A stretch of DNA of 64,000 nucleotides, from contig CAAEIG010000052.1 of NCBI GenBank assembly GCA_900755895.1, forward strand, positions 26,268 through 90,267, given 5' to 3'. Each line of letters begins with the position of its first letter. Within the stretch, counting starts at the first letter, position 1. The notes under the pieces were generated by a model. The model did no database searches. It saw nothing but the letters and a program-made list of their open reading frames with translations, and was not told the origin of the DNA. This document shows positions 1 to 64,000 of this stretch, one piece after another. The position numbers and the translations under genes were made by a program. The stretch is from Clostridia bacterium. Its GTDB lineage: Bacteria > Bacillota > Clostridia > Oscillospirales > Acutalibacteraceae.

Positions 1-401
1 TCGTGAAAGGATTCCAAATCCAAAGCGGCGCCATGGCGTCCACCGTGGCTCACGACGCTCACAATCTGCTGGTCATTGGCACAAACGACCAGGATATGGC
101 CTTGGCTGCTAACACTTTGATCCAGGCAGGGGGCGGCATGGTCGTGGTGCGGGATGGAAAGGTCCTTGGGCTGGTTCCCCTGCCCATTGCAGGACTGATG
201 AACGACAAGCCCGTCAACGAAATGAGCGACCTGGTGGAACACTTGGAAAACGCCTGGGAACAGATTGGATGCACGATGGTCTCCCCCTTTATGACCATGG
301 CACTGATTCCCCTGGCCTGTCTGCCGGAGCTGCGACTGACGGACCGCGGCCTTGTGGATTGCACCAAGTTCTGCTTTGTACCGCTGGAGATCGAAGAATA
401 G
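1..401 (+). CDS. ade: Adenine deaminase, C-terminal fragment (5' end lies outside the window)
   Basis: Translation ...HDAHNLLVIGTNDQDMALAANTLIQAGGGMVVVRDGKVLG... resembles the conserved C-terminal domain of adenine deaminases. The ORF runs in from the window edge. Confidence 0.55.
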   Translation, partial: VKGFQIQSGAMASTVAHDAHNLLVIGTNDQDMALAANTLIQAGGGMVVVRDGKVLGLVPLPIAGLMNDKPVNEMSDLVEHLENAWEQIGCTMVSPFMTMALIPLACLPELRLTDRGLVDCTKFCFVPLEIEE

Positions 402-413
402 GAGAAGAATACC

Positions 414-1505
414 ATGGCAATTCATTTTCACCATTCCCGCTGGGAGGCTATTCGGAAAAACTACGATGCCTGGTGGGATCATAAACTGGATCGTCCTTTG
501 ATCAGTGTACAATTGGAAACCCAAGATCCTGGGCGTCCCCAGCCCGCTGCACCGCTGCTGTCCCAGGAAACCGCCCTGGATCTCTCCTGGAGCCCAGAGG
601 ACTTGATTGACCGCATTGATTACGAGCTATCCAAACAGGAGTTCTTAGGCGACGCCTATCCCTACTTCAACATGGACTGTTTTGGTCCCGGCGTACTGGC
701 GGCATTTCTGGGAGCAACGCCTGATAACAGCACTGGACGGATCTGGTTTCATGTGGATGAACACAAGGAGCTTTCCCAACTGCACTTCCAATATCAGCCG
801 GAGAATGTGTGGTTTCAGCGCGTAAAGGATATTTACCGAGCAGCCAACCGAAAATGGAATGGTCAAGTCGTCATGGGGATGGTGGACCTTGGCGGTATCA
901 TGGATGTGTTGGCTGTCTTCCGAGGAACGGACAACCTTCTGATGGACCTCTATGACGAGCCGGAAGAAGTCAAGCGGTTGGTCAAGGAACTGCACGACTT
1001 GTGGATGCGCTACTATGGGGAACTGTGCGAAATTCTGGAGGAATGTGCACAGGGATACTCGGATTGGTCCAAGATTTTCTCTTCACAGAGAAGCTATATC
1101 ATCCAGTCAGATTTCTCCTTCATGATTAGCAACCCCATGTTCCAAGAATTCATTTTGGGAGAGCTGGAACAGTGTACGCAGGAATTGCCCCGCACCATCT
1201 ATCATTTGGATGGCCCAGGAGAACTGAAACACCTGGACGATCTATTGAACCTACCCCAGCTCAATGCGGTGCAATGGGTCCCGGGCGCTGCCTCCCCGGA
1301 TCAGTCTCATTGGCCGGAGGTGTACACTAAGATTCATCAGGCAGGAAAAGGAACTCAAATCTGGGACGGCTATGACTGCCTTAGAGCCGTAAAACAGCAG
1401 GTGGGAACGCTGGAAGGGGTACATTTCTTCTATATCGGTGGCCCCTGCAGTCCAGAGAAACGGGAGCAACACCTAGCTGCACTGAAAGAGTTTGGTGTGG
1501 AATAA
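414..1505 (+). CDS. Uroporphyrinogen-decarboxylase (URO-D)-like family protein (MtaA/CmuA-type fold), function unknown
   Basis: 363-aa ORF. The central segment MGMVDLGGIMDVLAVFRGTDNLLMDLYDEPEEVKRLV matches the recurrent URO-D-like signature (D.gG..dvl..frGte.l..dly..pe.v..l). It starts 12 nt after the ade stop, behind a GGAGAAG RBS. Confidence 0.4.
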   Translation: MAIHFHHSRWEAIRKNYDAWWDHKLDRPLISVQLETQDPGRPQPAAPLLSQETALDLSWSPEDLIDRIDYELSKQEFLGDAYPYFNMDCFGPGVLAAFLGATPDNSTGRIWFHVDEHKELSQLHFQYQPENVWFQRVKDIYRAANRKWNGQVVMGMVDLGGIMDVLAVFRGTDNLLMDLYDEPEEVKRLVKELHDLWMRYYGELCEILEECAQGYSDWSKIFSSQRSYIIQSDFSFMISNPMFQEFILGELEQCTQELPRTIYHLDGPGELKHLDDLLNLPQLNAVQWVPGAASPDQSHWPEVYTKIHQAGKGTQIWDGYDCLRAVKQQVGTLEGVHFFYIGGPCSPEKREQHLAALKEFGVE

Positions 1506-1556
1506 ATTTTTCCGATACGCATGCTCTTGTTCCAACAGCTTGGTACCAAATAAAAG

Positions 1557-1595
1557 AAAAAGCCGCCGGGCATGAGCCCTGCGGCTTTTTTGTTT
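1557..1595 (+). terminator. Rho-independent terminator
   Basis: GC hairpin aaagccgccgggcatgagccctgcggcttt followed by a T-run. Confidence 0.6.
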
Positions 1596-1687
1596 GAAGA
1601 ACGCCAAAGATCTTTTCCCTTGCACGTCACACTTTTGATCGGAAAAACTTTTGCATAAACCCACAATGGCTCACTGCGTCCCTTTGT

Positions 1688-2725
1688 TCAGTCAGCCGTA
1701 ACAACGATCTTTATGACGCCGTCCAACCGATTCTCAAAGACCCGATAGGCCTCCTCGATTTGCGACAGAGGAAAGCGGTGGGTAATCAGCGGTGTGGTAT
1801 CCAGTTTCCCTTGTTCGATCAAGGAGAGAATCTCTGCACAATCACAGCCGTCCACGCCGCCAGTCTTAAACGTGAGATTCTTCCCATACATCTGGGGCAA
1901 GGGCAGGGTTTGATTCTCGTCGTACAGGGCCACCACCGTCACCACGGCATTGGGGCGGGCACACTTCCAAGCTAGTTCAAAAGTATTCTTTCCACCGGCC
2001 ACTTCCAATACCACATCCGCTCCTCCATGGTCAGAGGCTTCCTGCACAAACTCCTCACAATTCTCTGGCTCGCATACCAGAACCTGGGGGTAATGCTCCT
2101 GGACAAAACGCCGCCTTGCTTTCTCCTTTTCGCAGACAACAATCCTTCGGGGATGCTTCAGCATCACACACAGCAGAGTGCAAATCCCCGTGGGTCCTGC
2201 ACCAATAATCAACACGGTGTCCTCGGGTTGGATCTCTGAGATGCGAGCTGCCCAGAATCCCGTGGCCAGAATATCCCCCACAAACAGGGCTTGATCATCC
2301 GTTACACTATCAGGAATTCGATTCAGTCCTTGGTCTGCGTATGGGACTCGGACGTATTCCGTCTGTCCGCCATCAATGCGGCACCCCAAGGCCCAACCGC
2401 CATTGGCGTCAGTACAATTGTTCACATAACCATGCTTACAGAAAAAACACTGGCCGCAAAAAGTCTCCACATTTACCGTCACACGGTCCCCAGGTTGGAC
2501 AGAATGCACGTCGCTGCCCACCTGCTCTACAACACCTACCATCTCATGGCCCACAGTGATACCCGGCACAGCCCGGGGTACGCTGCCATGTTTGATATGC
2601 AGATCGCTGGTACAGATGGAACTCATGGTAACCCGGACGATAGCGTCTCGAGAATCCTGCAAAGTGGGTTTTGGCTTGTCCAGCAGTGCAAAATTTCCCG
2701 GTTCCAGATAGGTCAATGCCTTCAT
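1688..2725 (-). CDS. Zn-dependent alcohol/polyol dehydrogenase (MDR family: threonine/sorbitol/idonate dehydrogenase-like)
   Basis: MKALTYLEPG..., catalytic-Zn motif CTSDLH, GHEMVGVV, and a structural-Zn cysteine cluster CGQCFFCKHGYVNNC. The internal ATG at 2725 is preceded by AAGGAGGAGG. Confidence 0.8.
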   Translation of the reverse strand: MKALTYLEPGNFALLDKPKPTLQDSRDAIVRVTMSSICTSDLHIKHGSVPRAVPGITVGHEMVGVVEQVGSDVHSVQPGDRVTVNVETFCGQCFFCKHGYVNNCTDANGGWALGCRIDGGQTEYVRVPYADQGLNRIPDSVTDDQALFVGDILATGFWAARISEIQPEDTVLIIGAGPTGICTLLCVMLKHPRRIVVCEKEKARRRFVQEHYPQVLVCEPENCEEFVQEASDHGGADVVLEVAGGKNTFELAWKCARPNAVVTVVALYDENQTLPLPQMYGKNLTFKTGGVDGCDCAEILSLIEQGKLDTTPLITHRFPLSQIEEAYRVFENRLDGVIKIVVTAD

Positions 2726-2914
2726 GGATTTCCTCCTCCTTTTCCTCACGATGTTTTATGGAATACATCTGACAAAGGCAGTTCCCACACTTTCACCTGG
2801 AACTGCCCACAAAGAAATCTATCTGAAACTATTATACATAGCCACTCAGCAGTCCGCAATGGCTCTGAGAACTTTGACTATATGAAAATCCTGCTATTTT
2901 ACCGAAGAACAATG

Positions 2915-4213
2915 TCACGCCTGAGGCAGAGGAAACGTGCTGCCGCCGTGGGGCATGAGAGTGGTCTCCACTCCGTCAAGGGTACCGCCATTGCAATTGG
3001 CCGCCAGGGCTAACGCCTCATCCAGCGTCTTAGCTACCTGGATCTTTGTATGCTCAAAACACTCACCAGGAATGTCCGTGACCAAGATCAGATTGTAATT
3101 CTCCGATGCTTCGGCAAAGAGGAACCCCACAAATCCGCCAATGGAAAAATTTGCTCGGAGAGCTTTCTCCCGCTCCTCCATGGTGTCATAGGCGCAAATC
3201 TGAGCCTCGCAGTCCGGATCACCAAAGCCCTCCCGGCACTGGGACAGCAGGATCATCGTACCACCAGGGGCAACAGCCGCCAGCGCGTTTGAGAGCGTCT
3301 TGGACGTCTGATAGAGGTTGATGTCCTTTGGATAGCCGCCCGCACTGGCAATAACCAAGGGAGTGCGATGAGGAATGGGCACCCCATCCAGCTGCTCCAC
3401 CGCCTTGGTTGCAGCCTCGTGGGCCTTTTGCCAATCTCCTGCAAAAGCACCCACAATTTGGTAGTTGTCATCCACAAATACGTTGAGAAGATAGGCCGGC
3501 TTGGCAAAGGAAGCACACTCCACGAGATCGCTGTGAAAGGGGTTATCCTCCCCCATATTTCCATTGCAGACCCGGGGATTGGAACCACTGCCCAGGCCGT
3601 GATTGAGAGCATTATTGTGATTGGTGTTGATGGTCTCCCGGCCTGCAATACCGGGGACCACGGACTTCCGACCGCCGCCGAAACCCGCCAGGAAGTGGTA
3701 CACCACGCCACCGGTGAGAATCAGCTTGTCACAAGCCATGGCATAGCTGTTCAGCCACACCGGAGTTCCCCGGCTGCTGGTTCCCATATAGGTGAGATGC
3801 TCCTTGTCATCGCACTGGTGGTCCATAAACCGGACGCGGCGGTAGAGTTCCTCCCCAACCAGGGAGATGTGTTCCTCTTCCGTCTGCCGGCGGTGCGTAC
3901 CGGTTGCACAGAGAATGAGAATATCTTCGTCAGGGATTCCGGCCCGGTTGAGCCGTTCCACTAGAATAGGCAGGTACGTGCTAGGCTGTTGCCAACGGCG
4001 GGTGACATCAGAGATGATGATGCATACCTTGTCCCCAGCGTGGACGGCCTCCTCAATGGGACCAGCACCAATGGGATGGTCCAAAGCGTATTCGATGTGC
4101 TCCCGCACAGTCCGTTTGGGAAAATCCATTGTATTGGCATGGACCTCTGACACCACCTGCCGAGGATCCAACGACACAGAAAATTCTGTATCACTGTATT
4201 TCATCTTTTCCAT
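2915..4213 (-). CDS. LarA-family (nickel-pincer nucleotide-dependent) 2-hydroxyacid racemase/epimerase homolog
   Basis: Aligns by eye with L. plantarum LarA: IISDVTRRW vs ISSDHTRP, ATGTHR vs ATGFHR (His108), YHFLAGFGGGRKSVVPGIAG vs SHFFAGFSGGRKSVLPGIAS (His200), and IASAGGYPKDINLYQ vs ISTNGGYPLDQNIYQ. Start chosen at MEKMKY (4213), which has a GAAGG RBS. Confidence 0.75.
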   Translation of the reverse strand: MEKMKYSDTEFSVSLDPRQVVSEVHANTMDFPKRTVREHIEYALDHPIGAGPIEEAVHAGDKVCIIISDVTRRWQQPSTYLPILVERLNRAGIPDEDILILCATGTHRRQTEEEHISLVGEELYRRVRFMDHQCDDKEHLTYMGTSSRGTPVWLNSYAMACDKLILTGGVVYHFLAGFGGGRKSVVPGIAGRETINTNHNNALNHGLGSGSNPRVCNGNMGEDNPFHSDLVECASFAKPAYLLNVFVDDNYQIVGAFAGDWQKAHEAATKAVEQLDGVPIPHRTPLVIASAGGYPKDINLYQTSKTLSNALAAVAPGGTMILLSQCREGFGDPDCEAQICAYDTMEEREKALRANFSIGGFVGFLFAEASENYNLILVTDIPGECFEHTKIQVAKTLDEALALAANCNGGTLDGVETTLMPHGGSTFPLPQA

Positions 4214-4596
4214 AATAAATCGCCTTCTATGATTAGGATCTGCACGCAAACGCGCTAATATAGCGGATATAGTAGCACTTTACAGTGAGAAAGTCAAGAA
4301 ACTCATCACTCTATGAACAACTACTACCTTATGACGGAAAGAGAACCTGCCCCCAAAAAAAGCTTTAGGAAATCAATTCTAACTAGGTACCTGCGTCTGG
4401 TGGGGAAAGATTTTGTCAAAATGAAATCCGGATTCCACGAAAAAAACAATTGCACAGTCTAGCATCGCCAAAAATCATACAAACATCCCAATTTTTAGAT
4501 TTTATCTCCTTGGCACCTTGGAGGTTCTATGATACACTTAAAAAAACGCATTGAACTACCCATGTTTTTCCACATTACTGGCTAAGGAGGAATACT

Positions 4597-6822
4597 ATGT
4601 CGGAGACCAAGTTTACATTCTATCAAAATCCCAACGGGCCTAAGATCGGCACATCGTCGGCACCGATCATCGAACAGGACGGGCTGTATTTCAAAGACCT
4701 AGCAAGAACCGGAAACCTGCTTCCCTATGAGGACTGGCGCTTGGATGCCGACACCCGGGCCAAAGATCTGGCTTCACGCCTTAGCGTGGAAGAGATCGCC
4801 GGACTGATGATGTATTCCCCTCACCAGATGGTACCCGCCCTACCCGGCAGCCCCTTTCCTGCCACCTACGGCGGCAAGCCCTTCCCGGAAAGCGGGAAAG
4901 ACCCCTGGGATCTGTCCGATCAGCAAATTCTTCTTTTGGAGAGGGATCGCATCCGCCACATTCTTGCCATGAAACTGCAAGATGCAGAAACAGCCGCCAA
5001 ATGGAGCAATCAGTTACAGCAGGCAGCAGAAGAGCTTCCCTGGGGCATTCCTGTAAACATCTCCAGCGACCCTCGCCATGGAGCTTCCAAGGCCGGAGCG
5101 GAATATAAAAGCGGCGGCTGTGATGTTTCCAAGTGGCCCGAAGGCTTGGGCATTGCCGCTACATTCTCCCCCCAGGTGTGCCGGGAGCTGGGAAATGCCA
5201 TCTCCAAAGAATACCGTGCCATGGGAATCACCACGGCACTTTCCCCACAAGTGGATTTAGCCACAGAGCCCCGTTGGATGCGCTTTGAGGACACTTTCGG
5301 CACCAATCCCGACCAGGTGACTGAGCTGGGAAAAATCTACTGCGACAGCTTGCAAACCACCCAGGGCAGTCCCGACGGCTGGGGCCAGGACAGCGTGTGT
5401 GCCATGGCCAAACACTGGCCCGGCGGCGGCCCTTGTGAAGGCGGACGTGATGCCCACTATGCCTTTGGCAAATACGCTGTGTACCCGGGAGACAACTTCC
5501 AGGACCACCTGCACCCCTTCGTGGAAGGTGCTTTCCAACTGGATGGTCCAACCAAGTCCGTGTCTGCCATCATGCCTTACTACACCGTCTCTTGGAACCG
5601 GGACAAGAAAAACGGCAAAAATGTGGGGAACTCCTACAGCGAGTACCTCATCAAAGACTTGTTGCGCCACACCTACCAGTATGATGGGATCGTCTGCACC
5701 GACTGGGGCATCACCGGCGACCCCGCCCCTGTGATTGACTCCTTTGGCAGCCGTTGCTTCGGGGTGGAAGACCTCACCGAAGCCCAGCGTCATCTGCTGG
5801 CTATTGAGAACGGCGTGGATCAGTTCGGCGGCAACAGCAATATCGTCCCCATTCTGGAAGCCTACCGCTTGGGCTGCGAAAAGTACGGGGAAGAAGCTAT
5901 GAGGGCCAGGATGGAAGAATCAGCTGCACGCCTGCTGAAGAACATCTTCCGGTGCGGTCTTTTTGAAAATCCCTACCTGGATCCGGAAGAGAGTAAGCGA
6001 ATCGTAGGCTGCGAGGAGTTGTCCAAGGCAGGCTACCAGGCTCAGCTTCAGTCCGTGGTGCTGGTGAAAAATCAGCAGGCCTTGCCCATCTCTGAGAGAA
6101 AAAAGGTGTACATCCCCAAGAGAAAAATCAAGGCCAGGAAAAACTTCTTCCGTGGCATGGATCCCGAACGGGAGATTATCCCAGCAGACAAAAGCCTGGT
6201 GGAAAAATATTACCAGTGGGCGGACACTCCTGAGGAAGCGGACTTCGCCCTCGTGTTCATCGAAAGCCCTCTGTCCGATGGATACTCCCAAGAGGACGCG
6301 GACCAGGGCGGCAATGGCTATGTGCCCGTATCCCTGCAGTACCGTCCCTACGTGGCGGACCACGCCCGGGAAGTGAGCGTTGCCGGAGGGGACTTCCGGG
6401 AGAACTTCACCAATCGGAGCTACCGGGGCAAAATGGGTACCGCTGCCAACGAATCCGACCTGGATCTTGTGCTGGATACCAAGGCCGCCATGGGAGACAA
6501 GCCTGTAATAGTCTGTCTGCGGATGCACAATCCCACCGTGCTCTCCGAGCTGGAACCTTCCGCCGACGGTATTCTCATTGATTTCGGGGTGCAGACTCAA
6601 GCTATCTTTGACCTGGTATCCGGCAATGCGGAACCTTCTGGACTGCTACCCGTGGAGCTTCCCGCCAATATGGAGACTGTTGAGCGCCACTGTGAGGACC
6701 GTCCCTTTGATATGGAGGTGTACGTGGACCAGACCGGGAACTCCTACGGTTACGCCTTTGGCATGAACTGGAAAGGCGTCATCCAGGACGAGCGGGTCAC
6801 TCGCTACCTCAAACGGTCGTGA
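4597..6822 (+). CDS. Glycoside hydrolase family 3 (beta-glucosidase / beta-xylosidase-like), cytoplasmic
   Basis: 741 aa. GH3 N-domain signatures (KHWPGGGP, GIVCTDWGITGD). No signal peptide. Strong RBS TAAGGAGGAATACT-ATG. Confidence 0.8.
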   Translation: MSETKFTFYQNPNGPKIGTSSAPIIEQDGLYFKDLARTGNLLPYEDWRLDADTRAKDLASRLSVEEIAGLMMYSPHQMVPALPGSPFPATYGGKPFPESGKDPWDLSDQQILLLERDRIRHILAMKLQDAETAAKWSNQLQQAAEELPWGIPVNISSDPRHGASKAGAEYKSGGCDVSKWPEGLGIAATFSPQVCRELGNAISKEYRAMGITTALSPQVDLATEPRWMRFEDTFGTNPDQVTELGKIYCDSLQTTQGSPDGWGQDSVCAMAKHWPGGGPCEGGRDAHYAFGKYAVYPGDNFQDHLHPFVEGAFQLDGPTKSVSAIMPYYTVSWNRDKKNGKNVGNSYSEYLIKDLLRHTYQYDGIVCTDWGITGDPAPVIDSFGSRCFGVEDLTEAQRHLLAIENGVDQFGGNSNIVPILEAYRLGCEKYGEEAMRARMEESAARLLKNIFRCGLFENPYLDPEESKRIVGCEELSKAGYQAQLQSVVLVKNQQALPISERKKVYIPKRKIKARKNFFRGMDPEREIIPADKSLVEKYYQWADTPEEADFALVFIESPLSDGYSQEDADQGGNGYVPVSLQYRPYVADHAREVSVAGGDFRENFTNRSYRGKMGTAANESDLDLVLDTKAAMGDKPVIVCLRMHNPTVLSELEPSADGILIDFGVQTQAIFDLVSGNAEPSGLLPVELPANMETVERHCEDRPFDMEVYVDQTGNSYGYAFGMNWKGVIQDERVTRYLKRS

Positions 6823-6919
6823 GAAACTCCTTTTTCTAGAGGACACCAAAGTCCAACCTGATATAAGTTTGGATCTATAATCACCGCCGCAGCCGCGGCA
6901 GGACCACGGAGGGAACTTT

Positions 6920-9694
6920 ATGATTTTCCAGCCCAATTCCCATGACCTGACCCTTTCTCCCTGGGGACCTTATTCCCAGAAATACGCCGGAATCTCCCAT
7001 GTGGCGGACCCTGATCAGGGAGTCCGCTTTGACCTAAGTGTCTTTCCTGGACTGTACCGCCGCAAAGTGGAAGTGCCCAATGTAATGGTGGAAGGCAACT
7101 ACCACATTTGGGAGGCCTGCCCGGACTTGAGCTATTTTTCCACACGCCACGAGATCGAGGAAAAAGATCGGGTTTACTGCGACATCTCTTACGGAAAACT
7201 GGAAGAGGACGCCTACCTCATCCGAGCCAATTGTGTCAACCACAGCGATGATGTTCAAAACCTGGTGCTCCACTACATGGCGTCCATCCAGTTTCCCACC
7301 GTAAAAAACGATTGGGTTTCTCAGGAAGTGCCTCCGGTACAGTGGACCTTTCCAGAAAATTGCCTATACTGCCGGGCTGTGGATTACCTCCGTTTCTCCC
7401 GAGAAACCACCCTCCCCACCGATTCTTTAGTGCCCGACGGAAAACGCCCCAACGAAGTGCGGGGCCGTGGCTTTTCCGGCGGGTCGGCCGTGCTGCTCCA
7501 AGCGGGCAATGGCGAGAAAATGGACTTCCTTCTGGATGTTCCCCACAGCTTTTCCCAACCTGTTCTGGCGGTGCGGTATCAAAGCTCCTCGCCCTGTGTT
7601 TTAGCCGCCGAAGGGGATGGATTTCTGGCAGAGGGAATCCTTCCCTCTATAGAACAGACAGGCATTGCCTTCCTACCGGTGTCACAGTATCGAAGCGGAG
7701 AAAAATTGTCCTTTTCTTTGTGGGCAAAGGAAGGCACTCTGGTGGTGGATAGCCTGATCCTCTGTGAAAAGCAGGACGCACCTTCTCTCAACTGCCACTT
7801 GCCCCAGGAGCCTCACGTTCCCCAAGTGTGGGAGCTGGGCTCGGACAGTCCCTTGGACCAGAACACCACCATGTTGCCCCTGTTCAAGGACGCGGCAAAA
7901 GACCCGGATACCACCCACAATACTCTCATCTTGAAATACCCAACTGCTCAGGGATACTATGGGGTGTACTGGGACTTCCCGGACTACTGCCTGCGATATT
8001 GGCTCACTGACGAGCTGGATTACTCCCTGCGCTACTTAGCCCACGACCACGTCCGAAAAGTGCTGTCGGGCAACGGCCTGGGACATTTCTCCAACGTATT
8101 CCTCCGTCCCATCCCTGTAAAGCCCCAGGAAAGTCTGTCGGTGTACGGTGTGGTGTGCCGGGGTAGCTCCCGGGAAGAGGTGGAGCAAAAGCTATCCCAA
8201 CTGATCGTCAAACGAGCTAACTTTCCCCAGATGTGGGAAGACCAACGGGCTGCCGCTCTGGAAGCTGGGGGCAACCCCCAAGGAGAGCCCTACCGTTTTT
8301 CCCAAAACAGGATGATTGCCACTACTCTGACCAACGTGGTATACCCCATCTATACGAAGCGAAGCTACATTCGCCACAACACCCCGGGCAGGTGGTGGGA
8401 CTGCCTGTACACTTGGGATTCTGGTTTTGTTGGATTGGGGCTGGCCACCTGTGACATCCAGAGAGCAGTGGACTGCTTCAATGCCTATGTCACAGAGCCT
8501 GGTGACCAAGAAACCGCCTTTATTCATCATGGCTCCCCAGTACCGGTACAATTCTATTTATTCCAGGAACTATATGACCGCACCCAGTCCCGAGAGCTTC
8601 TGGCCTATTTCTATCCACGGTTGCTGCAATATTACCGGTTCATGGTGGGAAAGCTGGGCAGCTCCACCACGGACCTTTGGGAGTCCGGGCTGTTGCGGAC
8701 CTGGGATTATTTCTACAACTCCGGCGGCTGGGACGATTACCCGCCCCAGGTGGCGGTTCACGCCCAGAAGCTGGAAAGCTCCACCGCCGGCACGGTGACC
8801 ACCTCCCACATGATCCGCTGCGCCAAGATCCTCCAGTTTGTTGCCCAGACTTTAGGGGGACTGGAAGAGGACACCCATGAATTCCAGCGGGACATCCAGA
8901 AGCTGACACAAGCACTCCAGGATAACTGCTGGGATGAGGAATCCGGCTACTTTGGATATCTCACTCACAATACAGAGGGCAAGCCTCAAGGAATCTTCCG
9001 CCATAAGAGCGGTCAAAACTTCAACATGGGTCTGGACGGTGCCTCTCCCCTGCTGGCGGGTATTGTGACCTCTACACAGTTGGAGCGCCTGATCGGTCAC
9101 CTGTCCTCTGAGAAGGAGCTTTGGACTTCCATCGGGCTTTCCACCGTGGATCAGTCCGCCGCCTACTACAAAAAGGACGGTTACTGGAACGGCGCTGTGT
9201 GGATGCCCCATCAGTGGTTCTTCTACAAGGCACTATTGGACTACGGCAGAGGGGACTTGGCATTTCGCATTGCCAAAACCGCTCTGGACCTGTGGAAAAA
9301 CGAAACAGACCAGTCCTACAATTGCTTTGAGCATTTCATCATCGTATCCGGTCGGGGCGCGGGATGGCATCACTTTTCCGGTCTTTCCACCCCCGTGCTG
9401 TTGTGGTATCAATCCTACTTCCTGCCAGGAACCATCACCACAGGGTTCTCCGGGTGGGTGGTCTCCCAGACCTGGAACAACCATCACCAAGGCCTGGAAT
9501 GCGATCTTATCTTCACCGATGGAAAAGACCCCAAAACCGTGGTTCTAGTCATGGCGGAGGGACATTCCTATCGGGTGACCGCCAACGGCACACCATTGCT
9601 TGCTCTGGTCCGGGAGGGTGGAGCGCTGGAAGTGACCTTACAAGAACTTCCTATCTCTGGAGAGGTCCATCTGACCGTCACGCTGGAAGAGTAA
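6920..9694 (+). CDS. Large glycoside hydrolase, (alpha/alpha)6 six-hairpin type (GH63 / glycogen-debranching-like); family uncertain
   Basis: 924 aa with an N-terminal beta-sandwich region. Catalytic-domain-like segments (FYPRLLQYYRFMVG, WESGLLRTWDYFYNSGGWDDYPPQ, GYFGYLTHN, WMPHQWFFYKALLDYG) are typical of six-hairpin glycosidases. No signal peptide. Confidence 0.5.
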   Translation: MIFQPNSHDLTLSPWGPYSQKYAGISHVADPDQGVRFDLSVFPGLYRRKVEVPNVMVEGNYHIWEACPDLSYFSTRHEIEEKDRVYCDISYGKLEEDAYLIRANCVNHSDDVQNLVLHYMASIQFPTVKNDWVSQEVPPVQWTFPENCLYCRAVDYLRFSRETTLPTDSLVPDGKRPNEVRGRGFSGGSAVLLQAGNGEKMDFLLDVPHSFSQPVLAVRYQSSSPCVLAAEGDGFLAEGILPSIEQTGIAFLPVSQYRSGEKLSFSLWAKEGTLVVDSLILCEKQDAPSLNCHLPQEPHVPQVWELGSDSPLDQNTTMLPLFKDAAKDPDTTHNTLILKYPTAQGYYGVYWDFPDYCLRYWLTDELDYSLRYLAHDHVRKVLSGNGLGHFSNVFLRPIPVKPQESLSVYGVVCRGSSREEVEQKLSQLIVKRANFPQMWEDQRAAALEAGGNPQGEPYRFSQNRMIATTLTNVVYPIYTKRSYIRHNTPGRWWDCLYTWDSGFVGLGLATCDIQRAVDCFNAYVTEPGDQETAFIHHGSPVPVQFYLFQELYDRTQSRELLAYFYPRLLQYYRFMVGKLGSSTTDLWESGLLRTWDYFYNSGGWDDYPPQVAVHAQKLESSTAGTVTTSHMIRCAKILQFVAQTLGGLEEDTHEFQRDIQKLTQALQDNCWDEESGYFGYLTHNTEGKPQGIFRHKSGQNFNMGLDGASPLLAGIVTSTQLERLIGHLSSEKELWTSIGLSTVDQSAAYYKKDGYWNGAVWMPHQWFFYKALLDYGRGDLAFRIAKTALDLWKNETDQSYNCFEHFIIVSGRGAGWHHFSGLSTPVLLWYQSYFLPGTITTGFSGWVVSQTWNNHHQGLECDLIFTDGKDPKTVVLVMAEGHSYRVTANGTPLLALVREGGALEVTLQELPISGEVHLTVTLEE

Positions 9695-9708
9695 AAGAAA
9701 TAGCGAGC

Positions 9709-9745
9709 AAAAACAGCTTCCCAAAACGGGAAGCTGTTTTGTTTT
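9709..9745. terminator. Bidirectional terminator between convergent genes
   Basis: Hairpin aaacagcttcccaaaacgggaagctgtttt with T/A runs on both sides. Confidence 0.6.
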
Positions 9746-9751
9746 CAGCGG

Positions 9752-11560
9752 TTATCCCTCTTTTTTATAGTCAAAGTCGGGAATCTTGTGCCAGCGCTCC
9801 CGGAAGTAGTGGGCCACTAGCTTGGGCTTCCGGTCCCGGGTAAACAGGCCTTTCTTGTTGCCTTGAACACGAAGCATACTCTGGCTGGTGGCGAAGTCTG
9901 CAAAGTTCCATGCCTGCTCTCCCACCACAAACTCATACTCGTCAAATACGGAGTTGTTCATCTTGTAGTACTCCAACTGGTACTCCTCGGTATACATCAC
10001 CGGCGTGGTGTCGTGGAAGCCCATCACCGTGTCGGCGCCGTACTCTGTGAAGATCACCGGCTTGCCTATTGCTCTCCACTGGTCCAGCTCCTCCCGGAGC
10101 GCCTGCTGGGAGACTTCCAGATCCGGCCCGCCGTAATACCACCCGTAATACCGGTTCAGGCAGATCACATCGCTGAGCTTGGAGGAACAATCCGTATCCG
10201 GCGTTGTATTGATGGCGACGCTCACCAGAGTACAGGGACGCTTCTGGGGATCCAGCTCCCTGGCCAGCTCATACAAGGGAGCGAAGTACTCATAGGCTCC
10301 GGGGGCGCCGGAATCCGGCTCGTTAGCGATGCTCCACATCACTACGCAAGCGTGGTTCTTGTCCCGAGCGATCAAGTCCCGGATCACATCCTTATGGTGT
10401 TCCTGGGTCTGAACGCCGTGCTCCTTGTCAAAGGTCTCCACCTTCTGGCCGTTGAAGTTGGCCCCGCCTCCAAACTGGAAGTTGAGTCCCACAGCAGTGG
10501 TCTCGTCAATGACCACAAACCCCTCCTGATCGCACAGGCGCATCATCTCCTCGCTATAGGGGTAATGGCTGGTGCGGAAGCTGTTGGCCCCTTGCCACTT
10601 CATCAGGGACATATCTTTGGTATTCATGGGCAGGTTCATTCCCCGGCCATTGGGGAAGGTATCCTCGTGGCGGCCGTAACCTTTGAAGTAGAAAGGCCTG
10701 CCGTTGATGAGGAACTTGGTTCCCTCCACCTTCACTGTCCGCACGCCATAGGGCAGGGTATACACGTCCTGACCAAAGGTGACTCGGATGTCATACAGGT
10801 ATGCGTTCAAAGGCTGCCACAGGTGGACATTTTCGATCTCCAAGACACCTTGGGTTCCCTGGGACTGGGCCACCCTATTGCCTTCCCGGTCAAAGACCTC
10901 CACTAGACAACTGCCCTCTCCCACCGTTTCTACGGTATAGGTGAGCTTGGCGTCCTGACCGCAGACTTCCGGTGTCACCCAAATGTCCGCGATGTAATCC
11001 TTGGGAGTGGTATACAGCTTTACTGGACGGGTGATGCCACAGTAGTTAAAGAAATCAAAGTTGGGTCGGTTCTGAGGCTTTTTGGAGACAGGACCTCTCC
11101 CACCTCCCAGCATGTCCGACCGGCCTCCCACGGGAAGGGTGGTATAATCGATCACATTGTCCACAGCGATGGTGAGCAGGTTGTCCTCACCATCCCGCAA
11201 GTTCTGAGTGACCTCAACCTCAAAAGGCAGAAATCCGCCCCGATGCTCGCAAATCAACTCACCGTTAAGGTAGATCTTGGCGTGGTGGGTCACCGCGGCA
11301 CACCGCAGCACCACCCGCTGTTCTTTCACAAAGGCCGGTACCGAGATCTTCCGCTGATAGAATACCCAGCCGTAATGATCCCGAAAATCCACACCTTCCT
11401 TCAAGTCGTTGTAGGAGGCAGGCACCGGCATGGTCAGAGGATCCTTCAAGGGGACGGCATACCACTGGTCCTCAAAGCCGTGTCCATCGTCCAGCTTAAA
11501 GTCCCACACACCTCCCAAATCGCTCAGCAACCGGGAGGGAGTCAAAATCGGATATAACAT
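9752..11560 (-). CDS. uidA: Beta-glucuronidase (GH2)
   Basis: 602 aa, collinear with E. coli GusA (603 aa). MLYPILTPSR...DGHGFEDQWY...RVVLRCAAVTHHAKIYLNGELICEHRGGFLPFEVEVT matches MLRPVETPTR...RIVLRFDAVTHYGKVWVNNQEVMEHQGGYTPFEADVT. Confidence 0.9.
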   Translation of the reverse strand: MLYPILTPSRLLSDLGGVWDFKLDDGHGFEDQWYAVPLKDPLTMPVPASYNDLKEGVDFRDHYGWVFYQRKISVPAFVKEQRVVLRCAAVTHHAKIYLNGELICEHRGGFLPFEVEVTQNLRDGEDNLLTIAVDNVIDYTTLPVGGRSDMLGGGRGPVSKKPQNRPNFDFFNYCGITRPVKLYTTPKDYIADIWVTPEVCGQDAKLTYTVETVGEGSCLVEVFDREGNRVAQSQGTQGVLEIENVHLWQPLNAYLYDIRVTFGQDVYTLPYGVRTVKVEGTKFLINGRPFYFKGYGRHEDTFPNGRGMNLPMNTKDMSLMKWQGANSFRTSHYPYSEEMMRLCDQEGFVVIDETTAVGLNFQFGGGANFNGQKVETFDKEHGVQTQEHHKDVIRDLIARDKNHACVVMWSIANEPDSGAPGAYEYFAPLYELARELDPQKRPCTLVSVAINTTPDTDCSSKLSDVICLNRYYGWYYGGPDLEVSQQALREELDQWRAIGKPVIFTEYGADTVMGFHDTTPVMYTEEYQLEYYKMNNSVFDEYEFVVGEQAWNFADFATSQSMLRVQGNKKGLFTRDRKPKLVAHYFRERWHKIPDFDYKKEG

Positions 11561-11602
11561 AAGGCATCTTCCTTTCCCATGGCGATTCCGCCAGAAATAT
11601 TG

Positions 11603-11645
11603 AAAAGAAGGGACCCCGCAAGGTCCCCTTCTCCTCTTTAACTTA
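11603..11645 (-). terminator. Rho-independent terminator, likely for the Rrf2 gene
   Basis: Minus strand reads gaaggggaccttgcggggtcccttc followed by ttttcaatattt. Confidence 0.5.
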
Positions 11646-11801
11646 TATTTTATATTATTTGATTACAAAAACAAGTATTTTTTTGTTTAAATAGTCTGAT
11701 TTTCTTGTCTCTTTTTCAAAATTGCTATTCCCAGTCCCACCTAGTGCACCCACTATCGGGAAGTTTAGGAATAGCTAGAAGGCTTCTTTTATAGATCGAC
11801 A

Positions 11802-12197
11802 TTAGAGCAAGTCCGTCAGCCGCTTGCTGTAAAAAAAGTCCCGGACCATTTTGTCATATTCTTTCCACAGGGGCAGAGTTTGACAGGTTGATGCTCGCTT
11901 GCATGGTGACGCGCCTTTCGTCAGGCAACTGACAGTGGCCAGCGAGCCCTCCATCCATTCGAGAATTTCACCCACTGTGTACTCCTCCGGCTCACGGCAG
12001 AGCACATATCCCCCGCCATGGCCCCCTTGACCGAGCACCATATTCCCCCGAACCAGCTCTTTTACAATAATCTCCAGGTATTTCTTGGAAATTTCCTGCC
12101 TTGCGGCAATGTCCTTCAGAGGGATATTACCCTCCCCCCGATGCTCTGCCAAATCAATCATCACGCGCAGCGCGTAGCGTCCCTTTGTAGATACCAT
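11802..12197 (-). CDS. Rrf2-family transcriptional regulator (CymR/IscR-like)
   Basis: MVSTKGRYALRVMIDLAEH... is the canonical Rrf2 N-terminal wHTH. ATG at 12197 sits 6 nt after GAGGTG. The track's 12206 start is a GTG inside that RBS. Confidence 0.8.
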   Translation of the reverse strand: MVSTKGRYALRVMIDLAEHRGEGNIPLKDIAARQEISKKYLEIIVKELVRGNMVLGQGGHGGGYVLCREPEEYTVGEILEWMEGSLATVSCLTKGASPCKRASTCQTLPLWKEYDKMVRDFFYSKRLTDLL

Positions 12198-12276
12198 CTC
12201 ATTCACCTCGTTTGACCTATTCTACCACAGGGTGAATTGGTAAATCAATCTGCGATTCCAAAAACCCTTTAAACCT

Positions 12277-12306
12277 ATTGACATAGTAGGTCAATATTGA
12301 TACAAT
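12277..12306 (+). promoter_or_regulatory. metY sigma-A promoter (TTGACA-17-TACAAT) overlapped by inverted repeat ATTGAC-N7-GTCAAT (putative Rrf2 operator)
   Basis: -35 at 12278-12283, -10 at 12301-12306, inverted repeat at 12277-12295. The divergent Rrf2 promoter (TTGATT-18-TAGAAT on the minus strand) lies immediately upstream. Confidence 0.55.
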
Positions 12307-12338
12307 GCTCCTATGAAAAAACGGAGGAGAATGCAACT

Positions 12339-13619
12339 ATGAGCAAATACAGATTTGAAACTCTCCAACTTCATGTAGGACAGGAGCAAGCCGACCCAGC
12401 AACTGACGCCAGGGCGGTTCCCATCTACCAAACCACTTCTTATGTGTTCCACGATTCCGCCCATGCAGCTGCCCGGTTCAACTTGACCGATACCGGCAAC
12501 ATCTATGGCCGTCTGACCAACTCCACCCAGGAGGTTCTGGAAAAGAGAATCGCCGCTCTGGAAGGTGGTGTGGAAGCCTTGGCGGTGGCCTCTGGAGCCG
12601 CTGCCATCACCTACACTCTGGAAGCTCTGGCCCAGCAGGGCGATCATATTGTGGCGCAAAAAACCATCTATGGGGGCACCTACAATCTTTTGGCCCACAC
12701 TCTGCCCCAGTACGGTGTGACTGCCAGCTTTGTAGACGCCCACAATTTGGAAGAAGTAGAATCCGCCATCCAGCCCAACACCAAGGCAATTTATCTGGAA
12801 ACACTGGGCAACCCCAACAGCGACGTTCCAGATATCGCCGCCATTGCAGCTATCGCCCATAAGCACGGCCTTCCCCTGGTGATCGACAACACCTTTGGCA
12901 CGCCCTACTTCATCCGCCCCATTGAATACGGTGCAGACATTGTGGTTCACTCCGCTACCAAATTCATAGGCGGGCATGGAACTTCCTTGGGCGGCATCAT
13001 CGTGGATTCCGGAAAGTTTGACTGGAAGTCAAGCGGTAAGTTTGACCCCATCGCCCAACCCAATCCCAGCTATCACGGCGTCTCCTTTGTGGATGCCGCA
13101 GGACCTGCCGCTTTCGTCACATACATTCGAGCTGTTTTGCTCCGAGATACCGGTGCCGCCATCTCCCCCTTTAATGCGTTCATGCTGTTACAAGGTGTGG
13201 AAACTCTGTCCCTGCGGCTGGAACGCCACGCTAAAAACACCCAAAAAGTGGTGGAGTTTCTGGCTTCTCATCCTCAGGTGGCCAAAGTCAACCATCCCAG
13301 CCTAACGGACCATCCTGACCATGAATTGTATCAAAAGTATTTCCCCAAGGGTGGCGGCTCCATCTTCACCTTTGAAATTAAAGGTGGTCAGGAAGCTGCC
13401 TGGAAGTTTATTGACCATCTGAAAATCTTCTCTCTGCTCGCCAATGTGGCGGATGTTAAGTCCCTAGTCATTCACCCCGCCACCACCACCCACAGTCAGC
13501 TGAATAGGGCAGAACTGGCGGACCAGGGCATCACTCCCGGGACCATTCGACTGTCCATCGGGACGGAGCATATTGAGGACATCCTGGAGGATTTGGAGAA
13601 CGGATTTGCGTCCGTATAA
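12339..13619 (+). CDS. metY: O-acetylhomoserine sulfhydrylase (PLP-dependent, Cys/Met metabolism)
   Basis: MSKYRFETLQLHVGQE...PIYQTTSYVF... and a PLP-lysine region ...HSATKFIGGHGT are classic MetY/MetC-family features. RBS GGAGGAG lies 9 nt upstream of the ATG at 12339. Confidence 0.9.
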   Translation: MSKYRFETLQLHVGQEQADPATDARAVPIYQTTSYVFHDSAHAAARFNLTDTGNIYGRLTNSTQEVLEKRIAALEGGVEALAVASGAAAITYTLEALAQQGDHIVAQKTIYGGTYNLLAHTLPQYGVTASFVDAHNLEEVESAIQPNTKAIYLETLGNPNSDVPDIAAIAAIAHKHGLPLVIDNTFGTPYFIRPIEYGADIVVHSATKFIGGHGTSLGGIIVDSGKFDWKSSGKFDPIAQPNPSYHGVSFVDAAGPAAFVTYIRAVLLRDTGAAISPFNAFMLLQGVETLSLRLERHAKNTQKVVEFLASHPQVAKVNHPSLTDHPDHELYQKYFPKGGGSIFTFEIKGGQEAAWKFIDHLKIFSLLANVADVKSLVIHPATTTHSQLNRAELADQGITPGTIRLSIGTEHIEDILEDLENGFASV

Positions 13620-13656
13620 TACGAAGACAGCATAATAAGCACCCACATCAATCAAA

Positions 13657-13712
13657 AACAGCCAGCAGTCTGCGCAGTTACTCTGCGGGCTGCTGGCTGT
13701 TTTTGATGTATA
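13657..13712 (+). terminator. Rho-independent terminator of metY
   Basis: cagccagcagtctgcgcagttactctgcgggctgctggctg followed by ttttt. Confidence 0.7.
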
Positions 13713-13796
13713 TTCTTTTCAACAAACAAATACCAGGAATCGGAAGGTTCGCAAAAACAAGAAACCGATTTACGTTTTCCGTAAATCGGCTTTTGT

Positions 13797-13872
<76 letters not shown>

Positions 13873-14110
13873 ATATTCATTTGTTCGCCCTGCGTTTTTG
13901 TCTCTCGCCTTGGCGCTTGATTATAATACCATAGGACTTTGAAAAATGCAACCCCTTTTTTCAAATTTTTTCGATTTTTTTCAAAGAGATGTTTTCCGCA
14001 CACATTTCTCCTCCTCTGGATAGTATGGAACAGGCCCGCCCGGAAATTTCTCCAGGTGATTAAACAGGCTCAAGTAAGGCAAAACTAGAGACAAATAACT
14101 TCAACGGAGT

Positions 14111-14470
14111 GTGAAAACCGTGATCGTACACAGAGGAGACATCTACTACGCAGATCTAAGCCCCGTCGTGGGCTCAGAACAGGGCGGCGTCCGACCGGTA
14201 CTCATCGTACAAAATGACGTGGGCAACAAATTCAGCCCCACAGTGATCGCCGCCGCTATTACTAGCCAGAAGGATAAGGCGAACCTGCCCACCCACATCG
14301 CTGTGGACGCCAAGGGCTCCGGACTGATCAAGGACTCCATCGTTCTTTTGGAACAAGTTCGAACCCTGGACAAGCATCGCTTGCGTGAAAAAATGGGCCG
14401 CCTCGATCCCGACTCCATGGATCGGGTGGATCAAGCACTTTCCATTAGTTTTGGCCTGCGCCCTACATAA
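14111..14470 (+). CDS. ndoA: EndoA/MazF (PemK-family) mRNA interferase toxin
   Basis: GTG start. Translation [65 protein letters not shown]... is near-identical to B. subtilis EndoA ([50 protein letters not shown]...). Confidence 0.9.
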
Positions 14471-14515
14471 AGGGCGCAAAATGCGCCGCTGGGTATCCCC
14501 CAGCGGCGCTGCTGT

Positions 14516-15874
14516 TTATTCGGACTTTTTGAAAAACTCCTGTGCACAAAGTTTCAGTGCCGGAAGGGTGTTCTCCACCTTCCCTTCCAAAACCAGGTCC
14601 AGCATACGATGTAAAAGCTTTCCCATCTCCGGGCCAGGAGTCATCCCCATTGCCTTCAGGTCCTCTCCGGAAAGAGCCAGGTCCCTCAACGTCAAACACT
14701 CCCCCTGGGCCAGGATCTCTTGCGCCAAAGCTCTGCTCTGCTCCAAGTCAGGCAATCTGCTCTCAAAGATTCCCGGCGCCTTTGCGGACATATCCGCCTC
14801 CTGCAACTGGAACAGTCGGGTAACAAACACTTCCCCATACTGCCCCAGCAGCTTCTTCAGTCGCTTGACACTCATGGGCATGGGATCCTCATGATGGTCC
14901 ACTAAAGTGGAAATCCACTCCTGTTCCTTCTTGGAAAACCGCAACCGCGAAAGCACCTGCCGGGCAATGTTTCCGCTTTCCGGCGGATGACCATAAAAGT
15001 GGGCTCGTCCATCCGGCGAAAACGTCTTCTTGGACGGTTTTCCCGAATCGTGAAGCAGCACTGCCCAACTCAAATCCACCAACCTAGGTCCATGATCTAA
15101 GGCATGGAGCGTGTGCTCCCAAACATCATAACAGTGATAGGGAGTCTCCTGCAGACATCCCTTCATAGGGGCCAACTCCGGCAGGACAGTGAACACCACT
15201 TCTGCATACTCCTGCAAAACCGATGCAACGTGATCTCCCACCAACAGTTTCGACAACTCCTCCCTCACCCGCTCTTGGGAAAGCTGCCCCAATAGCTGGC
15301 GTTTCTCCCAAAGGGCACCGGCTGTGGGGGGAGCTATGGAAAACCCCAGTTGGGAAGAAAACCGCAGGCAACGGAGTATGCGCAAGGCATCCTCGGAAAA
15401 GCGTGTGGCAGGATCCCCCACACAGCACAGCCGCTTTGCCTGCAAATCCTCCTGTCCATGGAACAAGTCCACCAGGCCCCGTTCCGGATGCCAGGCCATG
15501 GCATTGACGGTAAAGTCACGGCGGGACAGGTCGTCCTCCAGCTCTCTGGAAAAGCCCACAGAATCCGGATGACGGCCATCGGTGTAGGTGCCGTCCTGAC
15601 GGAAGGTGGTGATCTCCACAGGATGCCCCTCCCCCGTCACCAGGGCGATGGTTCCATGGGCTGCCCCCACTTCAATCAGACGCTCCCCGGCAAAGCAGGA
15701 GGCTGTCTCTTCAGGTCGGGCACTGGTGGTAATATCCCAATCCATGGGAGTCTTCCCCAGCAGGGAATCCCGCACACAACCTCCAACACACCAAGCTTGA
15801 TAACCTGCGGATTCCAACCGTGCTATGGCCTCCCCCACTGCCTTGGGGGGCTGGATGGTCAGATTCCCTGTCAT
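14516..15874 (-). CDS. cca: CCA-adding tRNA nucleotidyltransferase (PolyA-pol head + HD domain)
   Basis: N-terminal GYQAWCVGGCVRDSLLGKTPMDWDITTSARPEE is the class-II nucleotidyltransferase motif. An HD motif (LLHDSGKP) follows. Confidence 0.8.
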   Translation of the reverse strand: MTGNLTIQPPKAVGEAIARLESAGYQAWCVGGCVRDSLLGKTPMDWDITTSARPEETASCFAGERLIEVGAAHGTIALVTGEGHPVEITTFRQDGTYTDGRHPDSVGFSRELEDDLSRRDFTVNAMAWHPERGLVDLFHGQEDLQAKRLCCVGDPATRFSEDALRILRCLRFSSQLGFSIAPPTAGALWEKRQLLGQLSQERVREELSKLLVGDHVASVLQEYAEVVFTVLPELAPMKGCLQETPYHCYDVWEHTLHALDHGPRLVDLSWAVLLHDSGKPSKKTFSPDGRAHFYGHPPESGNIARQVLSRLRFSKKEQEWISTLVDHHEDPMPMSVKRLKKLLGQYGEVFVTRLFQLQEADMSAKAPGIFESRLPDLEQSRALAQEILAQGECLTLRDLALSGEDLKAMGMTPGPEMGKLLHRMLDLVLEGKVENTLPALKLCAQEFFKKSE

Positions 15875-16019
15875 GACGGACCTCCTTTCCTTTTATTGCT
15901 CATTTAGTATACCACAAACCGGTACGCTGTGAAAAGTCCTCGCGTTGACAGCAGCCCGGAAACATGGTAAGATACAAAACCGAAAACAAGAAATCCAATT
16001 GGAAAGAGGAGAGATCACT

Positions 16020-16517
16020 ATGGCATTGCTGGAGCAGTGGCAGCAGTACGCTCAAGAGCAGCAGGAAGGCCCTCAGGGCACCCAGTTCTGGAAGGATTAC
16101 CTGCAGCGGGAAAAGGAAGTCTATCAGCGGATTCTGGAGAGCAAGCCCCGGAAAAACACGGTCAAGGGCTACGCGGAGAAATACGGCGTGGATCTGATGA
16201 CTATGGTGGCTTTCCTGGACGGCATCAACGACAGTCTGAAGGAGAAGAATCCTCTGGAGACCATGGAAGAGGATACCGAAGTCAACCTGAACTACGACAA
16301 GGAACTTCTGTACAAGAACATGGTGGAGGCCAAAGCCTCTTGGCTCTATGAGCTGCCCCAGTGGGACAAGCTGATCCCCGAGGAGCGCCGTAAAGAGCTT
16401 TACAAAGAACAGAAGCTCTCCAAAACCGTTGTTAAGGGTCCCAAAGTGGGCAGAAATGATCCTTGCCCCTGCGGCAGCGGAAAAAAATATAAAAAGTGCT
16501 GCGGCCGTGATTTGTAA
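16020..16517 (+). CDS. SEC-C motif domain protein (hypothetical)
   Basis: C-terminal [19 protein letters not shown] is a SEC-C metal-binding motif. Start at MALLEQ (16020) has an AGGAGAG RBS. Confidence 0.55.
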
Positions 16518-16643
16518 GCTCCAGCCTATATGGATGCCTTCTCTCATGCAATGAGACCACAGGCAACCATACCCTTTCTTGATTAAGATTGTAAAAAACG
16601 CAAAGACTACCTTTGGAAGATATTTCGGAGGTGGTCTTTTTCT

Positions 16644-17414
16644 ATGCAGGGAAAAGTGGAGATCTGCGGTGTGAACACATCGCGGTTGAAAGTATTAAAA
16701 AGCGACGAGATGAAGGAGCTGCTGGTAAAGAGCCACAACGGGGACAAATCTGCGCGGGACGCTTTGATCTACGGCAACTTGAGGCTGGTACTCAGTGTGA
16801 TCCAACGCTTTGGCAATCGTGGGGAAAGCCCTGACGACCTATTTCAAGTGGGATGTATTGGACTGATGAAAGCAATTGACCACTTTGATGTCAGTCAAGG
16901 GGTTCAATTTTCCACCTATGGCGTCCCCATGATCATCGGCGAGGTACGGCGATTTCTCCGGGACAACAACTCGGTGCGGGTCAGCCGCTCCTTGCGGGAC
17001 ACGGCTTACAAGGCCATCCAATGCCGAGAACGCCTGACCGCTGAGAAGGATCGGGAACCCACGGTGGAGGAAATCGCCCAGGAACTCTCTATGAAACGGG
17101 AGGACGTTGTACTGGCCCTGGAGGCTATTGTAGAGCCAGTCTCCCTCTATGAGCCAGTATTTTCAGATGGCGGCGACACCATCTATATCATGGACCAGGT
17201 GGGCGATCCCTCGGGCGACGGGGATTGGCTGGAAGAGATCGCTGTGAAACAAGCCATTCAAAATCTCTCCCCCAGGGAAAAGAAGATCCTATCCCTGCGC
17301 TTTCTGGAAGGCAAAACACAAATGGAGGTTGCCGGTCGCATCGGCATCTCACAAGCTCAGGTTTCCCGGCTGGAAAAGGGAGCCTTGAACAAAATCAAAC
17401 ACGAGCTGCGCTGA
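16644..17414 (+). CDS. sigG: Sporulation sigma factor SigG
   Basis: KVEICGVNTSRLKVLKSDEMKELL...GNLRLVLSVIQRFGNRGE..DDLFQVGCIGLMKAIDHFD...STYGVPMIIGEVRRFLRDNNSVRVSRSLRD tracks B. subtilis SigG nearly residue for residue. Confidence 0.85.
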   Translation: MQGKVEICGVNTSRLKVLKSDEMKELLVKSHNGDKSARDALIYGNLRLVLSVIQRFGNRGESPDDLFQVGCIGLMKAIDHFDVSQGVQFSTYGVPMIIGEVRRFLRDNNSVRVSRSLRDTAYKAIQCRERLTAEKDREPTVEEIAQELSMKREDVVLALEAIVEPVSLYEPVFSDGGDTIYIMDQVGDPSGDGDWLEEIAVKQAIQNLSPREKKILSLRFLEGKTQMEVAGRIGISQAQVSRLEKGALNKIKHELR

Positions 17415-17483
17415 AAAAGACCTCCTGAGCTCCCCGCCCACATTGTAGAACGGGGATAGCCCAGGAGGCCTTTCAATTGCTCT

Positions 17484-19205
17484 TTATGTTTTCTCGTGCT
17501 TTTGCAGAAATCCCCGCACCTCTTCCTCGGTGGCCAAACTCATGGCCTCTTCCGTCACGGCGTTGGCCTCCTCCATGGTCCACAGAGAAATGGTCTTGCG
17601 CAGAGGCAACAGCGCTACGGGCGCAACGCTGAAGTTCTTCAGTCCAAAGGACAACAGCACCGGAGCCAGTGCCGGCTCCGCAGCTGCCTCGCCGCACATG
17701 CTCACGGGAATTCCGTTCTGTCGGGCAGTTTCCAACACCTGGCGGATCATCCGCAGGACCCCAGGGTGGAAATACGAATACAGATGGGCTACTCGGGCAT
17801 TGCCACGATCCACGCCCAAAACATACTGGGTCAAATCATTGGTACCCAAACTGAAGAAATCCGCCTCTTTGGAAAACACATCTGCCATCAGGCAGGCTGC
17901 TACCGTCTCCACCATCACGCCCAGGGGCAGGTTCTCATCAAAATCCACCTTCCGGCGGCGGAGAGCTTCCTTTTCCTCCTCTAGGATCTCCTTGGCCTGA
18001 CGGACTTCCTCCACGCCGGTAACCATGGGCAACAGCAGATTCGCCTTTCCATAAGCACTGGCCCGGAGCACAGCACGCAGGTGGGACCGGAACATCTCCT
18101 CCTCCCTCAGGGAGAACCGGAGGCCCCGGCAGCCCAAAAACGGGTTTTCCTCATGAGGTTGATGCAGATAGGGCAACGTCTTGTCACCGCCCACATCCAG
18201 CGTTCGAATCACCACACGCTTGCCCCGCATGGCTGCCAGGATCTGACGGTAAGCATGAAACTGTTCCTCTTCCCCAGGCTGAGAAGTCCGGTCCAGATAG
18301 AGAAACTCCGTGCGCAACAATCCAATGCCATCGGACCCATAACCCGCTGCTCGAGCAGCATCCCCCACGCTGCCGGCATTGGCTGCCAGCTGGATACGCT
18401 CACCGTCCGCAGTGACAGTCTCCCGCCCCACAAACTCCCGCAAGGATGCCCGCAGCTGCAGGAACTCCTTTTGCCGGTCCTCATAAACGGTGCGCATCAC
18501 CTGACCGGGGGAGAACACTGCACATCCCCGGTTGCCGTCCACGATCACCACTTCACCCGGAGTGGTGTCCATCACACGGTCTTCCAATCCCAGTACAGCG
18601 GGAATCTCCAACGCTCTAGCTAAAATGGCACTGTGAGAGGTGGGGCCGCCTTTGCCCAGGACAATTCCCGCCACATTGGCCGAATTGAGCACCGACACCG
18701 CCGAAGGGGACAATTCCTCCGCCATCAGCACAGTGCCCGGCTTCAAGGTGGAAAAATCCATCTCTGGGAGTCCCAGAAGCAACCGCAACACCCCGCCTCG
18801 CAGATCCCGCACATCTGCGGCCCGCTGGCGGGTCACCTCGTCCTCCGAAGCGGTAAACAAGTCTATGAACAGATCACAGCTGGCGGACAGAGCCGCTTCT
18901 GCCGACTGTCCCGACGCGATACGGCCCTCCACTTGGCCGTTTAAGTAAGGATCTCGGATCATATCCACCTGGCAGCGAATAATGTCCCCACGCTCTTTAC
19001 CGGCCATCTCTGCCACACGGTCCGCTTTTACCTCTGTGACATGACAGAAGGTATCCACCGCACTGTGATAGCGCTCCAGCTCCAATTTGGGGTCCGCGAT
19101 CTCACGCTCCAGGCTTCCCATGGGCTTTTCCTTGTAGATCAGGGCGTGGCCAATGCCAATTCCTGGAGAAGCCGCCACGCCATATAGCACCCGTTCACCG
19201 GTCAC
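17484..19205 (-). CDS. ptsI: PTS enzyme I (phosphoenolpyruvate-protein phosphotransferase)
   Basis: 573 aa. N-terminal GVAASPGIGIGHALIY and PEP-utilising / TIM-barrel C-terminal motifs (LGTNDLTQY). Confidence 0.9.
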   Translation of the reverse strand: MTGERVLYGVAASPGIGIGHALIYKEKPMGSLEREIADPKLELERYHSAVDTFCHVTEVKADRVAEMAGKERGDIIRCQVDMIRDPYLNGQVEGRIASGQSAEAALSASCDLFIDLFTASEDEVTRQRAADVRDLRGGVLRLLLGLPEMDFSTLKPGTVLMAEELSPSAVSVLNSANVAGIVLGKGGPTSHSAILARALEIPAVLGLEDRVMDTTPGEVVIVDGNRGCAVFSPGQVMRTVYEDRQKEFLQLRASLREFVGRETVTADGERIQLAANAGSVGDAARAAGYGSDGIGLLRTEFLYLDRTSQPGEEEQFHAYRQILAAMRGKRVVIRTLDVGGDKTLPYLHQPHEENPFLGCRGLRFSLREEEMFRSHLRAVLRASAYGKANLLLPMVTGVEEVRQAKEILEEEKEALRRRKVDFDENLPLGVMVETVAACLMADVFSKEADFFSLGTNDLTQYVLGVDRGNARVAHLYSYFHPGVLRMIRQVLETARQNGIPVSMCGEAAAEPALAPVLLSFGLKNFSVAPVALLPLRKTISLWTMEEANAVTEEAMSLATEEEVRGFLQKHEKT

Positions 19206-19483
19206 GGACGACCACCTCCTGCTTCACCCAAGCCCGTCTCCACCAACTCTACAGCCCGCGCCAGGGCTTCCTCTTCATCTTCACCGGAACAGCGAATTTC
19301 TACCTCGTCGCCGCACTGAATACCGGCGGCAATGAGGTTCATGATACTTTTTCCACTGACAAGAGATTCCTTATGGAAGACCCACACGTCCGAGAGGAAC
19401 TTCTGCATCTCGTTGGAAAACAGGCCTGCGGGCCGCACATGCAACCCCTCCCTGTTTTTTAAAACGACTTTTTTGGATACCAT
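19202..19483 (-). CDS. ptsH: Phosphocarrier protein HPr
   Basis: MVSKKVVLKNREGLHVRPAGLF (His15 motif) ... GKSIMNLIAAGI (Ser46 region). AGGAG lies 8-9 nt upstream. Overlaps the ptsI start by 4 nt. Confidence 0.85.
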   Translation of the reverse strand: MVSKKVVLKNREGLHVRPAGLFSNEMQKFLSDVWVFHKESLVSGKSIMNLIAAGIQCGDEVEIRCSGEDEEEALARAVELVETGLGEAGGGRP

Positions 19484-19514
19484 ACCATTCGCTCCTTTCC
19501 AAAGTTCGGTTGGA

Positions 19515-21269
19515 TCATCCTTCCTGGGGAATCTCCTGGCTGGGTGTAACATAGATGGTCTTGTAATTGACGTAGATCACCATTCCCGGTTTGGCTCCCA
19601 CCGGTTTGGACACATTCCGAATCTGCGTGTAATCTACAGGCACCTGGGCGGAATCTTTAGCCCGGCTATGCAGAGCCGCCAACTGAGCAGCTTCCGTCAT
19701 AGCCGTCTCGGTGGGCGCCTTTCCCTCTGTGACCAGCACCGTATGAGAACCGGGTATATTTTTGGTGTGAAACCAAATATCGTTGTTATTGGCTGTCTTC
19801 AATGTGAGCTTATCATTCTGCCGGTTGTTTCTGCCCACCAACACCGTAAACCCATCGGAGGTGGTAAACTTCATGGGAGCACTAACTGCCGCCGGCTTCT
19901 CTTTTTTGCTGCGCAGTTTGCGGAGATACCCCTGCTCCTGGAGCTCCGCGCGGATCTCAGAGAGATCCCTCTCTGTCTCCGCCCGAGCCAAGGCATCCAG
20001 AACGGTTTCCAGGTATTCCAACTCCTGCTCCGCCAAGCTAATCTGTTCTGTGAGCTTCTCCTCGGCAGTCTTGGCCTTGCGGTACTCTTTATAGTACTTC
20101 TGTGCGTTCTGGGACGGGGTCAACGCGGGATCCAACTTAATATGTACCAAGGGAGTACCCTCTTCGTAGAAATTGGCCAGGTCGGCGCTTTGGGCGCCCT
20201 TTTCCAACTGGTACATGTTGGCACTGATTAAGTCTCCAGCCACCCGGAGACCATCCCGGTCGGCACACTGCTCCAGCTCTCCCCGCTGAACTCCAATCTT
20301 CCTGGACAGCCGTTCGGAATGGGTGGACAGCAACTTCAACAGGTCCTGCTCCCGGACCCTCATGCGCTCCTGCTTGTCCCGCTCCCGATAAAAATCGTCC
20401 AGCAGCTGGGAAAAGCTCTCCGCCTCCTTCACCACGGCGGCTGTGCCGTACTGGTGGATCTCTAAGAAAGAGAAGTCCATGGGTTTCCCCTGGAGGTTGA
20501 CCGCCATATAGGGCTTGCCGGAAACCTCCTCCACGGCGTCCCGCATCTGCTGGTAGAAGAACCCTGCCCGGAACAGCTGCTCCTCATCCATGGTCTTGAC
20601 GGTCAGTTCCCTGCCCCGTCCAACCCGGTAGGCAAGTTCCCGGCACACAATGGGGGACACACCCTGCAGCACTGCCAAATACCCCTTAGACAGCTCCATA
20701 TCACGGGGCAGTGCCTTCAAAGCCTCCACCACCTGCTGAGAGACCGTGGACAACGGGCACAATTTACTTTGGGGCGGAGGCAGCCGATAGGTCAGCCCCG
20801 GCAAAACCAGACGCTGGGAGGACATCTCAGCATCCACTCGCTTGAGCGCATCAATGATTTTACCTTCTTCATCGGAGAGAATGATGTTGCTGTAGCGGCC
20901 CATGACCTCCATGGTCAGTGTGAGGGTTACATGATCTCCCAACTCATTGATGGAGTCAAAGTCAAAATGCAGAAGCCGTTCCAGCTCCGGCTGCCGGATG
21001 GCCACCACCTTGGCCCCCAAAAGCTTCTTACGAAGCAGCATGCACAGCATGGGAGGCTGCTTGGGATTCTCCAAGGGAATGGTGGTAAAGTGCACCCGTG
21101 CCGAGTTTGCCCTGGCCGAGAACAACACCTTGCAGGCAGCCTCCCTGCTGCGGAAGGCAATGAGCAGTTCTTCTCGGTTGGGCTGGTACACCTTGTCCAC
21201 GCGAGAACCCAGCAACTGCCCCTCCAGTTCTTGTTTGATATGCCGCAAAAATGCGCCGTCCAAAGCCAT
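19515..21269 (-). CDS. rqcH: RqcH (FbpA/NFACT family) ribosome-quality-control protein
   Basis: MALDGAFLRHIKQELEGQLLGSRVDKVYQP...PPMLCMLLRKKLLGAKV...MGRYSNIIL parallels B. subtilis RqcH/YloA. 584 aa. Confidence 0.8.
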   Translation of the reverse strand: MALDGAFLRHIKQELEGQLLGSRVDKVYQPNREELLIAFRSREAACKVLFSARANSARVHFTTIPLENPKQPPMLCMLLRKKLLGAKVVAIRQPELERLLHFDFDSINELGDHVTLTLTMEVMGRYSNIILSDEEGKIIDALKRVDAEMSSQRLVLPGLTYRLPPPQSKLCPLSTVSQQVVEALKALPRDMELSKGYLAVLQGVSPIVCRELAYRVGRGRELTVKTMDEEQLFRAGFFYQQMRDAVEEVSGKPYMAVNLQGKPMDFSFLEIHQYGTAAVVKEAESFSQLLDDFYRERDKQERMRVREQDLLKLLSTHSERLSRKIGVQRGELEQCADRDGLRVAGDLISANMYQLEKGAQSADLANFYEEGTPLVHIKLDPALTPSQNAQKYYKEYRKAKTAEEKLTEQISLAEQELEYLETVLDALARAETERDLSEIRAELQEQGYLRKLRSKKEKPAAVSAPMKFTTSDGFTVLVGRNNRQNDKLTLKTANNNDIWFHTKNIPGSHTVLVTEGKAPTETAMTEAAQLAALHSRAKDSAQVPVDYTQIRNVSKPVGAKPGMVIYVNYKTIYVTPSQEIPQEG

Positions 21270-21302
21270 AGTTATGCAAATCCTTTCTGGTTATATGCTT
21301 TC

Positions 21303-22070
21303 TTACACCGTTTTCATGGGTGCTGTCTCCGTTTGAGAGAGGAGAAAAGCTGTATCAGGCACCCGCTTACGCAGGTACGAGGCCAAAAACTCCGCGAACA
21401 CCTTCTCCGTGTGGTAGTGTCCTGCAGCTACACAGGTCAAACGTGAGAACGCGGCCTCCAGCTCTTCATGATGCTTCATTTCTCCCGTGAGGTAGGCGTC
21501 CGCTCCACGGCAAGCTGCCTGATGGATATACTCCCCACCGGCGCCGCTACACAGAAACACCCTCTGCACCGGACGGTCACCAGCACAGAACTTCACGTTG
21601 GGAACAGAGAGTTTCTCTTTGACCAGCTTTGCAAACTCCTCCGGCTCCAGAGGTTCTTCCAAGCTGCCGGAATAGAGGACACACTCCTCTCCGAACACGT
21701 CTTCTTGACGGAGGTTTTTCAGTCCCAATTTGCTGCCCAGGGCCACATTCACGCCACACACCGGCGACAAATCCAGATTGGTGTGGCAGCACAACGCGCC
21801 AATCCCACGGCTGGCCAGCTGATAGGCCACATCCTGGGGACCCAGGGACTTTAAGGGATGGAAGATGACAGGGTGATGAGAGATAATCAGATTGGCGTTC
21901 ATAGAGGCTGCTTCTGCCACCACGTTGGGAGTGATGTCCAGTGCCAACAGCGCACGAGTCACCTCAGTGTTGCCATCGCCAACCAAAAGACCGGCATTGT
22001 CAAAATCCAGTGCGGTGGAAAAAGGCGCCGCCGCATTGATGATGTCGTAGATGTCACAAATTCTTGCCAT
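21303..22070 (-). CDS. Nif3-family dinuclear-metal-centre protein (YqfO-like)
   Basis: MARICDIYDIINAAAPFSTALDFDNAGLLVGD...NLIISHHPVIFHP is a Nif3 signature. It follows trmK, as in B. subtilis (yqfN-yqfO). Confidence 0.8.
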   Translation of the reverse strand: MARICDIYDIINAAAPFSTALDFDNAGLLVGDGNTEVTRALLALDITPNVVAEAASMNANLIISHHPVIFHPLKSLGPQDVAYQLASRGIGALCCHTNLDLSPVCGVNVALGSKLGLKNLRQEDVFGEECVLYSGSLEEPLEPEEFAKLVKEKLSVPNVKFCAGDRPVQRVFLCSGAGGEYIHQAACRGADAYLTGEMKHHEELEAAFSRLTCVAAGHYHTEKVFAEFLASYLRKRVPDTAFLLSQTETAPMKTV

Positions 22071-22118
22071 AAGTACGTTCTCCTTTTCCAGTGAAACTTT
22101 GGGACCGCACCCGTTTCC

Positions 22119-22820
22119 TCAAAAGGAGATGTCCTCTCCCAAATACCGCTCCCCAATCTCCCGAATCCAGCTTTCCAACTGGGCAACGCCGGAGGCGTCA
22201 CTGCGATGAAGCGCACCCGTCCGCTGAGCTGTCAGCTCCCGCAGAACTTTGCGGGCATAGGTGTCCACATGGGGCTCACCGGGAATCAGCTTACCCATCC
22301 AGGGATAGAGGGGATCCGTTTTCACAGGACTCCCAGCATATCCGGCACAAAATGCCGAGTACACCTTGCCGCCATCTTGGACGGCATGTTCCTCCAACAC
22401 GACAAAGCCCAAGCGCTGCAAACCCTGCCGCAGCTCGGGCACGGAACTCATAGGCTGCAAAATCAGGCGCTTCTCCCCTTCCCGCAGCCATGGAGTCTTC
22501 TCCACAATGCGGAGGATCAACTCCCCGCCCATACCGGCAATGACAATATCCTCCGCCTCCTCCGGCGTCACCTGCCGAAGCCCGTCAGAAAGGCGCAGCG
22601 TCAATCCCTCGCCCACTTGGTATTTCTCACCGTCGCGGCGGGCGGCTTCCAACGGCCCGGGATTGACGTCACAGGCCAAGGCCCGGGGGATTTTGCCCAT
22701 TTTCAGCAGCCAGATGGGCAGATAGGCATGGTCCGTGCCCACGTCGCACAGAGCGCTGCCCGGACGCACCAGATCTGCACACAGGGCCAATCTGGCTCCA
22801 AGGGTAAATAGTGGTCGCAT
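22119..22820 (-). CDS. trmK: tRNA (adenine22-N1)-methyltransferase TrmK
   Basis: LSARLALCADLVRPGSALCDVGTDHAYLPIWLL...ACDVNPGPLE is the TrmK/YqfN SAM-MTase N-terminus. ATG at 22820; the track start is a GTG 30 nt upstream. Confidence 0.75.
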   Translation of the reverse strand: MRPLFTLGARLALCADLVRPGSALCDVGTDHAYLPIWLLKMGKIPRALACDVNPGPLEAARRDGEKYQVGEGLTLRLSDGLRQVTPEEAEDIVIAGMGGELILRIVEKTPWLREGEKRLILQPMSSVPELRQGLQRLGFVVLEEHAVQDGGKVYSAFCAGYAGSPVKTDPLYPWMGKLIPGEPHVDTYARKVLRELTAQRTGALHRSDASGVAQLESWIREIGERYLGEDISF

Positions 22821-22884
22821 AAATGAACTCCAGATACAACGCTGCCGCACGGCAGGAGATGTCGCGCGGCAGCAAGATTTGTTC

Positions 22885-23088
22885 TCACTTGTCCTTCAAA
22901 TGCTCGTTGAGCTTTGCCACCAGTTCATCGGCGTCCACACCGTGAACGGCACAGGCCTGCTCCACCGTCTCGCCGCGGGAAGAAGGACAGCCAAGGCAAT
23001 GCATTCCCATCTCCAGGAAAAAGGGAGCCGTGGTCCGGTCCAGGTCCAGGATCTCACCAATAATGGTATCTTTTGTGATAGAAGCCAT
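22885..23088 (-). CDS. DUF1858 (hybrid-cluster-protein-associated redox-disulfide domain) protein
   Basis: MASITKDTIIGEILDLDRTTAPFFLEMGMHCLGCPSSRGETVEQACAVHGVD carries the diagnostic GMHCLGCP motif. GGAGGA RBS lies 7 nt upstream of the ATG at 23088. Confidence 0.65.
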   Translation of the reverse strand: MASITKDTIIGEILDLDRTTAPFFLEMGMHCLGCPSSRGETVEQACAVHGVDADELVAKLNEHLKDK

Positions 23089-23208
23089 TGCAATTTCCTC
23101 CGTTTCTTTTTTCTTTGTAATTATTATAATATCCTTTCTTCCGCTCCGCAACACAAAAATCGCAAAAAAACAGCGCCCCCGCTTCCGCTGGGACGCCTTT
23201 CTTCCTAA

Positions 23209-23490
23209 TTATTCCCGCTCTTGCCGCATGCTGGCATAGCAGTCGCTGCAATAGACCGGACGATCCTCCCTGGGCTGGAAGGGCACCCGCGCCTCCTTGC
23301 CGCAAGCAGCACACACTCCGGTGTACATCTCCCGCTGAGGCTGGCCGTTGTTCTTTCTGGCCTGGCGGCAATCCCGGCACCGCTGGGGCTCATTTTGAAA
23401 ACCCTTTTCCGCGTAGAACTCCTGTTCCCCTGCGGTGAACACAAACTCCTTGCCGCATTCTTTGCACACAAGCGTCTTATCCTGATACAT
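23209..23490 (-). CDS. Double zinc-ribbon protein (two CxxC...CxxC pairs), hypothetical
   Basis: CKECGKEF...CRDCRQ and CAACGKEA...CSDC. 93 aa. Lies immediately downstream of the sigma-factor gene on the same strand. Confidence 0.5.
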   Translation of the reverse strand: MYQDKTLVCKECGKEFVFTAGEQEFYAEKGFQNEPQRCRDCRQARKNNGQPQREMYTGVCAACGKEARVPFQPREDRPVYCSDCYASMRQERE

Positions 23491-23533
23491 GTTTCATTTC
23501 CTCTCTTTGATTCTCTTTGGACTCAGCCCATGC

Positions 23534-24094
23534 CTACAAGCGCTTCAGCTTGGAACGCACCCGATGCAGCGCATTGTCATAGGCCCGCACTGTGATCCCA
23601 GCGCGATTTGCCGCCTCGCTTCTGCGGTATCCGTTGAGGTAGAGAGCCAAGACCCGGCGCTCCAAGGGGGAAAGGGATACTCCCATCCTCTGCTGAAGGG
23701 ACCGAAAGTCTTCCCGAAGCTCCAGCAGATCCTCGGGACCTGCCTCCACCGCGGCATCTCCGGCATCCTCCAACGGAACGGATTCGTTCAACGTTCGATT
23801 CCCGCTACTCACATGGCGCCGCACAGCGCTGGTCATCCGGTTGTAGACACACACACCGGCATAGGTGGAAAAGGACGCGCCTCCCTCCGGCCGGAAGGAG
23901 ATGGCAGCTGCATACAGACCCAGCAATCCCTCTTGCCAAAGATCTTCCTTCTCCGGGGCGGCTGCACCTTCAAAGAGCTTCGCCTTTGCCCGGATGAGCC
24001 CCAGGTAGCGGGCGGAAAGCTCGGCAAAGGCATCCCCCTGACGCTCCCGCACCAGGGCGGCAAGCCGGGCATCGCTGCAATCCTGAAACTCCAT
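23534..24094 (-). CDS. ECF-type sigma-70 family RNA polymerase sigma factor
   Basis: Region 2 (DLWQEGLLGLYAAAISF...FSTYAGVCVYNRM) and region 4 (LSPLERRVLALYLNGYRRSEAANRAGITVRAYDNALHRVRSKL). Start taken at MEFQDCSD (24094, RBS AGAGGTG). The longer track ORF is probably an overextension. Confidence 0.65.
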   Translation of the reverse strand: MEFQDCSDARLAALVRERQGDAFAELSARYLGLIRAKAKLFEGAAAPEKEDLWQEGLLGLYAAAISFRPEGGASFSTYAGVCVYNRMTSAVRRHVSSGNRTLNESVPLEDAGDAAVEAGPEDLLELREDFRSLQQRMGVSLSPLERRVLALYLNGYRRSEAANRAGITVRAYDNALHRVRSKLKRL

Positions 24095-24268
24095 GCTGCA
24101 CCTCTTTTCCTGCCCCTTATGATATCCCAAAGCATCCATTTCGTCAAGATTCTGTTTCCAGAGGCAGTAATTCCCGGAAAGCTTACAACATTCGGTTGTT
24201 TTCTGCATCACTATGCTGTATAATAAAACTAAAAAGTACAGGATTTTTGGGAAAGATGGTGAAGAATC

Positions 24269-25795
24269 ATGGTGGAAAAGATCTATAGTATGGGACTGTT
24301 TGGGCTGGACGCCTTCCCAGTGGAAGTGGAGGCCGACCTCTCTCAAGGCCTACCCGCTTTCGACTTGGTGGGCCTGCCGGACGCCGCTGTCAAAGAGTCC
24401 CGGGACCGCGTGCGGGCCGCCATGAAAAACTGTGGATTTGAGTATCCCGTCAGCCGCATCACCATGAATCTCGCCCCTGCAGACAAGAAAAAAGAAGGTC
24501 CTATTTACGACCTTCCCTTGCTGGTTGCCCTTCTGAAAGCTTCCCAGCAGCTCTCCTGTGCCACGGACGATGCCATCTTCTTGGGAGAGCTCTCTCTATC
24601 TGGAGAACTGAGACCAATTCGAGGACTGCTCCCCATGGCGGACAAGGCCAGAGCGGAAGGCTTCCGACGATTGTATGTCCCTGCCGCCAACGCCGGAGAA
24701 GGTGCTGTTATCGAAGGCATTGAAGTCTATGGAATCCGCGATGTGACCCAGCTGGTAGAGCATCTCCGGGGTATGCTGAAGCTCAGCCCGGCTCTTCCCC
24801 AATTCGACCAGAGCACCCCCACAGAGTTCTTAGACTTTGCCGATGTCAAGGGCCAGCAGGATGCCAAACGCGCTTTGGAGATTGCTGCCAGCGGCAATCA
24901 CAACGTGCTATTCATCGGGCCTCCCGGCTCTGGAAAGAGCATGCTGGCCAAGCGCCTGCCCTCCATCCTGCCGAAGATGACCTTTCAAGAGGCACTGGAA
25001 ACCACTAAGATTCATTCCGTCCGTGGCGAACTGCCCCCTGGAATTTCCCTGCTGCGGCAACGCCCTTTTCGTTCCCCTCACCACACGGTGTCCAATGTGG
25101 GATTGACCGGCGGTGGCTCCCCGCCCTTGCCCGGGGAGATCTCCCTGGCACACAATGGCGTTCTGTTTCTGGACGAGCTCCCTGAATTCCCACGACCGGT
25201 GATGGAAGCTCTCCGTCAACCCATGGAGGACCGGGTTGTGACCATCTCCCGTGCTGTGGGGACCCACGCCTATCCCTGCCGGTTTATGCTGGTGGCTGCG
25301 ATGAATCCCTGTCCCTGCGGTTATTTCGGCCATCCCACCCATCCCTGTCTGTGCTCCTCCCGCGAGGTAGAGCGCTATCTGGGGAAGATTTCCGGACCTC
25401 TGCTGGATAGAATCGACCTGCACATCGAAGTGAGCTCCGTGCCTTTTGAACAGCTCTCCTCCACCAGCCAAGAAGAATCTTCTGCAGAGATCCTGCAGCG
25501 GGTCTCCGCAGCACGGAATCTCCAAAACCAGCGCTATGCAGGGAAGCCCTACACCTGCAACGCAGATATCCCTGCTGGGGACCTACAGGAGATGTGCCAA
25601 ACCACACAGGACGCCCAACTTCTGCTGCAAAACGCTTTTGAGACTTTGGGATTTTCCGCACGGAGTTACAGCCGCGTGTTGAAAGTGTCTCGCACCATTG
25701 CCGACTTGGATAACTCGGAGAAAATCACCATAGACCACGTGACCGAAGCCATTCAATACCGCACCTTGGACCGGAAGTACTGGATGGACCGTTAG
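24269..25795 (+). CDS. yifB: YifB/ComM-family Mg-chelatase-like AAA+ ATPase
   Basis: MVEKIYSMGLFGLDAFPVEVEADL (Lon-like N domain), Walker A GPPGSGKS, and C-terminal ChlI-type motifs. 508 aa. Confidence 0.85.
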   Translation: MVEKIYSMGLFGLDAFPVEVEADLSQGLPAFDLVGLPDAAVKESRDRVRAAMKNCGFEYPVSRITMNLAPADKKKEGPIYDLPLLVALLKASQQLSCATDDAIFLGELSLSGELRPIRGLLPMADKARAEGFRRLYVPAANAGEGAVIEGIEVYGIRDVTQLVEHLRGMLKLSPALPQFDQSTPTEFLDFADVKGQQDAKRALEIAASGNHNVLFIGPPGSGKSMLAKRLPSILPKMTFQEALETTKIHSVRGELPPGISLLRQRPFRSPHHTVSNVGLTGGGSPPLPGEISLAHNGVLFLDELPEFPRPVMEALRQPMEDRVVTISRAVGTHAYPCRFMLVAAMNPCPCGYFGHPTHPCLCSSREVERYLGKISGPLLDRIDLHIEVSSVPFEQLSSTSQEESSAEILQRVSAARNLQNQRYAGKPYTCNADIPAGDLQEMCQTTQDAQLLLQNAFETLGFSARSYSRVLKVSRTIADLDNSEKITIDHVTEAIQYRTLDRKYWMDR

Positions 25796-25802
25796 AGCGC
25801 AA

Positions 25803-25842
25803 AAAAGCCGCCCACTCCACGGAGGAGGGGCGGCTTTCTGCT
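25803..25842. terminator. Bidirectional terminator
   Basis: aaaaagccgcccactccacggaggaggggcggcttt between convergent genes. Confidence 0.55.
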
Positions 25843-25851
25843 GCCATTTAT

Positions 25852-28743
25852 TTAGCGGTTGCTGTCAAACTGGCTGATATTGTCCGGGAAATGGAACCCG
25901 TAGGTATTCTTTGTCCAATATCCGCTGCTGTGATAGGCCTCATAGTAGTTGCCAAAGAAGAAGATCTTGCACTCTGCCAAACGGCGATACACCAGGCCTG
26001 AAATACCGCCGGTATTCCACTGGAGGAAGTTGTTGGCAAGGACGGTGGAATCCGCCCAGCCCAAGTCACAGGGAGCACTGCCTGAAAGCCGCACATATCC
26101 TGCGGGCATCCAGCCTACCTGGCCGCTGGAGGTGGTCACCTGGTACCAAACCTCCTGCTGAGTGGAAGAACGGTAGTCCTTGTATGCCTTCACGATAACA
26201 GTGCTGCCCAGAGACAGCGAAGTCACCAGATTGCTGTTGATACTCGTGCTGGAGTACACCGGCGCTTTCCCAAGATCCACGTCCGTGACGTTCACCGTAC
26301 CAGTACGTGGGCTGGAACTGGAAATCCCTCTGGGATCTGTAGCGTTGAGCATGGCCAGGCAGTACCCATACTGGGTGGAGAGCACTCCGGAACCGTGGTT
26401 ATACACAAAGCTAGTCAAGGCATCGAACTGGGCCTGACTCATCTTGATGTTGTTGCTCTTTCGGAAGTTTTCCACCGCATCTCCATAGCTACCATTATTC
26501 ACCATATTCACCAGCTGAGCATATGCCTCCTCCTCGGTCAGGTTGTTGTAGAAGGAGGAGTTCTTTTGCACAACGTAGCCATAGCCCACGGTGGGATTGC
26601 CCGTGGCAATGTTGTCATCACGGATCTCGGAGATCAGGCCCTCAAAGTTGGCCAGCACCGCAATGCCATCTCCGCTGGGAATCCTGGAATCATAGGTGGC
26701 CGTGGTGGAGCTGACATTGCTCGCAGTCACCCGCATGGTGAACTCATAGTAGTCCGTGGACCAAGTACCCGCCGCCACAGTGTTGGAATACGCGCGAATG
26801 GTGTAATCACCAGCAGCACTGAACTGCACAGTCCGACGGAAAACCTTCACCGTGTTGGTGGGCAATCCGTGAGTGGAAGTCTGGCTGGCAGTTTCAGACT
26901 CTGTGGCAATATAGGCGCCCTGTGCAGGACCGTCCACAATGACAAATCGCATCTCTGCCCGGCTGGTATCCGTAATGCCAACCAGGTCAAAATTGGTGTT
27001 TACAGGTACGATATTACCGTCAGCATAGGCAAAACGCACGGGCTCTGCCGCAGTGACTGTAACCTGACAGGTTGCCTTCGCTCCTGCACCGTCGGTAAAG
27101 GTGATCGTAGCAGTGCCGGGCTTCACGCCGTACAGCATGGCACCCTGGCTGTTGCCGCCATAGCTCACCGTATAGCCGGTGGAAACCACACTGGAATCAC
27201 TGCTCTCCCAATACATGGCCCCAATATTGGAGGTGACAGAACCGTCCAGACGGACACTCTCATACTGAGAAATGGTCAGCTTTGTACTGCTGAGGGAAGC
27301 ACCTGTGGCAGTCCCTCCACCGCCTCCAGAGGCGTTGTCCACCACATACTCACCGCTGACATAACCAGTGAGGCCGCCTTGGGTCTTGACGCCCAACCAT
27401 CCGTTACTCTCTACAGAGGTGACGGTAATCACCGTTCCCGTGGCCAAGGTGGTAATGGCGGTATAACTAGTTCCGGGGCCACTGCGCAGACGCAAACTGG
27501 GTTCCGCTGTGACACGCACCTTCTGACCCACGTAGAAACCGTCTCCCGGATCGGGATCGGGATCAGGATCAGGCTCCGGCTCAGTGAAAGCTTGGTATGT
27601 AAACGCCACATACTCCTGGCTAACATAACCGGTAGCTCCTGTTTTCGTCTTCACCCCAACCCAGCCATTGGACACTGAGGTGACAGAAAGCAACGTGCCC
27701 ACACTGAGCACCTCAATGGGATCGTAGCTGGTGCCAGGACCTTTGCGCATCCGCAGACCGCCCACGGCAATCACGCGCACTGTGTCTCCGGTTTTGATCG
27801 TTTCCTCCACCGGGTCCGCTGCTTCTGCGATATGTTCAAAAGCCCAATACGTGGTGGCTACGTCTTCAAACTCCTGCAGGGTCTTATCCGCCGCAAAACC
27901 ATCGCCGGTACGTCCCAAGGCGTTATTCAGAATCGCCGTGACCTGGGACCGCTTGAGCGTGTCCTCAGGACGGAAAGTCCCATCGTCAAAGCCGCTGATC
28001 CATCCCATGGAAGCTGCGGAACAGATGACCTCTTCCGCCCAATGCCCCTCGATATCGGTAAATGATGCCGTTCCGGTCTCCATCTCGAAGCACTTGGCCA
28101 AAGCAGTCACAAACTCTGCTCGGGTCACCGTGTTGTTGGGACGGAAAGTGCCATCGCCATATCCACTGAGCACTCCCACATCCACCAGTACATTGACGGC
28201 AGTGTAATACCACTGACCCTGGGACACGTCGGAAAAGTGCCCCTCCTGTACCGCAGGTTTTGCCGCCAACAGATTGTACAGCACCTGCGCCATCTCTGCC
28301 CGGGTCATGCTCCGCTCCGGGAAGAACCGAGAGCCAGACTCTCCGGACATATAGGCCTTATGGCCGGTGGTTACCAACAAAGGATATGCACCGTAGGTCT
28401 CCTCCTTGGTGTTCTCCAGAGATGAGGTTTCCTCTTCTTCGCCCTCTTCTCCATCCAGGGCATCCTCCGAAGCCGTCTCCTCCTCAAGCGTTGAGGATTC
28501 CGAGGACTCCTCCAAAGCTGAAGAGGCCTCTTCTCCGCTAGAAGTTCCCGTCTCCGGCTGGGTAGTCTCCTCCTGATCATCGTTCTGGGGGGAATCTGCA
28601 ACCGAGGACTCTTCCTCCTGTGAGACCACTTCTGTGTCTGACGAAACAGTCTCCGCCAGGGCAGCTGGAGCCGGCAGTATCAACAACAGTACCAGCAACA
28701 ACGCCACCCATGTGGCGAACGTTCTCTTTTTCGTATTTCCCAC
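25852..28743 (-). CDS. Secreted SLH-domain cell-wall-anchored multidomain hydrolase (3x SLH, 2x SH3b, Big_2, GH24-lysozyme-like domain)
   Basis: Signal peptide MGNTKKRTFATWVALLLVLLLILPAPAALA. Three SLH repeats (FPERSMTRAEMAQVLYNLL..., FRPNNTVTRAEFVTALAKCF..., FRPEDTLKRSQVTAIL...). Two SH3b-like units (VRVIAVGGLRMRKGPGTSYDPIEVLSVG... and VRVTAEPSLRLRSGPGTSYTAITTLATG...) are joined by a PDPDPDPDPG linker. Big_2-like segment. Lysozyme-like NPTVGYGY...QAQFDALTSFVYNHG. Confidence 0.7.
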   Translation of the reverse strand: MGNTKKRTFATWVALLLVLLLILPAPAALAETVSSDTEVVSQEEESSVADSPQNDDQEETTQPETGTSSGEEASSALEESSESSTLEEETASEDALDGEEGEEEETSSLENTKEETYGAYPLLVTTGHKAYMSGESGSRFFPERSMTRAEMAQVLYNLLAAKPAVQEGHFSDVSQGQWYYTAVNVLVDVGVLSGYGDGTFRPNNTVTRAEFVTALAKCFEMETGTASFTDIEGHWAEEVICSAASMGWISGFDDGTFRPEDTLKRSQVTAILNNALGRTGDGFAADKTLQEFEDVATTYWAFEHIAEAADPVEETIKTGDTVRVIAVGGLRMRKGPGTSYDPIEVLSVGTLLSVTSVSNGWVGVKTKTGATGYVSQEYVAFTYQAFTEPEPDPDPDPDPGDGFYVGQKVRVTAEPSLRLRSGPGTSYTAITTLATGTVITVTSVESNGWLGVKTQGGLTGYVSGEYVVDNASGGGGGTATGASLSSTKLTISQYESVRLDGSVTSNIGAMYWESSDSSVVSTGYTVSYGGNSQGAMLYGVKPGTATITFTDGAGAKATCQVTVTAAEPVRFAYADGNIVPVNTNFDLVGITDTSRAEMRFVIVDGPAQGAYIATESETASQTSTHGLPTNTVKVFRRTVQFSAAGDYTIRAYSNTVAAGTWSTDYYEFTMRVTASNVSSTTATYDSRIPSGDGIAVLANFEGLISEIRDDNIATGNPTVGYGYVVQKNSSFYNNLTEEEAYAQLVNMVNNGSYGDAVENFRKSNNIKMSQAQFDALTSFVYNHGSGVLSTQYGYCLAMLNATDPRGISSSSPRTGTVNVTDVDLGKAPVYSSTSINSNLVTSLSLGSTVIVKAYKDYRSSTQQEVWYQVTTSSGQVGWMPAGYVRLSGSAPCDLGWADSTVLANNFLQWNTGGISGLVYRRLAECKIFFFGNYYEAYHSSGYWTKNTYGFHFPDNISQFDSNR

Positions 28744-28869
28744 AATTGACCTCCTAAACGGACATTATAATGCCCGATTTGCGAAAATAGTCGGATATAT
28801 TATAGCTTAAAGATTACAAAATTGCAATCTTTTGGGCACACAATTCACACTTCCCAGAAATTTCAAGAA

Positions 28870-28905
28870 AAAAGGCCGCCGCATTTTCTGCGGCAGCCTT
28901 TCTAT
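28870..28905 (-). terminator. Rho-independent terminator of ackA
   Basis: Minus strand aggctgccgcagaaaatgcggcggcct followed by tttttt. Confidence 0.6.
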
Positions 28906-28922
28906 AATATTCAGTAAAACAC

Positions 28923-30131
28923 TTACAGCTTTTCCACCAAAGCCTTGGTATCCCGAGCAATCACCAGCTCCTCGTTGGTGGGGATGACATAAACCTCCAT
29001 GGTGGAATCGGGAGTGGAGATCTTGCCTTCCTTGCCGCGAACCATCTCCTCATTGAGGGCGGAATCCAGTTTCACACCCAGGAAAGACAGATAGTCGCAA
29101 ACCACCTGACGGTGATGTGCCTGGTTCTCGCCGACACCGGCAGTGAAAACAATGGCATCGCAGCCACCAAGAGCCACCAGGTAGCCACCGATAAACTTGG
29201 AGATCTGGTACTCCAAAATGTCGTGGGCCAGCTTGGCACGCTCGTTGCCTTCGGCAGCAGCCTTGGTCACGTCACGGTCATCGCTGGAAACACCGGAGAT
29301 GCCCAGCAGACCGGACTTCTTGTTGAGCACCTGATCCATCTCGGAGGGGGTCAGATGCTCCTTCTCCATGATGAAGGTGACCACGGAGGGATCCAGGGTG
29401 CCGGTGCGGCTGCCCATCATAAAGCCATCCAGGGGAGTCAGGCCCATGCTGGTGTCAATCACCTTGCCGCCGTCAATGGCAGTGATGGAGGAACCATTGC
29501 CCAGATGGCAGGTAATCATCTTCATATCCTTGATATCCCGGCCCATGAGCTGAGCGCAGCGATGGCTTACGTAGCGATGAGAAGTGCCATGGAAGCCATA
29601 GCGCCGCACAGCGTATTTCTCGTAATATTCATAGGGAACATTAAACATGTAGGCCTTGGGAGGCATGGTGGCGTGGAACGCAGTGTCGAACACCACAACT
29701 TCGGGTACGCTCTCGCCAAACACCTCGCGGCAAGCGCGAATGCCCTGGCTGTGAGCCTTGTTGTGCAGCGGTGCCAGGGGAATCAGGCTCTCGATGTCCT
29801 CGATGACCTTTTCCGTCACCAAAACGGACTCGTGGAAGATGGAGCCGCCCTGCACGATACGGTGTCCCACAGCGGAAACCTCATCCAGGTTCTTGATCAC
29901 GCCGTACTCCTCGTCGATGAGGGCATTCTTCACCTGCATGAAAGCAGCAGCATGGTCCAGCATATTCACATTCTTTTGCAGCTCACGGCCATCGGCAGTC
30001 TTGTGGGTGAAAATACCGCCGGGCATACCAATACGCTCACAGTTGCCCTTGCAGACCATCTGTTCGTTGTCCATGTCGATGAGCTGATACTTCAAAGAAG
30101 AACTGCCCGCGTTGATGACGAGAATTTTCAT
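28923..30131 (-). CDS. ackA: Acetate kinase
   Basis: MKILVINAGSSSLKYQLIDM... and the full-length collinear acetokinase pattern (HLGNGSS, GFHGTSH). Confidence 0.9.
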   Translation of the reverse strand: MKILVINAGSSSLKYQLIDMDNEQMVCKGNCERIGMPGGIFTHKTADGRELQKNVNMLDHAAAFMQVKNALIDEEYGVIKNLDEVSAVGHRIVQGGSIFHESVLVTEKVIEDIESLIPLAPLHNKAHSQGIRACREVFGESVPEVVVFDTAFHATMPPKAYMFNVPYEYYEKYAVRRYGFHGTSHRYVSHRCAQLMGRDIKDMKMITCHLGNGSSITAIDGGKVIDTSMGLTPLDGFMMGSRTGTLDPSVVTFIMEKEHLTPSEMDQVLNKKSGLLGISGVSSDDRDVTKAAAEGNERAKLAHDILEYQISKFIGGYLVALGGCDAIVFTAGVGENQAHHRQVVCDYLSFLGVKLDSALNEEMVRGKEGKISTPDSTMEVYVIPTNEELVIARDTKALVEKL

Positions 30132-30345
30132 GTTTCGAATCTTTCCTTTCCAATCAATACCCCGGAAAAAGTCCTTGGCGCGGCAAAGCGCCCCAAACCT
30201 GCGTCACAGCCGCTTAGGGATCTTCCGGGCGCCATTTTTTGTCTGCCCCTTGTATGGGGAGGCTCGTTGATGTAAAATAGTTTGCAGTCTAAGCAGCTTT
30301 ATTTTAGAACATTTCCCGCGCAAATTCAAGGAGTTTTATTGGAAA

Positions 30346-31536
30346 ATGCAGGAGAAATTGAAGATTTCCGCCGTTATCTGCGAATTGAATCCACTTCACA
30401 GCGGTCACAAGGCCCTATTCACCCATGCCAAACAGAAGTTTGACGGGCTGGTATGCCTGCTTTCAGGGAATTACGTCCAGCGGGGAGAACCCGCCATCCT
30501 GGACAAGTGGGCTCGCACAAAGCTGGCCCTTCTGGCCGGTGCGGACCTGGTCATTGAACTGCCCCTGCCTTGGGCACTCTCAGGGGCGGAGCGTTTTGCC
30601 GCAGGGGGCGTTGCCCTTGCCAGGGCCTTGGGCTGTGTGGATACCCTGCTCTTCGGCGGGGAAACTGTGGACATTGCTCCCCTTTGGGAGTTGGCTAAAG
30701 CCCTCACCTCCCCGGATTTTTCCGCCTTGCTCCGACAAGAGGATGATGGCAGCTCCTTCGCCTTGCGACGGCAGCGAGCTGTCGCGAGGCTGGTTGGGGA
30801 ATCCACTGCTGCACTGTTGGAACGCCCCAACTGTATTTTAGGAGTGGAATACCTGAAAGCCATCCTCGCCCAAGGCGGAGGTCTTTCCGCAGAGGTCTTC
30901 CCCAGGCTGGGGGCGGGCCACGATATCCCGGAGTCCAACGGGCCCCTGCTCTCTGCAAGCCACGCCCGGCAGCTGCTGGGGGCTGGAGAGTTCCCCCTGG
31001 GACGGCTTCCGGAAGAAACGCTGCTGCTCTGGAAGGAGCTGACCGCCAAAGGACAATGTCCCGCCTCTCTTGCGCGGTTGGAGATGGCGGTGCTGTGCCG
31101 CCTGCGCTCCATGACGGTGGAAGATTTCGCCGCTCTGCCGGACATCAGCGAAGGTCTTGAGTACCGGTTGTACAAAGCTGCCCGTCATGCAATCAGGCTG
31201 GAGGAGTTCTATGAACTGGTCAAATCAAAGCGGTACTCTCACGCTCGGGTACGGCGGTTGGCTATGGCTGCCTTTCTGGGGTTGACTGCGGGTGTTCCAA
31301 CGCTCCCTCCTTATCTGAGGGTGCTGGGAATGACCTCCACAGGCGGGGCAATTTTAAAGCAGGCATCCCCCACCTTGCCCTTAGCGCTGCGCCCGGCTGA
31401 TTTCCAGCGCTTGGGTGGAGAAGCCTTGGCGCTCTTTGAGCAGGAGGCCCGCGCTGACGACCTATACGCCCTGGCACTTCCCAAACCCCAAGCCTGCGGA
31501 AGAGATTACACAGAGAAGCTTATCAAACTACCATAA
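30346..31536 (+). CDS. tmcAL: tRNA(Met) cytidine acetate ligase TmcAL (YlbM/UPF0348 nucleotidyltransferase)
   Basis: ISAVICELNPLHSGHKALF...LLSGNYVQRGEPAILDKWARTKLALLAGADLVIELP parallels B. subtilis YlbM (VVEYNPFHNGHLYH...MSGHFTQRGEPAIVSKWART). Confidence 0.75.
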   Translation: MQEKLKISAVICELNPLHSGHKALFTHAKQKFDGLVCLLSGNYVQRGEPAILDKWARTKLALLAGADLVIELPLPWALSGAERFAAGGVALARALGCVDTLLFGGETVDIAPLWELAKALTSPDFSALLRQEDDGSSFALRRQRAVARLVGESTAALLERPNCILGVEYLKAILAQGGGLSAEVFPRLGAGHDIPESNGPLLSASHARQLLGAGEFPLGRLPEETLLLWKELTAKGQCPASLARLEMAVLCRLRSMTVEDFAALPDISEGLEYRLYKAARHAIRLEEFYELVKSKRYSHARVRRLAMAAFLGLTAGVPTLPPYLRVLGMTSTGGAILKQASPTLPLALRPADFQRLGGEALALFEQEARADDLYALALPKPQACGRDYTEKLIKLP

Positions 31537-31585
31537 AAAACAGCGGCCCGGATACACTCCAAGCCGCTTTCTATTTGGCAATTTC

Positions 31586-32917
31586 TCATTGCAGATTTCG
31601 CAATCCTTTGGGGTAGTGGTTCTTCAACCGGCCTCCTGATGCCTTGCCAAATCCCATGGGGATCCCCCCAGCGCAGAGAGCCGTGTATCCCTTGCCATCA
31701 CAGTCAATCTCTTCCCCTCTGAGGAAGGCTAGAAGCTGGGGAGCGTCCCAGGAAAGATCATGAATCTGCCGGCACTCCTCTTTTTTTGCTGCTTGAAACA
31801 CCCCGTGAGATGGCTCCAGACGGCGGCCTTTTTGATGGGCCAGCTCCACACCTGCCCGCAGCACACCCAAACGGTCCAGCTCCGGAGCACCCTGGGGAAT
31901 CAGCACTACCCGATCCCCAAAGCGAGCTGCTGTCCCGGGATAGGGGATAGTGAACAGCTCTTCAAACAGAGCTCGGACCTCCGGGTCCTCCTTTTTGGTG
32001 AGGTACTGGGAAAAGCTCCCGGCAAGGCAGGAGTTCTCCCCCACCCGTTGGAACTTGGCCACAAAGTGCCCCTCTCCCCCATCCATAGGATAGATGCGAC
32101 ACACGGGCAGACCATTTACTCCGGGACGCCCAAAGGGAAGGTTCACGGGAAGCAACACAAACTCTGGATGGGCGGAAAGGAACCAGTTTACGTTCTCCTC
32201 GTTCTCCTCCCGGGAAAAGGTACAGGTGGAGTACACCAGCACGCCCCCCTCTTTGACAGCCAGGGCGGCAGAATCTAAAATGGCTCTCTGACGCTGGGCG
32301 CATGCGGCGGGCGCTTGAGGTGTCCACTGGGCTACAGCTTCCGGATCCCGGCGAAACATCCCCTCACCGGAACAGGGGGCATCCACTAACACTCGATCAA
32401 AAAAGCCCTGCAATGCTTCACACAGCTGCTGAGGATGGCAGGAGGACACCACCGCGTTCCGAACACCTAGCCGCTCCACATTGGATGCCAACACCTGGGC
32501 ACGGCTTTTGACAATCTCATTGGACCAGAGCAGGCCCTCACCCCCAAGAAGCCCGGCAATCTGAGTGGACTTGCCCCCCGGGGCGGCGCACAAATCCAGC
32601 ACCCGTTCTCCTGGCTGAGGATCCAGCACTGTGACTGCGGAACAGGCCGATGGCTCCTGGACATAGAACAACCCGGCATGATGGGCGGGCAGCCGTCCGA
32701 TCCCCTCCACTTCCCCGGGAAAGGTAAAGCTCAAGGGCGAAAAGGCGGTGGGGACTATGGGAAACGGCAAGCTCTCTATCAGCTGGTCCTCTCTGCATTT
32801 CAGGGGATTGCGCCGCAATCCCCGCTGGGAAGGCTGCTCCGTAGTTTTTAAAAAATCGGGATACTCCGGTCCCAACAATGCCTCCATCTCCTGCAGAAAT
32901 TCCTTTGGCAATTCCAT
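31586..32917 (-). CDS. 16S rRNA (cytosine-C5)-methyltransferase, RsmF/RsmB (NOL1/NOP2/Sun) family
   Basis: SAM-binding LDLCAAPGGKSTQIA, catalytic DAPCSGEGMFRRDPE, and a second Cys region YSTCTF. Start ambiguous (32917 or 32941). Confidence 0.75.
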   Translation of the reverse strand: MELPKEFLQEMEALLGPEYPDFLKTTEQPSQRGLRRNPLKCREDQLIESLPFPIVPTAFSPLSFTFPGEVEGIGRLPAHHAGLFYVQEPSACSAVTVLDPQPGERVLDLCAAPGGKSTQIAGLLGGEGLLWSNEIVKSRAQVLASNVERLGVRNAVVSSCHPQQLCEALQGFFDRVLVDAPCSGEGMFRRDPEAVAQWTPQAPAACAQRQRAILDSAALAVKEGGVLVYSTCTFSREENEENVNWFLSAHPEFVLLPVNLPFGRPGVNGLPVCRIYPMDGGEGHFVAKFQRVGENSCLAGSFSQYLTKKEDPEVRALFEELFTIPYPGTAARFGDRVVLIPQGAPELDRLGVLRAGVELAHQKGRRLEPSHGVFQAAKKEECRQIHDLSWDAPQLLAFLRGEEIDCDGKGYTALCAGGIPMGFGKASGGRLKNHYPKGLRNLQ

Positions 32918-33282
32918 AAACTTCCACACTCCCTTCCGCATAGAGACGCCCCCATCCTCCCACACTATGGTCGGAAAGGGGCGAAGCTTTATGAGCAATA
33001 AACGCAAAAACAAGTCCTTCGAAAACTCCCGCAATCAGCAGGAGAACAATCAGGCCCGCAATCCTCAGCAGGAAGTGCCGGATTACGGCTCCAAGAGCCA
33101 GAACCAGCAGCCTAAAATGAACCAAAAAGACTGCCGCGGCTAACTGACGTTTGGGGGAGCTGGATGCTTTGCATCTCCCTTTTGACGGCGCTTTTGCCGC
33201 CAAAACCACCAAACCTCAGCACAAGTTCATTCTCTTTTGGGGACGCATTGCAGAGAGTATTTTCTGCAATGCGTCTTTCTTT

Positions 33283-34200
33283 TTACTTCTGCCGCTTCTC
33301 CTTCAGACTCTGCAAGAGCTCCTTGAGGGAACGGTCATCCGGATGCATGGGCCGAAATCCCTCCCCTGTTACCTGAGCTGCTTCGCCTACAATAACAAAG
33401 GCGTGCTTATCCTCTTCGCGGATGATCCGCTGCAGCTGGAACACTTCAAACCGCCGCACCACGCAGAGCATGGTTTCGCTGGGCTCTCCCGTGTAGCCTC
33501 CTTGAGAGTCCAAATAGGTGACCGTGCGCTCCAGCTCTTGAATCACCCGGTCCCCCATAGCGCGCACCTTTGGGGACATGACAAAAAACAACTTTCCCGT
33601 ACCGGCATCCACGCCGTACAAAAATGCGTCGATCAGCCGGGTGGACACGAAAATGACAATACAGGCATAAATGGCATTCTCAATACTTCCATAGACAAAG
33701 GCGGAAACGGCCACAACGACGCCGTCCACTGCCAGCATCAACTTGCCCATGGACAGATGGGGCAGCCGGCGTCCCAGCAGTCGAGCCACCAGGTCCGTAC
33801 CGCCAGTGGTGGCTCCCCGAATGAAGATCAGGGACAAACCAACACCCTCGCAGGCGCCTGCGCACAGGGCCACCAAAATGGGATCCCCACGATACGCCGG
33901 AAGCCAGGAAAACACATCAATCATAAAAGAGGTGAGAAAAATGGCAGCCATGGTCTTGGCCACCAGCTTCCAACCAATCTCCATCACTGCCCAGATCACG
34001 ATGGGCGCGTTGATCAAAAAGGCCACCAGACCGATCGGCGTGCCAAATACGTAATTGAGCATGGTGGCAATACCGGTTACGCCTCCTGCGGCAATGTTGT
34101 TGGGCGCAGTAAAGATATTGACCTCCGCCGCATACACGATAGACCCAATCACCAGAAAAAACAGATCCAAAATTAAGGTTTTCACTTTGGCTGCCCGCAT
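33283..34200 (-). CDS. YitT-family membrane protein (DUF161 + DUF2179)
   Basis: Multi-TM N-terminus with GGVTGIATML and GGTDLVARLL motifs, plus a C-terminal DUF2179-like soluble domain. Confidence 0.75.
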   Translation of the reverse strand: MRAAKVKTLILDLFFLVIGSIVYAAEVNIFTAPNNIAAGGVTGIATMLNYVFGTPIGLVAFLINAPIVIWAVMEIGWKLVAKTMAAIFLTSFMIDVFSWLPAYRGDPILVALCAGACEGVGLSLIFIRGATTGGTDLVARLLGRRLPHLSMGKLMLAVDGVVVAVSAFVYGSIENAIYACIVIFVSTRLIDAFLYGVDAGTGKLFFVMSPKVRAMGDRVIQELERTVTYLDSQGGYTGEPSETMLCVVRRFEVFQLQRIIREEDKHAFVIVGEAAQVTGEGFRPMHPDDRSLKELLQSLKEKRQK

Positions 34201-34217
34201 CCCATCGCTCCTTTCTC

Positions 34218-34619
34218 CTATTGTGCCTTCCGTTCCTCCATGATCTTCTCAAAGAGCTCTCGCAGCCGAGCACTATCCCCTTTGAGATACAAATATCCAA
34301 ACAGCGTCTCCAGGGCTGTTGCACCGTGATAATCTGCCACCTCCGCATTCTTGGGAACATGCCCCACATGGGCGTTGCGCCCCCGCAGAGCCATATCCCG
34401 CTCCTCCTGGGAGAGGTCCGGCCACAACAGCTCCAATGCGTGAGCCTGAGCCTGGCAGCGGACCAACTCCACCTTGCGGCTGTGCAATTTCTTCACCGGG
34501 CAATTTCCCTGGGAAACCAGGTATTCCCGCACCAGCAGCTCGAACACCCCATCCCCCACAAAGGCCAGGGGCAACGGGCTCAAACCCTGGGGCGTTCCAC
34601 CCTGTAACAGCTTTTCCAA
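34218..34619 (-). CDS. mrnC: Mini-ribonuclease III
   Basis: LPLAFVGDGVFELLVREYLV... the RNase III catalytic signature in a 133-aa protein lacking a dsRBD. Confidence 0.8.
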   Translation of the reverse strand: MEKLLQGGTPQGLSPLPLAFVGDGVFELLVREYLVSQGNCPVKKLHSRKVELVRCQAQAHALELLWPDLSQEERDMALRGRNAHVGHVPKNAEVADYHGATALETLFGYLYLKGDSARLRELFEKIMEERKAQ

Positions 34620-34631
34620 TGACGACGCTCC

Positions 34632-35903
34632 TTACTCCACAAAGTCGAATTCCAGGTCATACATGTCCACAGTATCCCCTTCTTGACAGCCTGCCTGGCG
34701 CAGGGCGTCGATCACCCCGGTTTCAATCAGGACGCGCTGGAAATACTGCAGGGACTCTGTATCGTCAAAGTTGACGCTATTCATAATCTTCAGCAACCAC
34801 GGCGCCTTGACAAAATACACGCCGTCGTGATTCTGAATCTCAACCTGACCCCGCTGGAGCTCTTCCACAGGCTGAAGCACCGGTGCCTCAGCCTCATACC
34901 GGCGGATGGGCGGCAGCTTGGAAAGCTCTTCCAGCACTTTGTTCAGCAGGGGATCCACACCCTCGCGGATGGGAGCCATAATGGGGAAGAACCAATAGCC
35001 CTGCTCCTTGACAAAGGCCTCAAACTCAGCGATCTGCTCCTCCGTGGCCAGGTCGCACTTATTGCCTGCCACCAGCATGGGCCGCTGGGCCAACTCCGGA
35101 TTGAACCGGGCCAGCTCCCGGTTGATGATCTCAAAATCCTCCTTGGGATCCCGGCCCTCACTGCCGGAGACGTCCACCACATGGATAAGCAGCCGGCAGC
35201 GCTCCACATGGCGCAGGAACTGATGCCCCAGACCCACGCCTTCCCAGGCTCCCTCAATCAAGCCGGGAATATCAGCCATGACAAAAGACTTCCCCTGGGG
35301 CATGGTGACCACACCCAGCACGGGAGTCAAGGTGGTGAAGTGATAATTGGCAATGTTGGGCTTAGCCTGGCTGACCACCGAGATCAGCGTGGATTTTCCC
35401 ACGTTGGGGAAACCTACCAGGCCCACATCGGCCAAGAGTTTTAGCTCCAGCTGGACCTCCATCTCCTCACCGGGGGTTCCAGGCTTGGCAAACCGAGGCA
35501 CCTGACGGGTGGGAGTGGCAAAGTGGCTGTTGCCCCAGCCGCCCTTGCCGCCTTTGGCAATCACCTGAGGCTCTTCCCCGGACATATCCGCCAAAAGTCT
35601 GCCGGTAGCCACGTCCTTGACCAGGGTACCCCTGGGCACGCGGATCACCAGGTCCGGGGCGCTTTTGCCAAAACAGCGGTTGCCCCGTCCATTTTCTCCC
35701 CGATGGGCCGTATACTTGCGCTTGTAACGGAAATCCGCCAAGGTGGACAGGTTGTCATCCACCTGGAAGACAATGCTGCCTCCCTTGCCGCCGTCACCTC
35801 CGTCCGGTCCGCCAGCGGCCACGTATTTTTCCCGGTGGAAGGAGACGGCACCGTCGCCCCCGTCCCCGGCTTTTATCAAGATCTTCGCGGTGTCGATAAA
35901 CAT
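34632..35903 (-). CDS. obg: GTPase Obg
   Basis: MFIDTAKILIKAGDGGDGAVSFHREKYV...GGPDGGDGGKGGSIVF (Obg fold glycine repeats), G-domain GFPNVGKST, and a C-terminal TGS/OCT region. Confidence 0.9.
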   Translation of the reverse strand: MFIDTAKILIKAGDGGDGAVSFHREKYVAAGGPDGGDGGKGGSIVFQVDDNLSTLADFRYKRKYTAHRGENGRGNRCFGKSAPDLVIRVPRGTLVKDVATGRLLADMSGEEPQVIAKGGKGGWGNSHFATPTRQVPRFAKPGTPGEEMEVQLELKLLADVGLVGFPNVGKSTLISVVSQAKPNIANYHFTTLTPVLGVVTMPQGKSFVMADIPGLIEGAWEGVGLGHQFLRHVERCRLLIHVVDVSGSEGRDPKEDFEIINRELARFNPELAQRPMLVAGNKCDLATEEQIAEFEAFVKEQGYWFFPIMAPIREGVDPLLNKVLEELSKLPPIRRYEAEAPVLQPVEELQRGQVEIQNHDGVYFVKAPWLLKIMNSVNFDDTESLQYFQRVLIETGVIDALRQAGCQEGDTVDMYDLEFDFVE

Positions 35904-35988
35904 GGCAGTGTCCCCTTTCTCTCTGAAGAAAAAGGCTTCTTCCGGCAGTGCCCGAAGAAGCCCTTGGATGCTTGTTTTGCCGTCGCGC

Positions 35989-36267
35989 TTACTCAGCGTA
36001 AACGCTGACCTTCTTGCGGTCGGCGCCCATGCGCTCGAACTTCACCTTGCCGTCCACCAGGGCGAACAGGGTGTCGTCAGAACCGCGGCCCACGTTGGTG
36101 CCGGGATGGATCTTGGTGCCCCGCTGCTTAACGAGGATGTTGCCGGCCAGCACAAACTGTCCGTCGGCCCGCTTGACGCCCAGACGCTTGGACTCGGAAT
36201 CGCGGCCGTTCTTGGTGGAGCCCATACCTTTTTTATGGGCGAAAAGCTGGATATTGATCTTCAGCAT
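35989..36267 (-). CDS. rpmA: 50S ribosomal protein L27 (with cleavable N-terminal extension)
   Basis: [33 protein letters not shown]... Confidence 0.9.
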
Positions 36268-36301
36268 GACGATCGTCTTCCTTTCTTTGAAAAATGTGGA
36301 T

Positions 36302-36625
36302 TTAGACCTCCAAATAGGTCACCTGCAATGCCTGCGGATACTGTTCCTCCAGGCCTTGAAGGTGAAGCTTCAGTCCCAGGAGCAAGTCCCTGCAAAGGGA
36401 AACGTCCTTGGGTTCAACCCGAAAATACATCTCACCCTCGCTGGCTCGCAGTGAGAGCGGAGTAACATGAACCACCTCTGTAAGGGTGTTCACCGTCATA
36501 TAGGCGGCTGAGGAAATGGCAGCACATACAATGTCCTGGCCCTCTTCCCCCTGTCCTGCGTGGCCCTCCATCAGGAAGCCCTGGCAGGCGCCTTCCGGGT
36601 CGGTCAAAAAACGGACGCAGACCAT
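36302..36625 (-). CDS. prp: Ribosomal-processing cysteine protease Prp
   Basis: ~107-aa protein between rplU and rpmA with GHAG.GE...VCAA.S motifs ([20 protein letters not shown]). Confidence 0.8.
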
Positions 36626-36628
36626 AAC

Positions 36629-36937
36629 TTAGGCCTTCACAGCCTCAATCTGCACCTTGGTGTAGGGCTGACGATGGCCCATCTTCCGCTTGGAGTTCTT
36701 CTTGGGCTTATAGGTGAACACGGTGATCTTCTTGGCCTTGCCGGTCTTGACCACCTTGCCGGTGACAGAAGCGCCCTCCACATAGGGGGTGCCGATCTTA
36801 GTGCCCTCTTCGCCGAACACGGCCACCACGGGGAATTCCACGGTGTCGTTCTCAGCGGCGTTCAGCTTCTCCACATAGATCACGTCGCCGTACTGCACTT
36901 TGTACTGCTTACCGCCGGTCTCGATGACTGCAAACAT
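36629..36937 (-). CDS. rplU: 50S ribosomal protein L21
   Basis: [25 protein letters not shown]... Confidence 0.9.
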
Positions 36938-37065
36938 TCTCTTTTCATCCTTTTCTTTGATCTCGCTGCTCTCGGGCGGAGCCTGAGCTCACTTGGAAAT
37001 GGGCAGAACTCACCCACAGCCCGCAACATGCGGCTTATACAGTGTACCATAAGGAATGCCGGAAG

Positions 37066-37326
37066 TCAAGAGATCCCTTTGGTTTTTGTCTGCTTTTTGG
37101 CGCTCACCAGCACTTGGACTCCTTCTCCATCCTGGGTGCGCACTGCATGAATGGTCTCCTTCCGGTTATACACAGCCAAAATCAAGGAAAGAACCACGTT
37201 CAACAGGGTGACACAACCCAGCAGCAGCTTTCCTCCATTCATCCGACGAGGCCGGTGTTTGGCATACACCCTGCCAGCTCCGGCACAACCTTGGCTGCCA
37301 GGGGGCAGATCCCATGGTTTTTTCAT
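37066..37326 (-). CDS. Small single-pass membrane protein (hypothetical)
   Basis: MKKPWDLPPG... then a hydrophobic helix LLLGCVTLLNVVLSLILAVY. Its ATG overlaps the stop of the upstream P-loop gene (ATGA coupling). Confidence 0.4.
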   Translation of the reverse strand: MKKPWDLPPGSQGCAGAGRVYAKHRPRRMNGGKLLLGCVTLLNVVLSLILAVYNRKETIHAVRTQDGEGVQVLVSAKKQTKTKGIS

Positions 37327-37859
37327 TGGGCGCTCCTTTCTCCCTTCATCTCCTGCAAAATCCACCGGTGAATCTCTTGCGCTGTTTCCTCAGGAGTGAG
37401 GCTGGTGGTATCCAGCAGACCCATCGGAGGGGTCGTTGTTCCGGCATTGTCCCGAAGCCAACTGTTGAAATCCACGGAAGAGGAGGCCCAGGCAGGGTCC
37501 GTAACCCCTCGGCGGGCCACTCGCTGGCGAAGCGCCTCTTCCTGGCAGACAAGAGCCAAATAGTGCAGGCTGGAAAAGAGCTCCCGTTCCGGACGGTTTT
37601 CCAATTGCTCCGGCACACAGCAGCCGCACAGCACCACCGGCTTCCCGCCTTGGGCAATATTGGCGCACAACCGCATCCACAGGCTGCGGTAAGGGGCATA
37701 GAGATTTTCCGAGGTATTCCAGCGTTCCTCCCAAAGGAGATCACTTTCCAGCACCAGATAGTCCTGCTCCCGTTGAAATAGCAGCTGGCAAGCGGTGGAT
37801 TTTCCCACGCAGGAAGCTCCAGTCACCAGAAATAGGGGCAATCGTTTTGTCGGCTCCAC
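37323..37859 (-). CDS. P-loop NTPase, small-molecule kinase-like (chloramphenicol-phosphotransferase / AAA_33-like)
   Basis: Walker A LFLVTGASCVGKST near the N-terminus of a 178-aa protein, with an acidic DYLVLESDLLW segment following. Confidence 0.5.
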   Translation of the reverse strand: MEPTKRLPLFLVTGASCVGKSTACQLLFQREQDYLVLESDLLWEERWNTSENLYAPYRSLWMRLCANIAQGGKPVVLCGCCVPEQLENRPERELFSSLHYLALVCQEEALRQRVARRGVTDPAWASSSVDFNSWLRDNAGTTTPPMGLLDTTSLTPEETAQEIHRWILQEMKGERSAQ

Positions 37860-37874
37860 AGGGACACTCCCCTT

Positions 37875-38294
37875 TTACTTTTTGTACTCCTGCTCACAGT
37901 ACTGGCAGCGGTAGCGGTGAGCTTCCTCGTCGCAGAGAACAAACACCTGATCCACATGCTCCACCGAAGTGATACAACGGGGATTCTTGCAGGATACCAC
38001 GTTCACCAGCTGTTTGGGCAGGGGCGGCTTTTTCTTGCTGACCAGCTTTCCCTCCACTATGGTGGACACCGTGGCGTTGTCGTCAATAAAGCCCAGCACG
38101 TCCAAGTCGATATTCATGACGCCGTCAATTTTGATGATGTCTTTTTTGCCATATTTCGTGCTGCGGGCATTCTTGATGATGGACACACAGGTATCCAGCT
38201 TGTCCAGCTCCAGCAGCTCATAGATGCGCATGCCCAGGCCTGCGGTAATATGGTCGATTACAATGCCGTTTTCGATGCTGTCAATATTAAGCAT
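37875..38294 (-). CDS. pyrI: Aspartate carbamoyltransferase regulatory subunit
   Basis: Allosteric-domain start MLNIDSIENGIVIDHI... and C-terminal Zn-domain CKNPRCIT...CQYCE. Confidence 0.9.
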   Translation of the reverse strand: MLNIDSIENGIVIDHITAGLGMRIYELLELDKLDTCVSIIKNARSTKYGKKDIIKIDGVMNIDLDVLGFIDDNATVSTIVEGKLVSKKKPPLPKQLVNVVSCKNPRCITSVEHVDQVFVLCDEEAHRYRCQYCEQEYKK

Positions 38295-38308
38295 AGTTTG
38301 CCCTCCTT

Positions 38309-39244
38309 TTATTCACAGTCCAAAACCCCGGGGGCCAGACCCAACAGGGTAAGGATCAATGCCATGCGGACAAACACGCCTCCACGGGCCTGCTCAAAGT
38401 ACATGGCACGGGGATCGTTGTCCACCTCGGGGGCAATCTCGTTGACTCTGGGCAGGGGATGCAGCACTGCCAATTCCGCCTTGCCAAGATCCAGTTTCTT
38501 CTGGGTCAACACGTAGGAATCTTTCAACCGGACGTAGTCTTCCTCGTTGAAAAAGCGCTCTCGCTGAACTCGCGTCATGTAGAGGATATCCAGCTCAGGC
38601 ATGACCTCTTCCATGGTGCGCACCTCACGCCAGGGATGGCCGGAGGGAATCACCACTTCTTTCAGGATATAGCTGGGCACCCGCAGCTCCTCAGGAGAGA
38701 TGAAGATGAAGTTTACATCCTCATACCGCACCAGGGATTTAATCAGGGAATGCACGGTGCGTCCAAATTTCAAGTCGCCGCACAGGCCGATGGTCACCCC
38801 GTTGATCTTTCCCCGCTTCCGGCGAATGGTCAGCATATCCGCCAAAGTCTGGGTGGGATGCTGATGGCCGCCATCACCGGCGTTGATCACAGGAATCTTG
38901 GAGTAGCGGGACGCAACATAGGGACCGCCCTCCTTGGAGTGCCGCATGGCAGCAATGTCCGCATAGCTTGAGATCATGCGGATAGTATCGGCAACGCTCT
39001 CGCCCTTGGTGGCAGAGCTGCTGTCCGCTGAGGCAAACCCCAACACTTTGCCGCCCAAGCGCATCATCGCTGACTCAAAGCTCAAGCGGGTACGGGTGCT
39101 GGGCTCATAAAACAACGTGGCCAGAATCTTCCCATCACAGGCGTGGGCGTAATCCTGGGGCCGGGCGAGAATCTCCTCCGCCAGAGAGAGCAAACGGTCT
39201 GTCTCCTCTCTGGAAAAATCCATCGGGTCAATCAGGTGTCGCAT
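38309..39244 (-). CDS. pyrB: Aspartate carbamoyltransferase catalytic subunit
   Basis: [19 protein letters not shown] (carbamoyl-phosphate-binding STRTR) and HPLP motifs. 311 aa. Confidence 0.9.
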
Positions 39245-39349
39245 AACATTCCCCTTTTCCTTTCGATTTTATTTTCATTATAACCCTAAGCGGGAAATAT
39301 GCAAGAAAAAAGAACCATTCTTCCAGCAGGGCGATACCCCACAGAAAAC

Positions 39350-39392
39350 AAACTTGGACATAGAAAAGGCGCTGGAGAAGTGATTCTCCGGC
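39350..39392 (-). terminator. Terminator of yebC
   Basis: gcgccggagaatcacttctccagcgcc followed by ttttct on the minus strand. Confidence 0.55.
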
Positions 39393-39407
39393 GCTTTTTC
39401 ATGAAGT

Positions 39408-40154
39408 TTATTCCTCTTCTTCCTCTTCGGGAGCGTCCCAGTTGTGCCAGACGTTCTGCACGTCGTCGTTGTCCTCCAGGAGATCCAGCATCTTCTGCAT
39501 CTTGGTGATGGTGTCCTCGTCCTCAATCTTGGTGTAAGTATCGGGAACCATCTCCACCTCGGCGGAAACGAACTCGTAGCCCTTCTGCTCCAGGTCCTCA
39601 CGAACGCCGCTGAAATCAGCGGGCTCAGTGGAAATCTCAAAGACATCTTCGTCGGCGGCAAAATCAGAAGCACCTGCCTCCAATGCGTCGGTCATCACAG
39701 TGTCCTCATCCAGGCCCTCGCGCTCGATCACAATGACGCCCTTCTTATTGAACATAAAGGACACGCAACCCGTAGTGCCCAGGTTACCGCCAAATTTATC
39801 AAAAGCGTGGCGCACATCTGCGGCGGTACGGTTCCGGTTATCGGTCAAAGCCTCCACAATCACGGCTACGCCGCTGGGGCCATACCCTTCGTAGGTGACG
39901 TTTTCATAATTGTCATTGCTGCCTTCGCCAGCAGCCTTCTTAATAATACGATCAATGTTGTCATTGGGGACGTTTGCAGCCTTTGCCTTGGCAATGGCAT
40001 CCCGCAGACGGGAGTTCGCAGCAGGATCTGCGCTGCCGCCCTCTTTTACGGCCACAGCCAACTCACGGCCGATTTTAGTAAAAATCTTCGCCTTGGCGCC
40101 ATCGGCCTTTTCCTTTTTCCGTTTGATGTTGTTCCATTTAGAATGTCCTGACAT
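39408..40154 (-). CDS. yebC: YebC/PmpR-family transcriptional regulator
   Basis: [40 protein letters not shown]... Confidence 0.85.
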
Positions 40155-40198
40155 GATTCAACCGCCTATCCAAACTAGAGTTTCTTTTCGGTATTCTA

Positions 40199-40786
40199 TC
40201 ACATTTTTTGCAGGATTTCAAGAGCGATTGCCTCAGCGTTCTCCTGAGTCTCCCGCCAACGCTCCTCGCCCAGGTCGGTCCCCTCCCACACAGCACAGCC
40301 GGACAGGGTGGTGTTCATCACCGAGAATGCCCGCTCCAGCTGATGGGAACAGACCTCCACGCCAAAGCTCTCCTGGGATCCCATGGTCAAGAGCAGCACG
40401 GCCTCCCGGTGCTTTTTGATAGGTGGCCGTTTGCCCAAAGAAAAACGCGCCTCAAAATACCGCTGGGTCCGATCCAGCCAGGCCTTCACTGGTGCTGGAA
40501 AGGAATAATTGTAAACAGGGCTGGCCACCACCAGCAGGTCACATTTGCGCAGGGCTTTGTCCAAGGGGTCCAGGTCCTCAAAGGCGCAGGACTCCTCCTT
40601 GGCGCAAGCCCCGCAACCAGTACAGGGGTGGGGAGAGAGTTCATAAAGATCCACCTGCTCCACCTCCCAGTCGTGATTCTCCCGGAAGGGATGGAGAAAC
40701 GCCTCCAACAGCCGATGGGTGTGCCCGTGGCCGTGAGGGGATCCAAACAGCACCAACAGTCTCTTCTTTTGGGAAAACAAGGACAT
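40199..40786 (-). CDS. Iron-sulfur flavoprotein (Isf) / NAD(P)H-dependent FMN reductase family
   Basis: Flavodoxin-like LLVLFGSPHGHGHT plus the compact Isf cysteine motif CTGCGACAKEESC (Cx2Cx2Cx5C). Confidence 0.6.
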   Translation of the reverse strand: MSLFSQKKRLLVLFGSPHGHGHTHRLLEAFLHPFRENHDWEVEQVDLYELSPHPCTGCGACAKEESCAFEDLDPLDKALRKCDLLVVASPVYNYSFPAPVKAWLDRTQRYFEARFSLGKRPPIKKHREAVLLLTMGSQESFGVEVCSHQLERAFSVMNTTLSGCAVWEGTDLGEERWRETQENAEAIALEILQKM

Positions 40787-40821
40787 GGAACCACCACCTT
40801 CCGAAATTGCTCAGGACAGCC

Positions 40822-41385
40822 TCAACCCAGGATGCCCAAGTGCTCCAACAGGATCTTCAGTCCCATGAGGACCAAAATGACGCCGCCCACCAATTCTGCC
40901 TTACTCTTATACTTGGCGCCAAACAGGCTGCCCACTTTGACTCCCACCATGGAGAGCACAAAGGTGATGCATCCAATAAAGCTCACTGCAGCACCGATAT
41001 TCACACTCAAAAAGGCAAATCCGACACCCACAGCCAGGGCATCGATGCTGGTTGCAATTGCCATGGGAAGCATGGCCTTGACCGACAGAGATGCATCGGG
41101 ACATTCCTCCTCCTTGGAGAGGGACTCCCGAATCATGTTGCCGCCGATAATCGCCAGCAAGCCAAAGGCGATCCAGTGGTCGATGGCAGTGATCTGGGCG
41201 CGAAACTGCACCCCCACAAAATACCCCAACAGGGGCATCAGTGCCTGAAATCCACCAAACCACAGGCCCACCAGGGCCATCTGACCCACATTCACCTTTC
41301 TAAGAGCCAGACCCTTACATACCGCCACGGCAAAGGCGTCCATAGAAAGTCCTACCGCCACCAGGAATAATTCCAGCAAACCCAT
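40822..41385 (-). CDS. mntP: Manganese efflux pump MntP
   Basis: Two DUF204 repeats, each with SxDA ([11 protein letters not shown] and [11 protein letters not shown]). 187 aa, 6 TM. Confidence 0.85.
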
Positions 41386-41409
41386 TGTTTTTACCCTCCA
41401 AACTGATTT

Positions 41410-41602
41410 TCTCTGTGCTCTCCGCGCATGAAAAAAGACTCGCGGAAAACACCCCGTCCTTGTTTTTGACAGGCATTTTCCATGAGTCTCGTTTTTTCAG
41501 GCAATACCAGATCCTTCGACCAATGTGTTGACATTGCCGCGGCTGTGCCGCAAACTACTCCCCCATGTGATATCGGCGCTGGCCGACATGGCTTAGATTA
41601 TA
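41410..41602 (-). ncRNA. yybP-ykoY (Mn2+) riboswitch, with its sigma-A promoter, in the mntP leader
   Basis: Minus strand has TTGACT-18-TATAAT (41597-41626), then GGGGGAGTAG (41555-41564) and CAATGTCAACACA. These are the two hallmark conserved segments of the yybP-ykoY class. A hairpin plus U-run lies just before the mntP RBS GAGGGTAAAA. Confidence 0.6.
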
Positions 41603-41654
41603 GCCCACATTGGGGCAGTAAGTCAAGGCAAACATAGAGGAGAGCTCTCCTGCG

Positions 41655-43919
41655 TCACAGCTTCCAGATATCCCGGTTGTACTCCGCGATGGATCGGTCT
41701 GAAGAGAAATACCCGGCCTTGGCAATGTTGATGAGCATCTTCTTCGCCCAGGCCTTTCGATCCTCAAACTCTTCCAGCACACGCTCCTTGGTGCGGATGT
41801 AGTCTTTCACGTCCAGCAGCGCCATGAACCAATCCTTGCGCGTCATGTCCTTGTACAGGCGGGCCAGATTTTCCGGGTCCCCCAGACGCATCATCTCAGG
41901 GCTGATGATAAAGTCCACCAGGTCCGTGATCTCCGGATCCTTGCCGTAGTACTCCCAGGGATGGTAGGCGCTCTTTTCATAAAGCTCCATCACCGTCTCG
42001 CTGGACTGGCCGAAGATATAGACATTCTCCTCCCCTGCCAGGTCGTGGATCTCCACATTGGCGCCATCCATGGTGCCCAGGGTCACGGCGCCGTTGAGCA
42101 TAAACTTCATATTACTGGTGCCGCTGGCCTCTTTGGAAGCCAAGGAAATCTGCTCGGAAATGTCACAGGCGGGGATCAATTTCTGGGCCCAAGTGACGTT
42201 GTAGTTTTCCACCATGTGCACCTTCAGCCAGGGGCTGACCTCCGGGTCCTTGGAGATAAATTCCTGCAGGCACAGCAGCAAATGAATGATGTCCTTGGCG
42301 ATGATATAAGCAGGCGCGGCCTTGGCACCAAACAGCAGCGTAATGGGACGCTTGGGCTTGTGGCCGGCTTTGATCTGCTTGTATTTCCAGATGATATACA
42401 GGGCATTCATCTGCTGGCGTTTATACTCGTGAAGACGCTTGATCTGAATGTCGAACACTGAGTTCTCATCCAGCTCCACGCCTTCTTGCTCCTTCAAGTA
42501 AGCACACAGGGCATGTTTCTTCTCCTGCTTGATTGCCAGGAGTTCCTCCAATGCTTTGGGGTCGTCCTGGTAGGGCAGGAGTTTTTCCAGCTCTCCGGCG
42601 TCCTTTTTCCAACCGGAACCAATGCGGTCGGTGATAAACTGAGCCAAGTCCGGATTGCAATGAAGCAGCCACCGCCGGAAGGTGATGCCGTTGGTCTTGT
42701 TGTTGAACTTTTCCGGGTAGATATCCGCAAAAGCTTTCAGCTCAGATTTCTCCAGAATCTCCGTATGGAGACTGGCTACGCCGTTGACGGAAAAGCCATA
42801 GTGAATGTCCATGTGGGCCATGTGAACCAGGTCGTTCTTGTCGATGATGGCCAGCTTCTCCTGGGGATACTTCTCCTGCACCCGGTCGCTGAGCTCCCGG
42901 ATAATGGGCACCAAGCCGGGAACAGCCTCCTCCAGGTAATCCAGGGGCCATTTCTCCAAGGCCTCCGCCAGAATGGTGTGGTTGGTATAGGCGCAGGTTT
43001 TGCTCACGGTGTCAATGGCGTCATCCAAGCTGACTCCCCGCTGCGTCAACAGACGGATCAGCTCCGGAATGACCATGGAGGGATGGGTGTCGTTGATCTG
43101 AACGACCGCATACTTGTGCAGGTCTTTCAGAGGATGCCCCGCCTCCTCCAGCTCCTTGAGGATCAGCTGGGCCGCGCTGCTGACCATGAAGTACTGCTGG
43201 TACACCCGCAAAAGCCTGCCTGCACGGTCACTGTCGTCGGGATAGAGGAACAGCGTCAGATTGTGAAGAATATCACTCTTGTCAAAGTCGATGCCCTGCT
43301 GCACCAAGTCCTCATCCACAGTTTCCAGGTCAAACAGATGCAGCTTATTGACCCCGTTCTCATAGCCGGAGACGTAGAGGTCGTACATCACCGCCTTGGC
43401 ACTCCCCTGAGGGAAGGGAACCTCAAAGGACACCTTCGTCTTTTCCAGCCAGCTCTTGGAAGACAGCCAAACATCCGGTTTCTCCTGCTGCTTGTGATCC
43501 TCAAAGCACTGCTTGAACAGGCCGAAATGATACAGAAGCCCAACGCCATCACCGGGTAGTCCCAGGGTGGCGATGGAGTCCAAATAGCAAGCGGCCAGTC
43601 GGCCCAGGCCGCCGTTGCCCAGGGAGGGCTCTGTCTCCTGCTCCTCGATTTTTTCCAGGTCCTTGCCAGCTTCGGCCAGGGCCGCCTTTACCTCATCGTA
43701 GATCCCCAAGTTAATCAAGTTGTTGGAGAGCAGCTTTCCCACCAGGAATTCCGCGGAGATGTAGTAGAGCTTCCGCTCCCCGGTGATTCTGGGCGCTGCC
43801 TGCAGCCGGTCCTGAACCACCTCCAACAGGGCCAGATACGTCTCCTGATCGCTTGCAGCCAACAGGCCCTTGGAAAACCGCAGGCCCACCTTCTGTTCCA
43901 ATTCGTCACGCATCCGCAT
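41655..43919 (-). CDS. glgP: Glycogen/maltodextrin phosphorylase (GT35)
   Basis: 754 aa. [19 protein letters not shown] and the PLP-lysine region. Confidence 0.9.
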
Positions 43920-45432
43920 GTTTGCTTCCTCCTAACTCCCGGGCACGACCGTAAATCGTGGTGAGCCGGGCCATCTTCTTTGCCAGCTTCTTGGTGGCGC
44001 AATCCTTCGCCATGCGCCACTGCCAGTTGGTGCCTCCCACAGTGGAAGGAGTGTTAATCCTGGCTTCGCTTCCCAAGCCCAGATAGTCCTGGAAGGGCAC
44101 CACCGCCAGGTCTGCCACACTTCCCAACGCTGCGCGGATAAAGGCCCAACAGCCGTCTTTGGGGTTCTCCAGCCCCAGGTAATCCAGGGCCAACTGCAGA
44201 TCCTCCTCAGAGGCAGAGTCCAGCCAGCCACGGGTGGTATCGTTGTCGTGGGTACCTGTATAGACCACACAGTGGGTGGGCAGGTTGTGGGGCAGATAGG
44301 TACTCTCCTCGCTGGCACTGAAGGCAAATTGCAGCACCTTCATCCCCGGATAGCCACTGCTCTTGAGCAGCCGGTGCACTGCCGGAGTCAGCATGCCCAG
44401 ATCCTCAGCGATGATGGCAGCACCCTCCACCGCAGTATTGACCGCTTTGATGAAATCCATGCCTGGACCTTTGCACCAGCGTCCGTTAATAGCGGTTTCC
44501 TCCCCGTAGGGGATGGCATAATAGCTCTCCAGACCTCGGAAGTGGTCAATTCGCAGCACGTCATACATGGAGAGGTTTGCCTTGATCCGCGCCATCCACC
44601 AGGCATAGCCGTCCTTCTTCATCACGTCCCAACGGTAGAGGGGGTTCCCCCACAGCTGGCCATCGGCGGAAAAGGCGTCCGGCGGGCACCCGGAAACCTC
44701 CGTGGGCACGTTGTCCTCATCCAGCTGGAACAGCTCCGGGTGAGCCCAGACATCTGCGCTGTCCAGCGCCACATAGATGGGGGCATCCCCGATGATCTTC
44801 ACACCCTTGCTGTTGGCATAGGACTTCAACGCGTACCACTGACGGAACAACAGGAACTGAGTGAACACGTGATAGTCCACGTCCCCAGCCAGGCGCTGGC
44901 GCCACTCCTTCAGTACAGCCGGATCCCGCAGGCGCAGACCATCCTCCCACTGCGTCCAGGGCTTGCCGTCTTTCTGGGATTTCAGTGCCATGTACAGGGC
45001 GTAATCCTCCACCCAGCTCTTATTGGCCCGGCGGAACTTCTCCAAAGCCTTGCGGTCGGTGAAGTTTTCATAGGCTCGGCGCAGAAGCTTTTCCTTGCCC
45101 TCCCGCACCAGGTCATAGTTCACATGGAAGGGGTCCTCCCCCCAATCCGTGCGCTTACACCTGCCTTTTTTCAACAAGCCCTCCTCACAGAGCTCCTGCA
45201 GGTCGATAAAGAGAGGATTCCCCGCAAAAGCTGAGTAGCTCTGGTACGGGCTGTCTCCAAAGCTGGTGGGCCCCAAGGGCAGCACCTGCCAATAGCGCTG
45301 CTTTGCCCGGGAGAGAAAATCCACCCACTCCCTGGCAGCAGGGCCAAAGGTTCCTATGCCATATTTGGATGGCAGGCTGCTGACGGGCAATAGCACCCCC
45401 GCCGCCCGCTGCATCCAGGTCTTCCGCGCCAT
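43906..45432 (-). CDS. malQ: 4-alpha-glucanotransferase (amylomaltase, GH77)
   Basis: [20 protein letters not shown]...[32 protein letters not shown]. Start at MARKTW (45432, AGGAG RBS). 3' end overlaps the glgP start by 14 nt. Confidence 0.85.
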
Positions 45433-45709
45433 AGATAACGCTCCTTTCCCAAAGAACGGAGACGGAGTTGCCCCGCCTCCGGTTTTCTCTTGGCTTAGTA
45501 TAGCACCTCTTAGGGAATTTTCGCAAGCTGAATTTGGGCGAACCAACCAAAAAAGTTAAAATACACAGAAGATAATTTATAAATTCGTCGTTTTGATCCC
45601 CAAAAAAACCATTCACCGCGCCTCCAACACTACCGCTTTTCCTTGCCCCCGTTTTCTGCTATACTATATGGAAGACCGACAAACGATCATGACAGAAAAG
45701 AGGAACGTT

Positions 45710-47536
45710 ATGGCGACAAAGCTCCAGGTGCTGGAACATTATTTTGGATACGCCTCCTTCCGGGCGGGCCAGGAAGAGATCATCGACGCTTTGCTCTCCG
45801 GCAGGGACGCAGTGGGGATCATGCCCACCGGCGCTGGAAAATCTCTGTGCTACCAGGTGCCCGCTCTGCTGATGAAGGGTATCACGTTGGTGATCTCCCC
45901 ACTGATCTCCCTGATGAAGGATCAGGTCAGCGCCTTGGTGCAAAACGGCGTGCGGGGAGCCTACCTCAACAGTTCCCTGACTTGGAACCAATACCGGGCG
46001 GCCCTGCGCAATGCCAGAGCCGGGGTGTACAAGATTATCTACGTGGCGCCGGAACGGCTGCTCACCCCGGAGTTTCTGGACTTTGCCAAGAATGCCCCCA
46101 TCTCCATGGTTACCGTGGACGAAGCCCACTGCGTTTCTCAATGGGGGCAGGACTTTCGCCCCAGCTATCTGTCCATCCCAGAGTTTGTCAATGCGCTGCC
46201 ACGGCGGCCGGTGGTTTCTGCGTTCACTGCTACTGCCACCCCTCGGGTCCGGGAGGACATTCTCTCCCTCCTGGAGCTGCAGGACCCCTGGATCACCACC
46301 ACCAGCTTTGACCGCCCCAACCTCTACTTTGAAGTGCGCCGCCCCAAGGACAAGCTCCAGGAGACCTTGGCGCTTGTCTCCCAACGGCGGGACCGAAGCG
46401 GCATCATCTACTGCGGCACGCGGAAAGGAGTGGAGGAACTCTGCGAAAAACTGCGGGAACAAAACATCCCAGCCACTCGGTACCACGCTGGGCTGCCCGA
46501 TGAGGAACGCCAGCAAAACCAGGAGGATTTTCTCTACGACAGAGCTTCCGTGATGGTGGCCACCAATGCTTTTGGCATGGGAATCGACAAATCCAATGTC
46601 AGCTTTGTCATCCATTACAACATGCCCAAGGACTTGGAAAGCTATTACCAGGAGGCCGGAAGAGCAGGGCGGGACGGCTCTCCGGCCCAGTGCTTTTTGC
46701 TCTACAGCGGACAGGATATCATCCTCAACCGATTCTTATTGACCCACGGGGACGAGGGGCAATACGTGGACGAGGAGATCTTGGAGGAATTGTCCCGGCA
46801 AAACGAGGCACGGCTCCAGGCAATGGTGGGTTACTGCATGACCACCAGCTGTCTGCGGGAATACATTCTTCACTACTTTGGGGAGCACGCTCCCACCCAG
46901 TGCGGCAACTGCCAAAATTGCCTTGGGAAGTTTTCGCACCTGGATGTCACAAAACCCGCCAGAGAGATTGTCTCCTGCGTGCGGTACTTGCGGGAACGGT
47001 ACGGCATCAAGATGGTGCTGGATGTACTTCGAGGAGGCAAAGGGGAACGTCTGACCCGCTTGGGCTTTGAAAAGCTGCCCTGCTATGGCAAGCTGGGACA
47101 GTATCAGGAACGACAACTGCGGGACATGGTAAACACCTTGCTGCTGGAGGGATTCCTAACCCAATCCACCGGAGAATACCCCACCCTCTCCCTGGGACGC
47201 CAGGGCCAGGAGCTACTTCAAGGGAGGGCACAGGTCTCCTTACGTGTAAGAGAGGGCGATACACCCGCCCGGGAAAAGCGCTCCCCCAGCAGCTTACCCA
47301 AGGGCAACCCAGATCTCTACCAACGGCTGCGGGCTTTGCGTGGGAAAATCTCACGGACCCGAAACATTCCGGTACACATCATTTTCTCCAACGCCACGCT
47401 GGAGGCCATGTCTGCCTATCAGCCCACCACACCCGGAGAGTTTTTGGAGATCCCCGGTGTGGGACAAGCCAAACTCCAACAGTACGGACAGGCTTTTCTG
47501 GAGGAGATCAAAAACTGGAAACAAGAACAGCGTTAA
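45710..47536 (+). CDS. recQ: ATP-dependent DNA helicase RecQ
   Basis: LEHYFGYASFRAGQEEIIDALLSGRDAVGIMPTGAGKSLCYQVPALL. DEAH, RecQ-Ct zinc region and HRDC follow. Start at MATKLQ (45710, RBS AAGAGGA). Confidence 0.85.
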   Translation: MATKLQVLEHYFGYASFRAGQEEIIDALLSGRDAVGIMPTGAGKSLCYQVPALLMKGITLVISPLISLMKDQVSALVQNGVRGAYLNSSLTWNQYRAALRNARAGVYKIIYVAPERLLTPEFLDFAKNAPISMVTVDEAHCVSQWGQDFRPSYLSIPEFVNALPRRPVVSAFTATATPRVREDILSLLELQDPWITTTSFDRPNLYFEVRRPKDKLQETLALVSQRRDRSGIIYCGTRKGVEELCEKLREQNIPATRYHAGLPDEERQQNQEDFLYDRASVMVATNAFGMGIDKSNVSFVIHYNMPKDLESYYQEAGRAGRDGSPAQCFLLYSGQDIILNRFLLTHGDEGQYVDEEILEELSRQNEARLQAMVGYCMTTSCLREYILHYFGEHAPTQCGNCQNCLGKFSHLDVTKPAREIVSCVRYLRERYGIKMVLDVLRGGKGERLTRLGFEKLPCYGKLGQYQERQLRDMVNTLLLEGFLTQSTGEYPTLSLGRQGQELLQGRAQVSLRVREGDTPAREKRSPSSLPKGNPDLYQRLRALRGKISRTRNIPVHIIFSNATLEAMSAYQPTTPGEFLEIPGVGQAKLQQYGQAFLEEIKNWKQEQR

Positions 47537-47580
47537 AAAACAAAACCGCCGGCAGCCAAGAAGCTGTTCGGCGGTTTTTC
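47537..47580. terminator. Bidirectional terminator
   Basis: aaaaccgccggcagccaagaagctgttcggcggttttt. Confidence 0.65.
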
Positions 47581-47584
47581 AATC

Positions 47585-48121
47585 CTATTTTCCCACTCGC
47601 TTGGCCAGGAAGATATCCGGCTTTCCGGGACCATTGGCATCTGGGAGTACCCCCACAATCTGGAACCCCTGCTTTTGGTAAAACTCGTAGGGATGACGGC
47701 GGAGGTTCTGTATGTTCTGTATTTTCTCAAAAGTGTCCTCAAACAGATCCCCCTGGCTCAGGGTGGTCTGTTCAAACTCATCGTCACTGCCCAGGTAGAG
47801 GGTCAAACAGCCCCGGGCTGCGCACTCTTCCTCCAACCTGGCTACCAACGCGGCTCCGATCCCCTGCTCCCGGCGGTCCGCCGTCACTGCCAGAGGATGG
47901 AGTTCCCAAGCGGTGACACCATACTGGGGCATGGCCCCTACAAAGCCCAACAACCGGCCATTCTCTTCCGCCATAAGCGCGATGCGGTCCTCCTCCATGC
48001 AGAGATCCGCTTGCTGATGAGCCAACTCCCCACTATAAGCCTGGGGAAAACACTCCTGCAGCAGTGCGGTCAACTGGGCGATCCATTCCCGGTTTTCCCG
48101 GGGAAAGTTTTCAATTTTCAT
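47585..48121 (-). CDS. GNAT-family N-acetyltransferase
   Basis: Acetyl-CoA motif A region REQGIGAALVARLEE in a 178-aa protein. Confidence 0.7.
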   Translation of the reverse strand: MKIENFPRENREWIAQLTALLQECFPQAYSGELAHQQADLCMEEDRIALMAEENGRLLGFVGAMPQYGVTAWELHPLAVTADRREQGIGAALVARLEEECAARGCLTLYLGSDDEFEQTTLSQGDLFEDTFEKIQNIQNLRRHPYEFYQKQGFQIVGVLPDANGPGKPDIFLAKRVGK

Positions 48122-48157
48122 AGCGTCTCCTCTCCGTATACGTTCCCTTGACAGGTC

Positions 48158-49627
48158 TCAGTTGTCTGCCATGGATTTTATTTCTTCTGCGTTTAGCAGT
48201 CCTAACTCCTGTTTCCAGCGGAGGATCCTCAGCACGGACTCCTCGATGCGCTCCTGGCTGATCTGCCCATTTTCCACAGCGGCCAGGACCGCTGGGTACT
48301 GAGTCTCGTAGTCGGAACAGCACAACAAATCATTTCCGGCAAGCACCGCCTGAACTGCCGCGCTGGAGGAATCACAGTACTCCTGAATGGCATCCATGAT
48401 CAAATCATCGGTGATAATACAGCCCTCAAAGCCAAGTTCCTCCCGCAGGACACGATGCCACTCTGGGGACAGGGACGCAGGATAGGCGCTGTCCTTACAA
48501 GAGACCACATTGTGGCTGACCAGCACACAGTCCGCCCCCGCCTGGATCCCTGCTTCAAAAGGCAGAAAATCCCGCTGTTGGAAATTCTCATAAGGACGCT
48601 GATCCAGAACCGGACCAGTGTGGGTGTCCCCGTTCTCCCCGTAGCCGGGAAAATGCTTCAGAACACAGCCCATGGAATTCTCCTCATACAGCCCCACCAT
48701 CGCCTGGACATAGGCAGCAGTTTCTTCGGGACCACGGCCCAAAGAGCGGTCATATAGAAAAGCATCGGGCTGCTGGGAGATATCACACACCGGGGCAAAA
48801 TTCACCTGGATCCCCAAGCTTTGCAGCGTCTGGATTTTCTCCCGCTCCACCTCGGCGACTAGGTCCAACCCTCCGGCATCATAAAGAGTTCGAGGGGATT
48901 CATAGGGAGTTTCCCGAAGATTGGGATTGGCACTCACCCGGACCACGGTACCGCCCTCCTCGTCCACTCCAATGAGCATGGGAATCTTAACGCTGTCTTG
49001 ATAGCTTTGGATCTTCTGTTGCACCTGCTCCTTGGTCAGCCCTTTAAAGTCCCTGCCAAACAGAAGATAACCGCCAAACTGATACTGGGCAGCATCCGCT
49101 GGAGCATCTTCCCCGGGCACCCGGGCAAAGAACAGCTGACCCACCTTTTCCTCCAATGTCATAGAAGCCAAAAGCGTCTCTGGCGTTGGGGCGCCTGAAT
49201 CCGGGGACGGAGAGGCACTGGGCGTCACCTCTTCCTCCTCTACAGCGATCACCTTCACTGCCAAAGCGACAACGGTCCCCGACCCTTTGTCCGGCCCAAC
49301 ATGGGTGACATACGCTCGGCTCCCATCCTCCAGGGAATCCCCTGTGATCTGGGTTTCTTCGGTGAGCAGCACCATAAAGGAAGAGCCGTCCTCACGCCTT
49401 AGCTCAAACGCTGCCTTGGAAACACGAGCCACCTCGCCCTGCTCCGTAACAGGGCTGGGGGTGTTTTCCGGCTGAGCTCCGGCATCCACTACAGAGGAAC
49501 TTTGGGGACCTACCTGAGAAGAGTTGTGTTGGGTTTCCTCCCCCACCGGTTGAGAGGCACAACCTGCCACCACTACGGCCACAAGCAATAGAAGCATCAA
49601 CAAACGCGGAATCCTCGTGGATTTCAT
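48158..49627 (-). CDS. GH3 beta-N-acetylhexosaminidase (NagZ/YbbD-like) lipoprotein
   Basis: Lipobox LLLVAVVVAGC. GH3 N-domain motifs (GVDEEGGTVVRV, KHFPGYGENGDTH). Start at MKSTRIP (49627, GA-rich RBS). Confidence 0.75.
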   Translation of the reverse strand: MKSTRIPRLLMLLLLVAVVVAGCASQPVGEETQHNSSQVGPQSSSVVDAGAQPENTPSPVTEQGEVARVSKAAFELRREDGSSFMVLLTEETQITGDSLEDGSRAYVTHVGPDKGSGTVVALAVKVIAVEEEEVTPSASPSPDSGAPTPETLLASMTLEEKVGQLFFARVPGEDAPADAAQYQFGGYLLFGRDFKGLTKEQVQQKIQSYQDSVKIPMLIGVDEEGGTVVRVSANPNLRETPYESPRTLYDAGGLDLVAEVEREKIQTLQSLGIQVNFAPVCDISQQPDAFLYDRSLGRGPEETAAYVQAMVGLYEENSMGCVLKHFPGYGENGDTHTGPVLDQRPYENFQQRDFLPFEAGIQAGADCVLVSHNVVSCKDSAYPASLSPEWHRVLREELGFEGCIITDDLIMDAIQEYCDSSSAAVQAVLAGNDLLCCSDYETQYPAVLAAVENGQISQERIEESVLRILRWKQELGLLNAEEIKSMADN

Positions 49628-49699
49628 CCCCTTCCCCCTTGCCGGGTTCTTTACTTGTAGTATACCCACGCAAAACCGAAAAGGCAAGCCTACCACTCA

Positions 49700-49740
49700 C
49701 TATAAAACAAAAAGGAGGGGGTCTCCCCCCTCCTAAAATT
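49700..49740. terminator. Bidirectional terminator (downstream of ilvE and nagZ-like)
   Basis: aggagggggtctcccccctcct flanked by A/T runs. Confidence 0.65.
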
Positions 49741-49748
49741 GCGTGTAC

Positions 49749-50819
49749 TTATTTGACTTCCACAGTCCAACCGAAGGTGTCCTCCACCTTGCCGGTCTGG
49801 ATACCGGTGACGGTATCATACAGCTTCTGGCTGACCGGTCCGATGCCGCCGCCGGAAATCTCCATCACAGTATCCTCAAAGCGCAGAGCGCCCACAGGAG
49901 AGATCACAGCTGCGGTACCGCTGCCCCAGCACTCTTCCAGAGCACCGGTCTTGGCGGCATCCACCAGCTCATCCACGGAGATGCGGCGCTCTTCCACTTC
50001 CATGCCCCAATGTTTGCACAGGTCAATGCAGGAAGCACGGGTGACGCCGGGCAGAATGGAGCCGTTGAGCTTGGGGGTGACCACCTTGCCGTTGATCTTG
50101 AAGAAGATGTTCATAGCGCCCACTTCTTCGATGTACTTGCGCTCCACGCCATCCAGCCACAGCACCTGGGAATATCCCTCGTCGTGTGCCTTCACCTGGG
50201 CTGCCAGGCTGGCCACATAGTTACCACCGGTCTTGGCCTCGCCGATGCCGCCCCGCACTGCGCGGACATAGTCGTCCTCAATCCAGATCTTCACAGGATC
50301 CAGGCCGCTTTCATAGTAGGCGCCGGAGGGAGACAGGATGATGATGAACAGATAAGTGTCAGAAGGGCGCACGCCCAAGAAGGGATCCGTGGCGATGACA
50401 AAGGGACGGATGTACAGGGAGGTTCCAGGCTGGGTGGGGATCCAGTCCTTCTCTACGCCCACCAGGGTGGTCAGAGCGTTGAGGAAATCATCGGCAGGGA
50501 TCTCCGGGATGCACAGACGGTCATTGGAGTTGTTCGCCCGGGCAATATTCTTGTCAGGACGGAACAGCAGCACCCGGCCATCCTCAGTCTTATAAGCCTT
50601 CAGGCCCTCGAACATCTCCTGTCCATAGTGGAATACCATGGCGGAAGGCTCCAGGGTGATGGGCTGGTAGGGAACAATCTTGGGATCATGCCAGCCATGT
50701 TCCTTGTCATAGGGCATGATGTACATGTGATCGGTAAAGATCTTGCCAAAACCCAGCTTGGATTGATCCGTTGGCTTCTGTTTGGGCGTCTTTGTAAGCT
50801 CGATCTTGATTTCCTGCAT
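49749..50819 (-). CDS. ilvE: Branched-chain amino-acid aminotransferase
   Basis: Fold-type IV PLP aminotransferase pattern ([10 protein letters not shown]...; E.KTGGNYV...). Start at MQEIKIEL (50819, RBS GAAGGAAAGGTG). Confidence 0.85.
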
Positions 50820-51010
50820 AGCAAACACCTTTCCTTCAGCGCCTGCGGCGCACAGGGCCGTTCACGCGCCTTATTTTCAATTGGATTACTATTGATTATA
50901 TCACGTACCAAAGATTTTGCAAGAACCATCCCCCGCATCCTGCAAAAACGGGGAACTCTCCAAAAACTTTCCCGCTTTGGGGCTTTACCAAGCAAAAACG
51001 CCGAAAACCT

Positions 51011-51721
51011 TCAGCGTTCCCCTCCGCACGCCCGCACAAAAGCAGAAAAAATCTTCCGGCTATTTTCATCACTCAGCCGGGAAAACTCCGGATGCCACTG
51101 CACTGCCAAAGCAAACCGGTGCTCGGGCAGGTACACCGCCTCCACCATGCCGTCCGGCGCTTTTGCTGCCACTTGCAGACCTTTGCCCAAGTTTTTGATC
51201 CCCTGATGGTGGTAGGAGTTCACCCCCATCTCTGTGAGCCCCACCGCCTCATACAGCGGTGTGCCCGGCTGGATCTCCACAAGATGGGCGACCTTGTCAT
51301 AGGGCGGCGTCTCATGGTGCTCCACATCACTGGGGCATTGGGTGGGAATATCCTGGTACAGGTCGCCTCCCAGCATCACATTGAACAGCTGAATCCCTCG
51401 GCAAACGCCCAGCAAAGGCTTGCCTGTCTGGAGGGCCAAGGGGAAAAACTTGGCCTCCATGCCGTCCCGTTGAGGGCAGAGAGTGCCACAGGTTTCATCA
51501 GGAGTCTGTCCGTATAGAGCGGGGTCCACATCGTGGCCGCCCGGAAAAAGAAAGCCATCAAAGGTGTCGGCATAGCGCCTCAGAGCTTCCTCATCAGTGG
51601 TCAGAGGCAGAATCACCGGAGCTGCCCCGGCATCCTCCAAACCCTGGGCATAACCGGGAAGCATCCAGTAGCTCTCCAGTTTTTCATCGTAAAGAGAGAC
51701 AATGGCGATCATCGGTTTCAT
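51011..51721 (-). CDS. Class-I glutamine amidotransferase-like gamma-glutamyl hydrolase (peptidase C26, PuuD-like)
   Basis: LGVCRGIQLFNV (nucleophile Cys) ... HHQ ... WHPEF. Confidence 0.75.
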   Translation of the reverse strand: MKPMIAIVSLYDEKLESYWMLPGYAQGLEDAGAAPVILPLTTDEEALRRYADTFDGFLFPGGHDVDPALYGQTPDETCGTLCPQRDGMEAKFFPLALQTGKPLLGVCRGIQLFNVMLGGDLYQDIPTQCPSDVEHHETPPYDKVAHLVEIQPGTPLYEAVGLTEMGVNSYHHQGIKNLGKGLQVAAKAPDGMVEAVYLPEHRFALAVQWHPEFSRLSDENSRKIFSAFVRACGGER

Positions 51722-51820
51722 AATATCACCTCGTTGGTTGATTCACAGAGTACCCGCCTAGCATACCACACTCACAACGGAATTTGCAATATCCCAGCTC
51801 AAAAGCTGCAGAAAAACACG

Positions 51821-51849
51821 TTGCACCCGTCGAAAATCTTCTGTATAAT
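51821..51849 (+). promoter_or_regulatory. Sigma-A promoter TTGCAC-17-TATAAT for the esterase pair
   Basis: ttgcacccgtcgaaaatcttctgtataat. Confidence 0.5.
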
Positions 51850-51883
51850 GGATAAAAACATCAAAAAAGGACGTGTTGCTTTT

Positions 51884-52708
51884 ATGGCTTTGTTCCAGTG
51901 TAGCTTCTTTTCCAAATCCCTGATGCGGACGGTGCCCATTCAAGTGGTGCTGCCTACAGATAAACAGCTTCCCAACGGGGAGCCTCCCAAGGGCCCCTTC
52001 AAGACATTATACCTGCTCCACGGAATCTTCGGCGACCAGACCGACTGGGTTTGCGGCACCCGCGTTCAGAGTTGGGCCCAGGATCGCAACCTGGCGGTGG
52101 TCATGCCCGCCGGTGACAACAGCTTCTATGTGGACCAGCCCAAGGCCAGCGCCTACTATGGCCGCTTTATCGGCCAGGAGCTGGTAGACTTCACCCGGCG
52201 CACCTTCCCCCTATCTGATAAGCGGGAGGACACCTTTATCGGCGGCCTGTCCATGGGCGGATTTGGGGCCATTGTCAACGGCTTGCAGAATCCGGGGACC
52301 TTTGGAGCAGTGTGTGCACTTTCCTCTGCTTTGATTCTGGATTCCATGATGACTCACACGGAATACACGGATTTTCTTATGACCAACAAGGGCTACTATG
52401 AATCCGTCTTTGGAGACCTGTCCCAGGTGCGGGGCGGCGTCAACGACTACGACGCCCTGGCGGAAAAGGTGGCCCCTCTGGCAGAAAAACCCCGCTTTTA
52501 CATGGCCTGCGGCACGGAGGACGGGTTGATTACCGTAAACCGCCAGTTCCGGGATCACCTGATGAAGCTGGGCTATGACGTGACCTATGTGGAGGGCCCC
52601 GGCATCCATGACTGGTACTTCTGGGATGAGTACATCTTGAAGGTTCTGGAATGGCTGCCTCTGGGGGAATCCCAGCAGGGCGTCAGCTCTGGAAATGTCA
52701 ACGCTTAA
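51884..52708 (+). CDS. Esterase-D/tributyrin-esterase-family alpha/beta hydrolase (paralog 1)
   Basis: MALFQCSFFSKSLMRTVPIQVVLP...YLLHGIFGDQTDW...GLSMGG (nucleophile elbow GxSxG) ...GPGIHDWYFWDEY. The track ORF is overextended through the promoter. Confidence 0.7.
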   Translation: MALFQCSFFSKSLMRTVPIQVVLPTDKQLPNGEPPKGPFKTLYLLHGIFGDQTDWVCGTRVQSWAQDRNLAVVMPAGDNSFYVDQPKASAYYGRFIGQELVDFTRRTFPLSDKREDTFIGGLSMGGFGAIVNGLQNPGTFGAVCALSSALILDSMMTHTEYTDFLMTNKGYYESVFGDLSQVRGGVNDYDALAEKVAPLAEKPRFYMACGTEDGLITVNRQFRDHLMKLGYDVTYVEGPGIHDWYFWDEYILKVLEWLPLGESQQGVSSGNVNA

Positions 52709-52720
52709 GGAGGATTCGCA

Positions 52721-53533
52721 ATGGCACTGCTGCATCTGAATTTTGAGAGTCAATATTTGCAGAATAATACGGACCTGTCCATCATCCTGCCGGACAGGCC
52801 CCACACCACCGACGCCAAATACTTCTACAGCTCCGGGAAAAAGTATCCGGTACTGTGGCTGCTTCACGGCACCTTTGGGGACCACACTGACTGGGTGCGG
52901 AAATCCAACATTGAACGGTACGCCTGCGAGAAAAATGTAATTGTGGTCATGCCCAGCGTCATGAACTCCAACTACCTCAATTGGCCTGGATTCGGCACTG
53001 GGTACAACGCCTGGGACTACCTCTTTGACGAGCTGATGCCCTTGGTACACAGCTGGTTCCCCGCGTCCGACAAGCGGGAGGACAACTTCATTGCCGGCCT
53101 CTCCATGGGCGGACGGGGCGTGTTCCAATATGTGGCGGGCCGGCCTGAACTGTTCGCCGGAGCCGCGGTACTGTCCTGCTCCCCCAACAATCTCCACGAG
53201 CTTCAGTTGGATCCCAACGCTTCCGGAGATCAGGCAACATTCAACCAGCGGACGCGGAATCTGATACAAAACTTTGGCGGCATGGAAGGCTATCTCCAAT
53301 CCCCCGCCAACGTCTGGGACAAGCTCCCCGAGTTGGTTCAGAAGGGCAATCTGCCCCGGCTTTATTTCTGTATCGGCACAGAAGATTTCCTCTACGACAA
53401 CTACAAGGCTTTCAAAGAATACGCTCAGCAGATTGGTCTGGCTGCCACCTTTGAGGAAACCCCGGGCTACGCTCACGAATGGGCATTCTGGGATCTCTTC
53501 ATCCAGAAAGCCCTCACCTTCTTTGGGCTGTGA
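52721..53533 (+). CDS. Esterase-D/tributyrin-esterase-family alpha/beta hydrolase (paralog 2)
   Basis: MALLHLNFESQYLQNNTDLSIILP...WLLHGTFGDHTDW...GLSMGG...YAHEWAFWD. Strong RBS TTAAGGAGGATTCGCA-ATG. Confidence 0.75.
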   Translation: MALLHLNFESQYLQNNTDLSIILPDRPHTTDAKYFYSSGKKYPVLWLLHGTFGDHTDWVRKSNIERYACEKNVIVVMPSVMNSNYLNWPGFGTGYNAWDYLFDELMPLVHSWFPASDKREDNFIAGLSMGGRGVFQYVAGRPELFAGAAVLSCSPNNLHELQLDPNASGDQATFNQRTRNLIQNFGGMEGYLQSPANVWDKLPELVQKGNLPRLYFCIGTEDFLYDNYKAFKEYAQQIGLAATFEETPGYAHEWAFWDLFIQKALTFFGL

Positions 53534-53642
53534 CCCGCACCTGTACCTCAAGCTCCTCTGCCGAATTCAAAAGGCAGGTCCTTGACGCCGGGCTCTTCCC
53601 CTTGCTATTCTAAAAAAGAAAAACAGCAAGGGAGGAAACTCG

Positions 53643-54290
53643 GTGACTGGAAAGAAACTTGTGAAAGTGTGGGGGCCGATTGTGGGCCTTTTGAGCTGTC
53701 TTCAGCTCCTTCGAATCGGCCTCAAGGCTCTTGTCTTCACAATTGTCCCACGGACAATCTTCAGCGATACTGTGTGCAGTTGTATCTACATGGCTGCGAT
53801 GACCGCTCTCCTTCTGGCATGGTGGAAACACCGTGGAGAGCACCTCGCTCTGTTGCCACGACGTTTTGGAAAGAGCTACGTGATCGCTACAATGCTTGCT
53901 GCTGCGTTCCTCGTCAGCACACCACTCATCACTAGGAATACCTCCCCTCAAGCTCTCTTGTCCTTGGCCTACCACGCAGTGATCACAGTGGCATTTGAGG
54001 AGCTGGTGTTCCGAGGCTGGGTTTGGAAGGAATTAAGTTCCATCGATAATGGAACATTCCCTTGGCTGGGATCCTCCATCTTATTTGGTCTCTGGCACTT
54101 GGGCTACGCAGACACAGTGTTGTGGCGGTCTTCCCTGTTCTTCCCAGATTCCGACATCTTGACCATCCTATTTTGGAAGGTGGTCACCGGTCTGATTCTG
54201 GGCCTGGCTTTCGGGCTGCTGCGGTGGAAATGTAAAAATGCCTACGCTCCTGCCTTAGCCCATCTGGTGATCAATGCCTTTGGCAGCTGA
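53643..54290 (+). CDS. CPBP-family (CAAX / Abi-type) intramembrane metalloprotease
   Basis: EELVFRGW (motif 1 EExxxR), FGLWH (motif 2) and LAHLVINA (motif 3). GTG start after GGGAGG. Confidence 0.75.
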   Translation: MTGKKLVKVWGPIVGLLSCLQLLRIGLKALVFTIVPRTIFSDTVCSCIYMAAMTALLLAWWKHRGEHLALLPRRFGKSYVIATMLAAAFLVSTPLITRNTSPQALLSLAYHAVITVAFEELVFRGWVWKELSSIDNGTFPWLGSSILFGLWHLGYADTVLWRSSLFFPDSDILTILFWKVVTGLILGLAFGLLRWKCKNAYAPALAHLVINAFGS

Positions 54291-54416
54291 TTCTACAATG
54301 GCTCCGCTTCGGCGGGGCCTTTTTGTTGCCCTCTTTTTGACGCCCCTGTTTCAACACTGCCGTACCAGGACAACCCCAAAATTATTTTGCAATGAGCTCT
54401 TGACATTCTGTATCAA

Positions 54417-54435
54417 GTGTGTATATAGTATATAT
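54417..54435 (+). promoter_or_regulatory. Perfect 8-3-8 inverted repeat TGTATATA-gta-TATATACA overlapping the gntR promoter (TTGACA at ~54399)
   Basis: Read directly in the sequence. Sits 75 nt upstream of the gntR start. Confidence 0.6.
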
Positions 54436-54510
54436 ACAATATTTCAACGCGAAGAAATGTTGCCGCCCTTGCCCCAGGCTTGGCCCCCTGGTGAAAGCGC
54501 GGCGGAGAGG

Positions 54511-54892
54511 AAGTGACGGTTTGCACATTGTCATCAGCAACCAAAACGGAAAACCGATTTATGAACAGATCACGGAGCAGATCAAGGGATTGATCATCTC
54601 CGGGGAGCTGCGGGAAGGCGATCCGCTGCCCTCCATGCGGGTACTGGCAAAAGAGCTGCGCATCAGTGTCATCACCACCAAACGTGCCTATGAGGAGCTG
54701 GAGCGAGAGGGATTTCTCTACTCTCTGACAGGCAAGGGAAGCTTTGTGGCAGGAAAAAACACGGAGTTTCTCAAAGAGGAACAGCTCCGCAAAGTGGAAG
54801 AACATCTGCAGGAAGCTGTCCACGCAGCGCAACTCTGCGGCATGGAGAAACAGGAGCTCTTGGATACCCTGAACCTGCTGTGGGAGGAATAA
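54511..54892 (+). CDS. GntR-family (YtrA-subfamily) transcriptional regulator
   Basis: TTG start after GGAGAGGAAG. LHIVISNQNGKPIYEQITEQIKGLIISGELREGDPLPSMRVLAKELRISVITTKRAYEELEREG is the GntR wHTH. The short C-terminal domain is typical of YtrA-type regulators. Confidence 0.75.
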
Positions 54893-54938
54893 GCTCACAG
54901 CATCCCAAAGCCCCATTCTAGAAGCAAAGGAGATATTT

Positions 54939-55784
54939 ATGGAAAATGCCATTGAACTGCGCAATCTGCGCAAAAGCTACAAGCACTTCACTCTGGACGG
55001 CATCAGTCTGACACTGCCTTTAGGGTGCATCATGGGGTTTATCGGGGAAAACGGTGCTGGCAAAAGTACCACCATCAAGGCCATGCTGGGATTGATCCGT
55101 GGTGACAGCGGAGAGATCCGGCTGCTGGGAAAAGATCCCCTTGTGGACCGCTCCGTCATGGAGGAGGTGGGCATGGTGTTGGATTCCGGATTCTTTCCTT
55201 CGGAAATGAACGCCAAGCAGCTGGGAAAATCTTTTTCTAACATCTATAAGGCATGGGATCAGGCCGCCTATTACGGATACCTACAGCGGTTTGACATTCC
55301 TCTGGGGAAAAAGGTCAAAGAGTATTCCCGAGGCATGGTGATGAAATTCTCTCTGGCTGTGGCGCTGTCCCACGGAGCAAAGCTGTTGCTTTTGGATGAA
55401 GCCACCTCCGGGCTGGACCCTATCATCCGGGACGACATTCTGGATATTCTCTATGACTTTATCCAGGATGACCAGCACAGCGTGTTTCTCTCCTCTCACA
55501 TCACAGCGGATTTGGAGAAGATCGCCGATTACATTGCCTTTATCCACAAGGGAAAGCTGATAATGTGCGGCGAAAAAGATACCCTCCTGGAAACCTATGG
55601 CCTATACCATTGTTCCAAGGACCAGCTTGCCCAGCTGGATCCCTCCGCAGTGGCAGGATACCGCCAAAACGAGTTTGGCGTGACCGCCCTGGTCAAGCGC
55701 TACCGAATGCCCGGAAACTTTACCGTAGAGCACGCCACACTGGACGACATCATGCTCTACAGCATCAAGGGCAGCCATCTTTGA
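54939..55784 (+). CDS. ABC transporter ATP-binding protein
   Basis: Walker A GENGAGKST, signature LSGGM-like (YSRGMVMKFSLAVAL), Walker B LLLLDEATSGLD. Confidence 0.85.
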   Translation: MENAIELRNLRKSYKHFTLDGISLTLPLGCIMGFIGENGAGKSTTIKAMLGLIRGDSGEIRLLGKDPLVDRSVMEEVGMVLDSGFFPSEMNAKQLGKSFSNIYKAWDQAAYYGYLQRFDIPLGKKVKEYSRGMVMKFSLAVALSHGAKLLLLDEATSGLDPIIRDDILDILYDFIQDDQHSVFLSSHITADLEKIADYIAFIHKGKLIMCGEKDTLLETYGLYHCSKDQLAQLDPSAVAGYRQNEFGVTALVKRYRMPGNFTVEHATLDDIMLYSIKGSHL

Positions 55785-55801
55785 GAAGGGAGTTGTTTAG
55801 T

Positions 55802-56440
55802 ATGTTAGGTCTGCTCTACAAGGACTTTTACACCTCGAAAAAGGAACTGATCCTCACAGGATTTATGGCACTGCTCTTTGTGGTATTCAATGTGGCCACC
55901 GACCAGGCGGAGATGTTGGGGCCCTCCATCGGAGTCCTGATTTCCGTGGGGAGCTTGGTGCCCACCTACTCCATCCACTATGACAAAACAAACGGTTGGG
56001 ACAAATTCATCTGCGCCTCCCCCATCAGCCGAAAACAAGTGGTGCTCTCCAAGTATCTGGCCGGTCTTATTACCATCGTTGTAATCAACCTGGTCATCGT
56101 AGTGGACAACATGGCTGTGGGATCCCCCATCCCCGTCTGGGGGTATGCTGCCCTGCTGTGCATCACCCTCTTCCTCCAAGCTGTAATGCTCCCCGTGTGC
56201 CTGAAGCTGGGTCAGAATTTTGTGGTGGCTGTGTTTTTGATTGTGGTGTTCTTGCCCATCGGCGCTCTGTTTTTCCTCAACCGAGTAAACATTCTCACCG
56301 ATGCAGCCATTGAGGGCGCCTTTGACTTCATCCAGCAAAACGCCGCCTCCCTGAGCCTGTTGGGCATTGTTGTAGCGGTAGTACTCTACGCAATCTCCTT
56401 CCTGATAAGCCTGCGGTACTACAAACACATGGAGATGTGA
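55802..56440 (+). CDS. ABC-2-type permease (6 TM), partner of the upstream ATPase
   Basis: MLGLLYKDFYTSKKELILTGFMALLFVV... 212 aa of hydrophobic helices. RBS GAAGGGAG. Confidence 0.6.
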   Translation: MLGLLYKDFYTSKKELILTGFMALLFVVFNVATDQAEMLGPSIGVLISVGSLVPTYSIHYDKTNGWDKFICASPISRKQVVLSKYLAGLITIVVINLVIVVDNMAVGSPIPVWGYAALLCITLFLQAVMLPVCLKLGQNFVVAVFLIVVFLPIGALFFLNRVNILTDAAIEGAFDFIQQNAASLSLLGIVVAVVLYAISFLISLRYYKHMEM

Positions 56441-56630
56441 TTTCCAAAACACATTTCATCGTAATATACAAACTTCTATAAGCTCGGTGCTTCTCAGCGC
56501 CGGGCTTTTTTCATATCTTCCCACACCAGCTTTAAACTTTGATTAAGCTTGGGCAAGTATCCTTATTTTCAAGAAAGGCAATGCCCCAACGCATCTTTCC
56601 CACACTATCCCGTCTAAGGAGGCTCCACCT

Positions 56631-57362
56631 GTGAAATATCAGGACACATTTCAACGCTATGAAATCAAATACCTGCTGAACAGCCGTCAAAAACAGGCCA
56701 TCCTCCAGGCCATGGAACCCTATATGAAGCTGGATACCTATGGAAGAACCACCATTCGCAACGTCTACTTTGACACGGATAACTTCCGGCTCATCCGCCG
56801 TTCTCTGGAACGTCCTGCTTACAAAGAAAAACTGCGGATTCGCAGCTATCAACAAGTAGGTCCCCAAGATCCGGTTTTCGTGGAACTGAAAAAGAAATAT
56901 AAGTCCGTCGTTTACAAACGCCGGCTCTCCCTTCCGGAATTCCAAGTGCTGACCTGCTTCCAAGAGGGGACTCCTCTGCCGGTCAACTCTCAGATCGCCC
57001 AAGAGATCGAATATTTCCGAAGGTATTACGGGTCCTTGCAACCCAAGGTGTTCCTCTCCTATGAGCGAGAGGCTTTTTTCGCGTTGGATGACGGAGACTT
57101 CCGGGTCACCTTTGATGAAAACATCCTCTACCGCACAGAAGAACTCTCTCTGAAAAATGGCATATCCGGACTCCCTCTGCTGGAGGATCACCAGACTTTG
57201 ATGGAACTCAAAACGTCAGGGGGCATCCCATTGTGGATGAGTCACGTACTCAACCAGCAGAGGGCATTTAAAACATCTTTTTCCAAATATGGCTCGGCGT
57301 ATCAACAGCTGGTGCGCAATGAAATGCAGCCCCGGCAATTTAGGAGGTATCTGTATGCTTGA
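56631..57362 (+). CDS. VTC-domain (vacuolar-transporter-chaperone-type polyphosphate polymerase fold, CYTH-like) protein
   Basis: MKYQDTFQRYEIKYLLNSRQKQAILQAMEPYMKLDTYGRTTIRNVYFDTDNFRLIRRSL...KLRIRSY...FVELKKK... is the pattern typical of bacterial VTC proteins. RBS TAAGGAGG. Confidence 0.7.
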   Translation: MKYQDTFQRYEIKYLLNSRQKQAILQAMEPYMKLDTYGRTTIRNVYFDTDNFRLIRRSLERPAYKEKLRIRSYQQVGPQDPVFVELKKKYKSVVYKRRLSLPEFQVLTCFQEGTPLPVNSQIAQEIEYFRRYYGSLQPKVFLSYEREAFFALDDGDFRVTFDENILYRTEELSLKNGISGLPLLEDHQTLMELKTSGGIPLWMSHVLNQQRAFKTSFSKYGSAYQQLVRNEMQPRQFRRYLYA

Positions 57363-58050
57363 CACACTTTTCTCCGGACTGTTTGACTCGGAACTGACCA
57401 CTGTGATCGCAGTCCAGGATTTTCTGCTCTGCGTGGGATGCGCATTGGTGATCGGCCTGATTCTGGCCGGCTGCTACATGTACCGCACGCGGTATACAAG
57501 AGGCTTTGTGGCAACACTGGCTCTGCTGCCCGCAGTGGTCTGTGTCGTCATCATGATGGTCAACGGCAATGTGGGCACCGGCGTGGCTGTGGCAGGTGCG
57601 TTCAGCTTGGTACGCTTCCGCTCCGTTCCCGGATCAGCCAAGGAAATTTGCATTATTTTTCTCGCCATGGGCACTGGCTTAGTGGTGGGTATGGGCTATC
57701 TGGGATACGCCTTTCTCTTTGCCATCTTGCTGGGAGGTATGACTGTAGTTTACAGCCGGTTGGGATTCGGCGCCCGCAAAAAAGGCTCCCTCTACAAGAC
57801 ACTTCACATCACGATTCCGGAGGATTTGGACTACACCGGCGTCTTCGATCCGATCTTGGAAGAATACACTTCCGACTTTGAACTGACTCAAGTGCGCACA
57901 ACCCACATGGGCAGCTTGTTCCGACTGACCTATGATCTCACGCTGTCCAGTCCGGGTATTGAAAAAGAACTGATCGACAAGCTCCGCTGCCGAAACGGCA
58001 ATTTGGAGATCACGGTTTCCAAACAGGAAACCACCATCGCAGAACTGTAA
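57355..58050 (+). CDS. DUF4956-family membrane protein
   Basis: 4 predicted TM helices, then a soluble C-terminal domain ...LHITIPEDLDYTGVFDPILEEYTSDFELTQVRTTHMGSLFRLTYDLTL. Overlaps the VTC stop by 8 nt. RBS AGGAGGT. Confidence 0.65.
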   Translation: MLDTLFSGLFDSELTTVIAVQDFLLCVGCALVIGLILAGCYMYRTRYTRGFVATLALLPAVVCVVIMMVNGNVGTGVAVAGAFSLVRFRSVPGSAKEICIIFLAMGTGLVVGMGYLGYAFLFAILLGGMTVVYSRLGFGARKKGSLYKTLHITIPEDLDYTGVFDPILEEYTSDFELTQVRTTHMGSLFRLTYDLTLSSPGIEKELIDKLRCRNGNLEITVSKQETTIAEL

Positions 58051-58063
58051 AAGGAGGGCATTC

Positions 58064-60076
58064 ATGAAACCAAACGTAATTTTAGCCATACTCCTGAGCT
58101 CTCTCCTGGCATTTTCCGGATGCACTGCGGCGGATTCTCAAGAGAGCACATCCTCTGCCCCGGAAGTCACCACCACAGAAACCGTTACCCAGGACACCTC
58201 TGTACAGAACACTGCTTCTGTGGACACGTCGGAAATGTTTACCGACAGGGATATGGAAATCGGCTATGACGAGGAAACCTGTATCCCCATCACCCTTTCC
58301 GGCGACAGCGCCACCTGTGATTCCGATGCGGTAGTCATCTCCGATTCCACCGTTACCATCACAGAAGAGGGGACCTATCTCCTCTCTGGAACACTCAACG
58401 GCATGGTAGCGGTTCAAGCTGCCGACACCGCCAAAATTCAGCTGGTATTAGATAACGTGGAGATCACCAACGCCACAGGAGCTGCAATTTATGTGGCGGA
58501 AGCGGACAAAGTGGTGATCACAACCGCATCTGATTCAGAAAATACCCTCTCCAACGGCGGAGAATACGTGGCTATTGATGACAACAACATTGACGGGACT
58601 ATCTTTTCCAAAGCCGATCTGACCTTGAACGGAGCCGGGGTGCTCACTGTCAACGCCCAGGCGGGTCATGGGGTGGTCTCCAAGGACGATCTGGTCCTCA
58701 CCAGCGGGACTTACAACATCACCGCTGCCAATCAGGGACTCTCTGGAAAGGACAGCGTTCGCATCGCCAGCGGCACTTACTCCATTGAGTCCGGGAAAGA
58801 CGCCATTCACGCAGAAAACACCGAAGACTCCAGCCTTGGATTTCTCTATATCGCCAATGGCACTTTCCAGCTCACTGCGGAAGGTGATGGCATGAGTGCC
58901 AGTTCCTACCTCTTGGTGGAAGACGGCGACTTCACCATAGAAGCCGGAGGCGGCAGCGCCAACGCTGCTACCCAGAGTACCACCATGGAATTTGCTCCTG
59001 GAGGCCAAATTGAAACCACCGACACCGAGGAAACGACTCCCAGCACCAAGGGAATCAAGGCTGTCACAGCATTGACACTCCAAGGGGGAAGCTACTCCAT
59101 TGATACGGCGGATGATGGACTTCATTCCAACGGTGATGTAACCATTTCCGGCGGGGAATTCACCATCGCCTCCGGGGATGACGGTATCCACGGCGACCAG
59201 GCTGTGACTGTGTCCGACGGCACCATCCAGATCACCCAAAGCTACGAGGGCATTGAGGGGCTATCCATTGACATCACCGGAGGCACCATCAGCCTGGTTG
59301 CCAGCGACGATGGGCTCAATGCTGCCGGTGGAACAGACAGCAGCGGCTTTGGCGGCAGGGGTGGCGATATGTTTGCCGCCACCGAAGGAGCTTATATCTC
59401 CATTTCCGGCGGAACTATGCACATTGACGCTTCCGGCGATGGGATTGACTCCAACGGCTCTCTGACCGTCTCAGGCGGAGAAACTTACGTGTCCGGTCCC
59501 ACCGACAGTGGAAACAGCTGTCTGGATTACGCCAGCGACGCAACCATCAGCGGAGGAATTTTCTTGGCCTCTGGATCTTCTGGCATGGCACAGAATTTTG
59601 GTGACACTTCCACCCAGGGGGTCATGATGGTCACCGTGGATTCCGCCTCGGCAGGCAGCACGGTGTCCCTCACCGATTCCTCCGGCACAGAGTTGACATC
59701 TTGGCAGCCGGAGAAGGATTTTAACTCCGTCATCATCAGCTGTCCTGAAATCACAGAAGGATCCACCTACACGCTGACCGTCAACGGCACTTCCACAGAG
59801 ATCACCATGGACAGTCTTGTTTACGGTTCCGGAGGCGGTATGGGTGGTCTCGGCGGGGGCAAAGGAGGCTCCATGGGAGGCCCCGGAGGCACTCCCGGAG
59901 AGGCTCCCAATGGTTCCTGGGAGAGTGGTGGCGGCACAGAAACTCCTGGGGAACCTCCTGAAATGCCAGAGGGTGACACGGGCGTCCCCCAGGATTTCGG
60001 AGAACCTCCGACTGCTCCTGACGGTACCGAGGGTGGCTCCCTCCAAATTAGCGGAAGCGACAGTCAATCCGTGTAA
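58064..60076 (+). CDS. Cthe_2159-like (PF14262) beta-helix carbohydrate-binding lipoprotein with Gly/Pro-rich C-terminal tail
   Basis: Lipobox LLAFSGC. Many tandem ~25-aa beta-helix-like repeats (DDGLHSNGDVTISGGEFTIASGDDGIHGDQAVTVSDGTIQI...). C-terminal GGGMGGLGGGKGGSMGGPGGTPGE low-complexity region. Confidence 0.55.
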   Translation: MKPNVILAILLSSLLAFSGCTAADSQESTSSAPEVTTTETVTQDTSVQNTASVDTSEMFTDRDMEIGYDEETCIPITLSGDSATCDSDAVVISDSTVTITEEGTYLLSGTLNGMVAVQAADTAKIQLVLDNVEITNATGAAIYVAEADKVVITTASDSENTLSNGGEYVAIDDNNIDGTIFSKADLTLNGAGVLTVNAQAGHGVVSKDDLVLTSGTYNITAANQGLSGKDSVRIASGTYSIESGKDAIHAENTEDSSLGFLYIANGTFQLTAEGDGMSASSYLLVEDGDFTIEAGGGSANAATQSTTMEFAPGGQIETTDTEETTPSTKGIKAVTALTLQGGSYSIDTADDGLHSNGDVTISGGEFTIASGDDGIHGDQAVTVSDGTIQITQSYEGIEGLSIDITGGTISLVASDDGLNAAGGTDSSGFGGRGGDMFAATEGAYISISGGTMHIDASGDGIDSNGSLTVSGGETYVSGPTDSGNSCLDYASDATISGGIFLASGSSGMAQNFGDTSTQGVMMVTVDSASAGSTVSLTDSSGTELTSWQPEKDFNSVIISCPEITEGSTYTLTVNGTSTEITMDSLVYGSGGGMGGLGGGKGGSMGGPGGTPGEAPNGSWESGGGTETPGEPPEMPEGDTGVPQDFGEPPTAPDGTEGGSLQISGSDSQSV

Positions 60077-60107
60077 CACAAATCTGGGAAAAAGGAGGAA
60101 TGGTGAC

Positions 60108-60674
60108 ATGGAAGTATTTTTCTGGGGCTTTCTATGGGGTATACTTTTGGGGATCCCCTCAGGGCTATCCAGCGCCCACTTACTTCTGCGGGTACGAGAA
60201 CAGGGATTCCCCGCTGCTTTCGCCACAGGACTGGGAACCTCCTGCGGAATCACCTGCTACGCCGCACTGAGTTTGCTCCTGGTTTCTTGGTTGAACGAGT
60301 ACTCCCAAGCAATCCTATTTGTGGCGGAAATCATCGTTCTGCTGGTGGCGATTCGGCGGATTCTCTGGCCCCATCGCGACTGGCTGGAAGAGGAGGTTTT
60401 TCCTACAACCTACCACTTTTTGTCAGCCATTGTGGTAGCTGTCAGTTGCCCCGGGACTTTGGCAGCTTTGCTCCTTGGGCCTGCATCCGGGATGGTTATC
60501 GGCAACTCTTTAGGACTGCTGGCAGGAATTCTAATAGGCGCCTTGTTGTGGAACTGCTTTCTCATTCTTTTGGGTACCCTGCGTCCAAAGCTCTCCCTGT
60601 CCATGATTGATCGGGGATGTGGTATTGTGCTGGGGGCGGCAGGTACGGCTACTTTTCTGTGGGGCCTTCTATAA
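60108..60674 (+). CDS. LysE/RhtB-family amino-acid exporter
   Basis: 188 aa, 6 TM. MEVFFWGFLWGILLGIPSGLS... RBS AAGGAGG 10 nt upstream. Confidence 0.65.
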   Translation: MEVFFWGFLWGILLGIPSGLSSAHLLLRVREQGFPAAFATGLGTSCGITCYAALSLLLVSWLNEYSQAILFVAEIIVLLVAIRRILWPHRDWLEEEVFPTTYHFLSAIVVAVSCPGTLAALLLGPASGMVIGNSLGLLAGILIGALLWNCFLILLGTLRPKLSLSMIDRGCGIVLGAAGTATFLWGLL

Positions 60675-60794
60675 CGTGGAACCAATCACTTTTACCATTG
60701 TTTCCCGTCAACCATTCCACTAATCTCTTGCCAGAACTGGGGCATCCATAGTATGATGGAAATGCTACTAAAATTAGATTGAGCGGAGATTCCA

Positions 60795-61319
60795 ATGAAA
60801 AAGTTGATTGTGTACGGAAGCCACTACGGAAGCACCCAGCGTTACGCCCAGAAGTTCGCGGAACTGACTGATCTGCCAGTGGTGAGTTACAAGGAACTTC
60901 CAGATCTGACAGAGTATGATCTCATCATCCACTTTGGCGGTTTATACGCAGGAGGCGTACTGGGCTTAAAGAAAACTCTCAAGGCCATGGGAACTCACAG
61001 CAAGCTGATCATTGTCACTGTGGGCTTGGCCGATGTAACCAGCGAGGAGACCCAGGAATCCATCCTGAAATCTCTACGAACCCAAGTACCGGAGCCTCTG
61101 CTGAAAGAGGGAGCTATCTTTCACCTGCGGGGAGCCATTGACTACAGCAAGCTGAGTTTTACCCACAAAACTATGATGACCCTTCTCTATCAAAAGGCCA
61201 AAAATCTTCCTGAGGAAAAACAGTCATCCGACACCAAGGCGTTTTTGGAAACCTTCAACTCTCACGTTGACTTTGTAGATTTTTCTTCGCTAGCCCCCAT
61301 TGTGAAGGCCATCTCCTAA
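60795..61319 (+). CDS. Flavodoxin-domain protein
   Basis: MKKLIVYGSHYGSTQRYAQKFAE... is a flavodoxin FMN-phosphate loop. Promoter TTGCCA-17-TATGAT upstream. Confidence 0.7.
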   Translation: MKKLIVYGSHYGSTQRYAQKFAELTDLPVVSYKELPDLTEYDLIIHFGGLYAGGVLGLKKTLKAMGTHSKLIIVTVGLADVTSEETQESILKSLRTQVPEPLLKEGAIFHLRGAIDYSKLSFTHKTMMTLLYQKAKNLPEEKQSSDTKAFLETFNSHVDFVDFSSLAPIVKAIS

Positions 61320-61334
61320 AAATAACCCCACACA

Positions 61335-61372
61335 AAAAGACGTGCTGCACATGCAGCACGTCTTTTTTGCTC
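61335..61372. terminator. Bidirectional terminator
   Basis: aaaagacgtgctgcacatgcagcacgtctttttt. Confidence 0.7.
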
Positions 61373-61407
61373 AACCGAAGTTCGATTCCTCTTTGAAAAA
61401 AACAATC

Positions 61408-63165
61408 TCACTGCTCAATGGCAGCCTTCTGCTGATTGATCTCCCGGATGATGCGAATGTCAAATTTCTCCTGGCGGGCGTATGTGTACAAGCCATTGAC
61501 CTCTTGCTCGATGTCATAGAGCTGGGTATAACAGAAACCACAGATCTCCGGGTTGCGGAGCATGGCCTCTGTCAGGCCGCGATACCGGTCAAAGAACTCC
61601 TGGGCTGTGGCGGGAGCCGCACCATATCCCCAACCTTCTCCCCGATCCTCCGCCCAGCGGATACCGCCGTACTCGCTGATGAAGATGGGCTGACCATCAT
61701 AGGGCTGTGCAAAGAAGGGGGCTTTTCCGTGCTCGCCCCAAGGCTGTTCCTGGAAAAAGGCGTCATCCACAGGGATGGGACCTTCCTTTGCCCTAGCTGT
61801 AAAAGCATCCCACCGAGCGGAAAAGGTCTCGGGATTCTGGTCGTAATCGTGAATGTCATAAACCTCGGAAATCACCCGGAAATTGCCGCTGGAATCAATG
61901 CAGGGACGGGTGGGATCCAGGCGCTTGGTCAGTCGGTACACGCTGCTGAGCAGCTGGTTCTTCTCCTGCTCCTCGTGATAGCCCCAGGTCTCGTTGAAGG
62001 GGCACCACCCAATGATTGCAGGGTGATTGATGTCCCGCTCCACCGCTTCGCTCCACTGGTTGAGATAGATCTCCCCTGCCAGAGGATTGGAATGATCCAA
62101 GCCCCAGTTGGGGTATTCTCCCCACACCAGGTACCCCATCTTATCACAATGATAGAGGAAACGGGGCTCAAACACCTTTTCATGCAGCCGCGCTCCGTTA
62201 AAGCCCGCCGCCATGGATAGCTCAATATCCTTCACCAGGTCCTCTTCCTTGGGAGCCGTGTAGATACCCTCCGGATAGAACCCCTGGTCCAACACCATGC
62301 GCAAAAACACGGACTCGCCGTTAAGCAGGAACTTCCTGCCATCAAATCGCACCGTCCTCAGCCCAAAATAGCTTTCCACATGGTCCTGCTCAAAGTCAAA
62401 GGTCAGGCGGTACAGTCCGCCCTTTCCCAGCTCCCACAAGTGAATCTGGGACAGCTCCACCTGGGCTGTGAAAAAACCGTCCTCCACAGTCAGGGTTTTC
62501 GCCCCCACCTGAGTGTCCTCCCAAAAGGCGGCAATGCACAGAGTTCCCTTCCCCCGCACCCTGCCAGTCACGGTAACCCAGCCGTTCTCCGGGTCGGGAT
62601 AGTACTGGGCGGACTCCACATAGGCCTTGGGAACAAACTCCAGCCAGACCGTCTGCCAGATGCCGGTGGTGCGGGTATAATCGCAGCCGGAAGAGGCATA
62701 ACGGTCCGCCTGCTTGCCTTTGGGCTGAAGCCCGCTGCGCACGTCATCCTGGACCGCCACAAACAGGGTGTTTTCCCCGGGAAATACCAGGTCCGTCACC
62801 TCAAAGGCAAAAGAGGTGTACCCACCTCTATGAGTACCGGCCAGCTTGCCGTTGACATAGATTTCTGTCTCATAATCCACTGCCCCAAAATGCAGCAGCA
62901 CCCTACCGGAGGCCTCTTCCTCGCTGAGGGTGAAGGTGCGGCGGTAAGCCACGCCGCTGATAAAGTCCACATAGCCAATGCCGGAAAGCTTGCTCTCCGG
63001 GCAGAAAGGCACCAGGATCTCCCGGTCCAACCGCTGCTTTTTCCACAGTTCCCGCTGGACTGCACTGCAGCCAAAATCGAATTCAAACTCCCAAATGCCG
63101 TTGAGAGTTCTCCAGTTCTCCCGCTGCCACTGGGGATTGGGATGCTCCGGCCGTGGTATGTTCAT
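61408..63165 (-). CDS. Glycoside hydrolase family 2 (beta-galactosidase / beta-glucuronidase-like)
   Basis: GH2 sugar-binding N-domain (NGIWEFEFD...VLLHFGAVDYETEIYVNGKLAGTHRGGYTSFAFEVTD) and TIM-barrel region (CPFNETWGY, acid/base NE). Confidence 0.8.
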   Translation of the reverse strand: MNIPRPEHPNPQWQRENWRTLNGIWEFEFDFGCSAVQRELWKKQRLDREILVPFCPESKLSGIGYVDFISGVAYRRTFTLSEEEASGRVLLHFGAVDYETEIYVNGKLAGTHRGGYTSFAFEVTDLVFPGENTLFVAVQDDVRSGLQPKGKQADRYASSGCDYTRTTGIWQTVWLEFVPKAYVESAQYYPDPENGWVTVTGRVRGKGTLCIAAFWEDTQVGAKTLTVEDGFFTAQVELSQIHLWELGKGGLYRLTFDFEQDHVESYFGLRTVRFDGRKFLLNGESVFLRMVLDQGFYPEGIYTAPKEEDLVKDIELSMAAGFNGARLHEKVFEPRFLYHCDKMGYLVWGEYPNWGLDHSNPLAGEIYLNQWSEAVERDINHPAIIGWCPFNETWGYHEEQEKNQLLSSVYRLTKRLDPTRPCIDSSGNFRVISEVYDIHDYDQNPETFSARWDAFTARAKEGPIPVDDAFFQEQPWGEHGKAPFFAQPYDGQPIFISEYGGIRWAEDRGEGWGYGAAPATAQEFFDRYRGLTEAMLRNPEICGFCYTQLYDIEQEVNGLYTYARQEKFDIRIIREINQQKAAIEQ

Positions 63166-63373
63166 ATTGATCTCCTCCTTGAATCTTCCATAAAAAATGA
63201 CGCAAAATCAGAGAATAAGTAGGGATACTGCGATTATACTCGCATGGATGGCGTAAGTAAAGCGCTTTTCACAACTTCTTTTGATGGGTTTTATCCGGGA
63301 GAAACCCCTTTCCATTCTCTTGACAAGACTGTCCATCTTCGTTACCCTGATTAACAGACAAGGAGGGAGCATT

Positions 63374-64000
63374 GTGAAAACCATTGCGATCATTGAGGAC
63401 GATCAAACCATCGGAGCCCTACTGGAGGAAGTGCTCCTCAAAGAGGGATACCGCGTACTTCGGGCATACTCCGGCACCGAAGCTGTCTACCTGCTGTCCC
63501 ATCAAAGGCCGGATCTGGCTCTGCTGGATTTGATGCTCCCCGTCCTCTCCGGTGAGGAAGTTCTCCCCCATCTGGAGGGAATCCCCGTGATTGTGGTCAG
63601 CGCCAAAGTGGGTGTGGATGACAAAGTCCGCCTTTTGCTGGAGGGCGCGGCGGACTACATCACCAAACCTTTTGAGCTGAAAGAGCTTCTGGCGCGCATT
63701 CAGGTACAGCTGCGCAAAAGTACCGCACCATCCGGTTCCCTGTTGGAATCCGGTGATCTGCGCTTGAATATCTCTTCCCACGAGGTCACTGCGGGGCAAA
63801 CCGTGGTTCACTTGACAAAGACCGAATACGCTATTTTAAAGCTGCTGATGCAGAATCCCACACAGGCGGTGGCCAAATCCATCATCCTGGACAGGATCGC
63901 CCAGGACACCCCGGACTGCACGGACAGTTCCCTCAAGCAGCATGTGAGCAATCTGCGGAAAAAGCTGCGGGAGGCCGGGGCACAAACCACCATTGAAGCG
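63374..64000 (+). CDS. OmpR-family response regulator (3' end lies outside the window; absent from the ORF track because it has no in-window stop)
   Basis: GTG start 5 nt after AGGAGGGAG. VKTIAIIEDDQTIGALLEEVL...RPDLALLDLMLP (phospho-acceptor Asp) ... winged helix LTKTEYAILKLLMQNP. Confidence 0.8.
   Translation, partial: MKTIAIIEDDQTIGALLEEVLLKEGYRVLRAYSGTEAVYLLSHQRPDLALLDLMLPVLSGEEVLPHLEGIPVIVVSAKVGVDDKVRLLLEGAADYITKPFELKELLARIQVQLRKSTAPSGSLLESGDLRLNISSHEVTAGQTVVHLTKTEYAILKLLMQNPTQAVAKSIILDRIAQDTPDCTDSSLKQHVSNLRKKLREAGAQTTIEA

What the first reader, a model, noticed from the sequence alone, without database searches (positions are those of the whole stretch)
1688..4213. LarA-family nickel-pincer racemase/epimerase homolog plus Zn-dehydrogenase at the edge of a glucuronide/glycosidase island, with no larB/larC/larE nearby
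The 433-aa protein aligns convincingly with lactate racemase LarA, including the His108- and His200-equivalent motifs. LarA enzymes need the NPN cofactor made by LarB, LarC and LarE, and none of these is in the window. Recent work shows LarA homologs act on many 2-hydroxyacids, reportedly including a sugar-acid (D-gluconate 2-) epimerase. Here the gene is divergent from a GH3 gene and near uidA (beta-glucuronidase). An MDR Zn-dehydrogenase of the idonate/sorbitol-dehydrogenase type lies immediately downstream. This points to a sugar-acid epimerisation/oxidation step (for example a gluconate/mannonate/idonate interconversion feeding hexuronate catabolism) rather than lactate racemisation.
Basis: partly seen in the sequence, partly recalled or inferred. 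Interest (0 to 1): 0.6.

Follow-up and report, generated by a model that had tools for sequence, protein, structure and literature searches.

The report
Uncharacterised nickel-pincer hydroxyacid racemase beside alcohol dehydrogenase
This is an intact but uncharacterised member of the nickel-pincer (LarA) 2-hydroxyacid racemase superfamily sitting next to an ordinary zinc alcohol dehydrogenase in a gut Clostridia genome; its link to the neighbouring glycosidase genes looks like an accident of gene order, so it is a modest addition to a known enzyme family.

Summary
Window 2915-4213(-) encodes a 432-aa LarA-superfamily protein. Every catalytic, cofactor-binding and carboxylate-binding residue of L. 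plantarum LarA is kept. Window 1688-2725(-) encodes a complete zinc MDR dehydrogenase. No larB, larC or larE lies in the window or its flanks.

The sugar-acid interpretation is only weakly supported:
- The protein is neither a lactate racemase nor a GntE-type gluconate epimerase. It sits in a Clostridia branch sister to the LarAH10 "hydrophobic 2-hydroxyacid racemase" family (492 bits, cutoff 540).
- Its pocket is fully hydrophobic (F, L, F, F, I, F, V, L) and unchanged in orthologues of 87-94% identity.
- The GH3/GH63/UidA block is found only in this species.
- The LarAH-MDR pair exists only in one narrow clade. Elsewhere each gene stands alone in unrelated contexts.
- The MDR resembles alcohol dehydrogenases (5YLN, 4CPD), not idonate or sorbitol dehydrogenases.
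- Absence of nearby larBCE is the rule for this branch: none in 80 related loci.

Most likely this is an NPN-dependent racemase for a hydrophobic or aromatic 2-hydroxyacid, with the substrate unknown. Whether the genome carries larBCE could not be tested. Verdict: a new member of a known kind, of modest interest.

The parts
2915..4213 (-). larAH: 432-aa LarA-superfamily (nickel-pincer nucleotide dependent) 2-hydroxyacid racemase/epimerase homologue, in a Clostridia branch sister to the LarAH10/HHR family
   Evidence: Pfam Lar_N and LarA_C. NCBIfam NPN_LarAH10 scores 492 bits, cutoff 540. PDB matches: 6D6Z at 1.6e-63 and 5HUQ at 2.5e-56. All catalytic and NPN residues are kept. dN/dS is 0.03-0.06 against orthologues. 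The NJ tree places it in the Clostridia branch.
1688..2725 (-). Zn-dependent medium-chain dehydrogenase/reductase (345 aa), alcohol-dehydrogenase type, probably NAD(H)-linked
   Evidence: Pfam ADH_N and ADH_zinc_N. Best PDB matches are 5YLN (220 bits) and 4CPD (180 bits); idonate dehydrogenase 6DKH gives 80 bits. No NCBIfam cutoff is reached. Catalytic Zn ligands C38, H60, E61, D151; structural Zn ligands C90, C93, C96, C104; Rossmann motif G175xGxxG180; E199 at the end of beta2. dN/dS is 0.03-0.04.
2831..2838 (-). Conserved extended -10-like box (TGTATAAT) in the larAH-MDR spacer; a possible separate promoter for the MDR gene
   Evidence: Read from the sequence. It lies within the conserved ATGTATAAT stretch shared by the window, L003 and L004 spacers. 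Function is inferred, not shown.
2777..2807 (-). 9-bp stem hairpin (GGCAGTTCC...GGAACTGCC) followed by TTTGTC, between the -10-like box and the MDR ribosome-binding site
   Evidence: Present in the MFE fold. Kept in L004 with a compensatory change (GGCAGCTCC/GGAGCTGC). L003 also has a hairpin, in another register. Its role as leader, attenuator or larAH terminator is unknown.
4269..4297 (-). sigma-70-like promoter match (TTGACT-17-TACTAT, with TG) 56 nt upstream of the larAH ATG
   Evidence: Consensus scan. The number of sites found was not above the shuffled expectation, so this is only a candidate.
4597..11560 (.). Context only, judged not functionally tied: GH3 (4597-6822,+), GH63/MGH1-like (6920-9694,+), beta-glucuronidase UidA (9752-11560,-)
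   Evidence: Pfam and NCBIfam. The block is found next to larAH only in same-species contigs L001 and L002. It is absent from L003, L004, L093 and L094, where other genes (DNA polymerase IV-like, GH43, Fe-ADH) occupy this side.

Best explanation
The 432-aa protein is a functional NPN (nickel-pincer nucleotide)-dependent 2-hydroxyacid racemase/epimerase. It belongs to an uncharacterised, Clostridia-dominated branch of the LarA superfamily that is sister to the LarAH10 'hydrophobic 2-hydroxyacid racemase' family.

Inferred mechanism, by homology with LarA: NPN is tethered to Lys183 and its nickel is completed by His199. The substrate carboxylate is held by Tyr301, Gln302 and Lys305. His107 and His173 alternate as acid and base while the C2 hydride is parked on the cofactor, which inverts C2.

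The pocket residues are all hydrophobic. The substrate is therefore most likely an aliphatic or aromatic 2-hydroxyacid of the kind derived from amino acids, such as aryl-lactates or 2-hydroxy-(iso)caproate-like acids, rather than a hexonate.

The cofactor must come from larB, larC and larE encoded elsewhere in the genome.

The downstream gene is an independent NAD(H)-type zinc alcohol dehydrogenase. Its adjacency is a lineage-specific juxtaposition, probably with its own promoter. The nearby glycosidases are a species-specific insertion with no functional tie.
For: Shown:
- Domain architecture and strong similarity to solved LarA-family enzymes.
- All nine catalytic, NPN-binding and carboxylate-binding residues are conserved, both here and in all 80 related loci.
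- Strong purifying selection: dN/dS is 0.03-0.06 with synonymous sites saturated.
- NCBIfam ranking: LarAH10 492 > malate racemase LarAH6 380 > LarA 311 >> hexonate group 26.
- Bona fide LarAH10 members (633-662 bits) are only about 40% identical and form the sister branch.
- Pocket positions equivalent to F175, F176, I220, T353, P355, W358, T359 and I362 read F, L, F, F, I, F, V, L. They are unchanged in the 87-94% orthologues (L003-L009). From 54 to 73% identity only F/Y at the W358 position, V/I at T359, F/L at F175 and the I362 position vary.
- Leu in the loop and F/Y at the W358 position are the published group-10/HHR hallmarks (PMC7583248, PMC11770544).
- Orthologues at 87-90% identity are stand-alone genes in unrelated contexts.
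- On the same side of the tree, neighbours include class I/II aminotransferases and FAD-linked 2-hydroxyacid-type oxidases.
- MDR features and nearest relatives.
- MDR orthologues at 84-87% identity lie in three other contexts without larAH.
- A conserved -10-like box lies in the spacer.

Inferred: the hydride-shuttle mechanism, the substrate class, and the independence of the two genes.
Against: - No activity data exist for any member of this branch.
- The only characterised near relative (LarAH10, about 40% identity) works best in vitro on gluconate/mannonate, and its native substrate is explicitly unresolved (PMC11770544, PMC11796402). Pocket-based substrate prediction failed for that group, according to its authors.
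- Alcohol or aldehyde dehydrogenases recur next to larAH in the closest clade: the MDR in the window, L003, L004 and L093/L094; Fe-ADH in L003, L008 and L009; ALDH in L008 and L009. This could mean a real pathway link.
- larBCE have not been demonstrated in this genome.
Confidence: 0.55

Rival explanations
1. First reader's model. The LarA homologue is a sugar-acid C2-epimerase (gluconate/mannonate/idonate type). It works with the MDR as an aldonate dehydrogenase to feed products of the adjacent beta-glucuronidase and glycosidases into hexuronate catabolism.
For: - LarAH10 of M. elsdenii, the nearest characterised relative, has gluconate/mannonate 2-epimerisation as its best measured activity (170 M-1 s-1; PMC11770544).
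- Bona fide LarAH10 genes lie in operons with TRAP transporters, IlvD/Edd dehydratases, DUF1537 acid-sugar kinases and PdxA-like dehydrogenases.
- UidA, GH3 and GH63 genes lie within 8 kb.
Against: - The glycosidase block is adjacent only in this species.
- No uxaC, uxuA, uxuB or kdg genes are in the window.
- The pocket lacks the GntE signature E,V,A,H and the Lys/Arg of bona fide LarAH10 members. It is entirely hydrophobic.
- The hexonate-epimerase model scores 26 bits against a cutoff of 500.
- The MDR scores 108 bits against the idonate 5-dehydrogenase cutoff of 469, and is closest to alcohol dehydrogenases.
- Orthologues with the same pocket sit in contexts with no sugar genes.
Confidence: 0.12
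2. The racemase is part of a small redox module with alcohol and aldehyde dehydrogenases: the MDR here, and Fe-ADH plus an MdlD-like aldehyde dehydrogenase in sister species. The module would interconvert aromatic or aliphatic 2-hydroxyacids with the corresponding aldehydes and alcohols. Examples are a mandelate/aryl-lactate-type route, or oxidation of a 1,2-diol to a 2-hydroxyacid followed by racemisation.
For: - In the clade of 87% identity and above, three kinds of dehydrogenase abut larAH on the same strand in different arrangements. These are the MDR (window, L003, L004, L093/L094), Fe-ADH (L003 upstream; L008 and L009 downstream) and ALDH (L008, L009).
- The ALDH's best NCBIfam model is benzaldehyde dehydrogenase MdlD, at 412 bits against a cutoff of 550.
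- The MDR's nearest structures are broad-range alcohol dehydrogenases.
- The hydrophobic, aromatic-rich pocket fits aryl substrates.
Against: - No 2-hydroxyacid dehydrogenase or decarboxylase that would connect the steps is adjacent.
- The two Fe-ADHs differ in subtype.
- Most orthologues of both larAH and the MDR are stand-alone.
- A conserved promoter-like box and hairpin separate larAH from the MDR.
- All family scores for the partner enzymes are below curated cutoffs.
Confidence: 0.2
3. Orphan LarA homologue. The genome lacks larB, larC and larE, so the protein is either inactive, uses scavenged NPN from other gut microbes, or uses another cofactor.
For: No larB/C/E in about 80 kb around the gene.
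Against: - Absence of nearby larBCE is the rule in this branch: no hit in 80 related loci with 10-kb flanks. The group-10 context table of PMC7583248 likewise lists no LarB/C/E.
- The tblastn query is sensitive enough to find clostridial LarC at 34% identity.
- The Lys tether, the Ni-ligand His and all other NPN contacts are invariant under dN/dS of about 0.03-0.06. This is hard to reconcile with a cofactor-less protein.
- Published surveys report LarA homologues together with the NPN biosynthesis enzymes in about 9% of genomes surveyed (PMC11796402).
Confidence: 0.05

Closest known systems
LarAH10 / HHR family (Megasphaera elsdenii 'Plr'; NCBIfam NF052525, NPN-dependent 2-hydroxyacid racemase)
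   Same: It is the best-scoring family model (492 bits). The fold and all catalytic and NPN residues match. So do the Leu at the F176-equivalent loop position and the F/Y at the W358-equivalent position (PMC7583248, PMC11770544).
   Different: - It scores below the curated cutoff of 540.
- It is about 40% identical to members that pass the cutoff (633-662 bits), and lies on the sister branch of the tree.
- The pocket reads F/L/F...L, instead of the Met-rich pocket with Lys at the I362-equivalent position.
- The gene context differs. Here there is none conserved; bona fide members have PanB-like, TRAP, IlvD and DUF1537 neighbours.
Malate racemase Mar2 (LarAH6, PDB 6D6Z)
   Same: Closest solved structure by sequence (1.6e-63, 218 bits). 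The NPN and catalytic residues are the same.
   Different: NF052593 scores 380 against a cutoff of 500. It lacks the H/Q-K pair (W358/T359 equivalents) that binds malate's second carboxylate; here these positions are F-V (PMC11770544).
Lactate racemase LarA (L. plantarum, PDB 5HUQ)
   Same: Same fold. Asp72, Arg75, His108, His174, Lys184, His200, Tyr294, Gln295 and Lys298 are all conserved. [quoted passage not shown]
   Different: NF033504 scores 311 against a cutoff of 460. F176->L and W358->F enlarge the pocket, and T359->V. It is not in a lar operon with larBCE.
D-gluconate 2-epimerase GntE (LarAH19/20; putative hexonate epimerase group 18, NF052594)
   Same: Same superfamily and cofactor chemistry.
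   Different: 26 bits against a cutoff of 500. The PDB GntE-type entry 4NAR matches only at 2.4e-06 over about 110 residues. The signature E,V,A,H is replaced by F,L,F,V.
Bacterial Zn alcohol dehydrogenases of the 5YLN / Thermus TADH (4CPD) / TbADH group (for the MDR)
   Same: Catalytic Zn ligands of the Cys-His-Glu-Asp type, a four-Cys structural Zn site and the Rossmann motif. It scores 220 bits to 5YLN and 180 bits to 4CPD.
   Different: Substrate unknown. No NCBIfam equivalog cutoff is reached (best: threonine 3-dehydrogenase, 139 against 380). A Glu rather than Asp ends beta2.

Membership tests
LarA superfamily (NPN-dependent 2-hydroxyacid racemases/epimerases) | Lar_N plus LarA_C domain architecture, about 420-430 aa | tested here: met
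   PF09861 at 2.3e-71 and PF21113 at 1.4e-15. Matches to solved LarA-family chains cover residues 32-409.
LarA superfamily (NPN-dependent 2-hydroxyacid racemases/epimerases) | Two catalytic histidines (His108 and His174 of LarA_Lp) | tested here: met
   H107 and H173. Both are invariant in 12 orthologues and in 80 related loci.
LarA superfamily (NPN-dependent 2-hydroxyacid racemases/epimerases) | NPN-binding residues: Lys184 tether, His200 nickel ligand, Asp72, Arg75 | tested here: met
   K183, H199, D69 and R72, all invariant.
LarA superfamily (NPN-dependent 2-hydroxyacid racemases/epimerases) | Substrate carboxylate/hydroxyl binders Tyr294, Gln295, Lys298 | tested here: met
   Y301, Q302 and K305.
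LarA superfamily (NPN-dependent 2-hydroxyacid racemases/epimerases) | NPN cofactor supply: larB, larC and larE present in the same genome | not testable with these tools
   Absent from the window and from contig positions 19-99 kb.
LarA superfamily (NPN-dependent 2-hydroxyacid racemases/epimerases) | Nickel- and NPN-dependent racemase/epimerase activity | not testable with these tools
   Requires biochemistry.
LarAH10 / hydrophobic 2-hydroxyacid racemases (NF052525) | Score at or above NCBIfam's curated equivalog cutoff (540 bits) | tested here: not met
   492.2 bits. Orthologues score 443-520. Negativicutes members score 633-662.
LarAH10 / hydrophobic 2-hydroxyacid racemases (NF052525) | Leu at the loop position equivalent to F176, and F/Y at the position equivalent to W358 (published signatures) | tested here: met
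   L175 and F361. Signatures are from PMC7583248 and PMC11770544.
LarAH10 / hydrophobic 2-hydroxyacid racemases (NF052525) | Clusters with M. elsdenii-type members in a tree | tested here: not met
   The NJ tree places the window clade in the sister, Clostridia-dominated branch. No bootstrap support was computed.
Lactate racemase LarA (NF033504) | Equivalog cutoff of 460 bits, and pocket F,F,W,E/Q | tested here: not met
   311 bits. The pocket reads F,L,F,V.
D-gluconate 2-epimerase GntE / hexonate epimerases | Signature E,V,A,H at the F175/F176/W358/T359 equivalents, and the family model score | tested here: not met
   The signature reads F,L,F,V. NF052594 scores 26.4 bits against a cutoff of 500.
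Zinc-dependent MDR alcohol dehydrogenases | Catalytic Zn ligands, four-Cys structural Zn site, GxGxxG Rossmann motif | tested here: met
   C38/H60/E61/D151; C90/C93/C96/C104; G175-G180. Pfam ADH_N and ADH_zinc_N.
L-idonate 5-dehydrogenase / sorbitol dehydrogenase subfamily of MDRs | Reaches the family cutoff, or is closest to these enzymes | tested here: not met
   NF007375 scores 108 bits against a cutoff of 469. PDB 6DKH gives 80 bits and 1PL6 gives 90 bits, against 220 bits for Zn-ADH 5YLN.

The most novel reading that the evidence does not exclude
The racemase belongs to a previously unrecognised, highly conserved 'floating' module of gut Oscillospirales. In this module an NPN-dependent aryl- or alkyl-2-hydroxyacid racemase teams up with alcohol and aldehyde dehydrogenases (Zn-MDR, Fe-ADH, MdlD-like ALDH). 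Together they would process aromatic 2-hydroxyacids such as phenyl-, hydroxyphenyl- or indole-lactate, or mandelate-like acids, in the gut. In that case the enzyme would be a determinant of the stereochemistry of host-active aryl-lactates. A more radical variant, not excluded here, is that the genome lacks larBCE and the enzyme depends on scavenged NPN.
Probability: 0.12. Interest if true: 0.65.

Novelty: new member of a known kind. Interest (0 to 1): 0.28.

Why it matters
About half of the LarA superfamily still has no assigned substrate. Even the nearest characterised enzyme, LarAH10, has no agreed native substrate.

This gene represents a very strongly conserved clade that is abundant in gut metagenomes. 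Orthologues are 87-94% identical at the protein level while synonymous sites are saturated. More than 1,900 homologues score E <= 1e-30.

Assigning its substrate would add a reaction to gut 2-hydroxyacid metabolism, possibly for amino-acid-derived aryl- or alkyl-lactates.

For genome annotation, the practical lesson is that the current label, 'nickel-dependent lactate racemase', is probably wrong. The neighbouring glucuronidase should not be used to infer function.

Tried and rejected
- Genome-wide search for larBCE. This was not possible. The single genome-contig scan went on LarAH context, and contig walking is limited to proteins encoded in the window. I could only show absence from about 80 kb of the contig.
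- Regex motif search for LarC, LarE and LarB. It found nothing relevant. I validated the motifs afterwards against authentic L. plantarum proteins taken from a plasmid lar operon.
- Riboswitch or NiCo-type RNA near the genes. An Rfam E-value scan of 1-12500 gave only a weak sRNA-model hit at 1557-1624 (28.7 bits against a gathering score of 97). I regard it as noise or terminator-like.
- Terminator between larAH and the MDR. The consensus scan found none on the minus strand. The hairpin at 2777-2807 has a poor U-tract.
- hyp363 as a shared partner of larAH. Two ~380-aa neighbour ORFs that also lacked a Pfam match turned out to be unrelated: an antisense artefact (L008, L009) and a membrane protein (Intestinibacter).
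- Greedy ORF calling mis-called antisense ORFs over larAH in some GC-rich loci. I corrected this using tblastn coordinates and the precomputed gene calls.
- I considered predicting the LarAH structure but dropped it. Sequence matches to solved structures already settle the fold, and the tool does not report pocket geometry.
Full report
**What is there.**
Window 2915-4213 on the minus strand encodes a 432-aa protein. The longer TTG-initiated ORF runs to 4249, but orthologues begin MESMKYSD or METMKYSD, which fits the ATG at 4213. The protein has the Lar_N and LarA_C domains. It matches solved LarA-family structures over almost its full length: malate racemase Mar2 6D6Z at 1.6e-63, and L. plantarum LarA 5HUQ at 2.5e-56.

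A 345-aa zinc MDR dehydrogenase is encoded at 1688-2725, 189 nt downstream on the same strand. A strong AAAGGAGG ribosome-binding site precedes its ATG.

A GH3 gene is divergent from the LarA homologue across 383 nt. It is followed by a GH63/MGH1-like gene and a bona fide beta-glucuronidase (804 bits against a cutoff of 544).

**The active site is complete.**
I mapped the HMMER alignment onto L. plantarum numbering. The result is D72->D69, R75->R72, H108->H107, H174->H173, K184->K183, H200->H199, Y294->Y301, Q295->Q302 and K298->K305. These residues are invariant in 12 orthologues spanning 60-100% identity. They are also invariant in all 80 related genes recovered from species-representative genomes.

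Against orthologues from other species, dN/dS is 0.03-0.06 while dS is at least 1. This is a working protein under strong constraint. It is expected (inference) to use the LarA proton-coupled hydride-transfer mechanism on a tethered nickel-pincer nucleotide.

**Which LarA-family enzyme?**
NCBIfam ranks the families as follows:
- LarAH10 family (NPN-dependent 2-hydroxyacid racemase): 492 bits, cutoff 540.
- LarAH6 malate racemase: 380 bits, cutoff 500.
- LarA lactate racemase: 311 bits, cutoff 460.
- Putative hexonate epimerase: 26 bits, cutoff 500.

Negativicutes proteins that pass the LarAH10 cutoff (633-662 bits) are only about 40% identical to this one. The window protein's own orthologues, and other Clostridia relatives tested, score 430-520. 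In a neighbour-joining tree rooted on LarA_Lp, bona fide LarAH10 members form one branch. The window protein lies in the sister, Clostridia-dominated branch. Its clade includes MAGs deposited under Oscillospirales-type names (Neglecta, Gemmiger, Faecalibacterium, Flavonifractor), Intestinibacter and some Desulfovibrio.

It is therefore neither a lactate racemase nor a GntE-type epimerase. It is an uncharacterised subfamily next to the 'hydrophobic 2-hydroxyacid racemases' (HHRs) of PMC11770544.

**Pocket.**
The four specificity positions used by Urdiain-Arraiza et al. are the equivalents of F175, F176, W358 and T359. Here they read F, L, F, V. The published patterns are F,F,W,E/Q for lactate racemases, E,V,A,H for GntEs, and x,x,H/Q,K for malate racemases. 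For HHRs the hallmark is F/Y at the third position (PMC11770544), and a loop Leu is the group-10 hallmark (PMC7583248).

The wider 20-position signature here is DRHHFLKHFYQSKFIGFVGL. It is identical in the 87-94% orthologues (L003-L009). From 54 to 73% identity only the F175, V297, W358, T359 and I362 equivalents vary.

Bona fide LarAH10 members instead carry Met at the F176-equivalent position. The Negativicutes subgroup also has Met at the I220-equivalent position. Most of them have Lys or Arg at the I362-equivalent position, where the window protein has Leu. The pocket here has no polar residue among its substrate-facing positions other than Ser304. I therefore infer a hydrophobic (alkyl or aryl) 2-hydroxyacid substrate.

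One caveat applies. The authors of PMC11770544 note that models did not predict specificity within the HHRs. LarAH10's best in-vitro reaction was, unexpectedly, gluconate/mannonate epimerisation at 170 M-1 s-1. PMC11796402 leaves its authentic substrate open.

**Gene context does not support a sugar-acid role here.**
- The GH3-GH63-UidA block flanks larAH only in same-species contigs (L001, L002).
- In the closest other species, this side of larAH holds other genes. In L004 and L093/L094 it is a DNA polymerase IV-like gene. In L003 it is GH43 plus Fe-ADH. The far flank (PemK toxin, CCA-adding enzyme, SEC-C) and the other flank (pyrophosphatase, rpsB, tsf) are shared. The glycosidases are thus a species-specific insertion.
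- The window has no uxaC, uxuA, uxuB or kdg genes. Its other glycosidases are scattered among housekeeping genes.
- The larAH-MDR pair is found only in relatives of 92-94% identity: L003, L004, and L093/L094, which were reached through a 92%-identical MDR.
- In orthologues of 87-90% identity, larAH is a lone gene between a glycosyltransferase and DUF554/peptidase M42 genes. In Anaerotruncus (62%) it follows the pyrimidine operon.
- MDR orthologues at 84-87% identity lie in three further contexts, none with larAH.
- A conserved TGTATAAT box and a hairpin with a compensatory change lie in the larAH-MDR spacer. This hints at separate transcription.

**The MDR.**
It has catalytic Zn ligands C38, H60, E61 and D151, structural Zn ligands C90, C93, C96 and C104, and a GxGxxG motif. 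Glu199 ends beta2, which suggests NAD(H) (inference from MDR family knowledge). Its nearest structures are Zn alcohol dehydrogenases 5YLN (220 bits) and Thermus TADH 4CPD (180 bits), then TbADH-type secondary alcohol dehydrogenases (about 115 bits). Sorbitol and idonate dehydrogenases score 80-90 bits. No NCBIfam cutoff is reached. 'Idonate/sorbitol type' is therefore not supported.

**A residual pattern.**
Within the closest clade, dehydrogenases recur next to larAH. They are the MDR, an Fe-ADH (L003 upstream; L008 and L009 downstream), and in L008/L009 an aldehyde dehydrogenase. That enzyme's best model is benzaldehyde dehydrogenase MdlD, at 412 bits against a cutoff of 550. Elsewhere on the same side of the tree, neighbours are class I/II aminotransferases and FAD-linked oxidases. 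This fits amino-acid-derived or aromatic 2-hydroxyacids loosely. I keep it as a rival or extension at about 0.2.

**larBCE.**
None is present in the window or in positions 19-99 kb of the 115-kb contig. This holds by Pfam calls, by motif scan and by tblastn with authentic LarB, LarC1, LarC2 and LarE from an L. plantarum plasmid lar operon. The same query detects clostridial LarC at 34% identity, so sensitivity is adequate.

The same tblastn and motif searches found no larB/C/E within 10 kb of any of the 80 related larAH genes. The group-10 context table of PMC7583248 also lists none. 'No larBCE nearby' is therefore the norm for this branch and not a peculiarity. Whether the genome has them elsewhere could not be tested. 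The invariance of the NPN contacts argues that it does.

**Verdict.**
This is an intact NPN-type 2-hydroxyacid racemase/epimerase of an uncharacterised subfamily beside an ordinary Zn alcohol dehydrogenase. The sugar-acid/hexuronate story rests on a species-specific gene juxtaposition and is unlikely (about 0.12). It is a new member of a known kind, and interest is modest.

Noticed in passing
window 414-1505 (+): A 363-aa protein lies convergent with the MDR and has no Pfam or NCBIfam match. It has more than 1,100 homologues, at 50% identity or more across Clostridia, Anaerolineae, Sumerlaeota and Verrucomicrobiota. Most are annotated 'hypothetical'. The AlphaFold model is confident (pLDDT 95, pTM 0.92). 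Its best fold matches are the M. mazei corrinoid methyltransferase MtaA-like 4AY7/4AY8 and uroporphyrinogen decarboxylases, at TM 0.55-0.63. The invariant motif is H264-x-D266 rather than the H-x-C zinc motif I recall for MT2 methyltransferases. It appears to be an unannotated URO-D-superfamily family of unknown function. It is absent from L003 and L004, so it is not tied to larAH.
   Followed up: partly
L044, L053, L058, L060, L061, L062, L064, L067, L072 (larAH at about 10001-11266, and the genes just downstream); also L059, L069, L073, L074: In bona fide LarAH10-family loci (Negativicutes, Desulfobacterota), larAH is followed within 13-61 bp, on the same strand, by a PanB-like (PF02548) gene. 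It is accompanied by TRAP DctPQM, IlvD/Edd dehydratase, a DUF1537 four-carbon acid-sugar kinase and a PdxA-like dehydrogenase. The group-10 context table of PMC7583248 does not list these. This looks like an acid-sugar (tetronate- or pantoate-like) catabolic operon. It may point to the unresolved native substrate of LarAH10.
   Followed up: partly
window 2777-2838 (-): The larAH-MDR spacer holds a conserved extended -10-like TGTATAAT box, followed by a 9-bp hairpin. The hairpin keeps pairing through a compensatory T>C/A>G change in L004. It may be a leader or attenuator for the MDR. The fold z-score of the whole spacer is unremarkable (-1.5).
   Followed up: partly
L008 11503-14095 and L009 12972-15576; L003 8531-9769: In sister species an Fe-dependent alcohol dehydrogenase abuts larAH. 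Its best model is lactaldehyde-reductase-like in L008 and PRK15138 alcohol-dehydrogenase-like in L003. In L008 and L009 there is also an aldehyde dehydrogenase whose best model is benzaldehyde dehydrogenase MdlD. All scores are below cutoffs.
   Followed up: partly
window 4597-13600 compared with L093/L094 2116-8500: In this species the block GH3-GH63-UidA-Rrf2 regulator-Cys/Met PLP enzyme sits between the PemK toxin gene and larAH. In related genomes small hypothetical genes and a DNA polymerase IV-like gene sit there instead. This looks like a species-specific replacement or insertion carrying the beta-glucuronidase.
   Followed up: partly
L013 2669-3823, L016 1557-2711, L017 11582-12742: In Intestinibacter, the 63-67% identical larAH is followed by a conserved multi-pass membrane protein of about 385 aa with no Pfam match. 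It is a candidate transporter for the unknown substrate.
   Followed up: no
window 1557-1624 (-): A weak Rfam match to Aggregatibacter sRNA 41 (28.7 bits against a gathering score of 97; E 0.0025) lies in the convergent spacer between hyp363 and the MDR. It overlaps a terminator-like hairpin at 1574-1587 and is most likely noise.
   Followed up: no
plasmid records NZ_CP096981 (Clostridium felsineum) and NZ_AP023417 (Vescimonas fastidiosa; L098): larA homologues are carried on large secondary replicons. They are 43% and 34% identical to the window protein. In the Vescimonas record the homologue sits beside lipoate ligase/LipA genes and an aminotransferase. The C. felsineum records are not among the plasmids matched by LarC: all nine Clostridium hits are C. 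butyricum. For Vescimonas this was not established, because 69 LarC-matching records were not listed.
   Followed up: no

Follow-up and report, generated by a model that had tools for sequence, protein, structure and literature searches.

Gene content of the locus

The 64,000-nucleotide stretch of clostridial DNA analysed here, referred to as the window, carries three consecutive glycosidase genes, of which a GH3 gene and a GH63-like gene lie on the forward strand and gusA converges on them from the reverse strand (Table 1). The three open reading frames sit at precisely the coordinates given in the original prediction, and their products, all of which exceed the Pfam gathering scores, have neither a hydrophobic N-terminus nor a predicted transmembrane (TM) segment, in agreement with the claim that these are glycosidases without signal peptides. 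Beyond the LarA-homologue and Zn-ADH genes on the upstream side are genes for a 363-aa protein lacking any significant match in Pfam and for an adenine deaminase; on the downstream side, the O-acetylhomoserine sulfhydrylase (OAHS) gene, divergent from that of the Rrf2 regulator, is followed by genes for a MazF toxin and then a CCA-adding enzyme.

Table 1. Coordinates of genes and sequence elements in the window.
Feature	Position	Strand	Basis
Zn-ADH	1688-2749	-	
LarA homologue	2915-4249	-	
Three-glycosidase module shared with sister species, 7.2 kb	4469-11688		blastn, L013 and L014
Promoter-like site, GH3/GH63-like operon (TTGGCA, 17 nt, TACACT, upstream TG)	4510-4538	+	consensus scan
GH3 beta-glycosidase, 741 aa, SN243/9UL7 subgroup, Asp-His dyad (predicted)	4597-6822	+	Pfam, PDB, Foldseek
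GH63-like (clan GH-G) glycosidase, 924 aa (predicted)	6920-9694	+	Pfam MGH1-like_GH and Glyco_hydro_63
Hairpin between convergent genes, with A-run and U-run flanks	9703-9745		RNA fold -27.9 kcal/mol, z = -4.2
GusA, Loop-1 GH2 beta-glucuronidase, 602 aa (predicted)	9752-11560	-	NCBIfam PRK10150, EeGUS identity
gusA leader, two hairpins	11580-11636	-	fold -33.8 kcal/mol, z = -3.6
Promoter-like site, gusA (TTGTTT, 16 nt, TAAAAT)	11647-11674	-	read from alignment; not called by scan
Rrf2 regulator	11802-12206	-	
OAHS	12297-13619		
PtsI and HPr	17484-19552		
Further orphan GH2	61408-63165		

A domain survey of the neighbours, with the genomic context of this genome read from the window and ±10 kb pieces, revealed no gene for a permease, an EII, a sugar SBP, a LacI/GntR/AraC regulator or a TetR-domain protein, and the predicted lack of a transporter or dedicated sugar regulator within 10 kb was thereby confirmed. 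PtsI and HPr are general PTS components, and the only ABC system present on the source contig to the left of the window end is of the amino-acid type (SBP_bac_3). No protein with more than six predicted TM segments is encoded across the whole window, nor in 1-15 kb. The window also contains a further orphan GH2 gene.

Assignment of the three enzymes

GusA consists of four GH2 domains (Pfam) and scores 804 bits against the NCBIfam beta-glucuronidase equivalog (PRK10150; cutoff 544). It is 78% identical over 598 aligned residues to the crystallised Eubacterium eligens GUS (EeGUS; PDB 6BJW, 6BO6, 6D4O), the alignment being gapless through Loop 1, a stretch of the same length in which 34 of 41 residues are identical. 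The catalytic pair E414 (WSIANEPD) and E506 (FTEYGAD) aligns with E413 and E504 of E. coli GUS, and N568 and K570 (QGNKKGLFT), the N-x-K motif for the glucuronate carboxylate, correspond to N566 and K568 of that enzyme, which is 45% identical to GusA and of the same loop class. EeGUS likewise has both glutamates and the N-x-K motif and lacks a signal peptide, but its 'Ee extra loop' region (M149-A159) is four residues shorter in GusA. The alignments to these two enzymes settle the loop class, which had been left for classification, as Loop 1: the loop is full-length, one residue shorter than in E. coli GUS and equal to that of EeGUS, itself listed as L1 (PMC6351562), the call being made by this length comparison. 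The GusA N-terminus, MLYPILTPSRLLSDLGG, has no hydrophobic segment; signal peptides are, as a rule, absent from L1 GUS enzymes (PMC8928169). By its sequence, GusA is best described as an ordinary, cytoplasmic Loop-1 GH2 beta-glucuronidase, and the release of glucuronic acid (GlcA) from imported small glucuronides is a prediction of its role that homology to characterised enzymes supports well.

The GH3 protein matches GH3_N (97 bits) and GH3_C (39.5 bits), and its closest solved structures are 9UL7 (E 1.7e-92) and SN243 (PDB 7QE1/7QE2; E 4e-54), which are also the top two in Foldseek (E 9e-48 and 1e-43). With both it shares the fold, the NagZ-like Asp-His dyad motif, the nucleophile Asp and the sugar-binding Lys/His/Arg/Tyr, although identity is only ~24-29%. 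The dyad motif, K272-HWPGGGPCEGGRD285-A-H287, has the spacing of KH(F/I)PG(H/L/G)G-X6-D(S/T/P)H, the motif described with its acid/base dyad in bioRxiv 10.1101/2022.04.25.489410 (section 7), and departs from it at two positions, where W replaces F/I and A replaces S/T/P. K272, H273, D285 and H287 are invariant in the family, and the nucleophile D369 (GIVCTDWGI), which aligns with SN243 D415, is invariant in 49 homologues; the low confidence of the acid/base loop in the structural model fits the mobility described for SN243. These features point to a member of the SN243/9UL7 subgroup, a retaining beta-glycosidase that would use the Asp-His dyad as acid/base.

SN243 carries a signal peptide and is anchored in the membrane at its C-terminus, whereas the GH3 protein of the window is predicted to be cytoplasmic, and neither the alignments nor the model allow a conserved counterpart of SN243 Arg136 to be placed in it. 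In SN243 this arginine follows strand beta1 and binds the C6 carboxylate; it is a mark of glucuronidase specificity, not of belonging to the subgroup. Strand beta1 of the model comprises residues 121-127, and the site equivalent to Arg136 should therefore be K126-D129 at its C-terminal end, a segment that varies in the family, while the invariant R120 lies at the strand's other end. This bears on the proposal that the GH3 protein is itself an SN243-like beta-glucuronidase, so that the cassette would contain two unrelated glucuronidases. Among solved structures SN243 ranks second in both sequence and fold similarity, the dyad spacing is the same (KHWPGGG-X6-DAH versus KHFPGGG-X6-DPH), counterparts of SN243 K318, H319, R272, Y369, R422 and D415 are all present, and the gene adjoins gusA. 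We nevertheless hold the proposal to be very unlikely: only ~24-25% of the residues in the fold alignment are identical to SN243, the deposition of 9UL7, which is closer, describes a beta-glucosidase, and in CAZy the characterised enzyme nearest to SN243 is a beta-glycosidase. Besides the variability of K126-D129, the carboxylate-binding Arg136 is put at three positions by three alignment methods (Q110 by HMMER, R120 by MAFFT, M125/K126 manually). A beta-glucoside is judged a more likely putative substrate than a glucuronide. Were the proposal correct, GH2-based GUS catalogues would lack a glucuronidase of GH3 type that is abundant in gut Clostridia.

The 924-aa protein matches MGH1-like_GH (112.7 bits, cutoff 27) and Glyco_hydro_63 (53.1 bits, cutoff 22.4) over residues ~498-830, and falls far below every cutoff of the NCBIfam equivalogs for YgjK-type alpha-glucosidase, glucosylglycerate hydrolase and TreF. 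An N-terminal beta-sandwich region is followed by an (alpha/alpha)6 barrel (~490-835), the catalytic barrel type of GH63 and clan GH-G, and by a C-terminal beta-sandwich. Three active-site carboxylates of YgjK are kept: E804 aligns with the general base E727 (HMMER), and motif comparison by eye matches D500 (WDS) to D324 (WDT) and D605 (SGGWDD) to the general acid D501 (SGRDD); none of the three varies among 73 homologues. Identity to the GH63 enzymes YgjK, Thermus mannosylglycerate hydrolase (2Z07/4WVB) and ER alpha-glucosidase I is at most 22%. In contrast to these, the 924-aa protein is cytoplasmic, begins with ~490 residues for which Pfam has no match, and has an additional beta-sandwich at its C-terminus. 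With its relatives it makes up a distinct and well-conserved family of proteins ~900 aa long (1,105 database matches, ~47% identity) that spans Paenibacillus, Anaerolineae, Halanaerobium and Melioribacteraceae, and no characterised member was found among these matches. The original prediction of a six-hairpin glycosidase without a characterised close relative is thus upheld; the GH family, which it could not assign by eye, can be given from the Pfam matches and YgjK motifs as GH63-like, of clan GH-G. By inference, it is a predicted inverting alpha-glycosidase.

A shared module in two settings

In blastn comparisons, L013 and L014 (Clostridiales HRGM_3705 and Clostridium sp. CAG:1013) match the window only over the module that contains the three genes, with 82% DNA identity, and similarity stops at both module ends. 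Both transcription units begin with a candidate promoter proposed from consensus matches. On the GH3 side, the promoter-like block is conserved in L013-L015, the three loci sharing the cassette, and the sequence farther upstream is not; the gusA element, on the margin of that shared block, is conserved in the same loci, similarity ending just upstream. Folding suggests that the hairpin between the convergent genes is likely a bidirectional terminator. In the gusA leader, which has no Rfam match, hairpin 1 (~11636-11603) has a U-run, resembles a terminator and is kept in L013-L015 with five pairs changed on both sides, and hairpin 2 (~11593-11580) is invariant. Hairpin 1 falls between the proposed gusA promoter and the start codon, and an alternative role for it would be to terminate transcription of the upstream gene, in which case gusA would depend on read-through.

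The three sister species, of the Clostridium sp. CAG:1013 group, carry the cassette within a larger ABC-importer/MarR/GH39/GH51/GH127 locus for the use of glycans in the cytoplasm. In L014, the upstream side of gusA encodes a GH39 protein, SBP_bac_1/8, two BPD_transp_1 proteins, an ABC_tran protein with a MalK OB domain and a GH51-type arabinofuranosidase, and gusA is immediately preceded by a MarR gene (the position taken by Rrf2 in the window); beyond the GH3 gene lie a GH127 gene and a Na/H exchanger gene. The 'island' originally described is better called a 7.2-kb cassette, which in the sister species has an ABC importer and a MarR gene as neighbours.

Two related metagenomic contigs, L100 and L101, contain OAHS (92%), Rrf2 (90%), 131 bp and LarA (90%) with nothing between Rrf2 and LarA, i.e. 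an empty site, and share with the window a LarA promoter block (~4260-4300). A precise deletion in the lineage of these contigs, instead of an insertion in this genome, may also account for the difference. The module ends carry neither an IS element or integrase nor a tRNA or terminal repeats. DNA identity is 79-82% in the flanks and 82% in the module, and this similar divergence is easier to reconcile with relocation within related lineages than with a recent acquisition from a distant donor. In other relatives the surroundings of LarA are mosaic, with Fe-ADH and GH43 genes in L099 and PepSY and MatE genes in L098, which makes a simple insertion less convincing.

Such variability of the LarA neighbourhood among close relatives is in line with a reading in which the juxtaposition is functionally meaningless, three independently useful orphan genes having come together by chance in a rearrangement-prone chromosomal region. 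Homologues of the GH63-like (62-69% identity) and GH3 (67-81%) genes stand alone in unrelated contexts, each of the three genes is met by itself among housekeeping genes in other taxa, and the window contains another orphan GH2 gene. Order, spacing and regulatory sequences nevertheless persist in four species and two chromosomal contexts, and chance neighbours are not expected to move together; we regard this explanation as unlikely.

Orphan gusA genes are common. Of the 80 gusA loci that come closest in species-representative genomes (the window itself lying outside the tblastn search with UidB), a UidB-like symporter adjoins gusA in 41, another protein with at least eight TM segments is encoded within 5 kb in four, and no multi-pass membrane protein is encoded within 5 kb in 35; tblastn gave no UidR match at any of the 80. 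The arrangement can therefore not be called unusual for glucuronide loci, as had been proposed. UidB is absent from L013-L015 (tblastn), and in ~20 Lachnospiraceae species gusA lies between aroA and an HD-domain gene. Lachnospira loci (L043, L044, L048, L059, L061), unlike the window, have a UidB-like symporter gene directly upstream of gusA. The gusRABC model refers to E. coli and other Pseudomonadota (PMC9881133); the E. coli gus/uid operon (uidR-uidABC) includes a UidB-type symporter, the TetR-type UidR and UidC, whereas the window lacks all three and its gusA is monocistronic, converging on two other glycosidase genes.

A probably relocated cassette and its possible substrates

The explanation that we consider reasonably probable is that the module forms a self-contained cassette in which two transcription units converge, one comprising a promoter, the GH3 gene and the GH63-like gene, the other a promoter, a structured leader and gusA, with the hairpin between them probably terminating both. 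All three products would be cytoplasmic exo-glycosidases. In this genome the cassette would have been relocated to its place between the Rrf2 and LarA-homologue genes, and the transporter and regulator would be missing because of that relocation; as no transporter is encoded nearby, the substrates would have to enter by one encoded elsewhere. GH3 and GH63-like genes accompany gusA in three of the 80 loci, and as a unit the cassette is restricted to a small gut-clostridial clade.

The three enzymes might also form one pathway, deglycosylating step by step an imported oligosaccharide or glycoside of plant origin with beta-glucuronic acid among its sugars, for example arabinogalactan-protein (AGP) or gum-arabic side chains, a saponin or a flavonoid glycoside. 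The GH63-like enzyme would remove an alpha-linked cap, the GH3 enzyme a beta-linked sugar and GusA the GlcA. The trio and its conserved regulatory regions are kept together in four species despite differing flanks, and in the sister species they lie amid an ABC sugar importer and GH39, GH51 and GH127 genes, families linked to arabinofuranoside and AGP degradation. Beyond the small clade, though, the three genes never adjoin, and gusA is a separate, convergent transcription unit. The authors of the SN243 study state that beta-glucuronides have natural sources in arabinogalactans and rhamnogalacturonans (bioRxiv 10.1101/2022.04.25.489410, Discussion) and name a Terrabacter ginsenosidimutans beta-glycosidase as the closest characterised relative for SN243's GH3 subgroup (section 6 of the same work), the organism's name suggesting ginsenoside substrates; against this, Loop-1 GUS enzymes have been characterised on small-molecule glucuronides (PMC6351562). 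Such a single pathway is a tentative and rather unlikely proposal.

Bolder still, and in our judgement decidedly unlikely, the cassette might provide a complete cytoplasmic route for a GlcA-containing plant or host glycoside, in which the GH63-like enzyme would have a new specificity within clan GH-G and/or the GH3 enzyme, widespread in gut Clostridia, would be a non-GH2 glucuronidase or xenobiotic glycosidase. If so, a drug- or phytochemical-deconjugating activity would have been missed by GH2-based GUS catalogues and by Loop-1-targeted inhibitors. On the relocated-cassette reading, the parts are known kinds of enzyme, GusA belonging to the drug-reactivating beta-glucuronidase type; what is new is the discrete module and its alternative setting, and the missing transporter would reflect relocation rather than special biology.

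The three glycosidase genes and their surroundings

The three open reading frames singled out by the original prediction, a GH3 gene, a gene for a 924-aa protein and a convergent gusA (together, the cassette), are real and lie where it had placed them. As it had also held, the enzymes appear to lack signal peptides, since a hydrophobic N-terminus or predicted membrane segment was found in none of the three glycosidases, and within 10 kb there is no gene for a permease, an EII, a sugar-binding protein or a regulator of the LacI, GntR or AraC type. On one side lie genes for a LarA homologue, a Zn-dependent dehydrogenase, a 363-aa protein and adenine deaminase; on the other, an Rrf2 regulator gene divergent from that of O-acetylhomoserine sulfhydrylase, followed by those of a MazF toxin and the CCA-adding enzyme. 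Elsewhere the window carries ordinary chromosomal genes (PtsI/HPr, glycogen phosphorylase, MalQ, RecQ, a NagZ-like GH3).

Features of the window
Feature	Position	Strand	Description
363-aa protein	414-1505	+	no significant Pfam match; faint URO-D (E 0.008)
LarA homologue, then Zn-dependent dehydrogenase	1688-4249	-	LarA homologue 492 bits on NCBIfam LarAH10 2-hydroxyacid racemase (cutoff 540)
GH3 gene, 741 aa	4597-6822	+	GH3 N- and C-terminal domains
924-aa protein gene	6920-9694	+	residues ~498-830: MGH1-like_GH 112.7 bits, Glyco_hydro_63 53.1 bits, weakly Trehalase
gusA, 602 aa	9752-11560	-	all four GH2 domains; NCBIfam beta-glucuronidase equivalog 804 bits (cutoff 544)
gusA leader	11580-11674	-	promoter-like site, hairpin 1, short hairpin 2, RBS
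MazF/PemK-type toxin gene	14111-14470	+	lone toxin gene
Cthe_2159-type carbohydrate-binding lipoprotein	58064-60076		neighbour of second GH2 gene
Second GH2 gene, 585 aa	61408-63165	-	129 bits on beta-glucuronidase model (cutoff 544)

The second GH2 gene of the window is likewise an orphan, with no sugar transporter nearby; besides the lipoprotein gene, its neighbours encode a flavodoxin, a DUF4956 protein and an ABC-2 permease.

Linkage and chromosomal position of the cassette

To place this arrangement in context, the window's own proteins and the E. coli proteins UidB, UidR and UidC served as tblastn queries against the 80 closest gusA loci in species-representative genomes (71-95% protein identity), after which ORFs were called and hydrophobic segments counted. 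A UidB-like symporter was found at 41 loci, mostly on the same strand and directly upstream of gusA; another protein with at least eight TM segments lay within 5 kb at 4 loci, and neither was present within that distance at 35, the TM count being a crude hydropathy measure that leaves ABC systems more than 5 kb away uncounted. UidR and UidC gave no tblastn match at any of the 80 loci. In about 20 Lachnospiraceae species (L050-L083) gusA is 74-76% identical and flanked by aroA (EPSP synthase) and an HD-domain gene, with citrate synthase next to it, a conserved housekeeping context without transporter or regulator; one surveyed gusA lies between DNA methyltransferase genes. Orphan gusA is thus nearly as common as transporter-linked gusA in this GUS clade, and the gusRABC picture derives from E. 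coli and other Pseudomonadota (PMC9881133). The absence of a linked transporter and regulator was correctly noted for this locus, but it is less unusual than had been claimed.

The GH3 gene and the gene for the 924-aa, GH63-like protein accompany gusA at only three of the 80 loci (Clostridiales HRGM_Genome_3705, Clostridium sp. CAG:1013 and an uncultured Clostridia MAG), with protein identities of 91%, 79-85% and 93-95% and with gene order and orientation unchanged. DNA similarity between the window and these sister loci is confined to 4469-11688 (82% identity) and, in alignments of the ends, stops just beyond two conserved promoter-like blocks, TTGGCA-17-TACACT before the GH3 gene and TTGTyT-16-TAAAAT (TTGTTT-16-TAAAAT in the window) before gusA, the latter with a two-hairpin leader. 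Hairpin 1 of this leader is a GC-rich, terminator-like stem of 13-15 bp with a U-run, kept in the three sister species even though both bases differ in five of its pairs. Such a structure may serve as an attenuator, stabilise the 5' end or terminate transcription of the upstream gene. Hairpin 2, immediately 5' of the RBS, is short and invariant (TGGCG-GAAT-CGCCA). An Rfam scan of 4000-12400 (E <= 1) left the leader unmatched, and its sole hit, a Phe_leader at 9631-9743, was discarded as chance-level (25 bits against a cutoff of 55). Within the cassette, the convergent genes are separated by a strong hairpin that has an A-run on one side and a U-run on the other, and the 97-bp gap between the GH3 and GH63-like genes contains an RBS and no terminator.

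The flanks of the cassette differ between species. In CAG:1013, the gusA side carries genes for a GH39 enzyme, a sugar-binding protein, two permeases, a MalK-type ATPase, a GH51-type arabinofuranosidase and, directly upstream of gusA, a MarR regulator, and the GH3 side carries genes for a GH127 enzyme and a Na/H exchanger; a transporter and a regulator therefore adjoin the cassette there, and the lack of both here is best explained by the cassette's location apart from such an importer and a MarR gene. Across the sister loci (L013-L015), viewed over about 10 kb on each side of gusA, the order is GH39, the ABC importer, GH51, MarR, the cassette and GH127; the GH39 enzyme lacks a signal peptide, and the GH51 and GH127 proteins are without predicted TM segments. 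The whole looks like a locus for imported oligosaccharides containing arabinofuranosides and glucuronides.

A metagenome search with the window's LarA homologue retrieved two related contigs (L100 and L101) in which the genes for the sulfhydrylase (92%), Rrf2 (90%) and LarA (90%) are contiguous, with 131 bp between the latter two. Their LarA promoter block is also present at ~4260-4300 of the window, which relative to this arrangement contains ~7.5 kb of extra DNA (~4310-11800), nearly all of it the cassette. Rrf2 was considered as a gus regulator and set aside, as its gene forms a divergent pair with that of the sulfhydrylase, and this pairing persists in these two gusA-free contigs. Recent horizontal transfer is not supported either, since the cassette is as diverged from its sister-species copy (82% DNA identity) as the flanking genes are from their homologues (79-82%), and GC content is unremarkable. 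A repeat search of 4200-12300 returned only short, chance-level repeats, with no direct or inverted terminal repeats at the module ends, and neither IS elements nor integrase genes were found there. Other relatives carry still different genes upstream of LarA, and in nearly every related contig examined the LarA gene has differing neighbours on both sides, so that the LarA region is a mosaic prone to rearrangement. The best-supported reading of these comparisons is a self-contained cassette whose position has changed between related species: a unit with two putative promoters and three predicted cytoplasmic exo-glycosidases, apparently restricted to a small clade of gut Clostridia, that would have moved from one chromosomal site to another.

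Families and predicted activities of the three enzymes

All three enzymes belong to known families. The best solved relatives of GusA are structures of Eubacterium eligens GUS (EeGUS; 6BO6, 6BJW, 6BJQ and 6D4O; 1104 bits), to which 466 of 598 residues (78%) are identical. The Loop 1 stretch aligns with that of EeGUS without gaps (34/41 identical), whereas the "Ee extra loop" region is four residues shorter; identity to E. coli GUS is 45%, with Loop 1 one residue shorter in GusA, and comparison with that enzyme identifies E414 and E506 as the catalytic glutamates and N568 and K570 as those of the N-x-K motif. The loop type, which the original prediction had left to be classified, is from these alignments that of a Loop-1 GUS, and GusA is a close relative of a crystallised enzyme. 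In the gut, Loop-1 GUS enzymes reactivate drug glucuronides. EeGUS is itself among them, with kinetics given on pNPG and diclofenac glucuronide (PMC6351562). Because L1 enzymes are intracellular (PMC8928169), the absence of a signal peptide from GusA is normal.

The 924-aa protein, which could not be placed by eye, can now be assigned. It scored 35.5 against the Thermus GH63 mannosylglycerate hydrolase (22% identity), 33.4 against E. coli YgjK, a GH63 enzyme, 33.0 against glucosidase I, 31-32 against trehalases and 30.6 against glucosylglycerate hydrolase. The YgjK sequence was taken from the E. coli genome and the surroundings of its three key carboxylates were compared: D324 (WPWDTW) corresponds to D500 (YTWDSG) and D501 (ESGRDD) to D605 (NSGGWDD), both by motif, and E727 (IQENYN) to E804 (CFEHFI), by motif and HMMER alignment; the general acid was matched by motif because profile-profile and profile-PDB alignments spanned only the C-terminal third of the barrel. 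As these carboxylates could be matched and are invariant in the family alignment, the protein is by sequence a GH63-like member of clan GH-G, and probably an inverting alpha-glycosidase. Its family (~900 aa, well conserved, 1,105 matches) extends to Paenibacillus, Neobacillus, Anaerolineae, Halanaerobium and Melioribacteraceae, and a literature search and solved-structure comparison revealed no characterised or crystallised member. In Paenibacillus and Neobacillus the gene comes last in ABC-importer operons that have two-component regulators; in Halanaerobium it keeps company with GH31, GH130 and GFO/IDH/MocA genes, and it occurs with an MFS transporter and GH106 in one Melioribacteraceae genome. 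Two of the three closest sampled relatives (62-63% identity) stand alone in housekeeping surroundings, and the third (69%) lies beside a convergent ABC-permease/AraC-type two-component cluster; the sampled contexts point to no single substrate.

Several further observations concern this family. Of four distant contexts, three (L094, L095, L096) have GFO/IDH/MocA oxidoreductase genes near or next to the GH63-like gene, once with a xylose-isomerase-like TIM-barrel protein, which hints that the family's product or substrate may pass via an oxidised sugar; the window has nothing comparable. A URO-D-like gene adjoins the 69%-identical homologue (L007). When clustered at 90% identity, the 924-aa protein groups with recurrent members of 460-464 and 650-709 aa, found on as many as 16 contigs, the longest of 282 kb, which suggests frameshifted or split gene copies in some strains or assemblies.

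By a wide margin over ordinary GH3 enzymes, the closest solved relatives of the GH3 enzyme are 9UL7 (E 1.7e-92) and SN243 (E 4e-54), and Foldseek with an AlphaFold2 model (pLDDT 87.7) ranked them in the same order. For 9UL7 we found no paper; its substrate is known solely from the deposit title and molecule name, which label it a beta-glucosidase or "GH3 glycosidase". SN243 is a GH3 beta-glucuronidase obtained by droplet screening, with a Terrabacter ginsenosidimutans beta-glycosidase as nearest characterised relative (bioRxiv 10.1101/2022.04.25.489410); it has an extended NagZ-like motif, KH(F/I)PG(H/L/G)G-X6-D(S/T/P)H, an Asp331/His333 acid/base dyad and the nucleophile Asp415, and binds the carboxylate through Arg136 (same source, sections 7-8). 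The window enzyme has the motif with equal spacing (K272-HWPGGGPCEGGRD285-A-H287), the nucleophile D369, and counterparts of SN243 K318, H319, R272, Y369 and R422. Among 49 homologues, K272, H273, D285, H287, D369, R229 and Y329 are invariant and R386, the counterpart of R422, is conserved in at least 90%.

That the GH3 enzyme is a second glucuronidase of the cassette is an attractive, if weakly supported, idea. The residue aligned with SN243 Arg136 differs with the alignment (Q110 by HMMER, the invariant R120 by MAFFT, M125/K126 manually). Because the model puts strand beta1 at 121-127, the equivalent position would be K126-D129, which is variable across the family, and R120 falls at the wrong end of the strand. 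We read the enzyme as a cytoplasmic retaining beta-glycosidase; activity as a beta-glucosidase on glycosides that bear an aglycone is more likely than glucuronidase activity. The family abounds in gut Clostridia, with 65-80% identity in Acutalibacter, Lachnospiraceae, Roseburia and Clostridium. In all three contexts sampled the gene was an orphan. In two of these (L008, L010) the gene directly upstream encodes an esterase-like alpha/beta-hydrolase, which would suit acylated glycoside substrates.

Candidate substrates and implications

Inheritance of the three genes together in two contexts, and their GH39, GH51 and GH127 neighbours in the sister species, suggest that the enzymes may share a beta-GlcA-containing substrate of plant arabinogalactan or glycoside type; however, the three genes are unlinked everywhere else, and gusA forms a separate transcription unit.

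GusA, so near a well-studied enzyme, contributes little alone. More broadly, gene context predicts GUS function poorly in Clostridia, where nearly half of the nearest gusA relatives lack a linked transporter and GusR accompanies none of them. The remaining value of the locus lies elsewhere. The SN243/9UL7-type GH3 enzymes and the ~900-aa GH63-like proteins are two large, uncharacterised families abundant in gut metagenomes, for which we found no member with a known natural substrate, and their linkage to gusA and, in the sister species, to GH39, GH51, GH127 and an ABC importer yields a concrete short list of candidate substrates. The relocation of the cassette, in turn, would be a clean case in which several catabolic genes moved as a unit with no mobility genes that can be recognised.

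What the first reader, a model, noticed from the sequence alone, without database searches (positions are those of the whole stretch)
56631..60076. VTC-domain / DUF4956 / Cthe_2159 beta-helix lipoprotein triad: a conserved but functionally uncharacterised module
Three tightly packed co-directional genes: an 8-nt overlap, then a 13-nt gap. They encode a cytosolic VTC/CYTH-fold protein, a 4-TM DUF4956 protein and a surface lipoprotein. VTC is the fold of the eukaryotic polyphosphate polymerase. The lipoprotein is built of parallel beta-helix repeats with a Gly/Pro-rich tail (Cthe_2159 family, described as binding cellulosic and pectic polymers). In comparative genomics this trio is known to co-occur with CotH-family kinases, but no bacterial function has been demonstrated. 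The architecture (cytosolic NTP-handling enzyme, membrane partner, exported fibrous carbohydrate-binding protein) suggests polymer synthesis (polyP-like?) coupled to export or a surface structure. No CotH gene is present in this window. The module sits directly behind a YtrA-type GntR/ABC operon and is terminated before it (hairpin at 56484-56513), so it probably has its own promoter (56520-56630).
Basis: partly seen in the sequence, partly recalled or inferred. Interest (0 to 1): 0.7.

Follow-up and report, generated by a model that had tools for sequence, protein, structure and literature searches.

The report
Bacterial VTC-type polyphosphate operon, envelope-stress controlled
A tightly conserved three-gene operon of gut Clostridia pairs a yeast-type polyphosphate polymerase-like enzyme with a membrane partner and a very acidic surface lipoprotein; its promoter carries a CiaR-type regulator box, and nobody has tested what it does.

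Summary
Genes at 56631-57362 (VTC), 57355-58050 (DUF4956) and 58064-60076 (Cthe_2159 lipoprotein) overlap by 8 nt and then lie 13 nt apart.

The same trio, in the same order, is found in essentially all 80 related loci that could be read. The flanking genes differ between loci.

All nine residues that bind triphosphate/Mn2+ in yeast Vtc4 are retained. This includes the Lys (K458) that the inactive subunits Vtc2 and Vtc3 lack. The predicted fold matches Vtc4 best.

New here:
- About 60 of 80 loci carry an OmpR-type two-component system next to the trio.
- The VTC promoter carries a TTAAG direct repeat with the geometry of the streptococcal CiaR box. The window has this box too, although it has no such system nearby.
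- No CotH gene occurs in this clade.
- The lipoprotein is extremely acidic (net charge about -82).

Best reading (inferred, not shown): an envelope-stress operon in which VTC makes polyphosphate, DUF4956 couples synthesis to the membrane and possibly to export, and the acidic beta-helix lipoprotein acts outside the cell, probably through bound cations.

Function has not been tested anywhere. I rate it a new variant of a known kind, of moderate to high interest.

The parts
56480..56513 (+). Intrinsic terminator of the upstream GntR/ABC/ABC-2 operon. It separates that operon from the module.
   Evidence: 12-bp stem with 7 G-C pairs, followed by TTTTTT. The hairpin is conserved in the close relatives L088 and L089.
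56531..56547 (+). Candidate response-regulator operator: direct repeat TTTAAA-N5-ATTAAG, with the geometry of the CiaR box.
   Evidence: Sequence. Together with the -10 hexamer it is the only conserved island in the intergenic alignment with L088 and L089. The same repeat lies upstream of VTC in 44 of 68 loci, against 0.26 expected in shuffles. The published CiaR consensus is NTTAAG-N5-TTTAAG, 10 nt before the -10 (PMC3091779).
56558..56563 (+). Candidate -10 hexamer TATCCT, 10 nt after the second repeat.
   Evidence: The related loci have TATACT or TATAAT at the same distance. The simple sigma-70 scan did not call a promoter here, as expected for an activator-dependent promoter that lacks a -35 element.
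56631..57362 (+). VTC-domain triphosphate-tunnel enzyme (243 aa, GTG start, basic with pI 9.6, no membrane helix). Predicted to be the catalytic subunit.
   Evidence: Pfam VTC E=2.7e-44. AlphaFold pLDDT 91.6. Best solved structural matches are yeast Vtc4 (TM 0.72), ahead of other tunnel enzymes. The nine Vtc4 active-site residues are retained.
57355..58050 (+). DUF4956 membrane protein (231 aa): 4-5 membrane helices, an invariant Gly-rich/FSLVRFRS segment, and a cytoplasmic ferredoxin/ACT-like C-terminal domain.
58064..60076 (+). Cthe_2159-family lipoprotein (670 aa): lipobox, Ser/Thr-rich linker, double parallel beta-helix with repeated (G/A/S)DDG(I/L)(H/N) motifs, and a Gly/Pro-rich tail. 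Net charge about -82.
   Evidence: Pfam E=3.6e-99. 4PEU/4PHB E=1.9e-32. Charge and motifs. Homologues are lipoproteins, with the lipobox matched by pattern in 58 of 70 and by eye in most of the rest; their median net charge is -62.
60108..60674 (+). Membrane protein of 188 aa, probably a lineage-specific fourth gene of the operon.
   Evidence: 31-nt gap, ribosome-binding site, and no terminator before it. It is present after the trio in the close relatives L088 and L089 but absent from the 80 wider loci. No Pfam or PADLOC match.

Best explanation
This is a self-contained cell-envelope operon. In most genomes it is the main target of a neighbouring CiaRH-like two-component system.

Proposed mechanism:
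1. The cytoplasmic VTC enzyme uses a nucleoside triphosphate (ATP by analogy with Vtc4) in a Mn2+/Mg2+-dependent tunnel reaction to build polyphosphate.
2. The DUF4956 protein, made in step with it through translational coupling, holds the enzyme at the membrane. It plays the role that the unrelated VTC transmembrane channel plays in yeast: it takes up the growing chain and passes it to the outer face. Its ACT-like cytoplasmic domain acts as a regulatory ligand sensor.
3. The very acidic beta-helix lipoprotein sits on the outer face. Through bound Ca2+/Mg2+ it holds or organises the exported polyanion. Together they form a cation-buffering, teichoic-acid-like layer that is switched on by envelope stress.

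Shown here: the gene structure, the co-conservation, the retained active site, the fold, the operator motif and its link to the two-component system, the lipoprotein signal and its charge.

Inferred: the substrate, polymerase activity, export, the cation bridge, and the stimulus.
For: Operon and co-function:
- 8-nt overlap, 13-nt gap and ribosome-binding sites.
- Same order in essentially all 80 loci, with unrelated flanks.
- The arrangement still holds at 38-40% VTC identity.
- The overlap is conserved in 45 of 63 loci.

Polymerase chemistry:
- Window residues K13, R69, R71, K87, Y144, R146, E192, S218 and K219 align with Vtc4 K200, R264, R266, K281, Y359, R361, E426, S457 and K458.
- Those residues bind triphosphate/Mn2+ and are needed for polyP synthesis in yeast. 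K458 is the one residue that inactive Vtc2 and Vtc3 lack.
- Eight of the nine are invariant across a diverse bacterial alignment; Y144 is the majority residue.
- Foldseek puts Vtc4 first (TM 0.72), ahead of ygiF and the CYTH cyclases.
- The protein is basic, net +11.

Membrane partner:
- It is always adjacent to VTC and is the most conserved of the three proteins, at 63-81% identity.
- It has an invariant FSLVRFRS motif with two Arg residues.

Regulation:
- A response regulator plus histidine kinase lies next to the trio in about 60 of 80 loci.
- The CiaR-like box precedes VTC in 44 of 68 loci, against 0.26 in shuffles.
- 41 of the 78 such sites found in 2.5 Mb lie before VTC, 9 before the two-component genes and 3 before an HtrA-like gene.
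- The window and its relatives keep the box.
- The regulator's recognition helix, VVWVYISYLRKKL, resembles that of CiaR, VVEVYVSKVRKKL.

Envelope context: an HtrA-like protease, a GT2-GtrA enzyme, a NAGPA phosphodiester glycosidase and a small alarmone synthetase join the operon in some loci.
Against: - No activity of any bacterial VTC protein is reported in the searchable literature.
- DUF4956 has no detectable similarity to the yeast VTC channel. Its model is of low confidence, and only the generic ACT-like domain finds structural matches.
- The lipoprotein is a strong polyanion itself (net -82), so it would repel polyP unless cations bridge the two. It could equally have a role unrelated to polyP.
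- In S. intermedius, deleting the homologous polyP-polymerase gene (SIR_1593) gave no reported aggregation defect, whereas deleting the DUF4956-like and CotH genes did (PMC12345266). That argues against a simple linear pathway in that system.
- The first repeat of the window's operator has A where streptococcal CiaR boxes need G.
- No cognate two-component system was found in the part of this contig that could be examined, from the window's left end to about 9 kb beyond its right end.
Confidence: 0.4

Rival explanations
1. Cytoplasmic polyP synthesis only. The VTC enzyme makes polyP inside the cell as a stress or storage polymer. DUF4956 merely anchors and regulates it through its ACT-like domain. 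The lipoprotein is a co-regulated but mechanistically separate surface protein, such as a glycan- or cation-binding adhesin.
For: The active site is retained. The ACT-like regulatory domain fits a regulator role. The lipoprotein's acidity argues against direct polyP binding. The Cthe_2159 family is annotated as carbohydrate-binding.
Against: It does not explain why a lipoprotein gene is welded to the pair in essentially every locus, across families and at 38% VTC identity. It also does not explain why the pair is regulated by an envelope-type two-component system alongside HtrA-like and wall-glycan genes.
Confidence: 0.25
2. Not a polymerase. The tunnel enzyme hydrolyses or transfers phosphate from a triphosphate substrate (tripolyphosphatase, NTPase, cyclase, or phosphorylation of a wall polymer or lipid). 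The module modifies or signals at the envelope without making polyP.
For: Tunnel metalloenzymes share the same basic tunnel and carry out many different reactions (PMC4641920 abstract). The bacterial proteins keep the classical CYTH E-x-K in strand 1 (E11, K13) where Vtc4 has T198. The neighbours include a phosphodiester glycosidase and a polyprenyl-phosphate glycosyltransferase.
Against: The closest fold and sequence match is Vtc4 specifically, not ygiF or the CYTH cyclases. The polymerase-specific S-K motif (Vtc4 S457-K458) is invariant in the bacterial family.
Confidence: 0.2
3. Accessory module for an exopolysaccharide or plant-glycan system. As in Pel loci, VTC+DUF4956 support a surface glycan, and the beta-helix protein binds or processes pectic or cellulosic polymers.
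For: VTC ('PPP') and DUF4956 genes, together with CotH, are accessory genes of Gram-positive pel operons (PMC7112168). Deleting the DUF4956-like gene lowers Pel-dependent aggregation. The lipoprotein matches the Cthe_2159 crystal structure. Glycoside hydrolase genes are common in the window.
Against: No pel, CotH or other polysaccharide synthase genes accompany the trio in the window or recur in the 80 loci. The glycoside hydrolases that flank it in the window are not conserved neighbours.
Confidence: 0.1

Closest known systems
Eukaryotic VTC complex (yeast Vtc4/Vtc3/Vtc1): polyP polymerase coupled to membrane translocation
   Same: Same catalytic domain family (Pfam VTC). Same predicted tunnel fold. 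All nine triphosphate/Mn2+-binding residues are present, including the catalytic-subunit-specific Lys. A soluble tunnel domain is paired with a membrane component.
   Different: There is no SPX domain, and no DUF202-type membrane helices on the enzyme. The membrane partner is a separate protein (DUF4956) with no detectable similarity to the VTC channel. A lipoprotein is added. Control is by a bacterial two-component system rather than by inositol pyrophosphates. Activity is untested.
CotH / 'polyphosphate polymerase' / DUF4956 accessory genes of Gram-positive pel operons (S. intermedius SIR_1592-1594) and C. perfringens NELoc-2
   Same: The same VTC+DUF4956 gene pair. The DUF4956 protein was described independently as a 4-TM protein with a C-terminal ACT domain. 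Both sit in a cell-surface context.
   Different: Here the third partner is a Cthe_2159 lipoprotein, not a secreted CotH kinase. There is no pel locus. The authors of that study reported finding their three-gene arrangement only in Pel loci.
Streptococcal CiaRH regulon (CiaR box NTTAAG-N5-TTTAAG, htrA among its targets)
   Same: Same direct repeat, same spacing and same 10-nt distance to the -10. The regulator is of similar size and has a similar recognition helix. An HtrA-like protease gene lies in the same operons in several loci.
   Different: Orthology of the clostridial two-component system to CiaRH is not established: NCBIfam gives only sub-threshold hits to other OmpR-family models. No VTC trio is known in the streptococcal regulon. 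The window itself lacks the system nearby.
MgtC/SapB family
   Different: No Pfam MgtC match even at E<=10. The fold match is to the generic ferredoxin/ACT fold, shared with ribosomal protein S6 and many others.

Membership tests
VTC-type polyphosphate polymerase (Vtc4-like catalytic subunit) | Pfam VTC domain (PF09359) above the gathering score, full length | tested here: met
   151.9 bits against a cut-off of 23; profile positions 1-234 of 235.
VTC-type polyphosphate polymerase (Vtc4-like catalytic subunit) | Triphosphate-tunnel fold closest to Vtc4 | tested here: met
   Model pLDDT 91.6. Foldseek ranks 1-13 are all Vtc4, Vtc3 or Vtc2 (TM up to 0.73); other tunnel enzymes score lower. This rests on a predicted structure, not a solved one.
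VTC-type polyphosphate polymerase (Vtc4-like catalytic subunit) | Triphosphate/Mn2+ ligands K200, R264, R266, K281, Y359, R361, E426, S457, and the catalytic-subunit-specific K458 | tested here: met
   They align with K13, R69, R71, K87, Y144, R146, E192, S218 and K219 (HMM alignment; alignment with fungal Vtc4 fragments; residue list from the bioRxiv paper 10.1101/2023.01.27.525886). The last three were mapped through fungal homologues that carry the LEVK and FSKF motifs.
VTC-type polyphosphate polymerase (Vtc4-like catalytic subunit) | SPX domain and C-terminal DUF202 membrane helices that form the translocation channel | tested here: not met
   The protein has 243 aa, a single Pfam domain and no hydrophobic segment. 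So it is a member of the catalytic domain family, not of the eukaryotic VTC complex architecture.
VTC-type polyphosphate polymerase (Vtc4-like catalytic subunit) | PolyP synthesis from ATP | not testable with these tools
   This needs biochemistry. No report for any bacterial member was found.
DUF4956 (PF16316) | Pfam match above the gathering score; multi-pass membrane domain | tested here: met
   48.9 bits against a cut-off of 30.6. 4-5 helices. The closest homologues are named DUF4956 by NCBI.
Cthe_2159 beta-helix family (PF14262) | Pfam match and similarity to the solved Cthe_2159 structure | tested here: met
   E=3.6e-99, two stretches. 4PEU/4PHB E=1.9e-32 over residues 76-299.
Cthe_2159 beta-helix family (PF14262) | Binding of cellulosic/pectic polymers | not testable with these tools
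   This comes from the family description only. The extreme acidity would suit cation-mediated binding of acidic polymers.
CotH-associated VTC/DUF4956 module | CotH kinase gene adjacent | tested here: not met
   No CotH gene among the annotated genes of the window. In the 80 loci, neighbour clustering found no recurrent family other than those identified, none of which is CotH; a direct CotH search was not done there because no seed sequence was available. None in five further Pfam-annotated contexts.
CiaRH-type regulon member | NTTAAG-N5-TTTAAG repeat 10 nt upstream of a -10 hexamer | tested here: met
   The window has TTTAAA-CTTTG-ATTAAG, then 10 nt, then TATCCT, with one mismatch at the G of the first repeat. 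The relative L089 has TTTAAG-CTTTG-ATTAAG. The motif is enriched 44 of 68 against 0.26.
CiaRH-type regulon member | Cognate CiaR/CiaH orthologues present and binding the site | tested here: inconclusive
   A response regulator plus histidine kinase lies next to the trio in about 60 of 80 loci, with a CiaR-like recognition helix. Orthology is not shown. No such system is in the window. Binding is untested.
MgtC/SapB | Pfam MgtC domain | tested here: not met
   No MgtC hit at E<=10. Only the generic ACT-like C-terminal fold is shared.

The most novel reading that the evidence does not exclude
Gut Clostridia have a synthase-translocase for polyphosphate that works like the eukaryotic VTC complex but is built with an unrelated membrane subunit (DUF4956). 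It exports polyP to the cell surface on command of a CiaRH-like envelope-stress system. There an acidic beta-helix lipoprotein (in other clades a secreted CotH kinase) uses or organises it. This would be a second, so far unrecognised route of bacterial polyP synthesis besides PPK1/PPK2, and a source of extracellular phosphoanhydride polymer.
Probability: 0.3. Interest if true: 0.85.

Novelty: new variant of a known kind. Interest (0 to 1): 0.6.

Why it matters
Reviews of polyP biology treat VTC as the eukaryotic polymerase and PPK1/PPK2 as the bacterial ones (PMC12526157, PMC10657179).

- This operon family is large. It comprises 5,846 clusters at 50% identity with E<=0.001 and at least 559 species genomes. 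It is concentrated in gut Oscillospiraceae and Lachnospiraceae.
- It keeps the full Vtc4 active site.
- If it is active, it adds a new bacterial polyP pathway tied to the cell envelope. It would also offer a simple two-protein model for coupled polymer synthesis and membrane passage.
- It could explain why secreted CotH kinases are genetically linked to a 'polyphosphate polymerase'.
- The predicted operator and the linked two-component system make it directly testable in cultured isolates that carry the locus: Massiliimalia massiliensis (L009), Bianquea renquensis (L076) and Cuneatibacter sp. (L017).

Tried and rejected
- **C-terminal alignment to Vtc4 in the PDB.** A C-terminal fragment or short profile of the VTC protein gave only noise against the PDB. 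I solved this by retrieving fungal Vtc4 fragments and aligning them.
- **Apparent VTC-Cthe_2159 fusions** (P0126, P0245, P0252). These have truncated domains and look like deletions or assembly artefacts, so they are not evidence of physical coupling.
- **MgtC relationship.** Not supported by sequence.
- **Anti-phage defence.** No PADLOC hit.
- **NCBIfam.** No model for VTC or DUF4956. The linked regulator and kinase hit only sub-threshold OmpR-family models.
- **Search for the cognate two-component system.** None found from the window's left end to about 9 kb beyond its right end on the parent contig. A look-up further left failed.
- **The CotH paper (Nguyen et al. 2016).**
- **Plasmid search.** Only four distant DUF4956 hits, so there is no sign of plasmid carriage.
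- **Transcriptome papers mentioning DUF4956.** These give only incidental table entries.


Full report
**1.

The three ORFs lie exactly where stated.
- The first gene (56631-57362) starts with GTG. The ribosome-binding site AAGGAGG lies 8 nt upstream.
- The second starts at ATG 57355, behind AGGAGG, and overlaps the TGA of the first gene by 8 nt.
- The third starts at 58064, 13 nt after the TAA of the second gene. That gap is filled by AAGGAGG.

Pfam gives:
- VTC: E=2.7e-44, the whole profile.
- DUF4956: 48.9 bits against a cut-off of 30.6.
- Cthe_2159: E=3.6e-99, two stretches.

The third protein matches the Cthe_2159 crystal structure 4PEU/4PHB at E=1.9e-32. It begins with a signal peptide ending in the lipobox LAFSG|C.

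The upstream operon is GntR, an ABC ATPase and an ABC-2 permease. It ends in a strong hairpin at 56480-56507 followed by a T-run.

There are two small additions.
- A 188-aa membrane protein gene (60108-60674) follows after 31 nt, with its own ribosome-binding site and no terminator before it.
- DUF4956 has 4-5 predicted helices plus a soluble C-terminal domain.

**2. Where it comes from**

The window is part of a 115-kb metagenome contig (ENA ERZ27239599). Its content is ordinary chromosomal genes: ribosomal proteins, Obg, PTS and glycogen phosphorylase. The nearest named relative of the DUF4956 protein is from an Acutalibacter MAG, at 88% identity. No CotH gene is present anywhere in the window.

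**3. The trio is a conserved unit**

A scan of one genome per species found at least 559 genomes encoding a close relative of the VTC protein. The best 80 loci were kept. They come from Oscillospiraceae, Lachnospiraceae, Christensenellaceae, Erysipelotrichaceae and others.
- In every locus with enough sequence, DUF4956 follows VTC on the same strand. In nearly all, a Cthe_2159 gene comes next.
- The window's own flanks are not conserved. This covers the GntR/ABC operon, the 188-aa gene and the flavodoxin gene. Only two close relatives share them.
- The arrangement still holds at 38-40% VTC identity.
- The 8-nt VTC/DUF4956 overlap is found in 45 of 63 loci.
- DUF4956 is the most conserved of the three proteins at 63-81% identity. 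VTC is at 58-74% and the lipoprotein at 35-65%.
- An exhaustive search of 1.84 billion representative proteins gave 5,846 clusters at E<=0.001 and 820 at E<=1e-30.

**4. The enzyme**

A profile of 39 diverse bacterial members hits yeast Vtc4 first among all PDB sequences, at E=1.3e-11.

The cryo-EM study of the yeast complex lists the residues that hold the triphosphate and Mn2+ and are needed for polyP in vivo. They are K200, R264, R266, K281, Y359, R361, E426, S457 and K458. K458 is the only one replaced in the inactive subunits Vtc2 and Vtc3.

The mapping to the window protein is as follows.
- The HMM alignment maps K200, R264, R266, K281, Y359 and R361 to window K13, R69, R71, K87, Y144 and R146.
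- The C-terminal residues could not be aligned through the PDB. I therefore retrieved fungal Vtc4 fragments and aligned them with the bacterial proteins.
- In that alignment the fungal LEVK...P.W...KFSKF lines up with the bacterial MELK...PLW...SFSKY. This gives E426, S457 and K458 as E192, S218 and K219.

Eight of the nine residues are invariant in the bacterial alignment; Y144 is the majority residue. The AlphaFold model is confident, with pLDDT 91.6. Its best solved matches are Vtc4, Vtc3 and Vtc2 (TM up to 0.73), ahead of ygiF and the CYTH cyclases. The protein is basic, with pI 9.6.

It therefore belongs to the Vtc4-type catalytic domain family and has what that chemistry needs. It lacks the SPX domain and the membrane helices of the eukaryotic subunit.

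**5. The membrane partner**

DUF4956 homologues are strikingly uniform: 231 aa and at least 74% identity among the best 120. The invariant segment is MMVNGNVGTGVAVAGAFSLVRFRSVPG. Another invariant motif, RCRNGNLE, lies in the C-terminal domain.

The model is of low confidence, with pLDDT 66.
- Foldseek finds nothing significant.
- There is no Pfam MgtC signal.

An independent paper on S. intermedius describes its homologue as four membrane helices plus an ACT domain.

**6. The lipoprotein**

The mature protein has 96 Asp+Glu against 13 Lys+Arg, a net charge of about -83 and a pI of 4.05. It carries repeated (G/A/S)DDG(I/L)(H/N) motifs along the beta-helix.

Homologues in the other loci behave the same way. 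The lipobox was matched by pattern in 58 of 70 and by eye in most of the rest. Median net charge is -62, with a range of -81 to -42.

Such a protein cannot bind a polyanion directly. It is, however, well suited to bind divalent cations.

**7.

Clustering the neighbours of the 80 loci shows an OmpR-type response regulator (about 225 aa) and a histidine kinase (about 410-450 aa) directly upstream of VTC in about 60 loci. They are either co-directional or divergent.

Several loci extend the operon with:
- an HtrA-like protease, placed between the kinase gene and VTC;
- a GT2-GtrA polyprenyl-phosphate glycosyltransferase;
- a NAGPA phosphodiester glycosidase;
- a small membrane protein;
- a small alarmone synthetase.

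Upstream of VTC there is a direct repeat of TTAAG with a 10-11-bp period, followed 9-12 nt later by a TAnnnT hexamer.
- It is present in 44 of 68 loci, against 0.26 in shuffled sequences.
- Across 2.5 Mb of locus sequence (both strands), 78 such sites exist. Of these, 41 lie before VTC, 9 before the two-component genes and 3 before the HtrA-like gene.

This is the geometry of the streptococcal CiaR box, NTTAAG-N5-TTTAAG placed 10 nt before the -10 (PMC3091779). CiaR controls htrA in pneumococci (PMC10197876, title). The linked regulators carry the recognition helix VVWVYISYLRKKL, against CiaR's VVEVYVSKVRKKL, which is 9 of 13 identical.

The window has no such two-component system. Its promoter region nevertheless reads TTTAAA-CTTTG-ATTAAG, then 10 nt, then TATCCT (56531-56563). 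This block, together with the terminator, is the only part of the spacer conserved with two relatives. One of them has TTTAAG in the first repeat. Orthology to CiaRH itself is not shown.

**8. What is known**

No paper in the searchable library mentions VTC and DUF4956 together, and none reports an activity for a bacterial VTC protein.
- The pair is listed as 'poly-phosphate polymerase' and DUF4956, together with CotH and DUF4832, among the accessory genes of Gram-positive pel operons (PMC7112168).
- The pair also appears beside CotH in C. perfringens NELoc-2 (PMC2879425).
- In S. intermedius, deleting the DUF4956-like gene or the CotH gene halved aggregation in artificial sputum medium. Deleting the polymerase-like gene gave no reported defect (PMC12345266).
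- Reviews of polyP biology treat VTC as eukaryotic.
- The statement that the trio with Cthe_2159 co-occurs with CotH could not be checked at its presumed source. It does not hold for this clade.

**9. Interpretation**

The best-supported reading is an envelope operon switched on by a CiaRH-like system. The VTC enzyme makes polyP. DUF4956 couples it to the membrane, and possibly across it. The acidic lipoprotein acts outside, most plausibly through bound cations.

The steps that are shown and those that are inferred are listed under the best explanation. The rivals differ mainly in whether polyP is made at all and whether it leaves the cell:
- cytoplasmic polyP only;
- a non-polymerase tunnel enzyme;
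- a glycan accessory module.

Simple biochemistry would decide between them.

**10. Verdict**

This is a real, strongly conserved and experimentally untouched module. The window's copy is an ordinary member of it, in a lineage where it has moved away from its usual two-component system but kept the operator. In kind it is a new variant of the VTC polyP-polymerase theme rather than something categorically new. I rate interest at 0.6.

Noticed in passing
window 60108-60674 (+): A 188-aa multi-pass membrane protein with no Pfam, NCBIfam or PADLOC match. It lies 31 nt after the lipoprotein gene with its own ribosome-binding site. It is conserved after the trio only in the two closest relatives (L088, L089).
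   Followed up: partly
L009 8941-9972 and 13096-16123; likewise L002, L007, L076: In some genomes the trio sits in a longer operon. An HtrA-like protease comes before VTC. After the lipoprotein come a GT2-GtrA glycosyltransferase, a NAGPA phosphodiester glycosidase, a membrane protein of about 140 aa and a small alarmone synthetase (RelA_SpoT domain). The link between an alarmone synthetase and a putative polyP enzyme is intriguing.
   Followed up: partly
window 63347-64000 and beyond (L001 15221-19679): An OmpR-type regulator, an ABC ATPase, two ABC-2 permeases and a short (301 aa) histidine kinase. This looks like a peptide-antibiotic sensing/immunity-type module. The regulator is only 32% identical to the trio-linked regulators, so it is not the cognate one.
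   Followed up: partly
window 54521-56440 (+): A GntR (123 aa), ABC ATPase and ABC-2 permease operon directly upstream, ended by a strong terminator. It is syntenic with the trio only in the closest relatives. A similar GntR/ABC pair occurs about 7 kb away, on the opposite strand, in L076.
   Followed up: no
protein P0221 (representative library): A 351-aa protein with a weak N-terminal receiver-domain match (below the Pfam cut-off) fused to a complete VTC domain. If real, it shows direct phospho-relay control of a VTC enzyme.
   Followed up: no
proteins P0126, P0245, P0252: Chimeric ORFs with a truncated VTC domain joined to a truncated Cthe_2159 domain and no DUF4956. They are probably deletions or assembly artefacts of the operon.
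   Followed up: partly
L072 (record titled Paludibacteraceae): A complete trio with 61% VTC and 74% DUF4956 identity to the window, in a bin assigned to Bacteroidota. This is either mis-binning or horizontal transfer.
   Followed up: no
L068, L072, L074, L075, 2-3 genes downstream of the trio: A gene whose product looks by eye like an MgtC/SapB-family protein recurs downstream in four loci. Its family assignment was not tested with a profile.
   Followed up: no
window 57355-58050, residues 161-223 of the protein: The C-terminal domain of DUF4956 gives a sub-threshold Pfam hit to the exopolyphosphatase C-terminal domain (Ppx_C, E=0.072, 13.6 bits). This is most likely noise, but it is thematically curious.
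   Followed up: no
plasmid record LR962858.1 (Enterococcus faecalis), 54691-55338: An unannotated 98-kb plasmid encodes a DUF4956 homologue (46.5% identity). It is the only true plasmid hit; the other three hits are megabase replicons.
   Followed up: no
window 51533-54290: Two tandem PF00756 esterase genes and an Rce1-like CPBP intramembrane protease gene precede the GntR operon. They are syntenic in the close relatives.
   Followed up: no
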